DNA from: an uncultured delta proteobacterium | GTDB lineage: Bacteria > Myxococcota_A > Polyangia > Polyangiales > B10-G4 | Direction: 5' to 3' | Assembly (NCBI GenBank): GCA_963727445.1 | Contig: CAVSGI010000009.1 | Coordinates: 832,001 to 896,000 of the forward strand | Length of the DNA stretch: 64,000 bases | In this document: positions 1 to 64,000 of the stretch, one piece after another | Position numbering within the stretch: position 1 is the first letter of the stretch | How the letters are laid out: every line of letters begins with the position of its first letter | Program-made: the position numbers and the translations under genes | Notes under the pieces: generated by a model | What the model was told of the DNA's origin: nothing | What the model saw: the letters and a program-made list of their open reading frames with translations, nothing else | Database searches by the model: none

Positions 1-1
1 G

Positions 2-922
2 GTCGAGGGAATCAGCCACTGGTTCGGGAGCTTCCAGGCGTTGCGCGACATCTGGTTCGAGGTGCCGCGCGGCGAGATCTTCGGCTTCATCGGTCCGAAC
101 GGTGCTGGCAAGACCACGACGCTGCGGATGATGGCGACGCTGCTCGAGCCCGACGAAGGTCGGGTCCTGGTCGACGGGATCGACGTGGTGGAGCGTCCAG
201 GCGAGGTTCGTCAGGTTCTCGGCTTCATGCCGGACGACTTCGGCGTCTACGAGCGTGTGACGGTGCAGGAGTACCTCGACTTCTTCGCCGCGGCCCACGG
301 CCTCGAGCTCTCGGCGCGCGAGCGCACCGTCGACGCTGTCATGGAGCTCACCGACCTGGGCGATCTCCGGACGCGCCTGGTAGCGCAGATGTCGAAGGGG
401 ATGAAGCAGCGCCTCGCGATCGCGCGGACGCTCCTGCACGACCCCGAGGTGATGATCCTCGACGAGCCCGCCAACGGGCTCGACCCGCGGGCGCGCATCG
501 AGATGCGCGACCTGATCGAGGAGCTCCAGCGCCTCGGCAAGACCATCGTGCTCTCCAGTCACATCCTGACGGAGCTGAGCGACATGTGTACGTCGGTGGC
601 GATCCTCGAGAAGGGTCGGCTGCTGGCGGCTGGGACGGTCGGCGAGATCGGCGAAACGCTGAACCCCGAGCGCGCGGTACGGCTCCGCTTTCTCGAACAC
701 CCCGAGGACGCCGCCGCGGCGTTTCGGGGTCTGGGCTTCGTGGTCGACGTGGAACGCCAGCCCGACGGCGACTATCGGGTGGCGTACCGGGGGGGCGACA
801 AGGAGGTCGCCCAGGTGGTGGCAGCGGCCGTCGGCGCGGGGCTCTCGGTGGTGCGCGTCGAGCCGGACGTCAACGACCTCGAACGCATCTTCCTCGAAGT
901 CACGAAGGGGGAGCTCCAGTGA
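2..922 (+). CDS. ABC transporter ATP-binding protein (5' partial)
   Basis: Walker A GPNGAGKT, signature MSKGMKQR, Walker B ILDEP, H-loop SSHIL; frame is open to the window edge. Confidence 0.93.
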   Translation, partial: VEGISHWFGSFQALRDIWFEVPRGEIFGFIGPNGAGKTTTLRMMATLLEPDEGRVLVDGIDVVERPGEVRQVLGFMPDDFGVYERVTVQEYLDFFAAAHGLELSARERTVDAVMELTDLGDLRTRLVAQMSKGMKQRLAIARTLLHDPEVMILDEPANGLDPRARIEMRDLIEELQRLGKTIVLSSHILTELSDMCTSVAILEKGRLLAAGTVGEIGETLNPERAVRLRFLEHPEDAAAAFRGLGFVVDVERQPDGDYRVAYRGGDKEVAQVVAAAVGAGLSVVRVEPDVNDLERIFLEVTKGELQ

Positions 923-2913
923 GCGACACCGCTTCGGGGTCGGTACAGCCGCCCGCGCCATCGAGCCGCGGTCCCGTCGAGCGTCTGGTCGAGGTTCTGA
1001 CGCGGAAGATCAAGGATCCGAACCCGATCCTGGTCAAAGAGCTCCGCTCCACCTTCCGGACCAACCTCTTCATCCGCTTCCTCTATCTGTCGGTGGGCGC
1101 GATCAGCGTGTTCGTCCTCGGCGGCGGAGCGATGGTGGCGGCGGGCCCGCTCCCGCCGGCGAAGGTCGGTCAGGTGGTCTTCCAGATCTTCTTCGCGATC
1201 ACCCTTCTGGTCCTCGCCCTGGTCGCGCCGGCGTATGCGTCGACCTCCATCACCGGCGAGCGAGAACAGAAGACCTACGAGTCGTTGATCCTGAGCGGCA
1301 TGCCGGCGTGGCGGATCGTCCGCGGCAAGTTCATCGCGGCCTACGCTTCGATGTTCCTCGTGATCGTCGCCCTCGGCCCCGTGGTCGGCATCGCGTTCCT
1401 CTTCGGCGGCATCTCCCCCGGCCAGGTCGTCGTGGGATTCATGGGGATCCTCCTGGTGCTCACGCCCGCGATCGCCCTGGGCGTGGCGGTGAGCGCGCGC
1501 GTCAGCTCCACGCGGATCGCGATCCTCATCGCGACCATCGTCTTCTTCCCCACGGCGGTGATCGTCACCTCGATGATCGGCGTCCTCGGCGAGCCGGCGG
1601 GCAACGAATGGTCACTGGGGATGGAAGGCCCGTTTTGGTGGACCGAGGCGCTCACCGAGCACTTCCTCGACCCGCGCATCCTCGGCCTGTTGGTGGCGCT
1701 GCCGCTGTACTTCTTCCTGATGCCGGTGTGGCTTCTCCTCGGGATCGCGGTCGCCGGGATCCGCCCCCTCGCCGAGGATCGCTCGACGCCCTTCAAGTGG
1801 TGGTCGGTGGTGGCGATGCTGGGCATGATCATCATCATCGCGCTGGTCCCTCTGCTCACCGGCGACGCCAAGGACACGGCGATGATCGCGCAGGGCTTCG
1901 GTTTCGTGGGCGCCTCGCTGTTGCTCTTCATCGCCACCATCTTCATGAACGAGCCGCCGCTGCCGCCGCGCCTCTTCGTGCAGCGCATGAAGGAGAGCAA
2001 GCTCGGCTTCGTCGGTCGTGCCATCGGTCCGGGCGCCGCGCCGACGCTGCGCTTCGCCACGGTGGTGATCCTGGTGAGCGCCTTCGCGATGGCGGCGCTG
2101 CCGGCGGTGGCGCGCCACTTCTACTATCCGGGGTGGACGCACAATGGCGCGGCCGACGTCGGCCTCCTGGTCATGGCGGCCGGCGATGCCGCCGTGTGTT
2201 TCTTCTTCCTCTCCTTCGGCGTCTGGCTCCGCACGGTGCTCCGCAACGGGATCGCGTCGCGGATCCTGGCCGGGGCTGCGCTGGCCACCGCCGTCATCAT
2301 CCCCTTCCTCTTCGCGGTCATCATCGACCCGAACTCGATCGAGAACCTCGACGACGCGGTGCCGTTCTTCATCCAGCTCTCGCCCATCGCACCGACGATC
2401 GTGGGCTTCGACATCACCTCCGGGGACATGGACGCGACGGGCGCGCTCGCGGCGGCGATCCCCATACTCATGTACACCGCCTTCGGCGGTGTCTTCTGGG
2501 TCCTGGTGGAGGTGCGCTGTGCCAAGGTGCAGCGCCTGGACGACGAGCGCCGCAAGAAGCGCGACGAGCTGGCGCGCACCAGTGAACCGACGGTGCCGCT
2601 CTTGACCCGGGCTTCTCGCCCGTCGCTCGCCACCGCCATCGCCAACCGGAGCGAGGAGAAGGCCAAGCCTTTCCCAGAAGGTGCGGGACGGGCCGAGATG
2701 GAAGCCGCCACGTCCAACCCCGCGGCGACAGGGGACGGCCCGAAGGATGAATGGCAGGGCTCGACCGAGGCGTTCGAGCTCCGGCGGGAGAAGAACCCCG
2801 ACTTCTCCGCCGCCGACTCAGACGCGGCCACCGAGGTCGATCAGGTCGACGACGTCGGGGAGGACGAGGTCTCGAACGAGCCGGGCGGGCAGCCCGAGGA
2901 CGCGGACGAGTGA
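919..2913 (+). CDS. ABC-2 type permease, large multi-TM, acidic C-terminal tail
   Basis: GTG overlaps the upstream TGA; NPILVKELR and ITGEREQKTYESL motifs; many hydrophobic segments. Confidence 0.85.
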   Translation: MSDTASGSVQPPAPSSRGPVERLVEVLTRKIKDPNPILVKELRSTFRTNLFIRFLYLSVGAISVFVLGGGAMVAAGPLPPAKVGQVVFQIFFAITLLVLALVAPAYASTSITGEREQKTYESLILSGMPAWRIVRGKFIAAYASMFLVIVALGPVVGIAFLFGGISPGQVVVGFMGILLVLTPAIALGVAVSARVSSTRIAILIATIVFFPTAVIVTSMIGVLGEPAGNEWSLGMEGPFWWTEALTEHFLDPRILGLLVALPLYFFLMPVWLLLGIAVAGIRPLAEDRSTPFKWWSVVAMLGMIIIIALVPLLTGDAKDTAMIAQGFGFVGASLLLFIATIFMNEPPLPPRLFVQRMKESKLGFVGRAIGPGAAPTLRFATVVILVSAFAMAALPAVARHFYYPGWTHNGAADVGLLVMAAGDAAVCFFFLSFGVWLRTVLRNGIASRILAGAALATAVIIPFLFAVIIDPNSIENLDDAVPFFIQLSPIAPTIVGFDITSGDMDATGALAAAIPILMYTAFGGVFWVLVEVRCAKVQRLDDERRKKRDELARTSEPTVPLLTRASRPSLATAIANRSEEKAKPFPEGAGRAEMEAATSNPAATGDGPKDEWQGSTEAFELRREKNPDFSAADSDAATEVDQVDDVGEDEVSNEPGGQPEDADE

Positions 2914-3782
2914 GCGGCGAGCTCCTGCGCCCCGAGTTCATCCGTCGCCTCGCCCGACTTCGGGTGCTCGCGCGGCGCCGCTTCGCGGGGGCGGCCGGAG
3001 GGATGCGGCGATCGACGCGTCGCGGGTCGAGCGCGGAGTTCGCCGACCATCGGCCCTACTATCACGGAGACGACGTACGACGGATCGACTGGAACGCCTA
3101 CGCGCGTCTCGAGGAGCTGGTGCTCAGGCTCTACGTCGCCGAGGAGGACCTCACGGTCTACCTCCTCGTCGATGCGTCGCGTTCGATGTCGGTCGGCGAG
3201 CCGCCGAAGCTGGAGATCGCCAAGCGCATCGCCGCCGCGCTCGGATACGTGGCGCTCACCGGCTCCGAGCGGGTCTCCATCGTTCCGTTCGGGCCGGGCA
3301 TCGGCCGGCCGATGCCGCCGGTGCGCGGCAAGCGGAAGGTCGGAGCGCTCCTGCGTCACCTCGACGCCCTGGGCGCCGACGGCGAGACCGACCTGAGCCG
3401 GGCCGTGGACGAGCTCCTCGCGCGCAGGCCGCGGCCCGGGGTGGTGGCGGTGATCTCCGATCTCCTCGATCCCGGGGGCTATCAGCGCCCTCTCGACCGC
3501 CTGATCTCCGAGCGCTTCGAGCCCGCCATCTTCCACGTCCTCGATCCCGAGGAGCTCGATCCCACGCCCGGCGGTGATCTGGTGTTGGTCGATGCCGAGA
3601 GCGGCTCCCGCGTGGAGGTCTCCCTCGACGCCCGTGCCATCGCCGCCTATCGCGGTCGACTCAGCGCCTTCCTCGAGGGCGCCGAGAGCTGGGCCAAGAG
3701 GCGGGGGGTCTCCTACGCGCGCCTCTCGGGTGAGACCGACTTCGAGGACGCCCTCGTCGACTACCTGCGCCGAGCGGCCTGA
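2910..3782 (+). CDS. DUF58 domain protein (MoxR-associated vWA-like)
   Basis: EFADHRPYYHGDDVRRIDWNAYAR, DASRSM, VISDLL; GTGA overlap. Confidence 0.92.
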   Translation: MSGELLRPEFIRRLARLRVLARRRFAGAAGGMRRSTRRGSSAEFADHRPYYHGDDVRRIDWNAYARLEELVLRLYVAEEDLTVYLLVDASRSMSVGEPPKLEIAKRIAAALGYVALTGSERVSIVPFGPGIGRPMPPVRGKRKVGALLRHLDALGADGETDLSRAVDELLARRPRPGVVAVISDLLDPGGYQRPLDRLISERFEPAIFHVLDPEELDPTPGGDLVLVDAESGSRVEVSLDARAIAAYRGRLSAFLEGAESWAKRRGVSYARLSGETDFEDALVDYLRRAA

Positions 3783-3788
3783 CGCCCG

Positions 3789-5672
3789 ATGGAACTTCTC
3801 GCGCCGGCGCAGCTCCTCTGGCTCGGCCTCGCCGGGCCTCTGATCCTGCTCTACGTCCTGAGGCGACGACGGCAGGAGCGGGAGGTGGGCTCCACGCTCC
3901 TCTGGGACCTCGCGCTTCGCGACATGCGCGCCGAGCGCCCGTGGAAGCGCCTGATCCCGCACGTCTCGCTGCTCCTGCAGCTTCTGGTGCTGATCGCCGG
4001 CGCCATCGCCCTCGCGCGACCGACCGGTGCGGGCGGAGCGGTCGCCGGAGCGCGGACGGCTGTGATCATCGATACGAGCGCTTCGATGGCGGCCGTCGAT
4101 GGCGACGTGCGGCGCCTCGACCGCGCGCGCGACGTCGCGCGATCGCTCGCGCGGGGGATGCCGCCGGGCGGCGACCTGATGTTGATCGAAGCCGCGAAGG
4201 AGCCGGCGGTGATCGCGGCGCCGACCCGCGACGCGACGCAGATCGAGGCCGTGCTCTCCCGCCTCGAGGTTCGAGGTGGGCGAGCGGACCTCGAAGCCGC
4301 CGTCTCGCTCGCCGCCGAGCGCATGCGTGACGCCCCCGCCGGGAGCAAGATCATCTTGCTCACCGACGCGGCGGTAGACGGAGAGATCGCGCTCGACGGA
4401 CGGACGGCGCCGGTGGAGGTGCAGCGGGTCGGCGATGCCGCGAGCAACGACGCCATCGTCGCCGTCGACGTTCGGGCCCGTCCGAGCGAAGAGCACCCCG
4501 ATCGCGCCGACGTCTTCGTGCGCGTGCGGCGCTTCGCCGACACGCCCACCGAGCTCTTCGTGACCGCGCGGGTCGGTGAGCGAACCCTGGGCTCGAGGCG
4601 CCTGTCGCTCGCGGCGAACGCCACCGAGTCGGCGGTGCTGGCCGTGGACCTGCCACCCGACGCCTCCGGCCGCGCGCCGATCGTGGTGGTCGAGCTCGGA
4701 CGCGAGGATGGCTCGCGGGACGCCTTCGCTCTCGACGACGTCGCCGTCGCGCCCTCGCCCGGCGCCCGGAAGATGCCGGTGTTCCTCATCGGTCCGCCCA
4801 TCCCTTCGGTCGAGCGCGTATTCCGAGCAGACCGGGACGCCGAGCTCTTCGCCACCACGCTCGGCGCCCTCGCCGAGCGCGAAGAGGGGTCGGCTCCTCT
4901 CGATGGTCTGCTCGTCTATCTGGGCGACACGCCGGACACCCCGCCGCCCGGCGACAGCCTCGTCGTCGCTCCCACCGGGGCGCAGGTCTTCGAAGCGAGC
5001 CTCGGGGAGGCGGCCGAGTCGCCGCGCATCGTCACCTGGGACGAGGACGACCTGCGCATGCGCTTCGTGCAGATGAGCGACGTGCACCTCGGCGCCATTC
5101 GTCCGATTCACAGCCCGGCCGCGCGCACGCTGTTGTCCACCGATCAGGGCGCCGCCATCGCGTCCATCGAGCGGCCCGACGGCGAGACCACGATCGTGTC
5201 CTTCGATCCCGCACAGAGCGACTGGACGCAGAGCCCCGCCTTCGTCGTCTTCTTCCGAAACGTCCTCGAGCGTGCGCGACGCCGTCGCGCCGAGGGTGGA
5301 GTCCCGGCGGGCGCCGTCGGAGAGTCGCTTCGCGTTCCCGCGGCGACCGGGAGCAGGGTCGAGGTGGAGACGCCTTCGGGTCGCACCCTCGAGGCGACCT
5401 CCCGCGGCGGCGTGGCCGTCGTCGCCGTGCCGCCCGAGGCCGGCGTCTTCGAGGTGAAGACCGAGGGCCGGACGCTCTTCGCCCTGCGCAACCTCCTCGA
5501 TCCCGAGGAGAGCGATCTGTCGCCGCGCGCCCGCTTCACCCGGGGTGACCGCGAAGCGGTGGGGGCGGCGGCGGCGACCGAGCAGGAGGAGTCGTGGCCC
5601 TACTTCGCGGGCGCGCTCCTTCTGCTGCTCCTCTTCGAAGGGCTGTGGGCCACGCGAAAGGCCGCCGCGTGA
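3789..5672 (+). CDS. BatA N-terminal + vWA domain membrane protein
   Basis: N-terminal double TM with PLILLYVLRRRR..STLLW, MIDAS DTSASM, LLTD, C-terminal TM. Confidence 0.85.
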   Translation: MELLAPAQLLWLGLAGPLILLYVLRRRRQEREVGSTLLWDLALRDMRAERPWKRLIPHVSLLLQLLVLIAGAIALARPTGAGGAVAGARTAVIIDTSASMAAVDGDVRRLDRARDVARSLARGMPPGGDLMLIEAAKEPAVIAAPTRDATQIEAVLSRLEVRGGRADLEAAVSLAAERMRDAPAGSKIILLTDAAVDGEIALDGRTAPVEVQRVGDAASNDAIVAVDVRARPSEEHPDRADVFVRVRRFADTPTELFVTARVGERTLGSRRLSLAANATESAVLAVDLPPDASGRAPIVVVELGREDGSRDAFALDDVAVAPSPGARKMPVFLIGPPIPSVERVFRADRDAELFATTLGALAEREEGSAPLDGLLVYLGDTPDTPPPGDSLVVAPTGAQVFEASLGEAAESPRIVTWDEDDLRMRFVQMSDVHLGAIRPIHSPAARTLLSTDQGAAIASIERPDGETTIVSFDPAQSDWTQSPAFVVFFRNVLERARRRRAEGGVPAGAVGESLRVPAATGSRVEVETPSGRTLEATSRGGVAVVAVPPEAGVFEVKTEGRTLFALRNLLDPEESDLSPRARFTRGDREAVGAAAATEQEESWPYFAGALLLLLLFEGLWATRKAAA

Positions 5673-8575
5673 TCCGCTTCGCTGCGCCCTGGCTGCTGCT
5701 CGTCGGCCTGCCCGCCATCGCGCTGCTGGCGCTTCGCCTCCGGCGTCTGCCTTCGGGCCATGCCGGCCGGCGTCGCGTCGCAATTCAGGCGAGCATGCTC
5801 CTGGCCCTCGTCGCCGCCACGCTCGCCCTCGGCGGGATGGAGCTGGGCGCCGAGATCGATCGTCTCGCCGTGGTCTTCGCCCTCGACCGAAGTCGCAGCG
5901 TCGAGCGCTCGGGTCAGGCCGGCGCGACGCGCGCGATGGAGGAGATCCGGGGCGCGGTCGACACGATGGAGACCGACGACAAGGCCGGCCTCGTCGTCTT
6001 CGGTGCCGAGGCCGCGACCGAGGTGGTTCCCTCGCCACATCCGCCCATCGGCACGGCGCGCGCCAGCGTTCCGCGCGACGCGACAAACATCGGCAGCGCG
6101 ATCCGGCGGGCCCTCGCCGACCTGCCCGCCGAGCACGCGGGCCGCATCGTCGTCGTCTCGGACGGCGTCGAGACCGACGGGGACGCCCTCGCCGCGGCCG
6201 CCAGCGCCGCGAGCCGCGGCGTGGTGATCGACGTCGTCCCCATCGAGCGGGAGCCGAGCCCGGAGATCGCCGTCGAGCGCGTGCGCATTCCCGAGACCGC
6301 GAACCCGGGAGAGCCCGTGGAGCTGCGCATCGTCACGCGTTCGACCGAAGCGAGCGACGTGCGGGTGCGGGTCACGCGCAACGGCGAGGTCATCGCCGAG
6401 GCCGAGACCGAGGTGGCCGCCGGCGACGACGTGCTGGTGATGCGCGACGTCGCGCCGGAGGCGGGCGTGCACCGCTACGACGTGCTGGTGGAGCCGGTGG
6501 GCTCGGGCGACGCGTCGCCGGAGAACAACGAGGGCGGCGCCTTTCTGCGCGTCAGCGGCGAGTCACGCGTCCTGGTCCTCGCGGCGGAGCCGGACCAGGC
6601 GACGGCGCTCGCCGACGCCATTCGGCGCGGCGGCAGCGAGGTGGAGGTCTTCGGCCCATCGCGTGTTCCACCCGACCTCGCCACCCTCGCCAGCTACGAC
6701 CTCCTGATCCTCTCGGACCTTCCGTCGCGCGCGCTCAGCGAGGATCAGCTGCAGATGATCCAGAGCTACGTCCGCGACCTCGGCGGAGGCCTCTTGATGC
6801 TCGGAACGCGCGACGCCTTCGGCCTCGGAGGATACGCGTACACGCCGGTGGAGGAGGCCCTGCCGGCGACCTTCGACCTCCGCCAACGTCGCGACCGCGC
6901 CTCGCTGGCGATGATCATCGCCATCGACAACTCGGGCTCGATGGGGATGGAGATCGCGCCCGGGCGATCGAAGCTCGACGTAGCGAACGAGGCCGCGGGG
7001 CGATCGGCGCGCCTGCTCTCGCCCTTCGATCGCGTCGGCGTGATGCACGTCGACACCGAGGTGCACTGGACGCTGAGGATGACTGGCGTCGACGACCCGG
7101 AGCAGGTGGCCGCGGCCATCCGCCGCGCACAGCCGGGCGGCGGCGGGATCGACGTGGACGTCGCCCTGCTGGAGAGCTACCGGACGCTCCGCGCCGAGCA
7201 GACGCAGCTCAAGCACGTCCTGCTCTTCAGCGACGGCGAGGACTCGCAAAACCTCCCGGGCATGCGCCGCGTGGTGCAAGAGGCCATCGACGATCGCATC
7301 ACCACCTCGATCGTCTCGATGGGCAACGGCGTCTACACCCCCGAGCTCGAGGCGCTCTCGCGCATCGGGCAGGGGCGCTTCTACATCGTCGAAAACCTCA
7401 CCGAGCTTCCGCGCATCTTCACCCAGGAGACGATCGAGGCGAGCCGGTCGGCGATCGTCGAGGAGCCCTTCGCCCCCAGCCTCGGAGTCCCAAGCGCCAC
7501 CACGCGCGGCATCGACTTCGGGACGGCACCGGAGCTCGGCGGCTACGTGGTGTTGAACGCACGGCCGGCGGGCTCGGTGCTCCTCGGCGCCAAGGACGAC
7601 GATCCTCTCCTCGTCACCTGGCAGTATGGCATCGGTCGGAGCGCCGTCTTCGCGGCGGACGGTGGAGCGCTCTTCACCCGTTCGTGGCTGGCGTGGCCCG
7701 GCTACGCGGCGCTCTTCGGTCAGCTCGCGCGCGATCTCGCCCGCGCGCCCGAGCGCCGGGACGCGCGGATCGGCGTTCGCCTCGAAGGCGGCGTCGGACG
7801 GGTGGTGGTCGAGGCGGTGGACGCCGACGGCCACTACCGAAACTACCTCGACCTCTCGGCCACCGTGGCCGCGCGCGGCGGCCGTCGTCTGGACGTCGAG
7901 CTCACCCAGAGTGGCGCCGGGCGCTACGAGGGGACCTTCGACGCCAGCACGCCCGGGCCCTACCTGGTCACGGTTCGCGAGGGCGACGAGGGGCTCGTGG
8001 GCAGCGCGGGTCTCGTGCGGCCGACGGGCGACGAGCTGCGCGGCGAAGGCACCGACCACGCGAAGCTCGCGCAGATCGCGGCGCTCACCGGCGGGCAGGT
8101 GCGCACCGACCTGCGCGCGGTTTTCACCGACCGCCCGCCGCGCACCTACGCGTATCGGCCACTGTGGCCGCCGCTCCTGATCCTGGCGATGTGCCTGATG
8201 CTCCTCTCGGTGGCGCTGCGCCGCTTGGTGCTCCCGATGGAGGCGATCCGGCGCGCGATCCCAGCGCCCATCCGTCGTCTCTTTCGCGTGCGTCCGCCGC
8301 GGCGGCCTGCGCCCAGCACGCCCACGGCGACCCTCGACGCCCTCGCGCGCGCGAAAGCCGAAGGCCGCGACGAGCGCGCGCAACGAGCGGAGGTCGCACC
8401 CGAGGTCGCGGCTGCGCGTGCGGCGGATCCGTCCGAGGAGAAGCCTGCGCCTTCTTCCCGCACGGCGACGAAGCCTGCGGAACCCGAAACCGGCGAGACC
8501 ACCGCAGCGCCGGAAAATGCCCAACCCGGCTCACTCGCCGAGACGCTCCTGGCCCGGAAGAAGAAGCGGCGCTGA
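5669..8575 (+). CDS. Double vWA domain membrane protein with glutamine-amidotransferase-like middle region
   Basis: MIDAS DRSRSV and DNSGSM, VSDG/FSDG, GGGLLMLG..FGLGGYAYTPVEEALP, WQYGIGRS; GTGA overlap. Confidence 0.85.
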   Translation: MIRFAAPWLLLVGLPAIALLALRLRRLPSGHAGRRRVAIQASMLLALVAATLALGGMELGAEIDRLAVVFALDRSRSVERSGQAGATRAMEEIRGAVDTMETDDKAGLVVFGAEAATEVVPSPHPPIGTARASVPRDATNIGSAIRRALADLPAEHAGRIVVVSDGVETDGDALAAAASAASRGVVIDVVPIEREPSPEIAVERVRIPETANPGEPVELRIVTRSTEASDVRVRVTRNGEVIAEAETEVAAGDDVLVMRDVAPEAGVHRYDVLVEPVGSGDASPENNEGGAFLRVSGESRVLVLAAEPDQATALADAIRRGGSEVEVFGPSRVPPDLATLASYDLLILSDLPSRALSEDQLQMIQSYVRDLGGGLLMLGTRDAFGLGGYAYTPVEEALPATFDLRQRRDRASLAMIIAIDNSGSMGMEIAPGRSKLDVANEAAGRSARLLSPFDRVGVMHVDTEVHWTLRMTGVDDPEQVAAAIRRAQPGGGGIDVDVALLESYRTLRAEQTQLKHVLLFSDGEDSQNLPGMRRVVQEAIDDRITTSIVSMGNGVYTPELEALSRIGQGRFYIVENLTELPRIFTQETIEASRSAIVEEPFAPSLGVPSATTRGIDFGTAPELGGYVVLNARPAGSVLLGAKDDDPLLVTWQYGIGRSAVFAADGGALFTRSWLAWPGYAALFGQLARDLARAPERRDARIGVRLEGGVGRVVVEAVDADGHYRNYLDLSATVAARGGRRLDVELTQSGAGRYEGTFDASTPGPYLVTVREGDEGLVGSAGLVRPTGDELRGEGTDHAKLAQIAALTGGQVRTDLRAVFTDRPPRTYAYRPLWPPLLILAMCLMLLSVALRRLVLPMEAIRRAIPAPIRRLFRVRPPRRPAPSTPTATLDALARAKAEGRDERAQRAEVAPEVAAARAADPSEEKPAPSSRTATKPAEPETGETTAAPENAQPGSLAETLLARKKKRR

Positions 8576-8609
8576 GGAGAAGACCCGAGCGGTCACACTC
8601 TCCTTCGGT

Positions 8610-9458
8610 TCAGCGAATCCAGAGAGCTCCGGCGCGATGGGGGTACCAGGTACCCGGCGAATAACGCCGGCCGCAGGTCAGGTCGCTGCCGGTGTCGTAG
8701 TTCACCACGAAGCCGGCGTAGTCGTCGCGGCTGACATAGTCCTTGAAGCCGGTCGTACCAGAGCTTCCCCCCGCGGCCGCGGCGCCGTTGGAGAACCCCC
8801 AGACATCGGATTCCGAGGCATCGGCGAGATCCGGCCCGGGGTCGAAGGCGCTGCAGTCGCCGTTGGCCTCCCAATCCACCTCGAAGCGCATCGGTGTGAC
8901 CTCCACGTTGGTCGTCGTCGCGACGCCATCCGGATCCATCACCCCCGCGCTCGTCGCGGGCTGCTCGACCTGCGCCAGCATCGAGACGGTCCAGCCCCGC
9001 GTGAAGATGCGCACGTTGTTTCGGTCGCCGGGCTCGCGCGAGAGGAGCCAGGTCAGCTGAAGGTCCGAGAGCCGGCCGTGCACCAGGGGAGTGAGTGAGC
9101 CGGGGACCACTGGCATGTCCCCATATCCATCCTCTGGCGCGTTGATCGCCAGGGTCCACCCGCCGCCGTCTGTCGTCATGTCGCAGTAGACATCGAGCGC
9201 CTCGCCGCCGAGCTCGATGGTGTAGATACCGTCTGTGGCGCTCGGATCGTCCACGTGGATCGCCTCGCAGCTCGCTCGACTCGGCTCGGGCGCCGGTGAG
9301 ACCGGAGGATCCATCGGATCCATGATCGGCGGAGCTCCTGCGTCGCCGTCGGCGCCGGTCGGCGCTGGCCGGTCCGACGTCGTATCCAAATCCCCGCCCG
9401 CTGCGCAGCCACCCGCCGTGCACAGCGCGACGACCCCAATCGTCCATCGCATCCGCAT
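8610..9458 (-). CDS. Lipoprotein with fibrinogen-like (YCDMTTDGGGWTL) domain
   Basis: AGGAG RBS, signal peptide with AGGC, motif SCEAI..DGIYTI..VYCDMTTDGGGWTL. Confidence 0.8.
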   Translation of the reverse strand: MRMRWTIGVVALCTAGGCAAGGDLDTTSDRPAPTGADGDAGAPPIMDPMDPPVSPAPEPSRASCEAIHVDDPSATDGIYTIELGGEALDVYCDMTTDGGGWTLAINAPEDGYGDMPVVPGSLTPLVHGRLSDLQLTWLLSREPGDRNNVRIFTRGWTVSMLAQVEQPATSAGVMDPDGVATTTNVEVTPMRFEVDWEANGDCSAFDPGPDLADASESDVWGFSNGAAAAGGSSGTTGFKDYVSRDDYAGFVVNYDTGSDLTCGRRYSPGTWYPHRAGALWIR

Positions 9459-9470
9459 GACTCCTTGGAA

Positions 9471-9487
9471 AGCAAGGTGCGGGCCGG
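9471..9487 (-). promoter_or_regulatory. Possible sigma54 (-24/-12) promoter
   Basis: Minus strand CCGGCCCGCACCTTGCT: GG-N10-GC with TTGC, directly upstream of the 9458 start. Confidence 0.35.
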
Positions 9488-9610
9488 CGCGTCGTCGCGG
9501 CAAACGTGCACGAAGGTGCGACGTAAAGGTGTCAGATGGGGACGCGTGACCTGACGATGGGGACCATGGACTGGGGTCGCTCGTGGACGAGCAACGTTTG
9601 CGCGGCGTGC

Positions 9611-11476
9611 TCAGATCAGCTCGGGAACGCAGACGCCGGCTTCGCAGAACTCGCCCCCCATGCACATGGTGTCGTCGCTGCACGGCTGGCGGTCGACGGT
9701 GGTGACCCATTGGCCGATGTGGTTGCCGCTGTCGATCTCCTGGAAGGGGAGCCAGAACATGGGCATCGCCATGTCTGCGCCGACGGGAGCGCTGGGATCG
9801 AAGGCGCCAACCCAGAGCTGCGCCTGGGTCCCGGCGGCCACGCGCAGGCCGTAGGCACGACGGCTCGACACGGTGAACCAGAAGAGCGGGTGGCTCTGGT
9901 GCATGTAGGTCGTCGGATCCCACTTGGGCCAGGAGTCGCCGTTCATCGAGGTCGAGCGATCGAGGCGCACCGGTGTTCCGCCGGCGATGGGCGCGATCCA
10001 CAGCTCGGCGTCGGGCGCATCGTAGCTGTTCTGGTTCGAGGGTGAGCGGTTGAAGAGCACGAAGCCGCCGTCGGGGGAGATGGTCGGGTAGTAGTTGTTC
10101 TGCCCGTCGAAGGCGACGACCTCCGGACCCGGCCCCCAGCTCGATCCATCGAAGATCATGGACTGGATGCTCGCGGCGTCGACGCCGGGCGCGCCGCAGA
10201 TGGTCCCGAAGCAGGGCGGCGTGGTCTGCGGCTTGGCGTAGACGAAGCGCGTCCCGTCGGGCGAGAAGTCGGGCATCGCGCCCCCAGTGACGATGGGATC
10301 GGTGATCGCCGCGCCGGTCGACGCGTCGCGGAGCACGATGTTCACTCCGTTGGAGGTGAGGATCTGGCTGTTGTCCGGCGAGAACGAGAAGAAGTTCGCC
10401 CCGCCGCCTCCGAACATCGATCCCTGCTGGTAGACGAGGGTCCGCGTGCCGGTCTCGAAGACCTTGTAGGGAGAGGGTGACGGGATGTCGAGGCCGACCG
10501 AGATGCGCGAGCCGTCGCGCGAGAGCACGTGGCAACCGACGCAGGTGCTGGCGCCGGCGCTACCAGCGTCGAGGTAGTTCTCCGCCGTCTGACCACGCCG
10601 CCCGAAGTCGTAGCGCTTGACGGCGCCGGCAGCGGCGTTCCAGTAGTAGAGGCCGCCGGTGACGTCCTCTTCGGCGAAGCCGATGGTCTGCTCCACGGAC
10701 GCGCCGACCGGCCCGCCCGAGCGGCTCGCGCCACGGATGCGGTAGCGCACCGGCGCCCGGCCGCGCTCGGACTCCGCGAGCGCCGTCCACACGTCCTCCT
10801 CGGGCAGGAACGCGCACCCGGCGCCGACCGCGGTGCAGCCGAAGTAGACCCGGAAGTCGCTCGCTTCGCCGATGAGCGAGAGCTCGAAGACCTCGTAGCC
10901 GGCGGGCATGAACTGCCATTCGAGCTCGTTCAGGTTCGGCGGCACCAGCACGCCGTCGATCGGGTAGACGATCTCGGGCGGCGTGCCGGTGTCGTCGGTG
11001 CCGGAGAAGAGAGACGCGTCGTCCATCGTCGCGCCGCTCCCGATGAAGATCCGCTCGAGGTGCACGGTCAGGTCGGTCGAGCCCATCGCGCCGCGCGCCA
11101 TCGCGAGCACGCGCGTGCGCCCGCCCTGGTCGGTGCCGGACTGGAACTGCGCCCCCGAAAAAGTGCCGAGCATCGTGTTCGTCACCCAGAACGATGCTTC
11201 CGCGGTCACGTCCTCCTCGGTGCCGTCGGGCTTCATGAGGTAGGCGTGGTAGTCGACCGTGGCCGGGACACCCATGCGGATCGACACCTCCGCGTTTTCG
11301 GGATCGAGCCGAAGCGTGCCGCCGCTGCTGCCGTCCGTGCCGCCATCGCCCCCGTCGCCGCCGATGCCGCCGTCGCCAGGATCTCTCTGGCGCGTGCATC
11401 CAGCCAGCACCACCAACGAGATCAACACGGCGCGCGCAAGCACCCCACGCGAGAAAACCGAGCTCCAATGACGCAT
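9611..11476 (-). CDS. TolB/PD40-like beta-propeller lipoprotein with a CxxCH motif
   Basis: LAGC lipobox, repeats FSPDNS/FSPDGT/ISPDGG/DSWPKW, CVGCH, Cys-rich C-terminus; start uncertain. Confidence 0.78.
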   Translation of the reverse strand: MRHWSSVFSRGVLARAVLISLVVLAGCTRQRDPGDGGIGGDGGDGGTDGSSGGTLRLDPENAEVSIRMGVPATVDYHAYLMKPDGTEEDVTAEASFWVTNTMLGTFSGAQFQSGTDQGGRTRVLAMARGAMGSTDLTVHLERIFIGSGATMDDASLFSGTDDTGTPPEIVYPIDGVLVPPNLNELEWQFMPAGYEVFELSLIGEASDFRVYFGCTAVGAGCAFLPEEDVWTALAESERGRAPVRYRIRGASRSGGPVGASVEQTIGFAEEDVTGGLYYWNAAAGAVKRYDFGRRGQTAENYLDAGSAGASTCVGCHVLSRDGSRISVGLDIPSPSPYKVFETGTRTLVYQQGSMFGGGGANFFSFSPDNSQILTSNGVNIVLRDASTGAAITDPIVTGGAMPDFSPDGTRFVYAKPQTTPPCFGTICGAPGVDAASIQSMIFDGSSWGPGPEVVAFDGQNNYYPTISPDGGFVLFNRSPSNQNSYDAPDAELWIAPIAGGTPVRLDRSTSMNGDSWPKWDPTTYMHQSHPLFWFTVSSRRAYGLRVAAGTQAQLWVGAFDPSAPVGADMAMPMFWLPFQEIDSGNHIGQWVTTVDRQPCSDDTMCMGGEFCEAGVCVPELI

Positions 11477-11509
11477 GCCACACCCCATGAACGAAAGAGC
11501 GGGGAGCAT

Positions 11510-11525
11510 AGCGCATCGCGTGCCT
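11510..11525 (-). promoter_or_regulatory. Possible sigma54 promoter
   Basis: Minus strand AGGCACGCGATGCGCT (GG-N10-GC, GGCACG) upstream of the propeller lipoprotein. Confidence 0.3.
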
Positions 11526-11551
11526 CGGCTCATGTGCCCTCCAGACCACCC

Positions 11552-12256
11552 TCACGGCACAGAACGAGAGACGTCTACCCGCAGATGTGAGGCCAGCTCG
11601 TCTCCGAGGCGCACCCGGTAGGCCGCCGACTGGGCGACGTCGGGATCGAGGTCCGCCATCCATCCGGCCACGTCGAGGCTCAGCGAAACGGCGAAGACGT
11701 CCTCTGCGGCGTCCAGGACTATGGGTGGATCGAGGGCGAGGCTCACGTCTCGGGTCGCTGAGCTGCTCAGCACAAAGCGCCTGTCCTCGCCATCGTCGAG
11801 GTACGTGACCTCGACGAGAAGAGCGAGCCCGTCCATGGGGTCGAGGCGCGGGTCGACCGCCCCGTTTTCATTGGGCGCGACGGTGACGCGCAAGCCGCAG
11901 TAGCTCGTCGCCGCTGGAGAGAGCAAGGCGAGGGGCACCGGCCCCGGCGCGAGCGCGTCGATGCGCTCGCTGCCGGTCCATGCGCGAGGCGTCGCGCCGT
12001 CATGCGCGCGCGCTGTTGAAGGCCCCAGCCATGAGACCGCGCTGGCGACAGTGCTCTCGCAGGGCAGGAGCTCGAGCTCCGTGAGGTTGATCTTCGCGCT
12101 CGCGGCACGTGGCGCGGTGCTCCCGGCGGCCACGGAGGAGGGAGAGCCGTCGAAGAAGAGCTCCACCAGCACGCCGGGCGATTCGCTGACGCAGCGCACG
12201 CTCACCGAGCAGACGAGGAGCAGGGCGCTGAGCCCGACCGACCGACGGCTAAACAT
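11552..12256 (-). CDS. Secreted hypothetical protein of the mbnPH cluster
   Basis: Signal peptide; overlaps the upstream gene by 8 nt; internal ARAHDG and YCG motifs. Confidence 0.7.
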   Translation of the reverse strand: MFSRRSVGLSALLLVCSVSVRCVSESPGVLVELFFDGSPSSVAAGSTAPRAASAKINLTELELLPCESTVASAVSWLGPSTARAHDGATPRAWTGSERIDALAPGPVPLALLSPAATSYCGLRVTVAPNENGAVDPRLDPMDGLALLVEVTYLDDGEDRRFVLSSSATRDVSLALDPPIVLDAAEDVFAVSLSLDVAGWMADLDPDVAQSAAYRVRLGDELASHLRVDVSRSVP

Positions 12257-13139
12257 CGATGGCTACCCCCGCGAGCGCCTGGACTCGCTCGCTCTGCTGG
12301 CCGCGGAGCGCGTCGATGACGGGCACCGTCACCGTCAGCCACAGAACGACGTCTTCGGCGGGGCTCGCGATCAGGCCGCCGCTCAGATACCCCACCACGC
12401 CACCGCTGTTCGGATCGTCGACGCCGGCGAGGGTGGTGCCCTCTTCGAAGCGAGCGCCCGCGCCCAGCCGGAACCCGAGGAACGTCCAGGGCTGGAGCTG
12501 CCCCACCAAGGTACTGCGCAGGTGCATCCCGACCTGGCTGTCGCCGCTCCCGCGGGTCGGCACGAAGACGAGCACCGAGCCGTGGAGGGACAGCGCGCCT
12601 TCGAAGAGGCTGCCCCCGACCGCGAAGGACGGATCCCAGGATCCCGTGCCGAGCTGGCGCTCGAGTGGAAGGGGGCCCGCGCCGCTCATCCGGATCGGCG
12701 CGGTGGGCAGCTCGAGGCCGACGTGGGCCCACACGAGCCGCGACGGAGCCCAGGTGCGATCGCGATAGAGGACGAAGCGCGCGCGGAGCGTGGTGTCGCC
12801 TGGACCGACCACGGATTCCCTCGAGAGGTTGGGTTGCGTCGTCTGTCTGAGGACGATCGGGACGCGAAGCCCGAGCGTCAGCCAGGGCACCGGCGCGTGG
12901 CTCAGAGCCACAGTGAGCCGTTCCTCGCGCGAGACGACCTCGTCCGCTCCGGGAGTGCCCGAGTGCGCTTCCAGGTGGCGGACCTGGGCCGACACGCGGG
13001 TCCGTCCGGCGTAGGGCTGCTCTACGCCCATCACGTTCAGCGTCGGATCGCCGACCGCACACGTCGCGCACGCAGCCGCACGCCGCGCCGTCAGGACGAC
13101 AGCGATGAAGACCAGGCCGGAGATGGCGAGCCTTCGCAT
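12249..13139 (-). CDS. Putative outer-membrane beta-barrel transporter with N-terminal CxxC
   Basis: Signal peptide then ACATCAVGDP; GPGD and LELPT..QLGTGSWD motifs (MetA-pathway/SphA-like barrels); alternating beta pattern. Confidence 0.7.
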   Translation of the reverse strand: MRRLAISGLVFIAVVLTARRAAACATCAVGDPTLNVMGVEQPYAGRTRVSAQVRHLEAHSGTPGADEVVSREERLTVALSHAPVPWLTLGLRVPIVLRQTTQPNLSRESVVGPGDTTLRARFVLYRDRTWAPSRLVWAHVGLELPTAPIRMSGAGPLPLERQLGTGSWDPSFAVGGSLFEGALSLHGSVLVFVPTRGSGDSQVGMHLRSTLVGQLQPWTFLGFRLGAGARFEEGTTLAGVDDPNSGGVVGYLSGGLIASPAEDVVLWLTVTVPVIDALRGQQSERVQALAGVAIDV

Positions 13140-13192
13140 CGGCCGAGGCTTAGTGGGACGTGCGAGAGCTGTACATGAGGCAAATCGTCGCT

Positions 13193-13207
13193 GCGACGAT
13201 ATGCCGC
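13193..13207. promoter_or_regulatory. RegA/RegR/PrrA-type binding box
   Basis: GCGAC-GATAT-GCCGC in the intergenic gap upstream of the barrel gene; fits GCGNC-N5-GNCGC. Confidence 0.65.
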
Positions 13208-13220
13208 ACCTGTCGAGAGG

Positions 13221-14468
13221 CTACGGGGCGGCTTCGAAGGGATCGGAGAAGCGCGGATCGGTCACGAACTCGTCGTCCGTGAGGCTGCGCAGGAACGCGA
13301 GCATGTCGGCCTTCTCGTCGTCGGCCATCACGAAGCCGTGGACGAAGATGCTCTTGTTCGGGTTGTCGCGTCCGTCCCCGACGTAGGGGCCATCCGTCAC
13401 GTTGCGGCCGCCGGCGGCGTAGGTGTCGAGCACCTCTTCGAGCGTGGCGATGCTCCCGTCGTGCATGTAGGGCGCGGTGAGCGCGATGTTGCGCAAGGTC
13501 GGAGGCTTGAACCGACCCATGTCCGCCGGATCGCCGGTCGACTCGTAGAGGCCGGTGTTCTCGGTGGGATAGGCGCCACGCCCATCGACGTTGTAGAGGC
13601 CCGTGTTGAAGAACACCGCCTCGTCGAAGACGATGCCCTCGTGGTCGACGGAGGACGAGAAGTTGAACGATCCGTGGCAGTGGAAGCAGTCGAAGGTCTC
13701 GCCGAAGAAGAGCTCGGCGCCGCGCAGGGCCGCTTCGCTCATCGCCGAAGTCTCACCGTCGCGCGTATAGCGATCGTAGGCGGAGTTGCCGCTGATCAGC
13801 GTGCGCTCGAAGGCGCCGATGGCGCGCACCACGTTGGCCACGGTGAAGGGATCCGCGTCGTCTGGGAACGCACGCGGGAAGAGGTCCTGGTACATGGTCT
13901 CGGCGCGCAGGCGCTCGAGCAGCAGGTCTTCCTTCCCCGCCAGGCCGAGCTCGATGATCGGCGATTCTCCGAACATCGGCAGGAGCGCCTGGTCCTCGAG
14001 CGTCCGCACCGTCGGATTCGCCCAGGTGAGCGTCGCCTGGTACGCGACGTTCGTCAGCGACATCGAGCTCCGCGGGTGAGTCATCCCCGTCGAGCCCAGG
14101 GCATGCGCCAGCCCGTCGGTGAACGCTTTGTCCTGCTGGTGGCACGAGGCGCACGAGTAGGTCTGGTTGTCCGAGAGCCGGGTGTCGTAGAAGAGGTAGC
14201 GGCCGAGCTCGACCTTCACGGCGCTCATGGGGTTGTCTTCCGGCACACGGGGAACGGGAAAGTCCGGCGGGAGGTCCCAGGTCCACTCCTCCATCCCGCC
14301 GTCACCGCCGCCGTCAGCGTCGCCCGCGTCGCCCGCGTCCCCCGCGTCGGCCATCCCATCAGGCGTGGCATCGGTGGTCGCGTCGGGCCCCATGGGCCCG
14401 TCGTCCCCGCATCCCGCGAAGAGCGAGGTGACGAGGGCGATGAACGCGAGTGCCACGGGGTGAGTCAC
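13221..14468 (-). CDS. mbnH: MbnH-family di-heme enzyme (MauG/CcP-like) lipoprotein
   Basis: CASCH and CFHCH heme motifs, PEDNPMS..KVELGRYLFYD, TLTWANP, PTLRNIALTAPYMHDGS; FAGC lipobox; next to mbnP. Confidence 0.9.
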   Translation of the reverse strand: MTHPVALAFIALVTSLFAGCGDDGPMGPDATTDATPDGMADAGDAGDAGDADGGGDGGMEEWTWDLPPDFPVPRVPEDNPMSAVKVELGRYLFYDTRLSDNQTYSCASCHQQDKAFTDGLAHALGSTGMTHPRSSMSLTNVAYQATLTWANPTVRTLEDQALLPMFGESPIIELGLAGKEDLLLERLRAETMYQDLFPRAFPDDADPFTVANVVRAIGAFERTLISGNSAYDRYTRDGETSAMSEAALRGAELFFGETFDCFHCHGSFNFSSSVDHEGIVFDEAVFFNTGLYNVDGRGAYPTENTGLYESTGDPADMGRFKPPTLRNIALTAPYMHDGSIATLEEVLDTYAAGGRNVTDGPYVGDGRDNPNKSIFVHGFVMADDEKADMLAFLRSLTDDEFVTDPRFSDPFEAAP

Positions 14469-14482
14469 GGACGATGAGGGGT

Positions 14483-15472
14483 CTACTCGAGGTGGAAGAA
14501 AGACTGCGCCGTCGAACCGGCGACGCCCGTCGCGTAGTCGAGGCCTAGCTTGGGAAAGACCGGAAGGCAATCGGTCTCGTCCGTGGGGAAGGACTGGCAG
14601 CCCGGAGGCGTGCCCATGGTGTTGGCGGTGAGGTCCGCGTCGGACACCAGCTCGGCGAGGTCCGCCACGATCACGCTGGTGTCGATGTCGAAGCCGTCGA
14701 GACTGACCTCCATGCGGTTCGGCCGCATGCACTCGGCGGTCGGAGGCTCGGTGGGCGCGCCGCTGGTGCACATGGTGCTGCCCAGGTGCATGTTGTAGCC
14801 GCCGCTGCCCACGACGAGATCGATGCGAAGAAATTTGTATCCGCCCTGCCAGTTCCAGAACATCGACGTGATGTTGAGCGGGGTCTCGGCGGTCGCGACG
14901 TCGACGTGGTTCAGCTCGAAGGGAACACCGACGACGAAACGAACGCCGGTGTACTCGCCCGGAGCGACGGTGCCGACGACCTCGCTGTTCAACGCGGAGT
15001 TGCCCGACATACACGCCGAGGTGCCGTCTTCGAAGTCGAGGAGCGACACGTCCGCGCTCTGGAACATACCGTCAGGCGTGAGCGCGACGGGAACCTCGTC
15101 GTCCGTGCTGGTCACGAGCCGCACGTCGGAGACGTAGAAGCGGAAGTCCCCGCCGGTGGCTTCCGCCGAGGTCGTGCCGAGCCCGCTGTAGGTCGTTCCG
15201 CAGCCGAAGTCCTCGCTTCCCACCCTCGCCGCGAACTGGAGCGTGACCGGCATGTCGGTGGAGGTGTCGGCTGCGGAGTCCGTGGCGCTGTCCATCGTGC
15301 CGCTGTCGCCCGTGCTGGTATCGCCGCTGCTGGAATCAGCGGGACCGGTGTCGGCGGCGCTGTCCATCACACCGCTATCGGTCGCGCCGCCATCCGTTGC
15401 GCCGTCGTCGCCACACGCGGTGGTGAAGACGAGAAGGAGCCCTGTCACCGAAGCCAAGCTTGTCGATCTCAT
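14483..15472 (-). CDS. mbnP: MbnP-family copper-binding lipoprotein
   Basis: DFRFYVSDV, LLDFEDG, GVPFELNH, MFWNWQGGYKFLRID (WxW), HLGSTMC..C..PNR; TACGDD lipobox. Confidence 0.9.
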   Translation of the reverse strand: MRSTSLASVTGLLLVFTTACGDDGATDGGATDSGVMDSAADTGPADSSSGDTSTGDSGTMDSATDSAADTSTDMPVTLQFAARVGSEDFGCGTTYSGLGTTSAEATGGDFRFYVSDVRLVTSTDDEVPVALTPDGMFQSADVSLLDFEDGTSACMSGNSALNSEVVGTVAPGEYTGVRFVVGVPFELNHVDVATAETPLNITSMFWNWQGGYKFLRIDLVVGSGGYNMHLGSTMCTSGAPTEPPTAECMRPNRMEVSLDGFDIDTSVIVADLAELVSDADLTANTMGTPPGCQSFPTDETDCLPVFPKLGLDYATGVAGSTAQSFFHLE

Positions 15473-15530
15473 GTCTCTCTCCGTTTCCCCGAACGAGCGA
15501 ATGCTAGTGCGAAACAGGCGGCCCGCGCCT

Positions 15531-15545
15531 GTGGTCAATTGTCGC
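15531..15545. promoter_or_regulatory. RegA/RegR/PrrA-type binding box
   Basis: Minus strand GCGAC-AATT-GACCAC (15 bp) in the gap between regA and mbnP. Confidence 0.6.
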
Positions 15546-15575
15546 ACCGAATCGAGGTCGGGCTCCAGCTGTCCC

Positions 15576-16124
15576 TCATCGCGGGGTGGGATGCTTCGCG
15601 AGCTTTCGCTGGAGCGAGCGGCGGTGGATGCCGAGGAGACGCGCCGCATGAGTGATGTTTCCATCGCATTCAGCGAGAACGCGGTTGATGTGCTCCCATT
15701 CGACGCGCGCCAGCGTCGGGACGCTCTCGGGACTCCGGGATTCTGCCGCGCCTTCGCCGTCTGCGCCCAGCTCGAACGCCGCGAGGATCTCCTCCACCGT
15801 GGCTGGCTTCGTCAGATAGTGGACCGCGCCGCGCCTGACGGCGTCGAGAGCCGTGGCGATCGAACCGAACCCGGTGAGGACCACCGTACGGGTGGTCGCG
15901 TCGATGGCGGCGAAATCCGCGACCACGTCGAGACCTGAGCCGCCCGGCATGCGCAGATCGACCAGGGCGAGCTCGGGGCTGTCCTGCTCGGCCGACATGC
16001 GCGCCTCTTCGCGACTGGCGGCGAGCCGCACGTCGTAGCCACGATCCTCCAGCGCGCGACCGAGGCGCGACCGAAACGTGCTGTCGTCGTCGACGATCAG
16101 GATGCTCGGATTCGCGTCGTTCAT
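15576..16124 (-). CDS. regA: RegA/PrrA/ActR-family response regulator
   Basis: Receiver domain ILIVDDD..VDLRMP..YLTKP; Fis HTH TLARVEWEHINRVL..GNITHAARLLGIHRRSLQRKL. Confidence 0.93.
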   Translation of the reverse strand: MNDANPSILIVDDDSTFRSRLGRALEDRGYDVRLAASREEARMSAEQDSPELALVDLRMPGGSGLDVVADFAAIDATTRTVVLTGFGSIATALDAVRRGAVHYLTKPATVEEILAAFELGADGEGAAESRSPESVPTLARVEWEHINRVLAECDGNITHAARLLGIHRRSLQRKLAKHPTPR

Positions 16125-17410
16125 CGCGGGATCTCCACGCTCGCCGTGGTTCCTCGGCCCGGCCCCGAGGTCAAGTCGAATCGGCCACCGAGCTCCTCGG
16201 TCACGATGCACGCCAGAAAGAGGCCGAGCCCCATTCCTTGACCTTCCGGTTTCGTCGAGAAGAAAGGCTCGAGCGCCCGTTCGCGGATCTCAGCGGTCAT
16301 TCCCGACCCCTGGTCGCGTACGGTGAAGAGCACGGCGTCCTCCGTGGCCTCGACTTCCAGGCGGACGCGTTCCTCCGCCCCTGACGCCTCGAACGCGTTG
16401 TCGACGAGGTTGCCGAGGGCCGAGATGAACGCTCGCTTGGGAACGAAAAGCTCCGGCAGCCCCGGGGAGACGCGTAGCGCGAGCCGCTGCTGCTGGTCGT
16501 CGGGGAGGCGCGCCCTGACCTCATCGACGAGCACCTGCGCGTCGACCGGCACCGGTGCCTCACCTCGCCCTTCGCCTCTCTTTCGGCCGAGTTGGTCGAG
16601 TATCGCGCGGCACCGCTCCACCTCGCCGAGGATCAGCTTCGCGTCGGAGGCGATCTCGCCACCCTCTGTGAGCTCCTCTGCGCGCCGCTGGAGCTCGCCC
16701 GCCACGATCGTGATCGTGTTCAGGGGTGTGGACATCTCGTGCGCGGCGCCGGCGGCGAGGGTCGTCAACGACGCGAGGCGCTCGCTGCGTGTCGCGCGGG
16801 CTCGGGCCTCGGCGAGCTCGCGGTCGCGGCTACCCAATGCAGCCGTCAGGCGTGTGCCCAGGTACGCCACGATGCCGGCGGTGATCGCAAAGGCGAGGAG
16901 CATTCCGTAGAGGTGCGTCGCGTAACCGTTCGAGGTGCCGTGGTGGCTCGTGTGATGCACGTGCCCGCCCATGGCGCTCGGCTCGGCGGGGGTGATCACG
17001 AAGAGCAGCCCGAAACACAGCACCGTCACCGCTGCCAGGCTCCACGCCCATCGGTTGCCGAGGACCACCGATGCCAGCGCGACGTAGACGAGGAACAGGA
17101 CGGTGAACGGGTTCTCTGGACCTCCGGAGAGCGCAAGACTGGCGGAGAGCGCCAAGGTGTCCACCAGGAGCAGGGCTCCGAGCCCCCGCGCTTCGCCTCT
17201 CAGGCGACGCCGCGCGACGACGAACACGAAGTTGGTCGCGACGACGTAGCCCGCGAACGCGAGCATGGGTACGATCTTCAGCCCTGGATCGATCAACAGC
17301 GTCACCGCAGCGATGAGGACGGCTCCGCCGATACCGAGTGCCCAACGCGCACGGACGAACCAGTCGAGGGCGATCGCTTCGGGGCTCGTCACGCGGGGAG
17401 TGTGGTCCAA
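16121..17410 (-). CDS. regB: RegB/PrrB/ActS-family sensor histidine kinase
   Basis: GGPENPF quinone-site motif, H-box AAHEMSTPL, redox Cys ERCR, HATPase N/G boxes; multi-TM N-terminus. Confidence 0.92.
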   Translation of the reverse strand: MDHTPRVTSPEAIALDWFVRARWALGIGGAVLIAAVTLLIDPGLKIVPMLAFAGYVVATNFVFVVARRRLRGEARGLGALLLVDTLALSASLALSGGPENPFTVLFLVYVALASVVLGNRWAWSLAAVTVLCFGLLFVITPAEPSAMGGHVHHTSHHGTSNGYATHLYGMLLAFAITAGIVAYLGTRLTAALGSRDRELAEARARATRSERLASLTTLAAGAAHEMSTPLNTITIVAGELQRRAEELTEGGEIASDAKLILGEVERCRAILDQLGRKRGEGRGEAPVPVDAQVLVDEVRARLPDDQQQRLALRVSPGLPELFVPKRAFISALGNLVDNAFEASGAEERVRLEVEATEDAVLFTVRDQGSGMTAEIRERALEPFFSTKPEGQGMGLGLFLACIVTEELGGRFDLTSGPGRGTTASVEIPR

Positions 17411-17449
17411 GTCGGGCGGTGTTCAAGCTCCGGTGCGGTGGAGGCGTTC

Positions 17450-18514
17450 TCACAGGCCTCGGGCGGGGTCGTGATCGAGAAATTGCAGCTCCAGGGAGCG
17501 CGGCCGCGGGGCTCGGTTCAGCCCGACCCGCGTACCATCGGCGCGGATGGCGGCGGACCACTTCACGAGGCCTCGAAAGTCCTCGAGGCAGCCCTCGAGC
17601 ACGATCTCCTCGCCGTCGTCGAAGCCCTCGGTCCCGAGCTGGAAGACGCGCTCGCCCGCGCGGACGTTCGTCACGCCGTAGGCGGAGCGGATGACGGTGG
17701 CGGGCTGGCGCCGCTCCAGATCGACGCCGCGATGACGTTGCGTCACGGGGATGGAGAGCTTCAGGTCCGCTCGCGCATCGCGGAGCAGGGCCGCGTTCAG
17801 CCACAGGGTGTCGTAGCCCGTGAGCGAGAGGAAGACGCGATCGAGTCGGTGGCTGTAGCGCGCCTCGACGTTCACGGCGCGGCTCACGACGTCGAAGGGT
17901 CGAGCGGACGCGCGGACGCTCTGTCCGTCGGGTCGGACCACCGTGATGGATGTGTCGCCCAGCGACGAGAACGGGTGCTCCTCGAGCTCGTCCTCACCGA
18001 GTCGGCGCGGCGGAGGCGGAGGGGTGATGCAGAGGGCCTGCCCCTTTCCGAGCGACAGGACCTCCGTCGTGTTTCCGAGCCGTGCCTCGAAGGCGATGAG
18101 CTCGTAGCCTCGTGCGGCGCGGAGGAAGCGGGCGGGCGCGACGTACCCGCTGTCGTCGTCCTCCCAATCCTCTTCATCGTCCTCCCCCGCCTTCCGTTCC
18201 TTCGCCAGCGCGTCGGCGTACGCCTGCCGGTCAGGCGTCATCCGCTCCTCGACGCAGAAGAGCAGGTCGCCCGAGCGAAACTTCCCGAAGCGCGACTCGT
18301 TCCGAAGACCGAGCGTGCCGAGAGATTCGTCGGCCTGGCGCCAGGCGTCGTAGTCGTGCAGCTGCACGCCCTCGGTCGGAGGGCTCGTCGGCTTGCCGTC
18401 GAGATCGAACCAGGTTTCGCCGCGCCCCGTCGGGAAGGCCGCGGCCTCGTAGGTGAACGCATGCGGCAGGCCGGCCGACGGGATTGACCCATGGTCGTTC
18501 GAATCAGTAGACAC
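17450..18514 (-). CDS. Hypothetical protein with an acidic stretch
   Basis: GGAAGG RBS before GTG; protein-like composition; fills the gap between regB and slyD. Confidence 0.65.
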   Translation of the reverse strand: MSTDSNDHGSIPSAGLPHAFTYEAAAFPTGRGETWFDLDGKPTSPPTEGVQLHDYDAWRQADESLGTLGLRNESRFGKFRSGDLLFCVEERMTPDRQAYADALAKERKAGEDDEEDWEDDDSGYVAPARFLRAARGYELIAFEARLGNTTEVLSLGKGQALCITPPPPPRRLGEDELEEHPFSSLGDTSITVVRPDGQSVRASARPFDVVSRAVNVEARYSHRLDRVFLSLTGYDTLWLNAALLRDARADLKLSIPVTQRHRGVDLERRQPATVIRSAYGVTNVRAGERVFQLGTEGFDDGEEIVLEGCLEDFRGLVKWSAAIRADGTRVGLNRAPRPRSLELQFLDHDPARGL

Positions 18515-18662
18515 GTTTCCTTCCGATCGCTGCATGGTACGCGGACGAGGATGCCGCCGCGATGGCTCGAGGCGGCGCATGGGGGGGGCTCGCACGGTTC
18601 GAAAGTCACGGAACGGTTCGTTTTGCTGGTGCGCTGGTCCCTCGGCTGCTACGGCGGGGGGC

Positions 18663-19160
18663 ATGGCATCGGAAGAAACAACCGTAGCGGCGGACAAGGT
18701 CGTCACCATCCACTACACGTTGACCTCGGAGGAGGGGGAGGTGATCGACAAGTCGGGCTCCGATCCTCTCGAGTACCTGCACGGTCATCAAAACATCGTC
18801 CCCGGGCTCGAACGGCAGATCGCCGGCAAGAGCATGGGGGACAAGTTCCGCGCCGTGGTCGAGGCGGCGGAAGGCTATGGGGAACGGATGCCCGATGCGC
18901 GGCAGGAGATCCCCCGGAGCGCGTTTCCCGCGGACGCGCCGCTGCGCGAAGGGATCCAGCTGGCGGCCGAAGGACCCGACGGCCAGCTGATCGAGCTCTG
19001 GGTCGTCGAGGTCGGCGAGCAAGCCGTCGTCGTCGATCTGAACCACCCGCTCGCCGGCCAGAAGCTCACCTTCGACATCGAGGTCGTCTCGGTTCGAGAC
19101 GCCACCGATGAGGAGCGCTCCCACGGCCACGCCCACGGCGACGGCCACCACCACCACTGA
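18663..19160 (+). CDS. slyD: SlyD FKBP-type PPIase/metallochaperone
   Basis: VTIHYTL, YLHGHQNIVPGLE, DLNHPLAG, C-terminal HGHAHGDGHHHH. Confidence 0.93.
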   Translation: MASEETTVAADKVVTIHYTLTSEEGEVIDKSGSDPLEYLHGHQNIVPGLERQIAGKSMGDKFRAVVEAAEGYGERMPDARQEIPRSAFPADAPLREGIQLAAEGPDGQLIELWVVEVGEQAVVVDLNHPLAGQKLTFDIEVVSVRDATDEERSHGHAHGDGHHHH

Positions 19161-19179
19161 AGCGACGCGTCTCACGGGC

Positions 19180-20319
19180 ATGGACCGCACGCTCGCCCTC
19201 TCCCTCATCGACGAGTGCCTCGCCCTCGATCAGGCGAGGGCGCCTTTCATGCCGAGCGAGGAGGCGCAGATCCCGGTGGGGGAGTACGTCGACGAGGCGC
19301 GCTTCGCGCGCGAGCGCGACCGGATCTTCCGGGCCCTTCCCAACCTGGTCGCCGCGAGCACGGAGCTCGCGGAGCCGGGGGCGTTCCTCACTCGCGCGAT
19401 CGCCGGCGTGCCCGTCGTCCTGATCCGCGGCGAGGATGGCGATGCGCGCGCGTTCATCAACGTGTGCCGGCACCGCGGCGCCACCGTGGTGCTCGAAGAC
19501 CGGGGCGTCCGCCGTCGTTTCGCCTGTCCCTACCACGCGTGGACCTACGACACGAAGGGCGCGCTGGTCGTCGTCCCGCACAGCGACGGGTTTCCCTCGT
19601 TGATTCAGGCCGACAGTGGGCTCCGATCCCTGCCGTGCTTCGAGGCGAGCGGCTTCCTCTGGGTGGTGCCGAGCCCAAGCACGACCGTCGATTTTCGTGC
19701 GTTCCTCACGGAGGAGCTGCTCGCGGAGCTGGCGGGCTTCGTCGGCGAAGGGGCGCGTGTCTTCGCGTCGGAACGACGCGTCTACGACAGCAACTGGAAG
19801 ATCATCCTCGACGGGGGGCTCGAGAGCTACCACTTCCGCGTCGCCCACCGGGACACTATCGGCTCGAAGTTCATCGGCAACGGATCGATCTGGGCGCTGC
19901 TCGGCGATCACGTGCGATCGGTGCTCCCGCGCGTCTCCCTCCGAAAGCTGGCCGAGCGCCCGCGACAGCAGTGGGACATCCGACGCTGCAGCAACATCCT
20001 CTACAGCATCTTTCCCAACACCTCTGTGCTGGTGCAATCGGACCACGTCGCCCTGATCCTGGCCCAGCCGCTCACCGTCGATCGCACGGAGATCATCATT
20101 CGGACCCTCGTCCCGCCCGGCGCGGCCGAAACCGACGAGGAGAAGCTCTACTTCCAGAAGAACCACGAGCTCACCGTCCGAGCTCTAGACGAGGACTTCC
20201 GCCTCGCGGAGCAGATCCAGACGGGCCTCGGGAGCGGCGCCAACGACGCCTTCCGCCTCGCGCGTTTCGAGAGCGCGCTCCTCAGAGTGCACGAGATCAT
20301 CGACCGCTACTCGGCGTAG
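19180..20319 (+). CDS. Rieske non-heme iron oxygenase alpha subunit
   Basis: CRHRG..CPYHAW Rieske motif; NWK..ESYH..H and ED mononuclear Fe ligands. Confidence 0.92.
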   Translation: MDRTLALSLIDECLALDQARAPFMPSEEAQIPVGEYVDEARFARERDRIFRALPNLVAASTELAEPGAFLTRAIAGVPVVLIRGEDGDARAFINVCRHRGATVVLEDRGVRRRFACPYHAWTYDTKGALVVVPHSDGFPSLIQADSGLRSLPCFEASGFLWVVPSPSTTVDFRAFLTEELLAELAGFVGEGARVFASERRVYDSNWKIILDGGLESYHFRVAHRDTIGSKFIGNGSIWALLGDHVRSVLPRVSLRKLAERPRQQWDIRRCSNILYSIFPNTSVLVQSDHVALILAQPLTVDRTEIIIRTLVPPGAAETDEEKLYFQKNHELTVRALDEDFRLAEQIQTGLGSGANDAFRLARFESALLRVHEIIDRYSA

Positions 20320-20430
20320 CGGCGAGGCGGCCGCGGGGAAGACGGGAGGAGCGCGTGATCGATGGCGGCGACGGCCTGCGCGCTCCTTCGGCGGACAGAC
20401 CCTTCTCTGCCCTGGTGCGTCTATCGAGAG

Positions 20431-21112
20431 ATGCGATTCGCCGCCGCCGTCCTCGTCGTCCTCGTCCCCCTCGCCTCGAGCTCCGTCGCGGCGCAGACTC
20501 GCTCGCTCCCCGTCGTCTTCCACGTCGCCACCACCGGGGGTGAGCCGGTGATGAGCGCGGAAGAGGCCGATGCGTGGCTCGAGATCGCGAACGAGCACTT
20601 TCGCGAGGCCGACATCCATCTGGTCCGGGACGCGCTCCGGCCGCTGCCCGAAGGGCACGCCGAGCTCGCCGACATCCGTGCCCGGCGCCGTCTCTCACGC
20701 TTCCTCGAACCGCGCCGGATCAACGTCTTCGTCGTCGACTCGAATCCTCGACCCACACCCATCTCGCGCGACCGAGCGCGCCGCCGCGGCCCAGGGCTTC
20801 GAGCCCAGCGGACGGCTCGGCGGTGCGCACATCCTCGTCGCTGGCCGCGTCCCCGAGACCTACATCATCGTCCGCCGTGGATCCGGCCCGCTGACCCTCA
20901 CCCACGAGCTCGGTCACTTCTTCAGCGCGCCTCATCACCGCGACCCGGAGAACATCATGAGCTACGGCCGCGATCGGCACCGCTTCGACGAGCGACAAAT
21001 CCGCGCCTTCCGCTACCGCGCGCGCCGTTACCTTCGCGAGGGGACGCTTCGAGGCGTGAGCTCGTCGCCCGATGACGGGCGCGGACGCGAGACTCGGGCT
21101 CAGTCGACGTAG
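20431..21112 (+). CDS. Secreted zinc metallopeptidase (pappalysin/matrixin-like), frameshifted near 20742
   Basis: Signal peptide, LPVVFHV, INVFVVD, then in another frame HELGHFFSAPH..NIMSY (Met-turn). Confidence 0.75.
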
Positions 21113-22186
21113 CCGAGCGCGATGTCGGTCAACGCGGGCGCCATCTCCGAGCTCATCGTCCAGGAGGAGAGATCCGCGGAGACGAACATGCGCCCAGCCC
21201 AGCGCGTGCCGACGTAGACGCCGATTCCGTATTCGAGCGCGCCGGGTGGGCGCTCGCCGTCGACGTGCGTCCAATCGCGGCCGTTGGTCGAGCGATAGAA
21301 GCCTGCGCCGTCCGCGATGATGAACTCACCGTTTTCGAACTCGACGCCTTCGAGATCGGCGCCGAGGGTGTAGTCGTCCCAGCTCTCTCCGTCGGCGGTG
21401 ACCGAAACCGAGTCGGTGGCGCGCGCCACGAACACGCCGTTGCCGAAGGCGATGGAGCCGTAACCCGGGCCGCTCGTGCGAATGTCGCTCCAGGTGGTGC
21501 CGTCCGCGGTCCAGGCGCTGATCCCCATGTCCGGCGAGCCGCCGTAGGTGTGGCCCACCGCGATGGCGATGCCGTTGCCCGCGGCCAGCGCGCGGTAGTG
21601 GCCGGCGAAGTACGTGCTCTCTTCCGTCCAGGTCGCCGCGCCGTCGATGGAGCGCACGCGGTAGCCGTTGCCGCCGGCCGCCACCCACACTCCGTCGAGG
21701 TGTACCGCGTCGCTCAAGAACCCGCGGTCCTGGTTCTCGACCGTCGCGTTGGTCCACGCGACGCCGTCGGGAGACGTCATGATCTGATTGCCGACCGCGA
21801 CGAAGATCCCGTCGGCCCAGCCGACCCCGCGGAGCAGGGTCGGGTCGTCGCCGCCGGCGGGATCGACGATTCTGATGGTTCTCCCAGAGCATCCCGTCAT
21901 CCGAGGTCGTTCGGTGCGTGCCGTACCCGACGGCGACGAACCTCGGGGTCCCGGTGGGCATGGTCCCGGTGTCGATGGGCGGGGTCCCGGTGTCACCAGT
22001 GACCGACGTATCGGACGTGCTCGAATCCGCGGCAGGGGTGCCGGTGTCGCCGGACTCCGCGTCGCTGGCGTCGCCCCCATCTCCCGCGTCTCCGGCGTCG
22101 GCTGGCGCTCCGTCATCACCGCATGCGGCGAGCGACGACGCCACGGCGAGGAGCAAAGCGAGCGCGACCCGATCTCTTCTGAGCAT
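21100..22186 (-). CDS. BNR/sialidase-like repeat lipoprotein, frameshifted near 21870
   Basis: AACGDD lipobox; repeated S.DG..W and G.FVAVG units; the two frames join at WENHQ/IVDP. Confidence 0.78.
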
Positions 22187-22280
22187 CCGTCGAGATTACC
22201 GCGGCGGTCGGCGTTTCGGGTGGTCGATGATAGGATGCGCCCGCCCCCATATGCCTGAGTCTCTTCCGAGGAGGTCCGCC

Positions 22281-23102
22281 ATGAACCGAGCATTCGCTCT
22301 CGCGCTGCTCGTCGTCTCGATGCTCGCGCCCACCGTCGCGTCTGCACACTTCAAGCTGGTCGCACCCGCCTGCTACTCGGAGCAGGACGCGCTCGGCACA
22401 CCTCTGAAGAGCGCACCCTGTGGCCAGGCCGATCCCGGCAATCCGGTGGTCGAGACCGGTGACGTGACGATGCTGGTTCAGGGCGGGATGCTCACAGTCA
22501 CCATCGAAGAGACCATCACCCATCCCGGTCACTACCGGATCTCCATCGCCCCCGACATGGCGTCGCTCCCCGACAATCCTCCGGTCACGCCGGGCTCGAC
22601 CGCTTGCGGCTCGACGGTGATCGATCCCGACCCGAGCCTTCCGGTGCTCGCGGACGGCGTCTTCATGCACACCATGTCCTTCAGCGGACCGCAAACCATC
22701 GAAATCCCGCTCCCCCCGGACTTCACCTGCGACAACTGCGTGGTGCAGGTGGCCGAGTTCATGTCCAACCACGGGCTCAACGATCCTGGCGGCTGCTTCT
22801 ATCATCACTGCGCGAACGTGACGGTCACGCCCGCTGCTGGCGACGCCGGCACCCCGGACGGCGGCGGCATGTCCGATGGCGGCGGTATGAGCGACGGAGG
22901 CGGGACGCCGGACGGCAGCACGGCGGACGGCAGCACGGTCCCCGACGGATCGGCCATGTCCGACGGCTCCACCACCATGACCAGCGACTCGGGATGCGGA
23001 TGCCGGGTCGGCGCTCCCGCGCGCCGCGCTCACGGATTCGCCTTCGGCGCGTTCCTGCTCGCGCTGGCGCTCGGCCGCGCCCTCGTCAGACGGCGGGGCT
23101 GA
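22281..23102 (+). CDS. Polysaccharide monooxygenase-like (SCE4755-type) protein with MYXO-CTERM anchor
   Basis: GAGG RBS; signal ends ASA then His; HPGHYRIS, CDNCVVQ, YHHCAN; C-terminal GCGCRVG-TM-RRR. Confidence 0.8.
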   Translation: MNRAFALALLVVSMLAPTVASAHFKLVAPACYSEQDALGTPLKSAPCGQADPGNPVVETGDVTMLVQGGMLTVTIEETITHPGHYRISIAPDMASLPDNPPVTPGSTACGSTVIDPDPSLPVLADGVFMHTMSFSGPQTIEIPLPPDFTCDNCVVQVAEFMSNHGLNDPGGCFYHHCANVTVTPAAGDAGTPDGGGMSDGGGMSDGGGTPDGSTADGSTVPDGSAMSDGSTTMTSDSGCGCRVGAPARRAHGFAFGAFLLALALGRALVRRRG

Positions 23103-23124
23103 CCCCAGCGATTCGGTCCGTTCA

Positions 23125-23545
23125 ATGGACTGGCAGGTTCATCCCCACGATCCGCTCACCGAGCTCGCCGACAACCTCCTCCGGGTCGAGGGCGCGCTTC
23201 CGAAGATGGCGCTCCGGCGGCAGATGATCGTCGCGCGCAACGGCGACGGTCGCCTGCTCATCCACAACGCGATCGCCCTCGAAGAAGAGGGCATGGCCCG
23301 CATCGACGACGCCGGGGCTCTTCGGCGCGATCTACGAGCTCCTCGGGCAGTCCGGTCGCCCGAAGGTCACCCTCCTCACCAGGCTCTCGATGGTGAAGGA
23401 CAGGCGCGCCTACGCCGACCACCTGAGACGCCTCGCGGACACGCCGGATCTCGTCCGGGTGATCCCGGGACACGTCACCCCCATCGTGGACGACGCCGCC
23501 GGCGTGCTCCGGGGCGTCGCTGACGAGCTCGCGCCTGCGCGCTGA
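23125..23545 (+). pseudogene. DUF4336-like metallo-hydrolase with internal deletion and frameshift
   Basis: N-terminus RRQMIVAR..LLIHNAIAL joins out of frame near 23311 to a C-terminus ..LVRVIPGH..; the central part appears to be missing. Confidence 0.65.
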
Positions 23546-23552
23546 GGCGTGC

Positions 23553-26500
23553 TCACGGCCCAGCCCCCGCCTCCAACTCCTCGAAAAGCGCGCGCGCACC
23601 GGCGTCTTCCGGATCGATGAAGAGCACGCGGCCGAGGGCGGCGCGCGCTGCGTCTTCGTCTCCGCGACCACGTTCGGCGACCGCCAGATCGAAGAGGAGG
23701 TCGGTGTCGTAGGGGTGGTAGGCGAGCCCGGCGCGGAGGACGCTGGCCGCCTCCTCGGGGCGGCGACGCCCCAGGTTCAGCCGTCCCAGGAGCACACTCG
23801 CTTCGCGGCTGCGCGGGTCGAGGCGGAGCGCCTCTCGGAGCTCCGATTCCGGGCTCATGTTTCTGCGGGGCTTTGCCATCAGCGCGAGGGCGAGCCCGGT
23901 GTGCGCTTCGGCCAGCGAGCCGTCGGCGTCGATGGCGCGTTCGAAGGCGAAGACGGCGCGATCCGTGAGCTCCTGCGCCACGAGGGCGCGTCCGAGATCG
24001 ATTTGGATGAGCGGATCGTTCGGGTCGCGCCGCAGCGCGGCGTGGTAGGCGTCGCTCGCGCCTTCGTAGTCGCCCTCGGCGGCGCGGACCAGACCGAGGT
24101 GCAGCCAGAGCTTGGGATCGTCGGCATGTCCCGTCGCCTCCTCGAGGAAGGTCTCCGCGTCGCCCAGGGCGCCGTGCAAGAGGAGCCCGGCCGCGACCTC
24201 GAGGAGGCGTTCGGGATCGTCGCGGTAGCGTTCGCCGAGCGCGTGGTAGTAGGGAAGGCCTTCACGCATCGCCGCCTCGAACATGGGCGGCTTCGCGCAC
24301 CCTTCGCAGATCTCGGCGGCGCGCGCGAGGTGCCCGGCCAAGAGGAGCCCCTGAGCAGCCCATCGCCGATGCATCTCGTCGCGCAGCGGCGCCATGGCGG
24401 CTGCATCGAGGGGGGCCTCCTCCGGCGCGAAGGCTTCGAGGAGACGGTCTGGCGTCATGGGCGCGGCGTCGGTGTAGTGTGTGACGAACTGCACCAGCGG
24501 GTGGTCGTCGGTGTTGCGCGGCAGGCCGCGGGCCCATGCGTCGAGGGTCGCGGGGCCTGCGTGCAGGCATTCGAGCACCTCCGTCGTGGTGCCGAGGCCC
24601 CAGGGCGCGAGCGCCTCGCGCACCGCGGGCGCGGCGAGGCGCGCCGCGATCCGGGCGGGATCGATCGGTGCGCCCTCGGTGGTGGCGACCAGAAGCGAGT
24701 ACGCCGATTGGCCGTAGGGCTCGAAGCCCACGTTGTTCCAGAGGGTGGCCTCTTCGAAGGTGTCGGCGAAGGTGCCCACCAGGATCCGGGAATTCGTCCA
24801 CGGACAGCCCGTGCAGCGGTAGCCACTGCACGAGCACGCCGCCCGGCGCGAGACGTGCCCGCGCCGTCTCGTATAGCTCGCGGGTGTAGAGGATCCAGCT
24901 GTCCACCGCTCTCGGATGCGTGGAGTCGAGCACGATCACGTCGTAGCGCCGCTCCGCGGTACGCAGGTGCGCGCGCCCGTCGTCGATCACCAGCGACACC
25001 CGCGGGTCGTCCAGCACGTCGCCGTTGAGATCGGAGAAAGCGCGTGCGCCGTATCGCACCGCGGGCTCGAGATCGACGATGGTGATCCGCTCCACGTCCT
25101 GGTGCGCGGCGACCGCGCCCGCGGCCAGTCCACCGCCGAGGCAGATGACGGCCACGTCGCGCGGCGCCGGGTGAAGAAGCAAGCCGAGGTGGCCGAGGAG
25201 CATGAAGCTCTGATCGTGAACCAGCCGCGTCGTCACCTCGTTGATGCCGTTGACGAAGATCTGCCGCTCGCCATTGATCTGGTTCCTGGCGACGGCGACG
25301 GTCGCGCTGCGTCCTTCCTCGTAGACGACGAGGGTCTGATGGGCCGGGCCGATCTTCCTGGAGAGGATCCGTCGCGGCAGCTCGGCGGGGAGGAGCAGCC
25401 AGGCGACGACGAAGGCGACGAGAGCGCCCGTCGCGAGGCGCGGGCCGCGCCGATACCCGAGGGTGACGGCCGCGACCGTGGGGGCGAGCGCGAGAAGCCC
25501 GGTGGTCCACTGGATCGTCGCGAAGGGGATCAGGACGAGCGATGTCACGAGCGGTCCGAGGAGCGTGCCCGCCGTGTTCGCTGCCAGTACTTCGGCCGAC
25601 GCCCTGCCTCCGCCCTCTCCCGGATGGCGCGCGATCAGGGCCGGCAAGAGCGCGCCTGCCACGGCCGTGGGCGGGACGATGGTGGCGAGGGCGAAGATCC
25701 CTTGAAGCGCGATCCCCCGCTCATGGCTTCGGCTGAGCGGCAGAGAGCTCTCGACGCCGAAGAGGTCGAGGCCGTCTTCGAGATAGAGGCGTCCTACCAG
25801 GGCGAGGCAGAGGATCGCCGCCACGCCGAGGGCGCCGAAGAGCGTGAGCAGGACGCCCTCGCGCACTCGGATCCGATCGGGCAACGCCCGAAGCACGCCC
25901 GCGCCGGTGGCGAGCCCCACCAGCACCGACGCGAGCATCGCGCTGAACGCGTGGACGTCGTGACCGAAGACGAGGAGGAAGAGCCGCGTCCACACCGTCT
26001 CGAGGCCCAGCACCACGAAGCCGCACACGAAGGCGAGCACCAGAATGGTACGGCGGCTCTCGGGGCGCGGGCGTGTGTCCGGGTCCCGCGTCGTCGCTGG
26101 CGCGCGCTCGGGATTCACGAACGCGAGCGCGAGCGCCACGGCGCCGACGCCGAGGTCGATGAAGGCCGCGAGCTGGTTCGTGGCCCGAACGCCCCAAGCG
26201 CCCAGCAGGAAGTAGCCCGCGATGGCGGAGCCGAGCGCAGCGCCGGCGGTGTTGAGCGCGTAGATGGCGCTCGCCGCGCGTCCCACGCGGTCCCCTGCAT
26301 CGCCCAGCCGCACTTCCGCTGCCCGCACCAGGGCGGGGAGCGTCGCGCCGAGCGCGAGGGAGGGGATGAGGACAACCGTCGTCGCGATGCCGAGGCGAAC
26401 GACGAACGAGCTCCAGCCCGGACCGAGCGCCGAGAGGATGGGGAGTGACCAGGTCTCGGCCGAAGCGGCGAGGGTGGGGACGGCCAGGGCGATCCCCCCG

Positions 26501-26748
26501 AGAAGCAGCTCGAGCCCGGCGTAGAGACGCAAGGGGTCGACGCGATCGGCCCAGCGCCCGACGAGCAGCGCACCACCGCCCATCCCGCCCATCACCGCCG
26601 CGAGGACGGCGGCGGTGGCAAACGACGCATTGCCCAGGACCACCGCGAGGAGGCGGTGCCACACGACCTCGTAGGTGAGCCCGGCGAGCCCCGACGCGAA
26701 GCAGAGAGACAAGAGCAGTGCCCGCGCCACGCGCGCTCGTCGCGTCAT
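23553..26748 (-). CDS. Fused multi-TM/spermidine synthase-like protein with C-terminal TPRs, frameshifted near 24790
   Basis: FASGLAGLTYEVVW.R, YALNTAGA, ICLGGG, DDGR, YDVIVLD, QWLPLH; TPR-like tail in the second frame. Confidence 0.85.
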
Positions 26749-26767
26749 CGGACCAGGCACGACTCAC

Positions 26768-27637
26768 TCAGCGCAAGAGCGCGTTCAGGGCAGAGGTGAC
26801 CTCGCACCCCTCGCGGCGGGGAAGCAACAGCCGCGTGCGCCGGCCGAAGACATAGACGTGGTCTTCTCCGTTGGTCAGGCCGGTGCGCAGGGTCGACAGC
26901 GGCAGCCGGCAGACCTTTTCGTCACGACGTCGCACGTACACGTGGCTCACCGACACCACGACCTCGTGGGGATGCTCGCGCCAGGGGTAGTCGGGAGAGG
27001 ACGCGAGCCAGTCGAGCATCGCCTCGAAGGGTTTGGCGGCGCCCCGCCGCGCGAGGATCTCCTCTGCCGGTGCTTCCTTCGCGCTCAGCCGATAGCCGCC
27101 GCGCGTTTCGGTGTCGTCGATGCGCTCGTCGGGGAAGAGCCCCACCTCTTCCCAGGAGACATCGGGTGCGTCGAGCCAGCCGCGTTTGGCCACGTGGGGG
27201 AATCGCTCCGCGAGGTGATCGAAGACCCCCGCCACCGTCTCTGCCCACGCTTCGCGCTCCTTGTCGAAGCGCGGCTCGAAGCGGCGGCGCGACGCTCCAT
27301 AGGGGTGGCGCCACTCGATCTCGATCCCCGGCCACGGATCGACCGCGGCCACCTCGGCGATGTCCTTGAAACGGTAGACGGCCTGATGGACGCCCGCCCC
27401 CATCGAAAAGCCGGTCGGCTCGAGGCGGATGTCGTCGGGCCGGAGCTTAACGGTCGAGAGCCGTTCGGTCCCGCCGGAGGAGGGCACGAAGACCATCCCG
27501 CCCGGCCCCCGGCGATCGGTCTCGAATCGCGAGCCGTCCTCTTGGCGCTTCTTGCGCTCGCGCTGCTCCTCGGCCCACCGCTCGAGCTTCTCGGTGACCG
27601 CGAAGCGCCCCTTGTCCGCGTCGCTCGGCTTCGCCAT
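26768..27637 (-). CDS. Hypothetical protein (contains a GGYR motif)
   Basis: Clean ORF translationally coupled to the upstream gene. Confidence 0.7.
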   Translation of the reverse strand: MAKPSDADKGRFAVTEKLERWAEEQRERKKRQEDGSRFETDRRGPGGMVFVPSSGGTERLSTVKLRPDDIRLEPTGFSMGAGVHQAVYRFKDIAEVAAVDPWPGIEIEWRHPYGASRRRFEPRFDKEREAWAETVAGVFDHLAERFPHVAKRGWLDAPDVSWEEVGLFPDERIDDTETRGGYRLSAKEAPAEEILARRGAAKPFEAMLDWLASSPDYPWREHPHEVVVSVSHVYVRRRDEKVCRLPLSTLRTGLTNGEDHVYVFGRRTRLLLPRREGCEVTSALNALLR

Positions 27638-28269
27638 CAGTTCGTGAGCGAGAGGGTCGCGACCTCGGTGGTCGCACCCTCTTCGAGATCGACGTTGAAG
27701 GTTCCGAGCACCTCTCCGCCGAGCGCGATGGTGACGCTCCCCGTCGTGGTGTGGGCGCCTTCGTCGGGCTCCTCACCCGAGGCGGCTTCCGCCGCCGCCT
27801 CCGCCTCCTCTTCCTCCGCGCAGCTCGCGACGTGCGCCAGACTCAGACGGAGCTCGCCGCTCAAGGGCGTGGTCCAGGCCGCGCTCTCGATGCGGGGGTG
27901 GGCTTCGTCTGACCCGCAGCCACCGTGACCGGAGTGGGTGTCGGGGCTCGGCAGATCGTCGGCGCCCTGACTCGTGACCACCAGATCGAGATCCGACGCG
28001 TCGCCCCAGGTCGCCACGATGGAGACCACGCCCTGGCCGTAGCCACAGCCTTCGTCAATCTTCCCGTCACAGTCCTCGTCCAGGGCATCGCAGCGCTCAT
28101 CGGCACCTTCTTCACAGGCGAGCGCGAGGAGGGTGACCCCCTCGGCCGCCGTGACGGTGCCCCGCTGAACGCTCCGCGGCGGGGGGGCGCCTCCCGTGGT
28201 GGTCGAGCTCTGGGTGGACCCACACGCGAAGGCGAGGAGCAGGGCCGGCAACACGCGCGTCACGGACAT
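27637..28269 (-). CDS. Lipoprotein with a putative metal-binding CDxxDxDCDG motif
   Basis: AFACG lipobox; ERCDALDEDCDGKIDEGC; W...DLDL.V motif. Confidence 0.75.
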   Translation of the reverse strand: MSVTRVLPALLLAFACGSTQSSTTTGGAPPPRSVQRGTVTAAEGVTLLALACEEGADERCDALDEDCDGKIDEGCGYGQGVVSIVATWGDASDLDLVVTSQGADDLPSPDTHSGHGGCGSDEAHPRIESAAWTTPLSGELRLSLAHVASCAEEEEAEAAAEAASGEEPDEGAHTTTGSVTIALGGEVLGTFNVDLEEGATTEVATLSLTN

Positions 28270-28369
28270 GGGCCGGGAGCCTAGCAGATCGGCAATAAAT
28301 CTCGGCGATTCGCCCTCCGGGTGCCTCGAAGGTTGCGTTTCGCGACGCTTTGAGACAGTACGCCGCCCC

Positions 28370-29929
28370 ATGCGCACACCCAAGATCGCACTTTGCTTCG
28401 TTCTAACCGCCCTCGTCGCCGCCTGCGGTGACGACTCGACGCCCACCGACTCCGGCATGGGCGGCGACACGGGCATGATGATGACGGATACCGGCACGCC
28501 CGACGCGATGCCGGACACCACCGTGCCTCCGACCGAAGGCGTCTGCACGATGCCGATCGAGATCACCGGTGAAATCGGGACGGTCACCGTCTCGGGCGAC
28601 ACCAGCATGACGTCGCTCCGCCCCGTCGACCTCGGCGCCGATTGCGGCAACCCCGAGGCGGCGCGCTTCTCTCCGCAGCAGGTCGTCGCCTACACGGTTC
28701 CGGGGACCGAAGAGGTCGGAGTGCTCTTCACCCTCGACACCACGGCGACCGACATGGACTTCGTCGCCATCCTTCAGGCGCGCACGGACTGCGGGACCGT
28801 TCCCACGGCCGACGCGTGCTTCCAGGACGTCACCGACGCCATGCGCCACGCCACTGGCGCCGTCACCGCGATGGGCGGCGACACCCTCTACATCATCGTG
28901 ACGGGCATCGCCGAGGTCATGTCGCCCTACACCGATCAGGGCGCTTGGGAGATGGACATCACCGCCGGCGCGAACGAGGCGCCGGTGCTCGTGGGTGGTC
29001 AGCTGAGCCGCGTCGGCGACTCCCTGGAGATCGCGCTCTCGGGGACGGACGACATGGGTGGCAAGGGCTACACCATGGAGCTCCAGAAGGCCGACGGCAG
29101 TGGTATCGACACCAACGGTGACGGCGCGGTGGACGCCACGGACCTGATCGTCGCGGACTTCAGCAACGACGTGTCGGACATGATGGCCTTCGTGGGCCGC
29201 GACAACTACGTCGGCATCGGTGCCGACCTCATCGACAGCGAGATGGCCGTTCAGGCCGAGGTGACCGTGCGCGACGTCTTCATGGTGGACAGCGCGCCCA
29301 TGACGCTGATGATCGGCGACGCCGTCGGCGTCGGCGGGACCTGCGACGACACCACCTTCTGCGCCGGCTCGCTCAGCTGCACGTCCATGATGTGCGAGGC
29401 GAGCTCGGAGGCGACGACGGCTTGCGCGTCGCCCACCGCGCTCACCATCAGCACGCCGACCACCACCGCCGAGACCACTACCGTCAGCGGGAGCATCCCC
29501 GCGGGCATGGGCGCCCTCGCGCCGACCTGCACCAACGCTGCAGGCCCCGAGGTGACCTACGGCCTCACCGTCCCCGCCGGCGGACCCTTCGACGTCGTCG
29601 CCCGCACCGACCTGAGCGGCACGGGTGACACCGACACGATGGTGTACCTGCGCAGCGACTGCACGGACCCGACGACCGAGGTCGCCTGCAACGACGACAT
29701 CGACCTCGAAGGCGGTACCTACACCTCGCACCTGGAGCTCCTCGATGCGCCGGCTGGCGACTACGTGCTCATCGTCGAGCAGTGGGCGCCGGACGTCACC
29801 GACACCGCGGGTCCCTTCCAGCTCGAGGTCGCCCTCCGGCCGGTGCTGGCGAGCGGCGCGAGCTGCGACAACGCAGGCGTGATGAACCGCTGCGCTGGCG
29901 GCGCGTGCGCCAGCGGCACCTGCCCCTAG
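28370..29929 (+). CDS. Acidic Cys/Met-rich surface lipoprotein with PPC-like domains
   Basis: AACGDD lipobox; DTMVYLRSDC..EVACNDD..AGDYVLIVE; DTNGDGAVD Ca-loop-like segment. Confidence 0.82.
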   Translation: MRTPKIALCFVLTALVAACGDDSTPTDSGMGGDTGMMMTDTGTPDAMPDTTVPPTEGVCTMPIEITGEIGTVTVSGDTSMTSLRPVDLGADCGNPEAARFSPQQVVAYTVPGTEEVGVLFTLDTTATDMDFVAILQARTDCGTVPTADACFQDVTDAMRHATGAVTAMGGDTLYIIVTGIAEVMSPYTDQGAWEMDITAGANEAPVLVGGQLSRVGDSLEIALSGTDDMGGKGYTMELQKADGSGIDTNGDGAVDATDLIVADFSNDVSDMMAFVGRDNYVGIGADLIDSEMAVQAEVTVRDVFMVDSAPMTLMIGDAVGVGGTCDDTTFCAGSLSCTSMMCEASSEATTACASPTALTISTPTTTAETTTVSGSIPAGMGALAPTCTNAAGPEVTYGLTVPAGGPFDVVARTDLSGTGDTDTMVYLRSDCTDPTTEVACNDDIDLEGGTYTSHLELLDAPAGDYVLIVEQWAPDVTDTAGPFQLEVALRPVLASGASCDNAGVMNRCAGGACASGTCP

Positions 29930-29936
29930 TCGTCAG

Positions 29937-30632
29937 TCAGTTCGAACGCTTGTCGCGCGCTTCGCGCGCGGCACGCTCGAGCGCCTCGCGGACGGTCTCT
30001 TTCACGTCGTCTTCGTCGACGACGATGACCTCTTTGCCGTCCGCGCGGCGCTTGAGCTCGACGACCTTGCCCGCACCCCGACCACGGGTGACGGGCTTCT
30101 TCTTTTCGGGCGTCTTCACCCGGCGCCGCCGCTGGGGTGGTGACGCCTTCTGCTGCTTCAAGCGACCGAAGAGCTTCCACGCCTCGGCGCCGTCGAAGGG
30201 CGGGATGGGGATCAGGTTCAGCCCCATCAGGAAGAGGTTCAGCCGGAAGAAGGTGTCGTAGAGCTGCGTGCCGAAGGCCGAGTGCGGCACGACCACGAAG
30301 TTGCCGACGATCAGCGCCACCACGAGGGCGATCATCTGGAAGAGCACGCCACCCCAGGCGATGATGGAGCTCTGTACCGGCGTCGGGATCCCGGCGTACT
30401 TGCAGAGGCCGCCAAACCCGTTGACCTCCACCGAGATGGCGCGGAGCCCATAGCGGAGGACGAAGAAGAGGTGGCCGACCTCGTGCCAGAGGATCAGCAG
30501 CGCCACGCCCACCCAGACGCCGGGAAGGAAGCGGAAGCCCCCCAGCATCACGGCCATCAGCGGGATGGTCCAATGCGCCTTGACCGGGACCCCGCGGATG
30601 CGGAAGAGCGTCAGGTAGCCACTGGAGAACAC
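29937..30632 (-). CDS. Site-2 protease (M50) family membrane metalloprotease
   Basis: HEVGH and NLIPIPPFDG motifs; TM segments. Confidence 0.9.
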   Translation of the reverse strand: MFSSGYLTLFRIRGVPVKAHWTIPLMAVMLGGFRFLPGVWVGVALLILWHEVGHLFFVLRYGLRAISVEVNGFGGLCKYAGIPTPVQSSIIAWGGVLFQMIALVVALIVGNFVVVPHSAFGTQLYDTFFRLNLFLMGLNLIPIPPFDGAEAWKLFGRLKQQKASPPQRRRRVKTPEKKKPVTRGRGAGKVVELKRRADGKEVIVVDEDDVKETVREALERAAREARDKRSN

Positions 30633-30662
30633 GAAGCCCAATGTAAGTCCCCAAAAGACGGA

Positions 30663-30822
30663 ATGCACAGGGGACGCTAGATTGACAATTGACTTGTGCC
30701 CCCCAATCCCCAGCCGGGATGCACAGGGGACGCAAGGTTGACAATTGACTTGTGCCCCCCGCTCCCCAGCCGTTCCGGCTCCCGGCCCCCGGGCACAAGT
30801 CAATTGTCAACCTTGCGTCCCC
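30663..30822. repeat. REP/REPIN-like element: two 54-bp direct copies plus one 32-bp inverted copy
   Basis: 30663-30716 and 30719-30772 differ at 4 positions; 30791-30822 is the exact reverse complement of 30726-30757. Confidence 0.9.
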
Positions 30823-30861
30823 GATCTTGCGTCGCCCGTCTACTGGCGTTAGAGGCGTGCC

Positions 30862-31440
30862 ATGAGTCGAGACGAAGCCGAGGAGCACGTGCGGGGGCTC
30901 CTGCGCTACATCGGAGAAGATCCGGGGCGCGAGGGGTTGATCGAGACGCCGGCCCGGGTGCTCCGTGCGATGAGCGAGCATTTCGCGGGCTACGCCGAGG
31001 ACCCGGCCGAGCACCTGGCCAAGACCTTCAGCGAGGTCGAAGGCTACGACGAGCTCGTCCTTGTCACCGACATCGAGGTCTACAGCCACTGCGAGCACCA
31101 CATGGTGCCCTTCGTGGGTAAGGCCCACGTGGCATACATCCCGGACGGCCGCGTGGTCGGCCTGTCGAAGCTGGCGCGCGTGGTCGACGTCTACGCCAAG
31201 CGGCTGCAGGTGCAGGAGAAGCTCACGGCGCAGATCGCGGACGCCATCCAGCAGACCCTCCGTCCACAGGGCGTCGCGGTGATCGTCCAGTGCCAGCATT
31301 TCTGCATGTGCTACCGCGGCGTGCGCAAGCCCGGCTCCTGGACGACGACCTGCAAGCTGCACGGCGCCTTCATGAAGGAAGAAGCCACGCGCAGCGAGCT
31401 GCTCACGCTGATCGGCATGCAGCGCTCGATCGGCGACTGA
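30862..31440 (+). CDS. folE: GTP cyclohydrolase I
   Basis: [45 protein letters not shown]. Confidence 0.96.
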
Positions 31441-31448
31441 CGGCGCTC

Positions 31449-31880
31449 TCAGTAGCGCTTGTCGATCCCCGACGCGACCGCGCTCAGAGCGTTCAGCACC
31501 GGCAGCGAGCGCGCGATCTTCAGCTTGGGTCCTTCGATCTTGTGATCGGGGCTGGCGATCGCCTGCACCACGTTCATCTCGCCCCTGTCGAGCTTGCACC
31601 ACACGGCGTAGGGCGCCGTGGTGCGGGCCATGGTCTTCTTGTCGAATGGCGCGCGCCGCAGCGCGCCCGGCGCGTCCTCGATGACGAGGTCCTGGGTGAC
31701 CCGGCCCCTGTGGATGTGGAGGGCCTGGGAGACGTCCTTGCCATCGGGGGTATCGAGGCAGACCAGCACGATGGTGTCGTCGAACTTCCGCGCCGCCTTC
31801 TGGAAATCGCCATCTTCGTTGAGCGTCTTCACGAAGAGATCGGCGAACTCTGGCGTCCAGTAGCGCAACAAATCCGACAT
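31449..31880 (-). CDS. SCP2 sterol/lipid-binding domain protein
   Basis: WTPEF..LNED.DF, APYAVW..L.RGEMNVVQAI...KIEG pattern; GGAGG RBS. Confidence 0.7.
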   Translation of the reverse strand: MSDLLRYWTPEFADLFVKTLNEDGDFQKAARKFDDTIVLVCLDTPDGKDVSQALHIHRGRVTQDLVIEDAPGALRRAPFDKKTMARTTAPYAVWCKLDRGEMNVVQAIASPDHKIEGPKLKIARSLPVLNALSAVASGIDKRY

Positions 31881-31947
31881 CGCTGCCTCCCACCCCACCC
31901 AAGAAAAAACCGGGCCGGGGGTCGGATGGTAAGGTCGGAGACTGGCG

Positions 31948-32577
31948 ATGGCGAGGTACGTCACAGCGATTGTCGTGATTTTCTTTGGGCTTTCGGGCCC
32001 ATCCCACGAAGCCCCGCCGCTCTCCGTGGACCTCGGTCTGAGCGCCTGGGGCTCGGGGGTGATGGCCGACGCTGACCCGCCCTACACCCCGCCCTCCCTG
32101 ACGGCGGAGCTCCGGTACCAGGCGCCACAGAGCGCCCTCGGGTGGGGGTCGGTCGACCTCTCCGCCCACCCGGAGGACCACGAGATCCGCGTGAGCGTGA
32201 TGCTCGGCGCCCCCGTCGCCGGCGCCCGCTGGGAACACTGCAAAGAGCTCCACATGCGTGTGGACGGTGAGGAGACGAAGCACCCGACGCGCTACAGCGG
32301 GGTGCCGATGGACGGGGGCGGCGTCTACGACGCGGTCAGCGTCGAGCTGACCATCGACGACGTGCGCCGCATGTCCCGGGGCCGCGACGTTCACCTGGGG
32401 CTCTGCGGAGATGTGCTGAGCCTCCCCGCCGCCGAGCGCGCCTCGCTTTCGAGCTTCGTCCGGCGCTTCGAGGAGATGGCGACCTATGACGGGCCGCCTC
32501 CGCCGAAGCCGCCCCGCGAGCTGGACGGAGAGCCCGAGGGCGCCGAAGACGAGCCGGCGCCACCGATCGCCGCCTGA
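31948..32577 (+). CDS. Secreted hypothetical protein
   Basis: Signal-like N-terminus, Cys pair, Pro/acidic tail. Confidence 0.65.
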   Translation: MARYVTAIVVIFFGLSGPSHEAPPLSVDLGLSAWGSGVMADADPPYTPPSLTAELRYQAPQSALGWGSVDLSAHPEDHEIRVSVMLGAPVAGARWEHCKELHMRVDGEETKHPTRYSGVPMDGGGVYDAVSVELTIDDVRRMSRGRDVHLGLCGDVLSLPAAERASLSSFVRRFEEMATYDGPPPPKPPRELDGEPEGAEDEPAPPIAA

Positions 32578-32633
32578 ACCTGGCGAGGCACGTGCCCATT
32601 GAAATTGAAGCCCGGGCGGCTAACTCTCCCGCC

Positions 32634-33080
32634 ATGGAGCGCTTCCGGAACATCCTCATCGCCACCGACTTCTCCGCTGCTTCGGAGCTCGCCGTCCAGG
32701 CGGCGCCGATGATCGAGGGAGGCGAGGGCACGCGGGCGACGCTGGTTCACGTGGTGAACACGCCGGTCCTCGACCCGGGCGACGTCAATCAGACGGTCCA
32801 GCAGGCGAAGGAGCTCGAGACCGCGATCCACGAGCATCTCGACCGCATGCAGTCGCAGCTCGAAGGCAAGATCCCGAGCGTGAAGACCGCGGTCGTGCGG
32901 AGCGCCAACGCCGCCGACGCCATCTGTGAGCTCGCCACCGACGAGCACATGGATCTCATCATCCTGGGCACGACCGGGCTGACGGGCGTCGCCCGCTTCC
33001 TCATCGGGAGCGTGGCCGAGCGTGTCGTCCGCCACGCACCCTGCCCGGTGCTGGTGATGCGCGAGCGCAAGAACGCCTGA
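32634..33080 (+). CDS. Universal stress protein
   Basis: ILIATDFS, DLIILGTTG..FLIGSVAERVVRHAPCPVLV. Confidence 0.95.
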   Translation: MERFRNILIATDFSAASELAVQAAPMIEGGEGTRATLVHVVNTPVLDPGDVNQTVQQAKELETAIHEHLDRMQSQLEGKIPSVKTAVVRSANAADAICELATDEHMDLIILGTTGLTGVARFLIGSVAERVVRHAPCPVLVMRERKNA

Positions 33081-33306
33081 GGACGGGCGATCCGCCCGCG
33101 GCTTCGGAGGCGCTCAGGAGAGCGATTGCACCAGCATGTGTATCGCCAGCCCGCCACAGGCGAGGATCGCCCAGGTGTCGAGGCTCGACAGCAGCTGGGC
33201 GAAGGTGGCGAGGGCTCGGCGCATGGTTTCACCATGAACACGATGTCTGAAGAATCTCTGACCATCGAGATTTCGCTGCGATCGCGGGCGCGCTATGCTG
33301 CCGCCC

Positions 33307-33822
33307 ATGCATCTTCGCCTCACCATATATGCGTTTGTCGTGACGACCCTCGTCGCTTGCGGAGATGACGGCCGACCCACCGATACCGGGACCGGCGCGG
33401 ACACGGGGACCGGCGCGGACACCGGCGCCGGCTCGGACACCGGGACGGGGAGCGACACGGGCACCGCTGGCGACACGGGCACCGCTGGCGACACGGGCAC
33501 CGCTGGCGACACGGGCACCGCTGGCGACACGGGCACCGCTGGCGACACGGGCACCGGCGGCGACACGGGCACCGGCGGCGACACGGGCACCGCTGGCGAC
33601 GCGTGCACGCCCATCACCACCGACGCCTCGCACATCGGCGACGACTGCGCGGGGGGCGGCAGCTGCCCCTCCGGTTACACCTGTCAGTCCTTCTCCGGCT
33701 TCGTCCTCACCCAGTCCTGCCAGATCCTCTGCGAGTCGGACTGCCAGTGCCCCACCGGCGGCACTTGCACGGAGATCACCGACAAGTCGGCGATGCCCTG
33801 GAAGCAGTGCGTCATCCCGTGA
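33307..33822 (+). CDS. Lipoprotein with an xDTGTx repeat stalk and Cys-rich tip
   Basis: VACGDD lipobox, 12 hexapeptide repeats, 11-Cys C-terminal domain. Confidence 0.82.
   Translation: MHLRLTIYAFVVTTLVACGDDGRPTDTGTGADTGTGADTGAGSDTGTGSDTGTAGDTGTAGDTGTAGDTGTAGDTGTAGDTGTGGDTGTGGDTGTAGDACTPITTDASHIGDDCAGGGSCPSGYTCQSFSGFVLTQSCQILCESDCQCPTGGTCTEITDKSAMPWKQCVIP
33379..33594 (+). repeat. 18-bp coding tandem repeat x12 (GGCGACACGGGCACCGCT)
   Basis: Directly visible; the central units are identical. Confidence 0.95.
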
Positions 33823-33834
33823 AGGGGCCGGCGC

Positions 33835-34413
33835 TCAGGCGAGCGCTCGCGACAGAAGCGTCTTCGCGCGGCCTTCGAGCGTGATGCGCTTTGCTGCGGC
33901 CCGGCCGTCCTCGCTCATCTTCGCCCACGTCTTCTGCAGGATGACGATCACCTTGTCGTCCTCTTTGTCGGCGATGAAGGGCGCGTAGTAGTGGGCGAGG
34001 AACACCAGGCAGGCGACGTCCTCGAGGGTCTGGGCGTCGGCGTCCTTCGAGAGGTTCTTCTTGCGCAGCAGGCTCTTCACCCGCGCGATGCTGTCCTCGT
34101 CGTAGCCCACCGCCGCCATGATCTCCGCGGCGTGCGCGGCGTGGCGCTTCGCGAGCTCGGTGCGCCAGCGGTGATATCCCGCGCGGTCCATGGGGTAGCT
34201 GTCCCGCGGCACCTCGAAGCGGCGGATGTGCTGCGCGCGACACGCGATCGCGAGCGCCTCGTCCGCCTCTGGTCGAAACGCGCTCAGGCGCGCTGACATC
34301 CGCCGCCCGTAGAGCAAGGCCTTCGGCACACGCTCGCCCTCTGCCTCTTCGCTCTCGGGGTCTTCGGCGTTCGCCTCGTCAATCCGCGACAGCGCCTCTT
34401 CGAGACGGCTCAT
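33835..34413 (-). CDS. DUF4202 family protein
   Basis: IDEANAEDP, RAQHIRR..PRDSYPMDRAGY..WR, QTLEDVACLVFL, KTWAKMS. Confidence 0.9.
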   Translation of the reverse strand: MSRLEEALSRIDEANAEDPESEEAEGERVPKALLYGRRMSARLSAFRPEADEALAIACRAQHIRRFEVPRDSYPMDRAGYHRWRTELAKRHAAHAAEIMAAVGYDEDSIARVKSLLRKKNLSKDADAQTLEDVACLVFLAHYYAPFIADKEDDKVIVILQKTWAKMSEDGRAAAKRITLEGRAKTLLSRALA

Positions 34414-35060
34414 CGCCGATTCCGGTTCTTGTTGCGGAGCTGCTCGCGGATCGACTCCTGATGCTCGAGCTGCGCGTTCAACCACTGCTCGGGCAGCGCG
34501 ATGAAGCGCCCGCGCACCACGGTCTCGCGGAGGTTGTTGCGGCTGCGAACGGTGGCCTCGAAGCTGCCGCTCACCGACCCTTCGTCTGCGGCTTCGATGG
34601 TGACCAGGCCCTCGGCGCTCCGCAGGTCACCCGAGGGGCCCATCCCGACGGTGACGGTGCACACGTCCGAGTCGCGGCCTGCGTGCTGGGCGCGGGTCTC
34701 GTCGTCGGCGCTCAGGACCGGGTAGCTCCCAGGGACGAAGCCCTCGCCGTAGAAGGTGATCATCACGCCCGTCTCGGCGTCCTCGCCGAGAAGGACCTGG
34801 CTGACCATTCGGCTCCGGCCGAGCTTCGCCACGAGCTGCCGAACGGGATGCTCGAAGCTGGAATCGTCCGCGTTCCAGGTGGGGAACACCACGTTCCCGC
34901 GGCCGCGGGCCGGGGCCTCGACCTCGGAAAGCTCGGGGATCTGAGGCTCGGGAGGCGCCTCGGGCTCACGAGGCGGGGGGACCGGTGGGGGATCCTCCGA
35001 GCAGCCAGCGTAGGAGAGGAGGGCGAAGAGCGAAAACACCCCAAGAGGCAGGCGACGCAT
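34410..35060 (-). CDS. Hypothetical lipoprotein
   Basis: YAGC lipobox, Pro-rich linker; overlaps the DUF4202 start. Confidence 0.72.
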   Translation of the reverse strand: MRRLPLGVFSLFALLSYAGCSEDPPPVPPPREPEAPPEPQIPELSEVEAPARGRGNVVFPTWNADDSSFEHPVRQLVAKLGRSRMVSQVLLGEDAETGVMITFYGEGFVPGSYPVLSADDETRAQHAGRDSDVCTVTVGMGPSGDLRSAEGLVTIEAADEGSVSGSFEATVRSRNNLRETVVRGRFIALPEQWLNAQLEHQESIREQLRNKNRNRR

Positions 35061-35124
35061 GGCCTCTTTAAACCGCATTTACATTCGAGAGGAAACCGTC
35101 AGGCCATACTGACGTGATTCGGTG

Positions 35125-36721
35125 GTGAAACTGGTCGTTCGACAGAATCGCGCTCGTCGCGACCCTCTGGTTGCCCGCGGGGGCCTTCGCCCAGGCTGCC
35201 CAGCCGATGGCGCAACAGAGCGATCAGCCGCTCGAGTCCCGAAGCTGGCACCTGGCGCTCGATCAGGCGATCCCCAAGCTGGACTCCTGCCTGGTGGCCG
35301 AGGAGGCAATCTACGACCTCGGAGCCAGCTGGGAGCGGGTGCTCGGCGAGGCGGACTGGGATCCGATGGCGCGCGAGCCCCGCGCGTGGGTCCGCCACGT
35401 GGGTCCCCATCTGAGGCGGGCATTCTTCAACCGCCGCCTTCCGCCGGACGTGCGGCAGCTCGCGCTGATCCTCCTGGTGGAGACGCAGAACCCCGACATG
35501 CGGCCGGTCTACCGCCGGATGCTCGAGCTCGACCACTGCCCCACCGAGTGGCTCGCGCTCGCCGCGCAGGGCCTGTCGCTCCTCGGAAACCCCGAGGACG
35601 GCGCGGCCGTCGCACGGGCTTTCGTCTCGCGCGTCCCCACAGACGGCCACGCGCCCCGGCCATCGGCGTGGGCGCTCTGCGCCGCCACCGCACGGATGAT
35701 CGGCCCTGGCGAGGTGTCCCCGGAGGTGGCGGACGCGGCCCGACGGCTCTTCCTCTTCGGCCCGCAGCTCGCCGTCCAGAGCTGTATGCCGCTGGTGACG
35801 CGTTTGCCGGATGCCGCGGAGCTCGCTTGCCGCGTGCTCGACGAAGACGGGTGGCCCGAAGCGGTGAGCGATGAGGATCCCCGCAACCACGAGATGCTGC
35901 ACTGGTATGGACGCGGGGGCGCGTTCATCCTCCTCGGTCAGGTCGGTGGGGAGGACGCCCTCAATCGTCTCGCTGCGGGGCTCGCCGAGGATTCGCTGAT
36001 GGCGGCGCCGACGCGCGATGGCGCGGTTCAGGGGCTCGCCGCACGGGCGGGGCCGCGCGCGCGTGCTCTGCTTCGGCAAGCGCTCGCGGATCCCGCGCGC
36101 CGCACGCCCCGCGTGGCCTACGCGCTCCTGCGCCTCGGCGACGAGGAGAGCGCGCCGGTGTTGCGCCGGGTCGCGCTCGAGCCGAGCAGCCTGGTCGAGA
36201 TGCGCATGAGCGCCGCCAACGCTTACACTCTGCTCGCGCCCGGAGCGGCTGGGCTCGCCCGCCGGTGGGAGGAGGGCCTGTCGCGCTCTGCCGACCTCGG
36301 CCCGCCTTTCGAGGCGCTGGACGAGCGCATGGCGCAGATGGTCGGTCGGATGGTGGGCGCCGAGCGCTGCCGCAGCGATTATCGCTGCTGGGCAGAGGCC
36401 CTGAGCGATCCCGATCGGCAGGTCGCGGCGCGTGCCTTCTGGCAGCTCGCCAGGCGCCAGGAGCATTCGCCCGAGGAGGCGGAGGCGCTGGCGGCCATCG
36501 CCGCCGAGACCCTGGCGCGCACGCCGCCCAACACGGAGCACGACGTGGTGGCGGGGGCCATCGCGCTTCTGGCGCGCCTCGACCGCTCGGCCGTTCGGCC
36601 CTGGCTCTCGGTGATCCGGCGCGCGCGGGTCGCATGGGCCGGACGCACCAATCCCATGGGCCTGCCCTTCGACATTCCGCTGGCGCTGGCCGAGCTCGAG
36701 CGCCGACTGCTCCGCATGTAG
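35125..36721 (+). CDS. Secreted HEAT/ARM-like helical protein; probable frameshift at 35128
   Basis: 516-aa Ala/Leu/Arg-rich ORF; removing one A after the GTG at 35125 restores a signal peptide (NWSFDRIALVATLWLPAGAFAQA). Confidence 0.68.
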
Positions 36722-36734
36722 TAGGCTCCCGGCC

Positions 36735-37586
36735 GTGATCGGTGCGAGCCGAACGGCCGTCCTCGTGGCTGGCTACCGCGCCCGCGCCTCCGCGCGCGAG
36801 GACGCGATCATCTCCGATCCGTGGGCAGCGCCTCTTTCGGGCGAAGAGGGACGCGCGCTGACCACCCGCTTCGACGGGCCACAGCCGCACCTCGAGCTCT
36901 GGATCGCCGTGCGCACCGCCCACCTCGACGCGCGGATCCGCCACCACACGAAGGGCGCGATCGACCAGGTGGTGATCCTCGGCGCAGGCCTCGACACACG
37001 CGCGGCGCGCCTCGCCTCCGAAGGCGTCGCCTTCTTCGAGGTGGACCACCCGGACACCCAGCGCGAGAAGCTCGCGCGCCTCGCGCGTCTCGATGGATAT
37101 CCCGAGGACGCCGCCGTTTACGTAGGGTGCGATTTCTCGGATCACGCGTCCGACTTCATCACGCGCCTCGACAGTGAGGGCTTCGACCGGCGCGCGCCCG
37201 CGGTCGTCGTCTGGGAGGGCGTGACGCCCTATCTCGAAGAGTCGGCGGTGCGCGCGACCGTTTCTCGCATCGCTCGGGCCTGCCATCCAGAGTCGGTGCT
37301 CCTCTTCGACTTCCTCGGCAAGAACGCGGCGAGGCGCGGGCGCGGCGACGAAGCCGACGAGGACACGCGCACCGCGGTCGACGAGCTCGGAGAACCGCTC
37401 AGGTTCGGAACCAACGACATCATTCCCCTGCTCTACGAGTGCGGCATGCGGCAGATTCACGTTCGCGGCTTCGACGAGCTGGGGCTCGACTACACCGGCA
37501 CCTACGTGCGCGAACGCAAATGGCGTTTTCAGTACCTGGCCGAAGCCAGCGTCGCGCCTTCACCCAGAGCGCGGACTTCGAGATGA
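36735..37586 (+). CDS. SAM-dependent methyltransferase (LCM/YktD type)
   Basis: IAVRT..D, QVVILGAGLDTRA, FEVDHP, WEGVTPYL. Confidence 0.92.
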   Translation: MIGASRTAVLVAGYRARASAREDAIISDPWAAPLSGEEGRALTTRFDGPQPHLELWIAVRTAHLDARIRHHTKGAIDQVVILGAGLDTRAARLASEGVAFFEVDHPDTQREKLARLARLDGYPEDAAVYVGCDFSDHASDFITRLDSEGFDRRAPAVVVWEGVTPYLEESAVRATVSRIARACHPESVLLFDFLGKNAARRGRGDEADEDTRTAVDELGEPLRFGTNDIIPLLYECGMRQIHVRGFDELGLDYTGTYVRERKWRFQYLAEASVAPSPRARTSR

Positions 37587-38386
37587 ACCTCACCACGACC
37601 GTCGACGGATACGACGTGACCCTCCGGCGCCTCAGCGGACCGGAGCCGACCCTGGTGCTGATCCACGGCGCGGGGCGCAACCATCTGGCGTGGGACGAGG
37701 TGCTGCCGAAGATCGGCGGCCTCGACCTCGTGATCCCGAGTCTCCCCGGGCGGTGTGGATCGGAGGGCGTGCCCCTTTCGAACGTGGCCGAGGCGGCCCA
37801 GTGGCTGCGCAAGCTCCTGACGAAGATCGGGGTGAAGAAGGTGGTGCTCGCCGGTCACAGCTACGGTGGGGCGGTAGCGCTCGAGTACGCGATCACCGAA
37901 AGGGAGAGCACCGACCCACGCAGCCCCGAGCTGGTGGGCCTCGCCCTGATCAACAGCGGCGCCCGCCTGCGCGTGAAGCAGAGCCTGCTGAGCGAGCTCG
38001 AAGACGCAGCGAACGCCGGCATTCACGTGAACATGGTGGACGAGCTCTATCAGCGCGATTCGGACCCGGCGATCGTGCGCCGGGAAGAGGCGGCGGCGAC
38101 GCGCACGCCTCCAGAGGTCGCGTTGGTGGACTGGCAGGCGGCGAACGCCTTCGATCGCATGGAAGCGCTCGCCGAGGTGAGCGTTCCGACCCTCGTCGTC
38201 GTCGGCACCGAGGACCTGCACACGCCGCCGAAGTACGCCGAGTACCTCGCCGATCACATCGAAGGCGCCACCCTCGAGATCGTCGAAGGCGCCGGGCACA
38301 TGCTGCCCTTCGAGCGCCACGACACCCTCGCTGAAAAGCTGCACGACTTCGTGAAGGGGCTCGAGGACTCGGCCGAAAAGAGCTGA
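37583..38386 (+). CDS. Alpha/beta hydrolase
   Basis: LIHGAG, GHSYGG nucleophile elbow, GTED, GAGHM. Confidence 0.92.
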   Translation: MNLTTTVDGYDVTLRRLSGPEPTLVLIHGAGRNHLAWDEVLPKIGGLDLVIPSLPGRCGSEGVPLSNVAEAAQWLRKLLTKIGVKKVVLAGHSYGGAVALEYAITERESTDPRSPELVGLALINSGARLRVKQSLLSELEDAANAGIHVNMVDELYQRDSDPAIVRREEAAATRTPPEVALVDWQAANAFDRMEALAEVSVPTLVVVGTEDLHTPPKYAEYLADHIEGATLEIVEGAGHMLPFERHDTLAEKLHDFVKGLEDSAEKS

Positions 38387-38457
38387 GCAAGGTCTCCGGT
38401 CGCGAGTTGCCTACGGACGATCGGCGCATACCTGATCGTCAAACGTTGGAGGCTGCC

Positions 38458-38955
38458 ATGACCGCAGGCGAGATTTGCGTTCGGGAGGTCGTGTTCATCA
38501 CTCCCGGAGAGAACGTGTCCACCGCCGCGCGGCTGATGCACGAGCATCATGTCGGCTGTCTGGTGGTCGTGAAGGACGATGCGAGCGCGCGTACCCCGAT
38601 CGGGATCGTCACCGATCGCGATATCGCGGTTCGAACGATCGGGCGGGGGGTCGAGACGCCCGGCAGAGTGCCGGTGAAAGAGATCATGACGGCCGAACCG
38701 GTGGTCGTCTCGGCCGCCATCTCGGCCCAGGACGCCCTCAAGCGGATGCGGCATCGGGGTGTGCGCCGTGTGCCGGTGGTCGACGAGACCGGAGCCATCG
38801 TCGGCCTCCTCAGCTTCGACGACCTGCTCGAGTGGCTCGCGGTACAGTTCCTCGATCTGTCTCGCGTGCTCTCGCGAGAGCAGCGGATCGAGAAACAGGA
38901 GACGATGCCGCCGGCGATGCAGCGCGTGGCGGGAGGGTCGCGGCCGCGAGGATAG
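38458..38955 (+). CDS. CBS domain protein
   Basis: AARLMHEHHVGCLVV, GIVTDRDI, GVRRVPVV; GGAGG RBS. Confidence 0.92.
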   Translation: MTAGEICVREVVFITPGENVSTAARLMHEHHVGCLVVVKDDASARTPIGIVTDRDIAVRTIGRGVETPGRVPVKEIMTAEPVVVSAAISAQDALKRMRHRGVRRVPVVDETGAIVGLLSFDDLLEWLAVQFLDLSRVLSREQRIEKQETMPPAMQRVAGGSRPRG

Positions 38956-38985
38956 GGTTGTCCCTCACACGACGGCTTCTACGGG

Positions 38986-39207
38986 ATGGATATGCCCGCG
39001 AAGCCGACCCAATCCAACGAGCCCTCTGAGCCCCACCAGCCCGAGTCACCCGAGCGTCATCGATATCGAAAGCACCGTCACAAGCACTACCGGCGACATC
39101 ATCACCTCGACCCGAGCATCGCCATCCCGGAGATCGAGCCACCGGAGATCGATTTCCCCGAGATCGAGCTGCCCGCGGTCGAGCCGGACCGCGAGCCTCA
39201 TCCCTGA
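38986..39207 (+). CDS. Small His/Arg-rich plus PEI-repeat protein
   Basis: 73-aa ORF filling the gap between the CBS and MFS genes; strongly patterned composition. Confidence 0.45.
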   Translation: MDMPAKPTQSNEPSEPHQPESPERHRYRKHRHKHYRRHHHLDPSIAIPEIEPPEIDFPEIELPAVEPDREPHP

Positions 39208-40631
39208 AGGCGCGCCGCAGAGGTACCGCGGGAGAGCGACGCCAGCGCCCCCAGCGTCGCGACGGGGATGACCGCGAGGCACACGGTGTGAAAGCCGCGG
39301 GCGAGGGCTTCGGCGTCGGCGCTCCGTGGAACGTGAGCGAGCGTCCCGATGCTTCCATCGGTGACGAAGTGGGCGAGGATGGTGCCGGCGAGCACGATCC
39401 CCGACGACTGTCCGAGGAAGCGGAAGAGGGCGATCAGACCGCTGGCGACGCCGCGATCGCGCGCGGGCGCTGCGTTCATGATGGCGTTGTTGTTCGGCGC
39501 CAGGAAGGAACCGAGGCCCAGACCGATGAGCGCGACGCGCCACAGGACGTTCGGAACGGACGTGCTGGCATCCACCCGTGAAAGCAGACCCGCTGCGCAC
39601 CCCGCGAGGATTAGGCCCATCGTCGTGAGGCCGCGCGACCCGATGCGATCGGAGAGGCGCCCGGCGATGGGGGAGGTCAGCATGATCGAGAGCGGCAGCG
39701 GGAGCATGTAGAGCCCCGCCTGTTCGGTGGTCTGCCCGCGGAGCGCTACCCAATAGAAGGGAAGCGAGAAGACCATCGACACCAGCGACATGGTGCCGAG
39801 CAGCCCGGCGATCTGTCCGGCGACGAAGGGACGGATGGACAGCAGCGCGGGATCGACGATGGGTGCCGGCGCCCGTGACTGCCACCAGGTGAAGGAGGCG
39901 AGGGCGACGACGCCGATCCCGGCGGCCGTGATCGTGGCGCCGTTCGTCCAACCCCACTCGGGGCCACGGCTCACCGCCATCAGTACGCCCACCAGGCCGA
40001 CCAGAAGGAGTGCCGCGCCGAACCAGTCGATGTGGCGCTGTTCGGCGCTCGGCGCGAGCGCGGGGAGCACTCGCCACGCGAGGAGCGAGCCCACGATCGC
40101 CACCGGCACGTTGACCCAGAAGATCGCGTGCCACGACAAGCGCGTCACCAGGAAGCCCCCGAGGACCGGGCCGATCGCCGCCCCGCCGCTGATGAGGATC
40201 GACTGGACGCCCATGGCGACTCCGCGCTTCCCGGCGGGGAAGACGTCACTCAAGATCGCCAGCGTGTTGCTCGTGATCAGCGCCCCGCCGACGGCCTGCG
40301 CCACGCGCGCTCCGATGAGCATGGGGATGCTGCCGCTCGCCGCCGCGAGAAGGCTCGCCGAGCCGAAGGCGCCCAGGCCGACGATGTAGAGGCGCTTGCG
40401 CCCGAAGACGTCGGAGAGCCTGCCCAGGGTCGGCACGAGCCCGATCATCGTCAGCGAGTAGGCGATGACCGTCCACTCGAGGTCCGGCACCGTGGCGTGC
40501 AGGTCCACCGCCATCGTCGGCAGCGCGATGTTCACGATGGTGACGTCCACCACCACCATGAATTGCCCGATCGCGACCGCGAGCAGTGACCACCAAGGGC
40601 TGCGCGAGTCGCCGCTGGTGGGGGCCTGCAT
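39198..40631 (-). CDS. MFS DHA2 (EmrB/QacA) efflux transporter
   Basis: DVTIVNIALP, GRLSDVFGRKR, GPVLGG, W..IFWVNVP. Confidence 0.94.
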   Translation of the reverse strand: MQAPTSGDSRSPWWSLLAVAIGQFMVVVDVTIVNIALPTMAVDLHATVPDLEWTVIAYSLTMIGLVPTLGRLSDVFGRKRLYIVGLGAFGSASLLAAASGSIPMLIGARVAQAVGGALITSNTLAILSDVFPAGKRGVAMGVQSILISGGAAIGPVLGGFLVTRLSWHAIFWVNVPVAIVGSLLAWRVLPALAPSAEQRHIDWFGAALLLVGLVGVLMAVSRGPEWGWTNGATITAAGIGVVALASFTWWQSRAPAPIVDPALLSIRPFVAGQIAGLLGTMSLVSMVFSLPFYWVALRGQTTEQAGLYMLPLPLSIMLTSPIAGRLSDRIGSRGLTTMGLILAGCAAGLLSRVDASTSVPNVLWRVALIGLGLGSFLAPNNNAIMNAAPARDRGVASGLIALFRFLGQSSGIVLAGTILAHFVTDGSIGTLAHVPRSADAEALARGFHTVCLAVIPVATLGALASLSRGTSAARLQG

Positions 40632-40775
40632 GGGGCGGGAGCTTGCCACGTGTCACGACGGCCGTGGGTCCCGGGCGCGCTCGCGAAGCGACCATGCTTT
40701 GGGGCTGTTGACACCCGAGAGAGGCATGATTAGCGGTGAATTCAGCCCAGAAACGACACCTGAGAGGTTCGGACC

Positions 40776-41532
40776 ATGGTTCTCGTCACCACGCGACAGC
40801 CATTCATCCCTGCCCCCGTGACCGAGGCCCTCCGCGAGCAGGGCGTCGTCTCGCAGATCGTCGCCAGCGGCAGCACCGACGGCGATCTGATCGACCATGC
40901 CTGGGAGGCGCGACCCTCGCACATCGTCGCCATACCCAGTCTCCCTACCCTCGCAGATGCCCCTCCCATGCCGGGAGACGACGCTCTGCTCGCGGAGGCC
41001 CTCTCGGCGTGCGCTTCGCCGGCTCGGCCGCAACTGATCTGGGTCACGGCCGCCCCAGAGGGGGCGAAGGAGCTCACGGAGATCCGTCGGGCAGGGGTGA
41101 CCTACACCATCGTGCGCGTTGGCCGCGTGGTGCGGCCGAGCGACCTCGTTTCGGTGCCGATTCGGGATACGGAGGTCCTGGTCCCCGCAGATCTCGAGGT
41201 GCCGGAAGAGGGCCTGACGTTCCGTCGCCTCCATCGCGTCTGCGGTTGCCGAAGCGGTCGGGGACGAGGCCCTCGCCGGGCGGACGCTCGATCGTGTCGC
41301 GCGGGGCGAAGACGCCTGGATGCGCGTCGTGGAGAGCCACGGTGCTCGCGCGCGCGGCGTCAGCCGCGGCCGCGCGCGGTGGTCACGCTTCTGGGGCGGG
41401 CGCGTGTTGGCGCTCGCCGACGCTCGAAACACGACGAGGGCCCCGGCCGAGGCCGGGGTGGCCCCCGGCCCCGCTCTCGGGTCACCTGTGCTTTCGACCG
41501 AGGAGCACGTCGAAACGAGGGCCGGGGCGTGA
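40776..41532 (+). CDS. Hypothetical protein (possible degenerate Rossmann fold), frameshifted near 41222
   Basis: Protein-like until EGLTF, then continues in another frame (VASIASAVAEAV..) into the 41320-41532 ORF. Confidence 0.55.
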
Positions 41533-41561
41533 ATCGACCGCGAACGAGAAAGGAGGAAACG

Positions 41562-42002
41562 ATGGAGAGCTTGGTAGGACTCGACTGGTCGGAGTTGGCG
41601 AAAGGGACGATCGCGCCGGTGGGCGATTGGGCGATTGACGGTGGGCCCCCACCTCTGGACGAGGCCCTCGCGGAGCTCGACGAAGCGGTCTACGCAGAGC
41701 CGGATCGCGTTCGCACGCTCCTGGTCGCCGTCGAGGAGGCCATCGCCGAGCACCTCTCGTCGATGAGCACGGCCGAGCCGTACCTCGACGTGGCCCTGTC
41801 GACGGGCCGCCATGCCCGGCGCCTCGAGCGGGTGCGTGAGCGCTACGCGTCGCTCGCGGAGGAGTGCGAACGCCTGCGCGAGAGCGAATCGCTCACGCTC
41901 CACGGCGTTCGCAAGCTCAGCGCGCGAATCGCGAAGCTCCAACAAGAGGAGAGTGATCTCATCCTCGAAGCGTTGTGGACCGACGTGGGGGCGGTGGACT
42001 GA
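41562..42002 (+). CDS. Hypothetical helical (hemerythrin-like?) protein
   Basis: Strong AAAGGAGG RBS; helical acidic sequence ending TDVGAVD. Confidence 0.7.
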   Translation: MESLVGLDWSELAKGTIAPVGDWAIDGGPPPLDEALAELDEAVYAEPDRVRTLLVAVEEAIAEHLSSMSTAEPYLDVALSTGRHARRLERVRERYASLAEECERLRESESLTLHGVRKLSARIAKLQQEESDLILEALWTDVGAVD

Positions 42003-42015
42003 GGGCGTCCTCGGC

Positions 42016-43826
42016 TCAGAGTGAATCCCGGAACGCCCTCAGCCGCTCTCGCTCGTCCCCATCGAGCGCGTCGCCGGCGAGGGCTTCGTCCACCACGTGC
42101 CGTGACTCGGCGCCGTAGACCGTGGTCAAGAGGCGTTGGGCCTGCCGGCCGACGTGGCCGTGGCCGGAGAGGAGCGCGAGGTTTCGGCTCATCAGCGGGT
42201 CGTTCTTCACGTTGGGGTCGAGGCTGTAGGCGCGCTCGTAGCGCTCGATGGCGTCAGGTCGCCAGCCGCGCGAGTAGTACCCGTGGCCGAGCAGGAGAAA
42301 GACCCGCGCGTCGTCGCGGTTGCGCTGGGCGTAGCGGCGCAGCGTTCGGTGAGCCGAGTTGCTCATCTCGCGGCCGCTGCGGATGGCGCGGCGGATCGAA
42401 GCGAGAGTCCGCGGGACGGGCGGCTCCCAGGGATTGCCGTTCGCCTCGACGGCCGGTGCGACGGTTGGGACCGGCTCCTCGGCCGTGTCCTGCTCTTCCT
42501 CACCCGCCAGCGCTTCCGCCACACGGGCGATGGCGCCCTCGAACCCGTCGTCCTCCTCGGCGGTCTCTTCCCCGGCCTCCGCGGACCGGGTGACGGTGCC
42601 GTCGTCGCCATGCGCTGCAGGCGGGGGACGGCCGGCGGCGTGACCGGCGCTTCGTCCCCGCCGTTCGCCATCGGCGCCGCGGTCGCTTCGTCCTCGCCGA
42701 CGAGGTTGATCACGAAGAGCGCCGCGACCGTCAGCCCCGCGAGCACGGTCGCCGCCGCACCCAGCGCGATCAGCGACAGGCCGCGGCGCGACGGGCGCTT
42801 CGCCACGTCGGTGGCGGCCGCCGAGCTCTGCCCGGTGTCGGCGATGGCCGTCGGCGCGTGCGCGGGATCCGAGGCCGCGTGGGGAGCCGGCCGTCCCGCC
42901 GCGGTGGGCGCGCGGCTGGGCCGCGCCATGTCGCCTTTCGGCACCGGCGTCCCGGTGACGAGGGTCTCGAGTCGGCAGAACGCCTCCAGCATCTCGCCTG
43001 CGTTCGCGAACCGCTCGCCGGCCTCCTTGGCGGTGGCCTTTTCGAGGAAGGCGACGAGCGCCGGTGATGCCGACAGGCCCGGGCAGACGCGGTCGATTCG
43101 AAGGCAGGGGCGTCACGAGGTGGTGTCGGATCAAGTCGACCGGCTCCCCGCGATAGGGCCGCTCTCCGGTGAGCATCTCGAAGAGGACGATTCCGGCGCT
43201 GTAGACGTCGCTCGGCGCCTCACCCCCCTGACCGGTCCCCTGCTCCGGGGACATGTAGGCCGGTGTTCCCACGATGGTGCCGGTCTTGGTCAGCGCCGGT
43301 CCCGCGCGACCCACGCGCTCCCCCGCGACGAACTTGGCGAGACCGAAGTCGAGGAGCTTCACGTGCACCGGCGCGTCGCTCATGCGCTGCAGGAACACGT
43401 TGGCCGGTTTGAGGTCGCGATGGGCCAGGCCCTTGCTGTGAGCGAAGGAGAGCGCGCGAAGCGTCTGCTCGAAGATGAGCCGAACGCGCCCGGGATCGAG
43501 GGGCGCGCCCTGCGCGATCACCTCGTCGAGGGCTTCCCCTCGAGGAGCTCCATCACCAGGTAGGGCACGTTGTCGACGAGGCCATAGTCGGTGACCGTGA
43601 CGATGTGCGGGTGGGCCATCGCGGCGTGGTTCTTGGCCTCGCGCTCGAAGCGCAGGCGCAGCTCCTCGCTCTCGCCGAACTCGGGCAGCAGCACCTTGAC
43701 CGCCACCGGGCGTTCGAGCTTGAGGTGGGTCGCGCGATAGACCGTCCCCATGCCGCCCTCGCCAATCGGCTCGAGCAGCCGGTAGCGACCGTCGAGAACA
43801 CTGCCTGGTTCGTACGACGTCCTCAC
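42016..43826 (-). CDS. Membrane Ser/Thr protein kinase with TPR-like C-terminus; 3 frameshifts (about 43535, 43098, 42625)
   Basis: IGEGGMGTVY, VAVK, HRDLKPAN, DFGLA, GTPAYMSPE spread over frames; TM segment then TPR-like region. Confidence 0.88.
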
Positions 43827-43891
43827 GTGCGACGGATTCTATCCCATGGCCGGCGGGGCGGATTCGAACGCGATACCCCGGGCCTCTCGGC

Positions 43892-45098
43892 CTACGGAGT
43901 CACGGTGGTCACGCCCACGGTGCAGGTGGCATCCACGTCCGGATCCCCACCCTCCGGTCAGGACCGTGTAGGTGCCGCTCGTCGGGCAATCGAACTCCGC
44001 GTAGCTGCAGTAGTCGCCGCAGCCGTCATCGTCGTTGGCCAGCGCGGTGCGCGAGCCGCAGGGCTCGGTGCCCTCACAGACGCGGAGCACGGTGTCGCCG
44101 ACGCAGGTGCCGAGCATGCAGCCCATCCCGCAACCGACGCCGATCCGCTCGCCGGGCGTACAGGTCCGGCCCGCCGTCCCTTCGATGGCGAAGCCGCAGT
44201 TGCGCCACACGCCGGTCTGGATGCCTTCGCAGGTCAGGGTGGGGTCCGGATCGGGCATGTCGGGCGCGATGGTCACCGGGATCTCGGCGACGTTGTTGGT
44301 GTAGTCGAGCTCGGTGAGGATCATCGTCTCGTTGAGCGCGAGGCGCAGCGTGTAGTCGCCCGGTGCCACGTCGGTGACGTCGACCCACTGACAGTCGAGG
44401 CTCGCGTCGTAGTTGTCGGCCCATCCCCGCTGGATGCCCTGATTGTCGCAATCGTACTGTTCGGTGCGCCGCACCGTCGGGTCGTCGGTGATGTACTGCT
44501 CGGAGTCGAGGAGGCAGAACGCCTGCTTGTGCCCGAAGCCCACCTCGGTCCCGCTCGCGTCCCTGAGGGTGTAGTCGGCGTAGCCGTTGAAGTGGTAGTG
44601 CATGTGACAGTCCGAGTAGACGAAGGAGGGGTTGTCGTCGCTCGGCGCGCCCAGGTGCAGGTCCCCGGTGCCGATGTTGGGTGTCACGGTGTCGAAGCGG
44701 AGCAGCCGGCGCCAACCCGACTCGCTCACGCAGCCTTCGACCACCGCACAGTGATCGGGCTCGAAGTAGGCCCACTCCACGTGGGCGGTCTCCATGGCGC
44801 GGTCGGGGAGGACGGTCAGGTCGGGCAGCGGGCATTCACCCTCGCTGGTCGCGGTCACGCACTCCCATCCGAGGCCCGCGGGGCAACACAGATCGCCAGC
44901 GGTGCCGCAGTCGGCGCCGCAGGGGCTGGCTTCGGGTGAGGTGTCGGCGCTGGTGTCGGGGCTGCCGGTGTCGGGCGGCGCGGTGTCGAGCGCCGCATCC
45001 ATGCCCGAATCCATCGGTGGCGCATCATCGTCTCCGCAGGCGCCGAGGGTCAGTACCAGGAGACCGATCGCCATGGGGGCGAGATGCTTCTTCTTCAC
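43892..45098 (-). CDS. Lysyl oxidase family lipoprotein with C-terminal PPC-like domain; probable frameshift near 43940
   Basis: GACGDD lipobox; RRLLRFD, CHMHYHF, GHKQAFCL, QGIQRGWADNY..LDCQWVDVTDV, ELDYTNN. Confidence 0.9.
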
Positions 45099-45205
45099 GT
45101 CCCGAGGATCCTCCCAAAGGCGGGCCTCGCGCAAGCGGATCGATGCGCCCGTGAACCCGATGGGCGGGATCGGGGCGGCGCTTCGGGTGTACGCTCCGAG
45201 GCCCG

Positions 45206-46243
45206 ATGCTCTTCCGCCAGCTCTTCGACCGCGAGTCCTGCACCTACACCTACCTCCTGGCTTCCGCGCCCGGCCGCGAGGCGATCTTGATCGATCCCGT
45301 TCTGAGGAACGTCGATCGCTACCTGAAGCTCCTCGAGGAGCTCGAGCTCCGCCTGGTGAAGGCGGTGGATACCCACGTGCATGCCGATCACGTGACCGGC
45401 CTCGGCGCGCTCCGGGATCACACCAGGTGCGTGACGGTGATGGGCGCCGAGAGCGCCGTGGACGTGGTGAGCGTGCGCGTCAGCGACGGAGACGGCGTGA
45501 CCTGTGACGGCGTTCGGATCGAAGCGATGTACACGCCAGGCCACACCGACGACAGTTACAGCTTTCGCATGAACGACCGCGTGTTCACCGGCGACACGCT
45601 GCTGATACGCGGTACGGGGCGTACCGACTTCCAGAACGGTGATCCGCGGGCGCAGTATCACTCGCTCTTCGAGCGGCTGCTGAAGCTGCCTGACGACACC
45701 CAGGTCTATCCGGCGCACGACTACAAGGGAGACACCGTCAGCACCATCGCCGAAGAGCGGCGGTTCAATCCCCGGCTTCAGGTGAGCTCCGTCGACGAGT
45801 ACGTCGAGCTGATGAACAACCTCGACCTGCCCAACCCGAAGATGATGGACGTCGCGGTCCCTGCCAACGTTCGGATCGGGCTGAGTCAGGCGGACCTACG
45901 CGCGCGCGGCTGGTCGATCGACGTGGACAGCGCGGTGGACGTGAAGGACGACGTGCTCTTCGTGGACCTGCGCGAGGCGTCGGAGAGGAAGCGTCACGGC
46001 GCGCTCGTAGGCGCGGTGCACTTTCCCTACGGCGAGCTCGAGGCCGGGCTCTCGTCGGGAGGAACGCTCCGCAAGTTGATGGAGCGCCACGAGGGGCCGG
46101 TCGTCTTCTACTGCGCTTTCGGGGAGCGGTCGGCCATGGCTACCGAGCGGGCTCACTCCCAGGGCCTCGACGCGGCCCTGAATCTCGAGGGCGGCATCGA
46201 CGCCTGGAAGTCGGCCGGACACACGGTCGAGCCGGTCACCTGA
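45206..46243 (+). CDS. Persulfide dioxygenase (ETHE1-like)-rhodanese fusion
   Basis: THVHADH, TPGHT, GTGRTDFQNG, PAHDYKG; rhodanese DLRE..YCAFGERS..LEGGIDAW. Confidence 0.92.
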   Translation: MLFRQLFDRESCTYTYLLASAPGREAILIDPVLRNVDRYLKLLEELELRLVKAVDTHVHADHVTGLGALRDHTRCVTVMGAESAVDVVSVRVSDGDGVTCDGVRIEAMYTPGHTDDSYSFRMNDRVFTGDTLLIRGTGRTDFQNGDPRAQYHSLFERLLKLPDDTQVYPAHDYKGDTVSTIAEERRFNPRLQVSSVDEYVELMNNLDLPNPKMMDVAVPANVRIGLSQADLRARGWSIDVDSAVDVKDDVLFVDLREASERKRHGALVGAVHFPYGELEAGLSSGGTLRKLMERHEGPVVFYCAFGERSAMATERAHSQGLDAALNLEGGIDAWKSAGHTVEPVT

Positions 46244-47468
46244 GGCGGCGCGCGAGGCCCATCGCCACCACCCCCGCGCCCACCAGCGCGATCACGGGAC
46301 CTATCACCATCCCGTTGTCGCCCCCGAGGAACGACGCGAAGATACCGAGCAGAACCAGGCTGGCGCCCGCCGCTACTGCGATCTCCGAGGAGGTCGTGCC
46401 CTTACGGCCTTTCGCCTTCGTGCGCTGCTTCTTCTGAGCGGCCGGGTTCGAGGACGCCGCGCTCGAGTCCGCGCGCTCCAGCGCATCGAGCGCGGGTGCG
46501 GACTGAGGGTCGTCGAGGATCACCGGCGGCACGCGCTCGGTCTTCCGTGGATCGAAATCGATCAGCAACGGCTCGACCGACGCTTCGTCCACCAGCTTCC
46601 CCGACACGTCCGGATGCGCGACGCCGACGGAGTCGTGCTGGTGATACCGCACCAGGTCTGTGAGGAGCTGCTTGACGGTCTGGTATCGGTCGGCCGGGTC
46701 GAGTCGCGTGCACTTGCGCACAATCCGCACCAGCCCCTCGGGGCTGTCCTTCAGCTCCTCGAGCGGCAACAGATCTTCGCCCGCCAGGAGCCGATGGCGG
46801 CCACAGAGGAGGAAATAGAGCACGCGGCCGAGTGAGAAGACGTCCGAGCGGGGATCGATTTGGTCGCCGACCTTGGCTTCGGGCGACGCGTAGGTGTGAA
46901 AGGCATTGGGGTCGGCGGAGTCACCGGAGGTACCGAGGAGGAGGTTCGTACCGGAGGCGCCCGCGATCCACGGGGTGCCGTCTTCGTCGAGGAGGACGGC
47001 GGCCGGGCTGAGGGCGCCGTGGGTGATCCCCGCGTCGTGCAGGTGCTCGACCGCCTCCGCCACGGTCGCGAAGACGACGAGCTTCTGTCCGAGCTCCCAA
47101 GACCGTTCGTCTGCGAGGCTTCCCCCCGTGCAGAGGCGCGTGGTGAAAGCCGTTCGGTCGGCAGCGAGAGACACCGGCTTGGCGACGTTCGCGGGGCTCT
47201 TGCCGCGGAGCGCCGACACGAAGGCGTCGAGTCGCTGCTCGAATGTGCCCTTGGCCTCCTGCGTCACGCGCGCTCCGAGCACGTGCACCGCGACCTCTTC
47301 CGAGCGGAGCTGGCCGCGGAAGCAATAGCCGAGCAGGCCGGTGCTGAGCCGCTCGACGAGCTCCGCGTCCGCTCTCACTTCGCCGGGCTGCGGACCCTCC
47401 GATGCAGGCGTCACCGCCTTCAGCGCCGAGATGGAGCCGAAGATACTCGGGAGCTCGTCGTCAGCCAT
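46236..47468 (-). CDS. Degenerate protein kinase (pseudokinase) with two C-terminal TMs
   Basis: HGALSPAAVLL, YASPE, RSDVFSLG, DPADRY; lacks HRD, DFG and VAxK. Confidence 0.78.
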   Translation of the reverse strand: MADDELPSIFGSISALKAVTPASEGPQPGEVRADAELVERLSTGLLGYCFRGQLRSEEVAVHVLGARVTQEAKGTFEQRLDAFVSALRGKSPANVAKPVSLAADRTAFTTRLCTGGSLADERSWELGQKLVVFATVAEAVEHLHDAGITHGALSPAAVLLDEDGTPWIAGASGTNLLLGTSGDSADPNAFHTYASPEAKVGDQIDPRSDVFSLGRVLYFLLCGRHRLLAGEDLLPLEELKDSPEGLVRIVRKCTRLDPADRYQTVKQLLTDLVRYHQHDSVGVAHPDVSGKLVDEASVEPLLIDFDPRKTERVPPVILDDPQSAPALDALERADSSAASSNPAAQKKQRTKAKGRKGTTSSEIAVAAGASLVLLGIFASFLGGDNGMVIGPVIALVGAGVVAMGLARRLR

Positions 47469-47485
47469 GTCCGGCAAACATCATA

Positions 47486-48834
<1,349 letters not shown>

Positions 48835-48838
<4 letters not shown>

Positions 48839-50592
48839 CGCAGGTCTTCGATGACCCGCTCCCGGGCCCCCGCACCGACCTCTACCACGGCGCTCCCCGG
48901 CGCGCTGAGCGAGGGGTTCTCGAAGCGCAAGCGATGCCGCCCCGCCGAGACTTCGTATCCCTGGATCGGGGTGGTGCCGATGGGTCGTCCGTCGACGAAG
49001 ACCGTCGACCACGGGTTGGTGTTGATGTCGAGGAGCCCCGTCTCCCGGGCGCCGCGCACCTCAGCGCGCCGACCTCCCATTTCCGTTCCCGTTCCCGTTC
49101 CCGTTCCCATTCCCGCATTCGGTGTGGACGCAGTCGGCAGAGGCCCCTCTCGTTGGATATCCGGCCGTGGCCCTTCACCCCGGTGGGGTTCGTCCGCGTG
49201 GTCCGCAGGAACCGTCTCCGCCTCCGATCTCGCCCCCGGCACGGCCAACGCCTCGGCCTCGGCCTCCCCCCACGTCCTCGCCACGAAGAGGGTCATCGCC
49301 GCGAGCGCCACCAGCACCAGAGTCAGCGCGGCGTAGAGCCGACCGCGGCCACTCGGCGGCAGACGCGGAGCGTCCTGCTCACGCTCCTGGCTCCACTTCG
49401 GCGTCGGTTCGGGCTGGGGGGCCGGCTCCGGTCGTGCTTCGTTCACGGGGGGGGCCAGAGCCGCGCTCTCGGCGGTTCGATAGACGCTGAAGGGCTCGTC
49501 GGTGGGGACGGGCGCGAGCTGCATGCCCAGAAGGGCGTCGAAGGCCGCGCCGGTGTCGTTCTGTTGCGCGGGGATGGCCGGCATCGCCAGCTCGGTGGGA
49601 GCGAATGAGATGTTGTTCATCCGAACCGTCATCCCCGACCGAAGCGTCACCAGCTGCTGGCGCTCCTCGTCGACGACGGTGCGCACGAAGTCCGCCAGGT
49701 CGGCCGTCGACAAGAGGAACGCGCGCTTCATCGCGTGACGCTCGAGCTCCTGGCGCATCGCTGCAGCGGAAGGATGGCGGTCCGCGGGGTCGGGGGCGAG
49801 CGCGCGCATCACGATGGACTCGAGCTCCTCCGCGATCGCGCTCGTGAGCTCGCGGGGGCGCGGAAAGCGGCCCTCGAGGATGGCCGGGATCGAGGAAGGG
49901 TCGTCCTCGGCGATCGGCGGTCGCCCCGTCAGCATCTCGTAGAGCACCGCGCCCAGCGAATAGAGGTCGGCCCGCGGGTCCACCACCTCTCCGCGCAGCT
50001 GCTCGGGCGCCATGTAGGGCAGCTTCCCCTTCACCTCGCCCGCGATCGACGCGCTGTCCTTCATCGTGCTCTTGGCGATGCCGAAGTCGGCGACCTTCAC
50101 CTCGCCCTCGAAGGAGATCAGCAGATTGCCCGGCGAGACGTCGCGATGGACGATCGACAGAGGCTCGCCTTCACCGGACGTTCGCCGATGCGCGTAGTCG
50201 AGGCCCTTGAGTGCCTCGACGGCGATCAAGATGGCGTGGCGGTGCGGGATGGGTTGCGCCAGGCGGTCGAAGCAGATCGAGATCAGATCCGCGAGATCGA
50301 TCCCGTCGACGAACTCCATCGCCAGAAACCACCGCTCGTCGATGCGCCCCACGTCGAAGGCGGTGACCACATTGGCGTGGCTCAGGCTCATCGCCACCTT
50401 CGCCTCCTCGACGAAGAGGCGCTCCATCGCCTCGTCCATCGAGAGCGCGGGCCGCACCACCTTCAGCGCCACCGGCTTCTCGACGCCCAACGACTCCATC
50501 ACCGCTTGATAGACCTCGCCCATCCCGCCGGTGGCGATGCGGCCCACGATGCGATAACGGCCGGCCGCCCTCTGCGGAAGCAAGGAGCTCAC
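48835..50592 (-). CDS. Membrane Ser/Thr protein kinase with PEGA domain
   Basis: [51 protein letters not shown]. Confidence 0.94.
49082..49114. repeat. 6-bp coding microsatellite (GTTCCC)n
   Basis: Encodes a [10 protein letters not shown] linker in the kinase. Confidence 0.8.
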
Positions 50593-50924
50593 CTCAGAGA
50601 GCAGGTGACCGACGGCGTGAACGCGCGCGCCGGCGAGCCGCGGCGCGTGACCACCTCTTCGGTCGCTCCGCCCGCCACGTCCACCGCGTGCTGCTGGGGG
50701 TCCACGTCGGTGGAGACGAGGCAATGAGCGGCCTCGCGGCAGCTGCTCTCGATCACCACCACGTGGTTGTATCCGAGGCCCCGATAACGGGCCTCCCCGT
50801 GGTAGGCGATGCACTCGGGCGTCTGGCCCGGACTGTCGTCGTCGGCCATTCCCCGACCCCCGATCGCGAGGACCGAAAGGACGATGGCCGATAGGAGGCC
50901 GAGGAGTCGAAGACGAGAGCCCAC
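50589..50924 (-). CDS. Small secreted 4-Cys protein
   Basis: Signal peptide; EARYRGLGYNHVV; its stop overlaps the kinase GTG. Confidence 0.72.
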   Translation of the reverse strand: MGSRLRLLGLLSAIVLSVLAIGGRGMADDDSPGQTPECIAYHGEARYRGLGYNHVVVIESSCREAAHCLVSTDVDPQQHAVDVAGGATEEVVTRRGSPARAFTPSVTCSLR

Positions 50925-51022
50925 GAAATCAAAGATATTTCCCTTTCCTGAGAGTGCAAGTTCGTCGCCTTGCCCCACCCCCCGTCCACATGTAGGTTGC
51001 CGGCCTTCTCACTGAGGAATTC

Positions 51023-52426
51023 ATGCGCGCCCATTCTTTGCTCATTTTCTCCGCCATCGCCCTCACCCTCGCCGCCTGCGGGGATGATGGGGCCTCCGAC
51101 ACCGGCCCCACGGACGGTGGTGGCGACGCCGCCGACACCACTCCGCCCACCGACACCGGCACCGATACCGGCGCCATGGATTCCGCCATGGACAGCACGG
51201 TTCCCGGCTGTGAGACGGACTGTGAGTTCATCGACGTCGTGGCGGGCGCAACCCACAGCTGCGCGCTTCGCGCCAACGGCACCATCTGGTGTTGGGGCGG
51301 CAACATCAACGGCGCTCTCGGCGACGGCCGCATGCGCCACGGCATGCAGTGCGGGATGATGGAAGGTGGGGACGTTCCCGACTGCTCGCCCCCGGTGCAG
51401 GTGGCCGTCATCGACGACGCGACCGCGCTGAGCTCGCGTGGCGGGATCGAGAACTGCGCTCTGCGTTCGAGCGGTGGCGCCTGGTGCTGGGGCCAGCAGA
51501 GCGTGGCGCCGGCGACCGGCGGTGAGCCCCCCAAGCGCTACACCCCGGAGGCGCGGAGCGGCCTCGACTCCGTCGAGACCATCAGCGACGGATTCGATCA
51601 CACCTGTGGCGTCGCCGCGGGGCAGGCGGTCTGCATCGGTCTCAACCAATCGGGTCAGATTGGCGACGGCACCAAGGTCGACGCCCGCACCGCCTACACG
51701 GTCCCGATGCCCACCGACATGGAGATCGTCGAGGCCGGCGCCGCCTCGGACTTCACCTGCGGGCTCGCTGGCGGTTCCGCCTGGTGCTGGGGCAACAACG
51801 ACTCGGGTCAGCTCGGCGACGGCGTCGATGCCCACATGGGCGGCTGCATGGGCTCGGTCGCCATGTACGACTGCAGCCTCACGCCGGTGGAGGTCACGAT
51901 GCCCGACGGCATCACCTTCTCCGACATCAAGTTGGGCGCCGGCCATGCTTGTGCCCTCGGCAGCGACAACAACGCCTATTGCTGGGGCGCCAACAACTAC
52001 GGCCAGCTGGGCCTGGGCAACCTGGACGCGTCCAGCGTGCCCGTGCAGATCACCGACACGGGTGATGTCGCCGCGCTCGACGCCGGCGCGGTCTTCACCT
52101 GCCTCCTGTACACCTCCGGCGCGGTCTCCTGCTTCGGCGACAACCAGGAGGGCCAGATCGGCGATGGCAGCTTGGATCACGGCGGCGACTGTGGTGGCGC
52201 GGCCACCGGGTGCTGCGGTCCGATGGGAACCGACTGCTCCTGGGACATCTCGCCGGTCTCCGGTCTCACCGACGCCGTCACCATCGGCCTCGGCTGGCGT
52301 CACGCGTGCGCGATCCGCATGACCGGCGACGTCGTGTGCTGGGGCTACAACAGCAAGATGCAGCTCGGCGACACAACTCGCGATCGGCGTGACGCGCCTG
52401 TCACCGTGATGTCCCTGGGCGACTAG
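51023..52426 (+). CDS. RCC1-repeat lipoprotein
   Basis: AACGDD lipobox; repeated H.CAL...G..WCWG.N..GQLG units. Confidence 0.93.
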   Translation: MRAHSLLIFSAIALTLAACGDDGASDTGPTDGGGDAADTTPPTDTGTDTGAMDSAMDSTVPGCETDCEFIDVVAGATHSCALRANGTIWCWGGNINGALGDGRMRHGMQCGMMEGGDVPDCSPPVQVAVIDDATALSSRGGIENCALRSSGGAWCWGQQSVAPATGGEPPKRYTPEARSGLDSVETISDGFDHTCGVAAGQAVCIGLNQSGQIGDGTKVDARTAYTVPMPTDMEIVEAGAASDFTCGLAGGSAWCWGNNDSGQLGDGVDAHMGGCMGSVAMYDCSLTPVEVTMPDGITFSDIKLGAGHACALGSDNNAYCWGANNYGQLGLGNLDASSVPVQITDTGDVAALDAGAVFTCLLYTSGAVSCFGDNQEGQIGDGSLDHGGDCGGAATGCCGPMGTDCSWDISPVSGLTDAVTIGLGWRHACAIRMTGDVVCWGYNSKMQLGDTTRDRRDAPVTVMSLGD

Positions 52427-52435
52427 CCTGCTCCG

Positions 52436-53894
52436 ATGAGCGGCGCGCTCTTCCCGAACGTCAGCCCCGATCGTCCGGCGCTCAGCGTCGAAGATCGGAC
52501 GCTGACGCACGGTGAGCTGGCGCGCGCTCTGTCGCGTCACTTCGAACGGCTCTCGTCGGCGGGAGTGTCGCCCGGTGACCGTGTCGCGGTCTGGACCGAG
52601 CGCACCCTCGAGACGCCGGTAGCCCTCCTCGGCAATGCCGCGGCGGGCATCGTGAGCGTCCCGCTCAACGCGTCCCTGGGCGAGCGCGAGCTCGCCCACA
52701 TCCTTCGTCACGCGAAGCCCAAGCTGGTGGTGGCCACCAGCCCCGCGAGCGCTTCGCGCACCCCCGATCATTCGGTGGTCGAGGCGACGGTCGACACCGC
52801 GGGCGAGCCTCGGCTCTCCGTGCGGGATGCCGACGACGCGCCTCTACTGATCCTCTACACCTCCGGCACCACCGGCCCGCCCAAGGGCGCCGTGCTCACG
52901 GCGAAGAACGCCGCCGCGAACATCGACGGCCTGGCCGCCGCCTGGGCCTGGACGCCACGAGACACCGTGGTGCACGCCCTGCCGCTCTTCCACGTCCACG
53001 GGCTGATCCTCGGGCTCTTCGGGAGCCGTCGCGTCGGGGGTCATCTCCACTGGGTGCCGCGCTTTTCGCCGGAGAGGGTCGCCGGGGCTCTCTCGGCAGG
53101 CGGGACGATGCTCTTCGCGGTTCCCACGATGTACCACCGACTGGTGGAAGCCGCGGAGGCCGACGCTTCGATCGCGTCGACGCTGGCGGGCGCGCGCCTG
53201 CTCATCAGCGGGTCGGCGGGTCTGCCCGTCCGCGAGCATCGGCGCATGGAGGCGATCACCGGCCGGAAGGTCATCGAGCGCTATGGCCTCACCGAAACCC
53301 TGATCAACACGGCCGTTCATCACGACGCGCCGAGGCCGGGCTACGTGGGCCCGCCGGTTCCGGGCGTCCAGCTCCGGCTCGTCGACGACGCGCGTCAGCC
53401 GATGGACGCGCGAGACGACGCGACCATCGGAGAGGTGGCGGTGCGCGGGCCGTCGGTCTTCGCGGGCTACCTCGACGACCCCGAGGCCACCGCCAAGGTG
53501 CGGGACGACGACGGCTGGTTCTACACCGGAGACCTCGCCACCATGACCGAGGACGGCGTCCTGCGCATCGTCGGGCGGCGCGCCACCGATTCTGATCAAG
53601 ACCGGCGGCTTCAAGGTCGGCGCTGGCGAGGTGGAGGCGGCGCTCCTCGAGGAGGTGGGGGTGGCCGAGGCAGCCGTCACCGGCGTGCCCGATGAGGATC
53701 TCGGGCAGCGCATCGTGGCGTACGTGGTGCCGCGCGACGCGGCCGCGCCTCCCGACGCCGACGCGCTGATCCGTGCCGTCGCCAATGCCCTCGCACCCCA
53801 CAAGCGTCCCCGGCAGATCCGCTTCGTCGAGGCGCTGCCGCGCAACGCGATGGGGAAGGTGCAGAAGAAGCGCCTCGGAGAGCTCGACCCTTGA
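52436..53894 (+). CDS. Acyl-CoA synthetase (MatB-like), frameshifted near 53590
   Basis: YTSGTTGPPKG, HALPLFHVHGL, ERYGLTE, TGD; continues DLIKTGGFKV..LPRNAMGKVQK in another frame. Confidence 0.9.
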
Positions 53895-54877
53895 AGTCCG
53901 AGGACGGCTATCGCCTCGATCCGCTGAGTGGGGAGTTCATCGCGGTGACCCCCGGACGGCGCAAGGCCTACAAGCCCCGCACCCGGCCTGCAGAGATGCC
54001 GCAGATCGCAGGCCGCTGTCCCTTCTGCCCCGGCCACGAGTCGGACACCGAGGAGACAATCGCCCAGACGCCCGCGTCGGGACCCTGGCAGGTGCGCGTG
54101 GTGAAGAACATCTATCCCCTCGCGAGTGAGGGCGCCGAGGTGGAGCCGGTGACGGGTGGCGTGCTCGAGGCGGCGCGCGGCATGCACGAAGTGGTGGTGG
54201 AGCACCGCGCGCACGACGTGGACATGCCCGACTACGACGACGCGCATCTGGCAGCGGTCCTTCGCACCTACCGAGACCGCGTCGCGGCGCTCTCGTCCAT
54301 GGAAGGCGTGGCGTCGGTGGCCGCTTTCCGCAACCGCGGCCGCCGCGCGGGCTCGTCCCAGCCGCACCCTCATGGCCAGGTGGTCGCCGTCCCGGTCGTC
54401 GCGCCGCGGCAGGCGAGGCGCCAGGCCCTCGCCCGTGCCCACCACGACGAGGCCGGCGAGTCGCTCCTCGACACGATGGTGAAGGCCGAGCTCCGCGCCG
54501 AGCTTCGCGTCATCGAAGAGCGTCGCGGCTTCGTGTCGTTCGTCCCCTTCGCGGCGCGCCAGAACCATCACCTGCGCATCGCGATGCTCGGCGCGCGAGG
54601 AGGCTTCGGCGGCGTCACGGACGACACCATCGCCGCCCTCGCCGAGGCTCTGGGGCGCGCCCTCGTCCGGGTGAGGGCGGCGACCGGCGACGCGCCCTAC
54701 AACATCCTCTTCGAGTCGCCGCCGGTGGGGGCGCAGAGCCACGCCGGCGCCTTCTGGTATGTGGACGTGCTGCCGCGGCGGGGCGGTCACGCCGGTTTCG
54801 AGCTGGGCTCGGGGATCGAGGTGGTGACGGTTCTACCCGAGCGTGCGGCCGAGGAGCTGCGCGCCGCGCCCTTCTGA
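53891..54877 (+). CDS. GalT-like nucleotidyltransferase (HIT superfamily)
   Basis: CPFCPGHE, HEVVVE, AGSSQPHPHGQ, AGFELGSG. Confidence 0.88.
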   Translation: MKSEDGYRLDPLSGEFIAVTPGRRKAYKPRTRPAEMPQIAGRCPFCPGHESDTEETIAQTPASGPWQVRVVKNIYPLASEGAEVEPVTGGVLEAARGMHEVVVEHRAHDVDMPDYDDAHLAAVLRTYRDRVAALSSMEGVASVAAFRNRGRRAGSSQPHPHGQVVAVPVVAPRQARRQALARAHHDEAGESLLDTMVKAELRAELRVIEERRGFVSFVPFAARQNHHLRIAMLGARGGFGGVTDDTIAALAEALGRALVRVRAATGDAPYNILFESPPVGAQSHAGAFWYVDVLPRRGGHAGFELGSGIEVVTVLPERAAEELRAAPF

Positions 54878-54890
54878 TATGCTCCTCGCC

Positions 54891-56192
54891 GTGAGGCGCT
54901 GCGCCCATCTCTCGATCGCTCTCGCTCTGCTCGCCACGTCGAGCGTCGCCTTCGCCCAGGCGGGCGGGCTCGGCGCGCCGCCGCCTCCGCCGGGCGGGAC
55001 GCCTCCAGCCGGGCAGCCGCAGGAGGGCGCCGAAGGCGGCGCCGCGGGGGAGGAGACCACGCCGGCCGCTGGAGGCGCGAGTGGCGAAGGGGAGGGGACG
55101 GGTGCCGAAGGCCAAGGCACGCCCGCCGAAGGCGAGGGCGAGGGCACGCCCGCCGCGGGTGAGGGCGAGGGAACGCCCGCCGAGGGCGAAACGCCCCCTG
55201 GCGACACGCAGCCCGTGAACCAGCTCCAGCTCATCGTCATCGACGCCGCGCCCTACGGCATCGATCCGGTGGTCGGTCGTCACGTCTCGGATCAGATGCG
55301 CGCGACCGGCGCGGCCATGGGCTACACGGTGGTGTCGCCGGAGGCGACGGTGCAGGCCGCCCAGAGCCTTCAGATGCCCTATCCACCGAGCCCGGCCGAT
55401 CTGTGGCGCGTCAGCTACGCGAGCCAGTCGCAGCGTGGCGCCTTCGCCCGGGTGTGGGCGCACGGGGGCGTCTACGTCATCGAGATCACCGTCGCCAGCC
55501 TCGACAACAGCGGCCCCTTCATCTCGCGCGGAAACGCGGGCGCGTCGGATCTGCACGCGGTGGTGGATCAACTGCTCCGCGAGGCGCTGCCACCGCCCGA
55601 CGCCTGGCAACCAGGCACGCCCACCGCCGGCGGGGCAACCAACTTCTCGCAGGGGATGACGCAGGCGCCGCAGGAGACCGAAGAAGAGCGCCTGGCCCGC
55701 GAGCAGGAAGAGGCCGAGCGGCGTGCGCGCGAAGAGGAGGATCGCCGTCGCACCGAAGAAGCCATGAAGTATCGCTGGCATCTGGTCCTACAGACCGAAG
55801 GGGCCATCGGGACCTCGCAGCAGGGCTTCTACAATCACCTGGTCGGCGCGCGCGTCGACTTCCGGGTCTCCCGCGCCATCCTCTTCGGCGTCTACTTCGC
55901 CTACGCCAACCTCGCAGGCAAGGGCGGCCGCGCCGACAACATCTACTTCTCGATCATGGCCGAGGATCGGATCCGGATCTCCTCTTCGAGCGACATCTCG
56001 ATCCCGCTCCGCGTTCACCTGGGCTATCTGCCCTTCAACGGGCCCGTGATCCGGCTCTCGGCGGGGATCAACATTCCGCTCTCGAGTCGCTTCGAGTTGG
56101 GCTTCGACCTGCTCGCTCCGACCTTCTGGATCCTTCCGGACCGCACGGCGGTGTCGCTCAACGTGGCGGCCGAGCTGATCCTACGGCTCTGA
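54891..56192 (+). CDS. Secreted protein with GEG-repeat linker and C-terminal beta-barrel-like domain
   Basis: Signal peptide AFA-Q, GEGEGTPA repeats, coiled coil, amphipathic beta C-terminus. Confidence 0.75.
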   Translation: MRRCAHLSIALALLATSSVAFAQAGGLGAPPPPPGGTPPAGQPQEGAEGGAAGEETTPAAGGASGEGEGTGAEGQGTPAEGEGEGTPAAGEGEGTPAEGETPPGDTQPVNQLQLIVIDAAPYGIDPVVGRHVSDQMRATGAAMGYTVVSPEATVQAAQSLQMPYPPSPADLWRVSYASQSQRGAFARVWAHGGVYVIEITVASLDNSGPFISRGNAGASDLHAVVDQLLREALPPPDAWQPGTPTAGGATNFSQGMTQAPQETEEERLAREQEEAERRAREEEDRRRTEEAMKYRWHLVLQTEGAIGTSQQGFYNHLVGARVDFRVSRAILFGVYFAYANLAGKGGRADNIYFSIMAEDRIRISSSSDISIPLRVHLGYLPFNGPVIRLSAGINIPLSSRFELGFDLLAPTFWILPDRTAVSLNVAAELILRL

Positions 56193-56199
56193 GCCGGGG

Positions 56200-58548
56200 T
56201 CAGTTGGCCGCTTCGAACTGGAAGGGATAGGCGACGCGCACCTCGCCGCCGCCCTCCGGAGCGGGGAAGGTCCAACGCCGCACCGCCGCGACCAAACACG
56301 ACTCCACGGATTCGTTTCCGAGAGTGGAGCCATCGACCGTGGCGCTGGTGACCGAGCCGCTCGCCCCGACCACGAAGGAGACGGTCACCCGGCCCGCGAG
56401 GTTCGGGCTCTGTGCCAGCGCCCGCTCGTAGCAGTAGCGCGCTTCGTTGATGTGCCGGCGAATCACGCGGCGAATGACCTCGGGGCTCAGAGAGCCCTGG
56501 ACCGCGCTCGAGCCGGTGCGAACGCGCGGGGTGGGCCGGTCGTCGCTGGGAGGCCGCATGGTCGGGGTGCCGCCGCTGGAGCCGATCCCGCCGAGGTCCG
56601 CGAGCCCGATGACGCCGCCGTTCCCGAGGAGCGCTTCGAGCGTTTCCTCCGCTTCCGCCACCGCGTCCGGGTTCCCCTGGAGCAGACCGAGCACGCCCGC
56701 CGCAGCATCCGCGGGCGGTAGCTCGCCCAGATAGAGCGCCGGGGTGAAGCCGCGCGCCTTCGCCAGGCCCACGAAGCGCGAGACGTCTGCTGCGCTCGCT
56801 CCCGGTGCGACGCGCAGGTAGGCGATGGGCTCCTGGGCGAAGTCGACGCGGCCGCCGAGGTCGTCTGGCGCGAGCCGAAGAGGAGCCCGCGACGAGGTGG
56901 GGCGTGGGGTGAGGGTGAGCTCTGTCGCTCCCGCTTCGATGGTGCCCCGATAGGACTCGGGATCGGCCGCCACGAATGCCATCGGCAACGACGATGGAAG
57001 CCGAACCTTCACCGACACGGGCTGCTCAATCATCGCGGCGACCAAGGGGAGCTGCGCTGCAACGGCAGCGCGGCCTTCGGGGGAGACGTCTCCCGGAAGC
57101 CCCGTCCACCAGATCGACTTCGCGCCGGCGGCTTCAGCGGATTCGATCACACGGCTGAGCGTGGCGTGGTCCGTGCGTCGATCGAACGCGAGGCTGAGGC
57201 TCGGCTCGGCCGAGGGGAGGGTCTCGGCGCCCTCTACTTGGCCGAGCATGCCGAGGAGGCCCGTCTGGGGAGGCGGCTCGTCGAGGTCTCCGCCCGCGGG
57301 GCTCACGAGCTGGTGCAGGCTCGCGGTGACCGCCTCCGCACCTGCACCGATGGGGACGGATGGCTGGCCCGCGAGGGGGACCAGGTTTCCTTCGAGCACC
57401 AGCGCATGCACGGCCGGTGGCGTCTCCATCCCGCCGTCGGCGCCGTCGAGCGGCACGGGCTCGAAGCTCGGGTGGTCGCGCCAGGGCGGGCGCGCGAGCT
57501 CGGCGAGACCTGCCGGCGCCGCGCGAACGATGTACTCGTCGAGGCCGACCACGAGCAGCACCACCAAAGCCGACACGACGCCGCCGATCACCATGCCGGC
57601 GCTCACCTTGCTGCGCGTCGCCGACAGGCCGACGAGGGCGAGCAGTGGCACCACGCCGAGGACGATCCCCCACCGCGCGACGGCCGTCGCGGGGGCGAGC
57701 TCTTCGGCCGCGGCGACGAGCACCTCCATGCGTGCGTCCGGAGAGACCATCGCCAACGCGCTGAAAACCTCCATCCGCGCGGCGGTCGCGGCGGCGGCGG
57801 CCGCGGCGACGAAGGCCAGGGAGCCCGCGGCGACCGCGCCGACGGCGAGCGCTGCGCTCCGGTGCTTCGGTGCGTCGCTGCCCACCGCAGCGCCCGCGAG
57901 GCCGGCGGCGATGGTGGCGCCGAGCGCGACGGCGATGGGGGTGCTCGCCGCCATCGGGCTCACGGTCATCAGCCATCCACCGGCCCCGAGGAAGGGAAGG
58001 GCGAGCAGCGCGATGCCCGCCCCCAAAAGAGAACGATCCGGCGCGCGCTGGCCGAGCGCGGCGATGGCGAGCCCGAGGCTCGTGCCGAGGAGCGTGCCGG
58101 AGGCGACGCCGGCGCCGTAGAGGAGCGCGCCACTCGACTCCGCATAGCCCTGCGCGATCATCGGGGCGCGCGAGCTGGGATCTGCGAAGCTCAGCGCCTG
58201 CTCGACCATGTACATGCCGTAGCGATGGCCCGCGAGCCCGATGAGCCATGGCAAGGCCGCCGCGAAGAGCGCGAGCGCCGTGGGTACCCGCCGGCCCGTG
58301 CCTGCGACGCCGATCAGCGCGCCCGCCACGATCCCCGCGAAGGGTGCGGCGAGCATGATGAGATAGAAGGCGATCCCCGTCTGCTCAGCGAAGGCGACCG
58401 CCTCGTCGGGCCCGCCAGCGCCCACCCAGGGCACGAGCAGGCAGCAGCCTGTCGAGAGCACCAGCGGCAGCGCGGCGGCGATCCCGGCGAGGGCCTTGCT
58501 CGGCTCTCTCGTGTCGGTCGGGACCTCCGGCGCCGGGTCGCGCGTCAT
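56200..58548 (-). CDS. Multi-TM protein with ExbB/TolQ-like, ExbD-like and C-terminal AgmX/PglI (TonB-like) regions
   Basis: C-terminal GSLSPEVIRRVIRRH..CYERAL..LAGRV..VESC..FPAPEGG..V.YPF; N-terminal similarities judged by eye. Confidence 0.8.
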   Translation of the reverse strand: MTRDPAPEVPTDTREPSKALAGIAAALPLVLSTGCCLLVPWVGAGGPDEAVAFAEQTGIAFYLIMLAAPFAGIVAGALIGVAGTGRRVPTALALFAAALPWLIGLAGHRYGMYMVEQALSFADPSSRAPMIAQGYAESSGALLYGAGVASGTLLGTSLGLAIAALGQRAPDRSLLGAGIALLALPFLGAGGWLMTVSPMAASTPIAVALGATIAAGLAGAAVGSDAPKHRSAALAVGAVAAGSLAFVAAAAAAATAARMEVFSALAMVSPDARMEVLVAAAEELAPATAVARWGIVLGVVPLLALVGLSATRSKVSAGMVIGGVVSALVVLLVVGLDEYIVRAAPAGLAELARPPWRDHPSFEPVPLDGADGGMETPPAVHALVLEGNLVPLAGQPSVPIGAGAEAVTASLHQLVSPAGGDLDEPPPQTGLLGMLGQVEGAETLPSAEPSLSLAFDRRTDHATLSRVIESAEAAGAKSIWWTGLPGDVSPEGRAAVAAQLPLVAAMIEQPVSVKVRLPSSLPMAFVAADPESYRGTIEAGATELTLTPRPTSSRAPLRLAPDDLGGRVDFAQEPIAYLRVAPGASAADVSRFVGLAKARGFTPALYLGELPPADAAAGVLGLLQGNPDAVAEAEETLEALLGNGGVIGLADLGGIGSSGGTPTMRPPSDDRPTPRVRTGSSAVQGSLSPEVIRRVIRRHINEARYCYERALAQSPNLAGRVTVSFVVGASGSVTSATVDGSTLGNESVESCLVAAVRRWTFPAPEGGGEVRVAYPFQFEAAN

Positions 58549-58552
58549 CGAC

Positions 58553-59275
58553 TCAGAACCGCCCGCTCAGCGCATCGAGGCGGAGCTTCCACACCATCAG
58601 GATGGCTTCGGCGAAGATCTTCCGGCTCATCTTGCTCTGACCCGCGCGCCGGTCGACGAAGATGATCGGGACTTCCTTCACCGCGAATCCCTTGCGCAGC
58701 GCGCGATAGGTGAGCTCGATCTGAAACGAATATCCCTCGGAGCGCACGTCATCGAGGTCGATGGCGCGCAGCACGTCGGCGCGGAAGGCCTTGTAGCCAC
58801 TCGTGAGGTCGCGAACCGAGAGGCCGAGGATCGTCCGGCTGTAGAGCGAGCCGCCTTTCGAAAGGACGTGGCGCCCCACGCCCCAGCCTTCGACGCCGCC
58901 GCCTGGGATGTTCCGCGAGCCGATGACCACACCCGCACCGTCTTCGATCGCCGCGAGGAACTCCGGCAGGTAGCGCGGGTCGTGGCTGAGATCGGTGTCC
59001 ATCTCGAGCACGACGTCGTAGTCACGCTCGAGACCCCAGCGGAAAGCGTCGAGATAGGCGCTGCCCAGCCCCATCTTGCCGGGCCGGTGCATCACGTGAA
59101 CCCGCGCGTCCTCCTCGGCGATCCCGTCGGCCAGCTCCCCCGTCCCATCGGGGGAGTTGTCGTCCACGATCAGCACGTCCACCTCGGGAACGACGCGAAA
59201 GACGCTTTCGAGAAAGGGCTCGAGGTTCTCGCGCTCGTCGTAGGTCGGGGTGACGATGAGGACCCTGGGCGCCAT
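58553..59275 (-). CDS. Polyprenol monophosphomannose synthase (GT2, Ppm1/DPM1-like)
   Basis: PTYDEREN, VDDNSPDGT, MDTDLSHDP, DLTSGY, GYSFQIE, F.DRRAGQSKMS. Confidence 0.93.
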   Translation of the reverse strand: MAPRVLIVTPTYDERENLEPFLESVFRVVPEVDVLIVDDNSPDGTGELADGIAEEDARVHVMHRPGKMGLGSAYLDAFRWGLERDYDVVLEMDTDLSHDPRYLPEFLAAIEDGAGVVIGSRNIPGGGVEGWGVGRHVLSKGGSLYSRTILGLSVRDLTSGYKAFRADVLRAIDLDDVRSEGYSFQIELTYRALRKGFAVKEVPIIFVDRRAGQSKMSRKIFAEAILMVWKLRLDALSGRF

Positions 59276-59364
59276 GGCGGGCGCAAGCTAGCCCGGATCG
59301 ACCCCAACGGCTACGCCGAGTCCTCCATCGCCGAGATCCTGCTTGCACCCTGGTCTGTTTCGGG

Positions 59365-59384
59365 TATTCTGTGAATACAGAATA
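59365..59384. promoter_or_regulatory. Palindromic operator TATTCTGT-N4-ACAGAATA
   Basis: Perfect 8-bp AT-rich inverted repeat in the divergent intergenic region. Confidence 0.65.
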
Positions 59385-59406
59385 TAGATAAGACGAGGTG
59401 TCCGAC

Positions 59407-60120
59407 ATGGCCCACCCCAAAAGGCAAGCGATCGTCGACGAGATCCCCAGCCGCTACAGCCCCACGCTTCACATCAGCCTCACGGTTGGCAGTGGGCTCG
59501 CGGTGCTGATCCTGGCGATGTTCATGATTCGGGAGCTGAGCTTCTACGAGCTGCTCACCGTTCCCGTGATGTGGCTCCTGGCCAATCTGGGGGAGTGGTA
59601 CGCCCACAAGTACATCCTGCACCGGCGTGTGCCGGGGATGACCATCCTCTACGACCAGCACACCCCACGCCACCACGTGGTCTATCCGCACGACGAGATG
59701 GCCATCGAGAGCCGTCGGGAGCTCCATCTCGTCCTGATCCCACCCTTCGGTGTCGCGATGATCACCCTGTCCGCCTCACCCTTCGCGGCGGCCTTCGGTT
59801 ACTTCTGGTCAGCGAACGCGGGGTGGTTGGTGCTCGTAGCCGTAGCCTTGTACATGGTGTCTTATGAGGTCACCCACCTCCTCTATCACCTGCCCGAGGA
59901 TCACTTCATCACGCGTTCACGCGCGGTTCGCTTTCTTCGAGAGCACCATCGCCGTCATCACGATCCGCGGTTGATGCAGCGCTGGAATTTCAACGTCACG
60001 GTTCCTCTGTGGGACGTGATCCTCGGAACGCGCATCTCCGATGCGGCCTGGGCCGCGCACCTGGGCGAGGCGCAGCCCGTCCAAAACCCCGACCCCGAGG
60101 CTGCTCCCGTTCGCACCTGA
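59407..60120 (+). CDS. Fatty acid hydroxylase/sterol desaturase family protein
   Basis: His boxes HKYILH, HTPRHH, HLLYH, HHRRHH; NFNVT.PLWD. Confidence 0.9.
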   Translation: MAHPKRQAIVDEIPSRYSPTLHISLTVGSGLAVLILAMFMIRELSFYELLTVPVMWLLANLGEWYAHKYILHRRVPGMTILYDQHTPRHHVVYPHDEMAIESRRELHLVLIPPFGVAMITLSASPFAAAFGYFWSANAGWLVLVAVALYMVSYEVTHLLYHLPEDHFITRSRAVRFLREHHRRHHDPRLMQRWNFNVTVPLWDVILGTRISDAAWAAHLGEAQPVQNPDPEAAPVRT

Positions 60121-60168
60121 TTCGTCCGGTACGAGGTCCCAGACGAATTTCGTTGTAAGCTCAGGCGC

Positions 60169-60951
60169 ATGAGGCTCCTGAGTTGTGTCGTGCTCGCGGG
60201 GGGGATCTTCCTGATCTCACACGGGGCGGCGGCACAAGCGGCGGCCGGTGAGGACGCCGACGAGGAGGGAGCGCATTTTCTCCTCCGTCAGGGCCTCGAG
60301 TTGGTCGAGCACGGCGACTGGTCTCGCGCGGCGGATCGCTTTCGCACCGCGCTGCGCATGAGCCCGTCGCCAACGATCGAATATCACCTCGCGCGCTCGC
60401 TCTTCGAGCTCGGGCAGCTCAACGAGGCGGAAGAGCTGGTGGTCGCCATCCGAGCGCAGAGCGACGTTCCGGCCGAATTACAGGCGCAGGTCGAGGAGCT
60501 GGCGCAGCGAATTCCTTCGGGCGGCGGGACACTCACCATCCGCGTCGACGGGCCGAACGACGTCGAGATCTTTCTCGACAATCGTTCCCTGCCACCCTCG
60601 CGGCTTCAGGCGCCCATGACCGCCGCCATCGGCAGTCACATCGTCGAGGCACGCAGGGACCACGGGGTCCTCGCCCGTGAGGACGTGACCGTGAGCCGAG
60701 ATACACCTGCGGAGGCCGTCCTCCACATCGCGGTCGCGGACGATCCCCTCGTCGGCAGCGGCGGCGAGAGCCCCGCAGCACCACAGGAGGAAGGATCTCT
60801 GCTGAGCGATTGGCGATTCTGGGCGATCGCCGGCGGGGCCGCGGTGGTGGTGGCGGCGGTCGTCATCATCCTCGCCGTGACCCTGAGCACGAGTCACGTC
60901 GAGGATCCCATCGTCGGTGACTTCCAACCGGGGGTGCTCACATGGCAGTGA
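60169..60951 (+). CDS. TPR + PEGA membrane protein
   Basis: Signal peptide, TPR-like helices, PEGA-like strand region, C-terminal TM (WRFWAI..). Confidence 0.8.
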   Translation: MRLLSCVVLAGGIFLISHGAAAQAAAGEDADEEGAHFLLRQGLELVEHGDWSRAADRFRTALRMSPSPTIEYHLARSLFELGQLNEAEELVVAIRAQSDVPAELQAQVEELAQRIPSGGGTLTIRVDGPNDVEIFLDNRSLPPSRLQAPMTAAIGSHIVEARRDHGVLAREDVTVSRDTPAEAVLHIAVADDPLVGSGGESPAAPQEEGSLLSDWRFWAIAGGAAVVVAAVVIILAVTLSTSHVEDPIVGDFQPGVLTWQ

Positions 60952-61808
60952 GACGCCCAGCCGAGAGTGCGCCCCGTCCCCGCTGGCTCTTGCTCAGCCT
61001 CCTGCTGCTGTCCGCATGCGGAACCTCGCCGCGCACCGAGGTGGTCCTGCTGGTGTCGACGGATTACGCCGTGCCTTCCGAGGTCGACGCCTTCAACGCG
61101 ACCGTCGACGCGCCGGACATGGAGATCCAGACCGCGAGCGCGACGCTGTCGAGCCCCTCCGATGAGCCGCGGACACTCGGGCTCGTCTACCGCGACGGAC
61201 CGCTCGGACCCTTCGACGCGACCATCCAGGGAATGCTTGGAGGTGGCGTGGTCGCTACTCGTCGCGCGCGCTTCACTTTTCAGGAAGGCCGCACCCTCGT
61301 GCTACGCATCCACCTCTCGCGCTCGTGTGAGAGCGTCCGCTGTGCAGGGGACGAGACCTGCGAGGACGGCGCCTGTCGACCCATCCTGGTCGCCCCCGAT
61401 GAGCTCCAGCCCTGGCCGCCCACCATGATGGATGCGGCGACCGATGCCTTGGATGGGGCCGTGGATTCGGCCCCGCCCGACGCCGCGATGGATGGGTCCA
61501 TGGATTCCGGCCCGATGGACGCTGGGGTGGATGCCGAAGCGGGGACGTTGCCCACCTGCGACAGCCTCTTCGCCGATCGGGTCGACTACGACGCCTGCGA
61601 CCAACGGCCCTCCGAGTGTGAGTTCTTTGCGAATCCCGCGTCGAACATGAGCTGTGGTCAAGTGTGTGCAGCCGCGGGCGAGACCTGCGTCAGCGCCTCC
61701 ATCCCTGCCAACGACACCGGCCGCAACCGCTGCAACGCCGCCATGGCCAGCACCTGCGACGCGTTGGAGGACCTGCTTCTGTGTGTATGCTCGCGTACAC
61801 CACGTTGA
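60948..61808 (+). CDS. Cys-rich lipoprotein
   Basis: LSAC lipobox; TEVVLLVSTD; Asp/Met-rich linker; Cys-rich tail. Confidence 0.8.
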   Translation: MRRPAESAPRPRWLLLSLLLLSACGTSPRTEVVLLVSTDYAVPSEVDAFNATVDAPDMEIQTASATLSSPSDEPRTLGLVYRDGPLGPFDATIQGMLGGGVVATRRARFTFQEGRTLVLRIHLSRSCESVRCAGDETCEDGACRPILVAPDELQPWPPTMMDAATDALDGAVDSAPPDAAMDGSMDSGPMDAGVDAEAGTLPTCDSLFADRVDYDACDQRPSECEFFANPASNMSCGQVCAAAGETCVSASIPANDTGRNRCNAAMASTCDALEDLLLCVCSRTPR

Positions 61809-61864
61809 CGGAAGACCTCAGGTAGAGCGGATCATTTCCGGAAATTCGGTGTATGCTCTCCGGG

Positions 61865-63937
61865 ATGTCCGGGTCGCCCGAGTCCCCGGAAGACGAGGAC
61901 GTGAACGAGCCTGCTGGGAAGAAAGCGCCCGGCCTCACGCCCATCGCTCCGTCCAAAAAGCGTGACGAGCAACGCTCGGGGATCACGCCACGTCCATCGC
62001 CCGAAGCGATCGCGAAGCCGCCGGCGAAGAGCGGGAGCACGGCATCGACCGACAAGGACGACGCGAAGGACATCGATCGCGCGACGCAGAGCGAATCCGG
62101 CGTCGCTGCGGTGAAGAAGGCCATCGTTCCGCCCAAGGCCAAGCTGCCGGGCAAGCTGCCACCAACGCCCAAGGTCCCGAGCGTCGCGAAGTCGAAGAAG
62201 GACGAGGGTGAGGCGTCGAAGGCTGCGAAGCCCCCGCCGCCGAAGAAGGCCGAGAAGGAAGTCGAGAAGAAGGCGGAGCAGAAGGACGCAGTGGCAGCGC
62301 TCGGGTCGATGTCCTCGCCCTTCCCGGACGAGACGAAGGATCCGGAGGACTCGTCGGCCACGATGCGCCCTCCGGACGCGGGTGAGCTGTCGAACCCGAG
62401 CGAGCCGCTGCCCGTCGACGACTCTCTCGACATCTCCGTCGAGTCTCTCATCCCGGGCCCGATGGACGACCAGGATCCCTTCCTGACGTCGCTGCCGCCG
62501 TCAGCCATCGCGTTCGGCCGCTATCACCTCCTCGGCCGATTGGCGGTCGGTGGTATGGCGGAGATCTTCCTCGCCAACGAGCAGACCGAGGGCGGTGCTT
62601 CGCGTCACGTCGTGGTGAAGATGGCGCGCCCCCATCTGACGGAGCTCACCGGCTTCGACGACATGTTCACCAACGAGGGGCGCGTGGCCATGCGGCTCAC
62701 GCACCCGAACATCTGCCACGTCTACGAGTTCGGCAAGGAGCGCGGCCGTTACTTCATGGCGATGGAGTGGGTCAACGGCGTGTCGGTGCGCGATCTGACG
62801 CGTCGAGCCAAGCAGCGGGGCGAGCAGCTGCCTCTCGACGTGGTGGTCAAGATCATCGCGCAGGTCGCGGACGCGCTCGACTACGCGCACCGCCTCCGGG
62901 ACGCGCGCGGACGCTCGCTGAACATCGTCCATCGCGACGTCAGCCCTCACAACATCATGGTGAGCTACGACGGCGTGGTGAAGCTGCTCGACTTCGGTGT
63001 GGCCAAGGGTGGGCACACGAAGGAGACGACGCAGTCGGGCACCGTGAAGGGCAAGTTCAACTACATGTCGCCCCAGCAGTGCACGGGCCGCTCGATCGAC
63101 GGCCGCGCCGACATCTTCTCGCTCGGCGTCTGCTTGTGGGAGGCGCTGACGGCGAAGGCGCTATTCAAGCGGGAGACTCAGTACGAGACATTCAAGGCGA
63201 TCATCGAGGACGAGGTCCCCGCGATCTCCAGTTTTCGCGACGACGTGCCGGAGGAGCTCGACCAGCTCCTCGGCAAGGCGCTCGCGAAGACGCTCGCCGA
63301 TCGCTACAAGACCGCTGGCGAGTTCCACGACGACCTCGCTCACTTCCTGCAGAGGCGCGGTGAGGTGGTGTCGTCGTCCCGCTTGTCCCGCTACATGGAA
63401 GGCCTCTTCGAAGAGGAGATCGCGAACGGACCCGAGCTCGAGACCAGCGAGGAGATCTTCGCTCGGATCGCCCCTGCGGAATCCCTCAAGGCCGAGAGCG
63501 CCAAGCCCTCGACCGCGCCGAAGAACAAATGGCTCCTGCCGCTGGTCGCCGGCGTCCTCGGCGTGCTGGCCGGCGTCGTCCTGATCGTCACCCTCGCCTC
63601 CGACGGCGACGACCAGGCGAACACGAACAACCCTCAGATCGCCACGCCGCCACCGGAGACGGCTCCCCCCGACAATCCGCCCCCTGACACCACCATGGCG
63701 CAGATCGTCGAAGAGCCCGTGATGGAAGTCGAAGCCCCCGTCATGGACGTCGCCATGGACGAGATGGAAGAAGAAGAAGTGTCGGCCATGTCGGACGAAG
63801 AGGAAGTGGTCGGCGAGGGCTCGAGCGAAGAAGAAGACGGACACGAAGACGAGACCGAAGCCGGGATGCACCACCGGGGCATGCGGCGCTCCATGCGCTC
63901 CACGATGGGCGGCTTCGTCACCGATCCCGGCTTCTGA
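61865..63937 (+). CDS. Membrane Ser/Thr protein kinase with long Lys/Pro-rich N-terminal extension
   Basis: LAVGGMAEIF, VVVK, HRDVSPHN, DFGVA, GKFNYMSPQ; TM; acidic Met-rich tail. Confidence 0.94.
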   Translation: MSGSPESPEDEDVNEPAGKKAPGLTPIAPSKKRDEQRSGITPRPSPEAIAKPPAKSGSTASTDKDDAKDIDRATQSESGVAAVKKAIVPPKAKLPGKLPPTPKVPSVAKSKKDEGEASKAAKPPPPKKAEKEVEKKAEQKDAVAALGSMSSPFPDETKDPEDSSATMRPPDAGELSNPSEPLPVDDSLDISVESLIPGPMDDQDPFLTSLPPSAIAFGRYHLLGRLAVGGMAEIFLANEQTEGGASRHVVVKMARPHLTELTGFDDMFTNEGRVAMRLTHPNICHVYEFGKERGRYFMAMEWVNGVSVRDLTRRAKQRGEQLPLDVVVKIIAQVADALDYAHRLRDARGRSLNIVHRDVSPHNIMVSYDGVVKLLDFGVAKGGHTKETTQSGTVKGKFNYMSPQQCTGRSIDGRADIFSLGVCLWEALTAKALFKRETQYETFKAIIEDEVPAISSFRDDVPEELDQLLGKALAKTLADRYKTAGEFHDDLAHFLQRRGEVVSSSRLSRYMEGLFEEEIANGPELETSEEIFARIAPAESLKAESAKPSTAPKNKWLLPLVAGVLGVLAGVVLIVTLASDGDDQANTNNPQIATPPPETAPPDNPPPDTTMAQIVEEPVMEVEAPVMDVAMDEMEEEEVSAMSDEEEVVGEGSSEEEDGHEDETEAGMHHRGMRRSMRSTMGGFVTDPGF

Positions 63938-64000
63938 CGGCGTGGCCATCAGCCCCGAATCGGGCTATTTAGATTCCGCGGCCTCCGCCCTCGTGGCGGA

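Follow-up and report, generated by a model that had tools for sequence, protein, structure and literature searches.

The locus raises the question of what an mbnPH gene pair does in a myxobacterium, where it stands beside a RegBA-type two-component system, a small predicted outer-membrane barrel and a lipoprotein of an unnamed family. Our favoured reading, held with moderate confidence, is that the six genes form a RegA-activated envelope system in which copper would be captured via the CxxC motif of the barrel and handed to metal-binding lipoproteins.

Gene content of the locus

Six ORFs, all on the minus strand, follow one another in the window (the whole stretch of 64,000 nucleotides that was analysed) in the order regB-like, regA-like, mbnP, mbnH, barrel and accessory lipoprotein, as the preliminary description had it. 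The start of the accessory lipoprotein gene overlaps the stop of the barrel gene. The features are as follows.

16121..17410, minus strand: RegB-type membrane sensor kinase (NF033792 is the top match, 197 bits, cut-off 350)
15576..16124, minus strand: RegA-type response regulator (NF033791, 176 bits, cut-off 250)
15530..15546, no strand: RegA-type palindrome, predicted mbnPH promoter (20.1 bits, genome rank 3)
14483..15472, minus strand: MbnP lipoprotein with WNW (TIGR04052, 272 bits against a cut-off of 140; PF20243; 7L6G, E 2e-36)
13221..14468, minus strand: MbnH diheme MauG-like lipoprotein with two CxxCH motifs (TIGR04039, 511 bits against a cut-off of 363)
13176..13208, no strand: tandem RegA-type palindromes before the barrel gene (22.1 and 11.8 bits)
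12249..13139, minus strand: predicted 12-stranded outer-membrane beta-barrel, COG4313/FapF fold (model pLDDT 84.6; Foldseek)
11552..12256, minus strand: accessory lipoprotein, unnamed family, beta-sandwich (MbnP is the best fold match)

Shadow ORFs over the module were discarded (high GC, no families). A 640-residue lipoprotein encoded downstream at 9611-11533 was rejected as a module member, being found in none of the 20 loci compared and having several paralogues.

The HMM searches proposed earlier placed both MbnP and MbnH above their family cut-offs. The WNW motif of MbnP is present, with W206 and W208 aligning with PDB 7L6G, as are the two CxxCH motifs of MbnH, and both proteins are probably lipoproteins, judging by a lipoprotein-type signal ending in Cys that was read by eye. 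MbnP H189 and M204 align with the presumed ligand His and Met of 7L6G. Copper binding by MbnP through His, Met and the kynurenine made by MbnH is described in a review (PMC11951088).

The pair had been described as lacking both methanobactin genes and a TonB-dependent receptor gene nearby. The contig has no PF00593 match, and the six receptor genes of the genome lie elsewhere. The statement on mbnABC holds for mbnB, the gene that the search covered: in this 86% complete genome four weak matches to MbnB (TIGR04159) were found, the best at 45 bits against a cut-off of 325. Conservation of the mbnPH pair reportedly extends well past the methanobactin producers (PMC3621798), so the absence of methanobactin genes is unsurprising; an mbnPH pair without them is ordinary and already known, and the six-gene module is the actual finding. 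The adjacent mbnP and mbnH genes resemble those of Methylosinus trichosporium OB3b (PDB 7L6G; TIGR04052/TIGR04039; GenProp0940) in family membership, in adjacency and in the conserved WxW, His and Met. The published context of mbnPH is tied to uptake receptors (PMC3621798), whereas the pair here is partnered by a 12-stranded COG4313 barrel, is preceded by a RegA-type site and has beside it a further lipoprotein, without WxW, whose fold may be related.

The RegB and RegA proteins

RegB, which starts at TTG 17410 or GTG 17392, and RegA match the ActS/PrrB/RegB and ActR/PrrA/RegA models best by a wide margin, although below the curated cut-offs (197 < 350 and 176 < 250 bits). RegB retains the GGxxNPF quinone motif, the H-box and a Cys after the H-box, and a His-rich stretch precedes its last membrane helix. 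RegA consists of a receiver and a Fis-type HTH with a Cys immediately before the HTH. Menaquinone is the quinone of myxobacteria, which counts against transferring ubiquinone-based RegB sensing to this system. The quinone motif and the two Cys residues are described as RegB/RegA features (PMC3000548, PMC9147068), and the quinone site of RegB was demonstrated with ubiquinone (PMC3000548).

Sensor motifs, regulator architecture and DNA site are common to this system, RegB-SenC-RegA of Rhodobacter and SpdS/SpdR of Caulobacter; the module RegBA differs from both in scoring below the curated cut-offs, in lacking a strong site at oxidase loci and in having envelope lipoproteins and a barrel as predicted targets. 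A copper chaperone gene, senC, is co-transcribed with group 1 regBA (PMC9147068), and linkage to a copper-chaperone gene is a feature of the module too, but it has no adjacent senC, the single SCO gene lying on contig C21.

Linkage in other myxobacteria

Among the best 80 of 381 barrel loci, regA or regB was found in 52, the accessory lipoprotein in 54, mbnP or mbnH in 45 and all of these in 34, arranged in 14 order strings. These linkage counts overstate independence, because a single order accounts for 31 of the 42 loci that combine regBA with mbnPH, and these come mostly from close relatives. When regA was used as the anchor, a module gene lay within 4 kb in 22 of the 30 further genomes surveyed from the order; two of the eight regA loci without one are near or on short contig ends. 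Within 4 kb of regA it is the barrel that turns up most consistently (17/30), not mbnPH (5/30). Both surveys show that the regBA linkage, for which a synteny check had been suggested, is kept in relatives. The module is complete in the cultured strain Labilithrix luteola DSM 27648. Titles and abstract starts in the literature gave nothing on the module; neighbourhood figures and supplements of the primary MbnH/MbnP papers and of RegR/RegBA reviews may already mention such barrels or regulators.

RegA-type sites and the predicted regulon

Upstream regions from relatives served to train the site matrix, with the genome under study left out. In this genome the matrix puts C12:40501 first, followed by window positions 13192 and 15530. 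The palindrome at 15530-15546 lies 24 nt upstream of a TAnnnT element (15501-15506). Before the barrel gene the tandem sites at 13192-13208 (22.1 bits, genome rank 2) and 13176-13192 (11.8 bits) precede an imperfect -10-like element (13147-13152), and the palindrome keeps a fixed distance from the -10-like element. It matches the EMSA-tested site CTGCGAC-N5-GTCGCAG of SpdR, the Caulobacter RegA homologue (PMC4830024). The proposal that RegBA drives the module is supported by these predicted sites in both module promoters, those of mbnP and the barrel.

In regBA-linked loci, a site of at least 14 bits lies upstream of the barrel in 44 of 46 cases where the barrel leads and of mbnP in 7 of 11 cases where mbnP leads, compared with 1 of 132 internal genes, the training set of the matrix being the same upstream regions that were scored in these counts. 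Regardless of gene order, the site stands in front of the leading gene of the target operon. Relatives' loci contain 53 sites in 611 kb against 0-5 in eight permuted controls, some of these loci duplicating training loci or each other. The genome-wide count is not above permuted controls (4 sites at 19 bits or more vs 0-21), so that only site rank and position count as evidence; when a -10 element is required, two sites reach 19 bits vs none in 10 controls.

Contrary to the preliminary description, the module is not fully self-contained, since a third predicted target cluster sits on contig C12. There the top-ranking site lies between two genes for YtkA-like lipoproteins (PF13115, one above and one below the cut-off), in a cluster that also contains c-type cytochromes. 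Homologues of these YtkA-like genes occur inside or beside the module at six other loci (L134, L139, L141, L147, L037 and L054), and YtkA/CtaK has been linked to the assembly of CuA (PMC13344008). The same site also stands, in relatives, before genes for a cd1 nitrite reductase and CcmH and before regA itself, and sites are found before cytochrome c lipoprotein genes. The description of RegBA as dedicated needs qualifying, given these additional sites in relatives and the single regA-type gene found in the whole genome, which makes this its only RegBA. The regulon is predicted to be narrow and envelope-directed, with a detached YtkA/cytochrome part, and in this it resembles that of SpdR, for which few direct targets are reported (PMC4830024).

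The barrel and its partner lipoprotein

The structure model of the barrel has 12 strands (pLDDT 84.6), and its Foldseek matches are led by FapF (E 1e-14) and include Pput2725 (4RL8, E 1e-12), with TM about 0.7; model and matches bear out the small barrel of the preliminary description. A 12-stranded barrel is the predicted common feature with the COG4313/SphA/FapF channels (Pput2725 4RL8, FapF 5O65, PF13557). Unlike these, the protein has no Pfam match, PF13557 included, although this family is carried by weak homologues and by 11-18% of Atlas cluster members; it also has a conserved N-terminal CxxC and an overlapping partner lipoprotein gene. Its predicted mature N-terminus starts with CxxC (A-C-x-x-C in 71 of 81 matched frames), and related barrels beside regBA start with CxxC, CC or HH. 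To our knowledge, the substrates of the solved COG4313/FapF barrels are organic molecules or amyloid subunits rather than metals, which speaks against the favoured reading, and no copper role for COG4313 barrels was found in titles and abstract starts.

The accessory lipoprotein has no Pfam or NCBIfam match and no conserved WxW. A single-sequence homology search returned only the protein itself, whereas a profile search recovered a large family (749 representatives at E 1e-10 or better) with invariant C66, H85 and C120. The top match of its modelled fold is MbnP 7L6G, weakly (Foldseek E 2.7e-3, TM 0.35). A second structure search gave Z 8.2 for MbnP (rmsd 4.2, 175 aligned), with which a Bacteroides fimbrial protein ties (Z 7.7, 109 aligned). 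The profile-profile probability against MbnP is a weak 27%, and the accessory profile was not significant against the single MbnP sequence. Contact between barrel and lipoprotein is predicted weakly, at 0.35 vs 0.00 for the best control; the contact mark was attained by 116 of 157 solved pairs and 2 of 215 mismatched pairs, and at 0.60 or less by only 18 of the 157 solved pairs plus the two mismatched ones. At least 74% of contacts are the same between runs, and partner pLDDT is at least 75.

About 63 residues after the lipobox Cys, an internal amphipathic stretch ends in a signal-peptidase-like A-x-A-H, the His being H85. The histidine-brace copper proteins CopC and YcnI also carry a conserved His right behind a signal-peptidase-type A-x-A motif, but in the accessory lipoprotein the motif is internal and on a different fold, and its cleavage is putative. 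A cut here may expose an N-terminal His copper site, and N-terminal His is given as a typical Cu(II) ligand (PMC12362106). We tentatively suggest, as a rather doubtful extension, that this is RegBA-controlled, TonB-independent copper uptake in myxobacteria, with a lipoprotein that undergoes a further maturation step, an internal signal-peptidase cut at the A-x-A of the amphipathic loop; a disulfide would hold both pieces on the lipid anchor, and the N-terminal His released by the cut would form a histidine-brace copper site fed by the barrel CxxC.

A predicted copper system and its alternatives

Gene identities, a linkage that persists while gene order varies, the constant spacing between palindrome and -10-like element, and the detached YtkA/cytochrome cluster sharing the site are what the DNA itself gives; copper handling and lipoprotein cleavage are what we infer from them. 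In the favoured scheme a reduced quinone pool, arising from low oxygen or copper-starved oxidases, would switch on the RegB kinase, whose His-rich loop may in addition sense metal directly. Phosphorylated RegA, bound about 44 nt upstream of the predicted transcription start, would activate mbnPH, the barrel-lipoprotein genes and the YtkA cluster. The N-terminal CxxC of the barrel would bind copper and allow its entry without TonB, and the partner lipoprotein would accept the metal at His85, possibly after the internal A-x-A cut. MbnH would oxidise a Trp of the MbnP WNW to kynurenine, completing a second copper site, and YtkA-type lipoproteins would hand copper to envelope cuproenzymes.

The module bears on Gram-negative copper uptake without a chalkophore and on the role of MbnP/MbnH outside methanotrophs, offering candidates for the channel and the carriers together with a regulator and the DNA sites of that regulator; the completeness of the module in L. 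luteola makes the question testable. If the scheme is true, it would give COG4313 barrels their first metal-type substrate class (none was found in the literature searched) and RegBA a narrow, envelope-directed role. The internal A-x-A-His cut, if it occurs, would be a route to a histidine-brace site on a lipid anchor, one that annotation would overlook.

The theme of the regulon may instead be envelope redox biogenesis, because relatives' sites precede cd1 nitrite reductase and ccmH genes and c-type cytochromes are part of the C12 cluster. Low oxygen would then lead RegA to induce envelope cytochromes, a peroxidase-like enzyme and thiol proteins; the CxxC barrel would serve redox or another small substrate, and copper binding would be incidental. 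The quinone and Cys redox motifs of RegB and the sites before cytochrome c lipoprotein genes also suit such a regulon, but we consider it unlikely: most site-bearing or linked genes encode predicted metal-ligand proteins (MbnP, YtkA-like and His-rich lipoproteins, and a weak cupredoxin target), and no site above 11.5 bits lies near the three heme-copper oxidase loci or SCO, with a matrix that, coming from module promoters, may miss weak sites.

Copper uptake as the favoured reading would also be reversed if the barrel pointed outward like FapF, its top fold match, to export a processed lipoprotein fragment or excess metal while MbnP and the lipoprotein buffered surface copper. The near-tie of Bacteroides fimbrial proteins with MbnP (Z 7.7 vs 8.2) and the predicted, if weak, barrel-lipoprotein contact agree with detoxification or surface display of this kind, which nevertheless seems less probable still, as no recurrent copper efflux gene was seen among the neighbours scanned (one RND pair lies beside mbnP in genome G023) and the receptor-linked context of mbnPH (PMC3621798) speaks for uptake. 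That the barrel and lipoprotein carry Zn, Ni, Co or Fe, with copper a matter for MbnPH and YtkA only, is improbable. The CxxC, CC and HH starts of the related barrels are not copper-specific, and a siderophore-interacting protein gene lies downstream at one locus (L048); co-regulation with MbnPH and YtkA-like genes, and the standing of an N-terminal His as a typical Cu(II) ligand (PMC12362106), argue for copper.

Gene identities and genome content

The preliminary description named six co-oriented genes, and all six are real open reading frames on the minus strand, in the following order.

16121-17410, minus, regB
15576-16124, minus, regA
14483-15472, minus, mbnP
13221-14468, minus, mbnH
12249-13139, minus, barrel
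11552-12256, minus, accessory lipoprotein

MbnP (272 bits, cut-off 140) and MbnH (511 bits, cut-off 363) are both members of their NCBIfam families, and MbnP matches PDB 7L6G (E 2e-36) with the WNW motif, the Met preceding it and an upstream His all in register. The RegB and RegA models are the top matches of the kinase and the regulator, but both proteins score under the cut-offs. GGxxNPF is retained in the kinase, as is a Cys downstream of the H-box, while in the regulator a Cys precedes the HTH; these features are described for Rhodobacter RegB/RegA (PMC3000548, PMC9147068).

The assembly (9.47 Mb, 86% complete) encodes one mbnP, one MbnH above cut-off and one RegA-type gene in a genome-wide family search. 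A second MauG-like diheme gene on contig C20 (534941-535885) lies under the MbnH cut-off and has no mbnP. Consistent with the reported lack of mbnABC and TonB-dependent receptor genes in the window, no MbnB scored above cut-off in this 86% complete genome, and none of its six TonB-receptor barrels is on the module contig. That mbnPH occurs apart from methanobactin genes is already known and makes this an ordinary part of the locus; Kenney and Rosenzweig describe the pair as conserved well outside the methanobactin producers (PMC3621798), and in the same order 22 of 41 genomes have an MbnP above cut-off. A 2026 study reports that methanobactin ring formation was unaffected when mbnP or mbnH was deleted, the product being Cu-bound (PMC13729199). 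In some genomes mbnP/mbnH is present as two or more adjacent copies, in one case with a divergent MbnP (loci L131 and L077/L078).

Conservation of the module

Among 30 other genomes having regA, a COG4313-type barrel lies within 4 kb of regA in 17 (16 found with our own profiles, one via Pfam), the accessory gene in eight and mbnP in five. Any module gene (barrel, accessory, mbnP, YtkA-like or His-rich lipoprotein) is found within this distance in 22 genomes, and none in the other eight. Anchoring on the barrel instead, the best 80 of 381 confirmed loci, among them loci from Myxococcales, Polyangia, Sandaracinaceae and Labilithrix, include the accessory gene at 54, regA or regB at 52, mbnP or mbnH at 45 and all of these at 34, so that the linkage to regBA is conserved in relatives. 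The 42 of these 80 loci with both regBA and mbnPH show 14 order strings; one order is common to 31, mostly close relatives, and the other 11 differ and include divergent layouts. Retention of linkage despite reshuffled gene order argues for a functional unit. All six genes are present in Labilithrix luteola DSM 27648 (L135).

RegA-type sites and the predicted regulon

Both intergenic gaps of the module contain a palindrome of the type TGCGAC-N5-GYCGCA (positions 15530, before mbnP, and 13192, before the barrel), which matches in sequence the EMSA-tested site of Caulobacter SpdR (PMC4830024). With locus L084 left out of the count, sites scoring 14 bits or more lie upstream of 44 of 46 leading barrels and 7 of 11 leading mbnP genes at regBA-linked loci. 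The figures are 8 of 22 for leading barrels at loci where regBA is not linked and 1 of 132 for internal genes. The matrix was trained on the same upstream regions, which makes the positive counts partly circular. In the 53 distinct barrel promoters, a T-A-n-n-n-T element lies 24 nt downstream of the site (its fixed bases present in 46, 48 and 45 of them), and the start codon often lies about 7 nt further on. This spacing would fit an activator with its centre near -44 and a transcript that is largely leaderless.

The genome under study had no part in training, and a genome-wide scan ranks C12:40501 (on another contig), 13192 and 15530 as its top three sites. Four sites reach 19 bits (0-21 in column-permuted controls), a total not above controls, so the evidence lies in rank and position. 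Requiring a -10 element leaves five sites (controls 0-4), and at 19 bits or more only the mbnP promoter and C12:40501 (0 in all 10 controls); having an imperfect -10, the barrel promoter drops out at this step. The relatives' loci contain 53 sites in 611 kb (controls 0-5), upstream of genes for the barrel, the accessory protein, MbnP, and YtkA-like and His-rich lipoproteins, among others.

The claim that the module is self-contained did not fully hold, as a third predicted target lies outside the window:

Contig C12, 39492-42907 (L194), a divergent pair of YtkA-like lipoproteins with two small cytochromes c and one multiheme cytochrome, surrounding the best RegA-type site of the genome

The site at 40501 is between the two YtkA-like genes, with c-type cytochrome genes flanking the pair, and homologues of the cluster genes occur in or beside the module at loci L134, L139, L141, L147, L037 and L054. 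Three heme-copper oxidase loci and the SCO gene of this genome have no nearby site above 11.5 bits. The regulon is predicted to be narrow and envelope-directed, not exclusively concerned with copper and not confined to the window. On contig C13 (169791-171670, L195), genes for a CxxCH lipoprotein and for a plastocyanin-like one (PF00127, marginally below cut-off) lie downstream of a weak site (12.9 bits) that has a -10 element, and may be a fourth RegA target.

Barrel and accessory lipoprotein

The barrel is modelled as 12-stranded (pLDDT 84.6), with FapF and Pput2725 as closest structural matches. Of 81 hit frames, 71 carry A-C-x-x-C after the signal peptide, and the remaining 10 are truncated, frameshifted or distant non-myxobacterial barrels. 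Other regBA-adjacent barrels start with CC or HH in place of CxxC, a pattern that suggests an N-terminus which binds metal at the channel or within it.

The accessory lipoprotein has no match in Pfam or NCBIfam. A profile search found 1,611 representatives at E 0.001 (749 at 1e-10), and the family occurs in 45 of 121 genomes sampled across the phylum. In 147 of 150 representatives listed (three short ones dropped; about 23% identity), C66, H85 and C120 are invariant, and the lipobox Cys (146), A82 (139) and A84 (143) are nearly so. The C66-H85 stretch is amphipathic (moment 0.44 vs 0.32 shuffled), spans 5 to 53 residues and ends in Pro or Gly followed by A-x-A. Type I signal peptides end in the same way. 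Among 30 phylum-wide loci, 21 have A-x-A-H, six have Gly or Asp between A-x-A and His, and three have neither; since A-x-A is constant while the His shifts, a cleavage site fits better than a structural residue. The model is a beta-sandwich (pLDDT 88.7) with this stretch as a lower-confidence insertion. Two fold searches both rank MbnP first, but the match is weak and fimbrial proteins tie with it. CopC and YcnI bind Cu(II) at N-terminal His sites (PMC12362106), whereas the His here follows an internal, putatively cut A-x-A. A more distant lipoprotein type (L193, 1405-3687) has an internal A-x-A-H without the preceding Cys, suggesting that the motif extends beyond the family.

The predicted barrel-lipoprotein complex scores 0.35 (best control 0.00); at least 74% of contacts are shared between runs, and the partner pLDDT is at least 75. 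For calibration, 116 of 157 solved pairs and 2 of 215 mismatched pairs passed the complex-score mark; only 18 of the 157 solved pairs, but both of these mismatches, did so with a score of 0.60 or less. The model lends weak support to contact between the two proteins.

Proposed function

The likeliest reading, which we favour by somewhat more than even chances, is a putative copper acquisition and delivery system in which RegA would activate a route made up of the barrel with its partner lipoprotein, of MbnPH and of carriers of the YtkA type. YtkA/CtaK has been linked to CuA assembly (PMC13344008). Sites in relatives also precede a cd1 nitrite reductase gene, ccmH and regA, and a role in redox biogenesis is improbable but is the foremost alternative. 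Export or detoxification, with the barrel working outwards, appears a little less probable again, and handling of another metal by the barrel and the lipoprotein is the least probable of these readings. The module is built of parts that fall into known families or are similar to them; neither its wiring nor the accessory family was found in the literature searched, whose reach did not extend to the primary MbnH/MbnP papers and supplements.

Other genes

Two further genes of the window may relate to copper.

22281-23102, plus, SCE4755-family polysaccharide monooxygenase-like protein (NF043005, 108 bits, cut-off 75), His after the signal peptide
43839-45134, minus, lysyl oxidase-domain lipoprotein (PF01186, E 2e-35)

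The former, 5 kb from regB, is a possible copper client and has no RegA-type site of at least 13 bits; the latter is likely another cuproenzyme. Small lipoproteins with repeated Cys-His motifs and no Pfam match lie beside regBA or mbnP in loci L053 (7553-7957), L055 (5827-6246) and L068 (5971-6291), two of the three with a RegA-type site. Three other reading frames of the window are irregular or short.

23553-26760, minus, membrane ORF seemingly running on in another frame into a TPR-bearing ORF
43518-43826, minus, short kinase-like fragment
52436-53894, plus, acyl-CoA synthetase-like gene with its tail in a second frame

The membrane ORF resembles a spermidine-synthase-type protein, and its frame change is possibly a frameshift or an assembly error.

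Follow-up and report, generated by a model that had tools for sequence, protein, structure and literature searches.

An intact gene fusing two ExbB/TolQ-like units, two ExbD/TolR-like domains and an AgmX/PglI TonB-like tip in an uncultured deltaproteobacterium

The systems closest to the protein described here are the Ton (ExbB5-ExbD2-TonB) and Tol (TolQ5-TolR2-TolA) machineries, and the AglR-AglQ-AglS proteins of Myxococcus together with GltG and GltJ. According to an account of the Ton motor, its 5:2 stoichiometry is held to be physiological, residues Asp25 of ExbD and Thr148 and Thr181 of ExbB are essential, and the linker of E. coli TonB spans approximately 115 residues; the way in which Ton and Tol motors generate force is presented there as unsettled, rotation of the ring around two axle helices having been inferred from MotAB (PMC12905483). 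For the Agl-Glt system, a second source describes a model in which AglQ and AglS form a heterodimer of different ExbD-like domains, and in which the GltG tip binds GltD and GltF (PMC11761067). The component parts of the fusion are all known; their union in a single chain is undescribed in the open literature searched, which takes in few subscription journals and in which no title or abstract opening deals with such a protein, and the words “fusion” and “fused” do not occur in the available text of PMC12905483.

Anatomy of the fusion gene

The window analyzed here is a stretch of 64,000 nucleotides from an uncultured deltaproteobacterium, and the gene under study occupies positions 56200..58548 of its minus strand, on which all features given below also lie. 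Its reading frame encodes a protein of 782 residues (P0001) with zero internal stops, contains every motif quoted in the original prediction, and has a G+C content close to that of the surrounding DNA. A homologue of 796 residues is colinear with it and shares 64% identity over the non-tip region. An AlphaFold model, for which 63 selected full-length family members served as input alignment, is confident and compact (pLDDT 89.1, pTM 0.79), and together with hydropathy it yields a layout in which nine membrane helices are followed by two alpha/beta domains, a linker, and the tip. The distribution of basic residues in alternating loops suggests that the N-terminus lies inside and the C-terminus outside. 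P0001 is confirmed as an intact fusion, carrying two ExbB/TolQ-like units, an extra helix, two ExbD/TolR-like domains, and an AgmX/PglI TonB-like tip.

The chain opens with a leader membrane helix, TM0 (aa 18-44, 58417..58497), seen both in hydropathy and in the model, which precedes the ExbB-type amphipathic helix of the first unit. To judge from the anchor site described in PMC12905483, TM0 may occupy the position at which the TonB or TolA anchor binds. The possibility of a lipoprotein signal at C35/C36 was dismissed, these residues being unconserved. ExbB/TolQ-like unit 1 (aa 46-168, 58045..58413), delimited by profile searches and hhalign, comprises the amphipathic helix, TM1, and a hairpin; a connecting membrane helix, TM4 (aa 172-195, 57964..58035), recognized by hydropathy and in the model, runs into unit 2 (aa 200-312, 57613..57951), which profiles and hhalign identify as a more diverged repeat. 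The last membrane helix and its continuation follow (aa 316-351, 57496..57603), residues 317-351 forming one unbroken helix in the model; it would occupy the position of the ExbD-type axle, in an ambiguous register. Beyond it lie periplasmic domain 1 (aa 362-486, 57091..57465), which opens with a conserved F-x-P strand, domain 2 (aa 507-609, 56722..57030), a linker (aa 610-676, 56521..56721) that is partly helical in the AlphaFold model and then Gly/Pro-rich and of low confidence, and finally the C-terminal domain (aa 687-779, 56212..56490).

Ancestry of the parts

Pfam and NCBIfam scans of P0001 itself detect neither ExbB nor ExbD, and direct searches with the non-tip part against Pfam, NCBIfam, and PDB sequences return nothing; matches to TrmH methyltransferases were dismissed, since they cover one strand-helix. 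At the PF01618 gathering score P0001 has no match, and weak matches are seen in 1/63 and 3/71 family members. Family profiles do detect them when run against the 61,733 six-frame open reading frames of the source genome: the best matches of the unit 1 profile outside the family are two genuine MotA/TolQ/ExbB (PF01618) proteins (E 3.8e-7 and 1.2e-5), and the best such match of the unit 2 profile is one of these same two proteins (E 0.0024). In hhalign, with 120 listed relatives of the nearest ExbB subfamily as reference, unit 1 aligns with P 96.7 and E 4.5e-10 (reversed control, E 0.37) and unit 2 with P 81.4 and E 1.2e-5 (reversed control, E 0.82), while the two units match each other with P 94.6. 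Both the ExbB/TolQ-like hairpin and the second, degenerate copy that had been proposed from the letters of the sequence are thereby upheld, and the membrane units are judged, from these profile comparisons, to be homologous to the TM2-TM3 hairpin of MotA/TolQ/ExbB. As in the Ton and Tol proteins, the hairpin of P0001 has conserved Pro, Gly, and Glu residues. The unit 1 alignment takes in the N-terminal helix and TM1, with the cytoplasmic domain deleted; in both alignment and model this domain, which in ExbB separates TM1 from TM2, is absent, a short loop taking its place in unit 1, and this sets the fusion apart from Ton and Tol.

Among the ExbB/TolQ proteins tested, those of one myxobacterial ExbB subfamily give 29-39 bits with unit 1, and none of the others exceeds 11 bits. 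The 120 listed relatives of this subfamily, which we take to be AglR-like, bear generic ExbB/TolQ names or none. The best sequence bridge to unit 1 is provided by standalone mini-ExbBs (46-57 bits), proteins of approximately 120-140 residues that also lack the cytoplasmic domain; unlike P0001, they consist of a single unit, with no axle helix or periplasmic domains. The Atlas search gave only unnamed clusters below 0.9, the nearest being 117-144 residues long, one of which carries PF01618 on 21% of its members (0.84) and is best regarded as a lead. Searches with the whole model were less specific for the membrane part, Foldseek giving no match at E<=0.001 and VIA-align listing generic helical bundles, with no ExbB among its rows, an absence that does not speak against the assignment made from sequence.

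The two ExbD-like segments also withstood examination, by different routes. Domain 1 matches 12 ExbD/TolR proteins of the source genome in hhalign (P 93.1, E 3.1e-7), and TolR is found at Z 6.6 in the whole-model search. Domain 2 has a weak sequence signal (P 3.4, E 0.013 against ExbD in hhalign), its best match outside the family in the genome being a TolR/ExbD protein at E 0.028. Folded alone, it reaches pLDDT 89, and E. coli TolR (5by4) comes first in Foldseek (prob 0.91, TM 0.51/0.58, yet E 0.12) as well as in VIA-align, where 97 residues align with TolR 37-141 at rmsd 4.0 and a middling Z of 6.5, the next, unrelated row standing at Z 5.5. Despite this middling Z, domain 2 is assigned to the TolR/ExbD family because three methods agree on it. 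Both periplasmic domains would thus have the ExbD/TolR fold, domain 1 by profile and domain 2 by predicted fold; the fold shared with ExbD and TolR includes the linker strand, and the inferred topology is shared as well. A TolR domain is directly detectable in one family member, and Pfam ExbD in 2/63 and 1/71. The tandem arrangement of the two domains is unlike that of Ton and Tol, while the presence of two different ExbD-like domains recalls AglQ and AglS. These profile matches and the TolR fold match supply the similarity to ExbB and ExbD whose absence would have spoken against the original prediction.

The AgmX/PglI TonB-like C-terminus that had been recognized from the sequence alone is firmly established: NF033768 matches aa 687-779 with 112 bits, above its domain cut-off of 40, as in other AgmX/PglI proteins; TonB_C (PF03544) matches at E 1e-6; and, in the whole-model VIA-align search, the fold corresponds to that of the TonB C-terminal domain (Z 8.6, rmsd 2.2, 81 residues aligned). 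Among full NCBIfam models the best is GltG (NF033760), which matches through the tip only, at 127.6 bits, below its equivalog cut-off of 650. The nearest relatives of the tip are therefore of the GltG/GltJ type, as in the Agl-Glt system; unlike the proteins of that system, P0001 is fused, falls below the GltG cut-off, and has no FHA or zinc-finger/GYF cytoplasmic domains. The linker, of approximately 70 residues in P0001 and with a family median of 48 (range 10-199, n=63), is in P0001 and at the median shorter than that of E. coli TonB, which the upper end of the range exceeds. In contrast to Ton and Tol, the fusion also lacks the SHLS anchor, neither TM0 nor the last helix of P0001 containing an anchor His and no His column being conserved in the family.

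The site of the channel threonines and Asp337

The gap-free alignment of the hairpins allows the Thr148, Glu, and Thr181 sites to be placed at aa 108, 137, and 142 in unit 1 and at aa 254, 283, and 288 in unit 2, the conserved Glu being presumably ExbB Glu176. At the threonine sites P0001 carries His108 and Leu142 (codon 142, 58123..58125) in unit 1, and Ala254 and Thr288 in unit 2. All seven canonical ExbB-family proteins of the source genome (7/7) have both channel threonines, and the two sites are kept in 119 and 120 of the 120 listed members of the nearest ExbB subfamily. Across the fusion family, threonine is found in 11/63 members at aa 108, 2/94 at aa 142, 5/63 at aa 254, and 7/63 at aa 288; the aa 108 site is mixed and unit 2 has no conserved Thr, so that the loss of the channel threonines, first noticed in P0001, extends to the family alignment. 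At the Thr181 site the family mostly carries Arg (43/63 and 58/94 members).

Acidic residues have fared differently, Glu137 being present in 55/63 members, Glu283 in 39/63, and Asp337 (57538-57540), which belongs to the GLDE motif of the last helix, in 47/63. Among the 94 rows with both columns, Asp or Glu occupies position 337 in 51 of the 58 with Arg at 142, versus 15 of the 36 others; these 15 are the acid-bearing rows without Arg (15/94), and a further 21/94 have neither Arg nor acid. The 142-337 pair ranks 6 of 59,685 in covariation (3-13 across pseudocounts), the two columns being mutual best partners, and its association reaches p 6e-8, the next best of 76 moderately conserved columns giving 0.009. 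On phylogenetically independent pairs the association is not significant (median p 0.375, in an underpowered sign test with 7-8 pairs). The pair E137-R273, which could form a symmetric ring salt bridge, displays no coupling (rank >28,000), and R127-E283 reaches rank 358-471 only. We infer that in most members an Arg-Asp pair would stand in for the Thr-Asp proton site. The conservation of the GLDE Asp, and its coupling to Arg, go beyond what had been noticed at first.

The identity of Asp337 depends on how the last helix is aligned. This helix alone has no significant match to the ExbD TM profile (E 0.24). In the hhalign register the ExbD TM corresponds to aa 316-336, where Gly/Ala takes the place of Asp25. 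The stretch of 14 residues beyond Asp337 lacks hydrophobic character (KD 0.33, against 2.95 in ExbD), and the fusion, unlike Ton and Tol, has no NxxPxxD-hydrophobic ExbD TM motif. The spacing tells otherwise: Asp337 is separated from the conserved Pro364 by 27 residues in 34/39 rows, and the ExbD distance from Asp to linker Pro is 22-29, by which criterion Asp337 may be a retained Asp25. The original remark that the canonical ExbD Asp was not evident, with only a GLDE present, would agree with the alignment register; the GLDE Asp is, however, not incidental, since it is itself conserved. Residue counting on the TM7-TM8 hairpin would put Asp337 approximately one turn from the depth of Thr181.

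A conserved family and its possible roles

A family profile built from residues 15-606, and hence excluding the tip, finds members at E<=1e-8 in 18/301 genomes of the order and in 6/401 genomes of the phylum, and each of the two counts takes in the source genome and one standalone mini-ExbB. A search of 1.84 billion representatives with this profile gives 338 proteins at E<=0.001, of which 95 also pass E<=1e-30. The best 150 of these 338, together with P0002, were classified. The complete order of unit 1, unit 2, domain 1, domain 2, and AgmX is present in 59/151, which answers the concern that homologues might always be split genes; 28/151 have the body without a tip, although some of these may be truncated by contig ends or frameshifts; 6/151 join two units to a canonical TonB without ExbD-like domains; 2/151 end in a GspC-type PDZ (E 8e-35); and the remaining 56/151 are fragmentary or were detected only in part, one of them a member of 964 residues with two tips. 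The occurrence of AgmX, canonical TonB, GspC-type PDZ, or no tip at all across the family indicates that the tip is modular, a further observation that was not part of the original prediction. In three members a third ExbB-like unit precedes the other parts. Most of the named hosts are Polyangiales, the three named loci belonging to a Polyangiales bacterium, a Sandaracinaceae bacterium, and an uncultured deltaproteobacterium. That the fusion represents a natural, conserved family mainly of myxobacteria is supported by these observations. NCBI annotates one member as an AgmX/PglI C-terminal domain, a label that covers the last 93 residues only and leaves the motor-derived body unannotated.

The source genome holds three members of the family, one of them a GspC-type PDZ paralogue; in addition, seven ExbB-family and 13 ExbD-family genes pass the cut-off, and there are approximately 17 other AgmX-type tips. 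The fusion gene begins 4 bases after a family 2 glycosyltransferase gene on the same strand, and converges with an unannotated gene. Fifteen regions (12 from other genomes, two of paralogues, and the present window) were compared on the basis of crude gene calls, with BLAST and visual inspection; shared neighbours were confined to close relatives, or came down to chance or same-genus synteny, and genes for transporters, exbBD, or glt were not recognized as recurring. In these regions the fusion family, unlike the Agl-Glt system, is unlinked to agl or glt genes, and its distribution is patchy. Tandem copies are present in three genomes, and one copy in genome G014 is split. One might suspect an artefact of assembly, or a fusion that arose by chance and is decaying, given that the assembly carries frameshifted motor genes and that no public run spans the fusion gene (small-share DNA runs only, no RNA run being listed). 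Homologues that are full-length and colinear with P0001 occur in many independent genomes and metagenomes, and along with the confident compact model they reduce the probability of such an origin to a negligible level; it is these homologues, and not reads, that exclude an artefact.

Of the two roles initially envisaged, the sequence features appear to favour an uncoupled scaffold over a functioning single-chain energy transducer, since the threonine ring is gone, Arg is mostly found at the Thr181 site and may lie on the Asp, no cytoplasmic domain remains, the linker is short, ring and axle are tied together, and parts of the family have another tip or none. The want of recurring transporter, exbBD, or glt neighbours in the 15 regions, and the separate ExbB-family and ExbD-family genes of the source genome, count in the same direction. 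By the features tested, in sequence and model, P0001 would not be a functional member of a 5:2 motor. We consider it on balance probable that it acts in the inner membrane as a scaffold, locked and uncoupled from protons, which presents its tip to a periplasmic partner. In such a scaffold, the two hairpins would cradle the last helix as the ExbB ring does ExbD, and an Arg142-Asp337 ion pair would be fixed at the former Thr181-Asp25 proton site, closing the path; this pair would be dispensable, given that P0001 itself has Leu142. Rotation should be prevented because the fusion ties ring to axle at a fixed 2:1 ratio, and the loop of approximately 4 residues between unit 2 and the last helix would forbid continuous turning. 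Since each chain brings two hairpins per axle helix, unlike the separate subunits of Ton and Tol, assemblies of 2:1, 4:2, or 6:3 copies could form from the chain alone, and never 5:2. The two ExbD-like domains would pair within the chain as a pseudo-dimer and provide a pedestal. By strand addition the AgmX tip would engage an envelope protein in the periplasm, in the way modelled for GltG with GltD or GltF, rather than a TonB-dependent transporter. Against this scaffold it can be argued that Glu137, Glu283, and Asp337 are acids conserved in the family and might yet conduct ions, that Asp337 may by its spacing be a retained Asp25, that the Arg-Asp coupling is not significant on independent pairs, and that the retention of four motor-derived domains for a static role is unparsimonious.

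The same conserved acids, together with Arg142, the ExbD-like Asp-to-Pro spacing, the location of Asp337 close to the depth of Thr181, and the co-occurrence of all three motor parts in 59/151 proteins, would suit a rewired, non-rotary transducer, in which protonation of Asp337, aided by Glu137 and Glu283, would break and remake the pair with Arg142 and cause the last helix to rock or piston, displacing pseudo-dimer and tip over a short stroke. We regard this as rather unlikely in view of the members that lack Arg, or both Arg and acid, the lost threonine sites, the missing domain that would form a cytoplasmic cavity, and the existence of six members without both ExbD-like domains and 28 without a tip among those classified. 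The broader notion, that these are miniaturized single-chain Ton/Tol-derived machines which continue to use the ion gradient with neither a 5:2 ring nor rotation, and in which an Arg-Asp switch drives a short stroke of the tethered pseudo-dimer and the tips (AgmX, TonB, GspC-PDZ) choose between envelope systems, is similarly doubtful. A brake, decoy, or adaptor that tunes gliding or envelope motors is an unlikely alternative of another kind, in which the hairpins would co-assemble with ExbB or mini-ExbB, or the pseudo-dimer would bind D-box-like motifs of the GltG/TonB type. The preference of unit 1 for one myxobacterial ExbB subfamily and the proximity of the tip to GltG agree with it, as does the existence of standalone mini-ExbBs and their fusion ahead of three members; two chains plus one mini-ExbB would indeed make 5:2, although this is arithmetic only. 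It is countered by the patchy distribution, the absence of motor-gene linkage in the 15 regions, the distance from unit 1 of the two mini-ExbBs of the source genome (E 0.055 and 0.33), and the extra helices TM0 and TM4, which may block entry into a ring. A self-contained TonB substitute, energizing outer-membrane TonB-dependent transporters in the canonical manner, seems very improbable: the tip has a TonB-like fold and six of the classified members do end in canonical TonB, but those six are without ExbD-like domains, and in the family the threonine ring is lost, the linker is short, and transporter genes were not recognized as recurring neighbours.

The fusion bears on how motors of this fold are understood. 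With ring units, axle, and effector in one chain, and the Thr-Asp site replaced, rotation as modelled for the separate-subunit motors would be impossible. If the fusion conducts ions or does work, rotation would not be required for the fold; if it does neither, a motor would have been repurposed as a static scaffold. In either case, an annotation is now supplied for a family so far labelled by its last 93 residues alone.

Window neighbours and apparent frame breaks

Next to the fusion gene, on the forward strand (54843-56192), lies a gene whose stop is 7 bases from that of the fusion gene, and which encodes a secreted-looking, 449-aa protein with C-terminal alternating hydrophobic strands that resemble an outer-membrane barrel. 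The protein has no NCBIfam match and no Pfam match over the cut-off, and its gene is not conserved next to fusion-gene homologues. The acyl-CoA synthetase-like gene (52436-53801, forward) carries an apparent frame break near 53690, which is possibly a frameshift. Elsewhere in the source genome, G000, several motor genes look frameshifted (two ExbB-family, ExbD-family and one GltG-like; C9:715141-719110 and C27:165399-166607), which suggests that the assembly contains indel errors.

Variant architectures and standalone mini-ExbBs

Six family proteins (P0066, P0090, P0092, P0094, P0114, P0115) consist of two ExbB-like units followed by one helix, a Pro-rich linker and a canonical TonB C-terminal domain, the ExbD-like domain being absent. 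P0055, P0065 and P0127 have no tip and bear a fused mini-ExbB at their N-terminal end as a third ExbB-like unit. On contig C1 of another genome, G014 (L042, L014), the fusion gene occurs twice in tandem: one copy is intact, and the second, beside it, is broken across two reading frames. Five mini-ExbBs of ~120-140 aa stand alone (G000:C17:5562-6026, reverse; G000:C10:921880-922371, forward; L016:1498-1905; L034:318-725; L085:863-1252); all are devoid of the cytoplasmic domain, none has an ExbD gene beside it, and most escape detection by Pfam and NCBIfam.

Paralogues in the source genome

A shorter paralogue on G000:C13 (L002:6210-8003, forward) lacks both connecting helices and any tip. The paralogue on G000:C10 (L001:5952-8486, reverse) keeps the fusion-type body, with a GspC-type PDZ domain replacing the TonB-like tip, a swap that points to a possible connection with partners from type II secretion.
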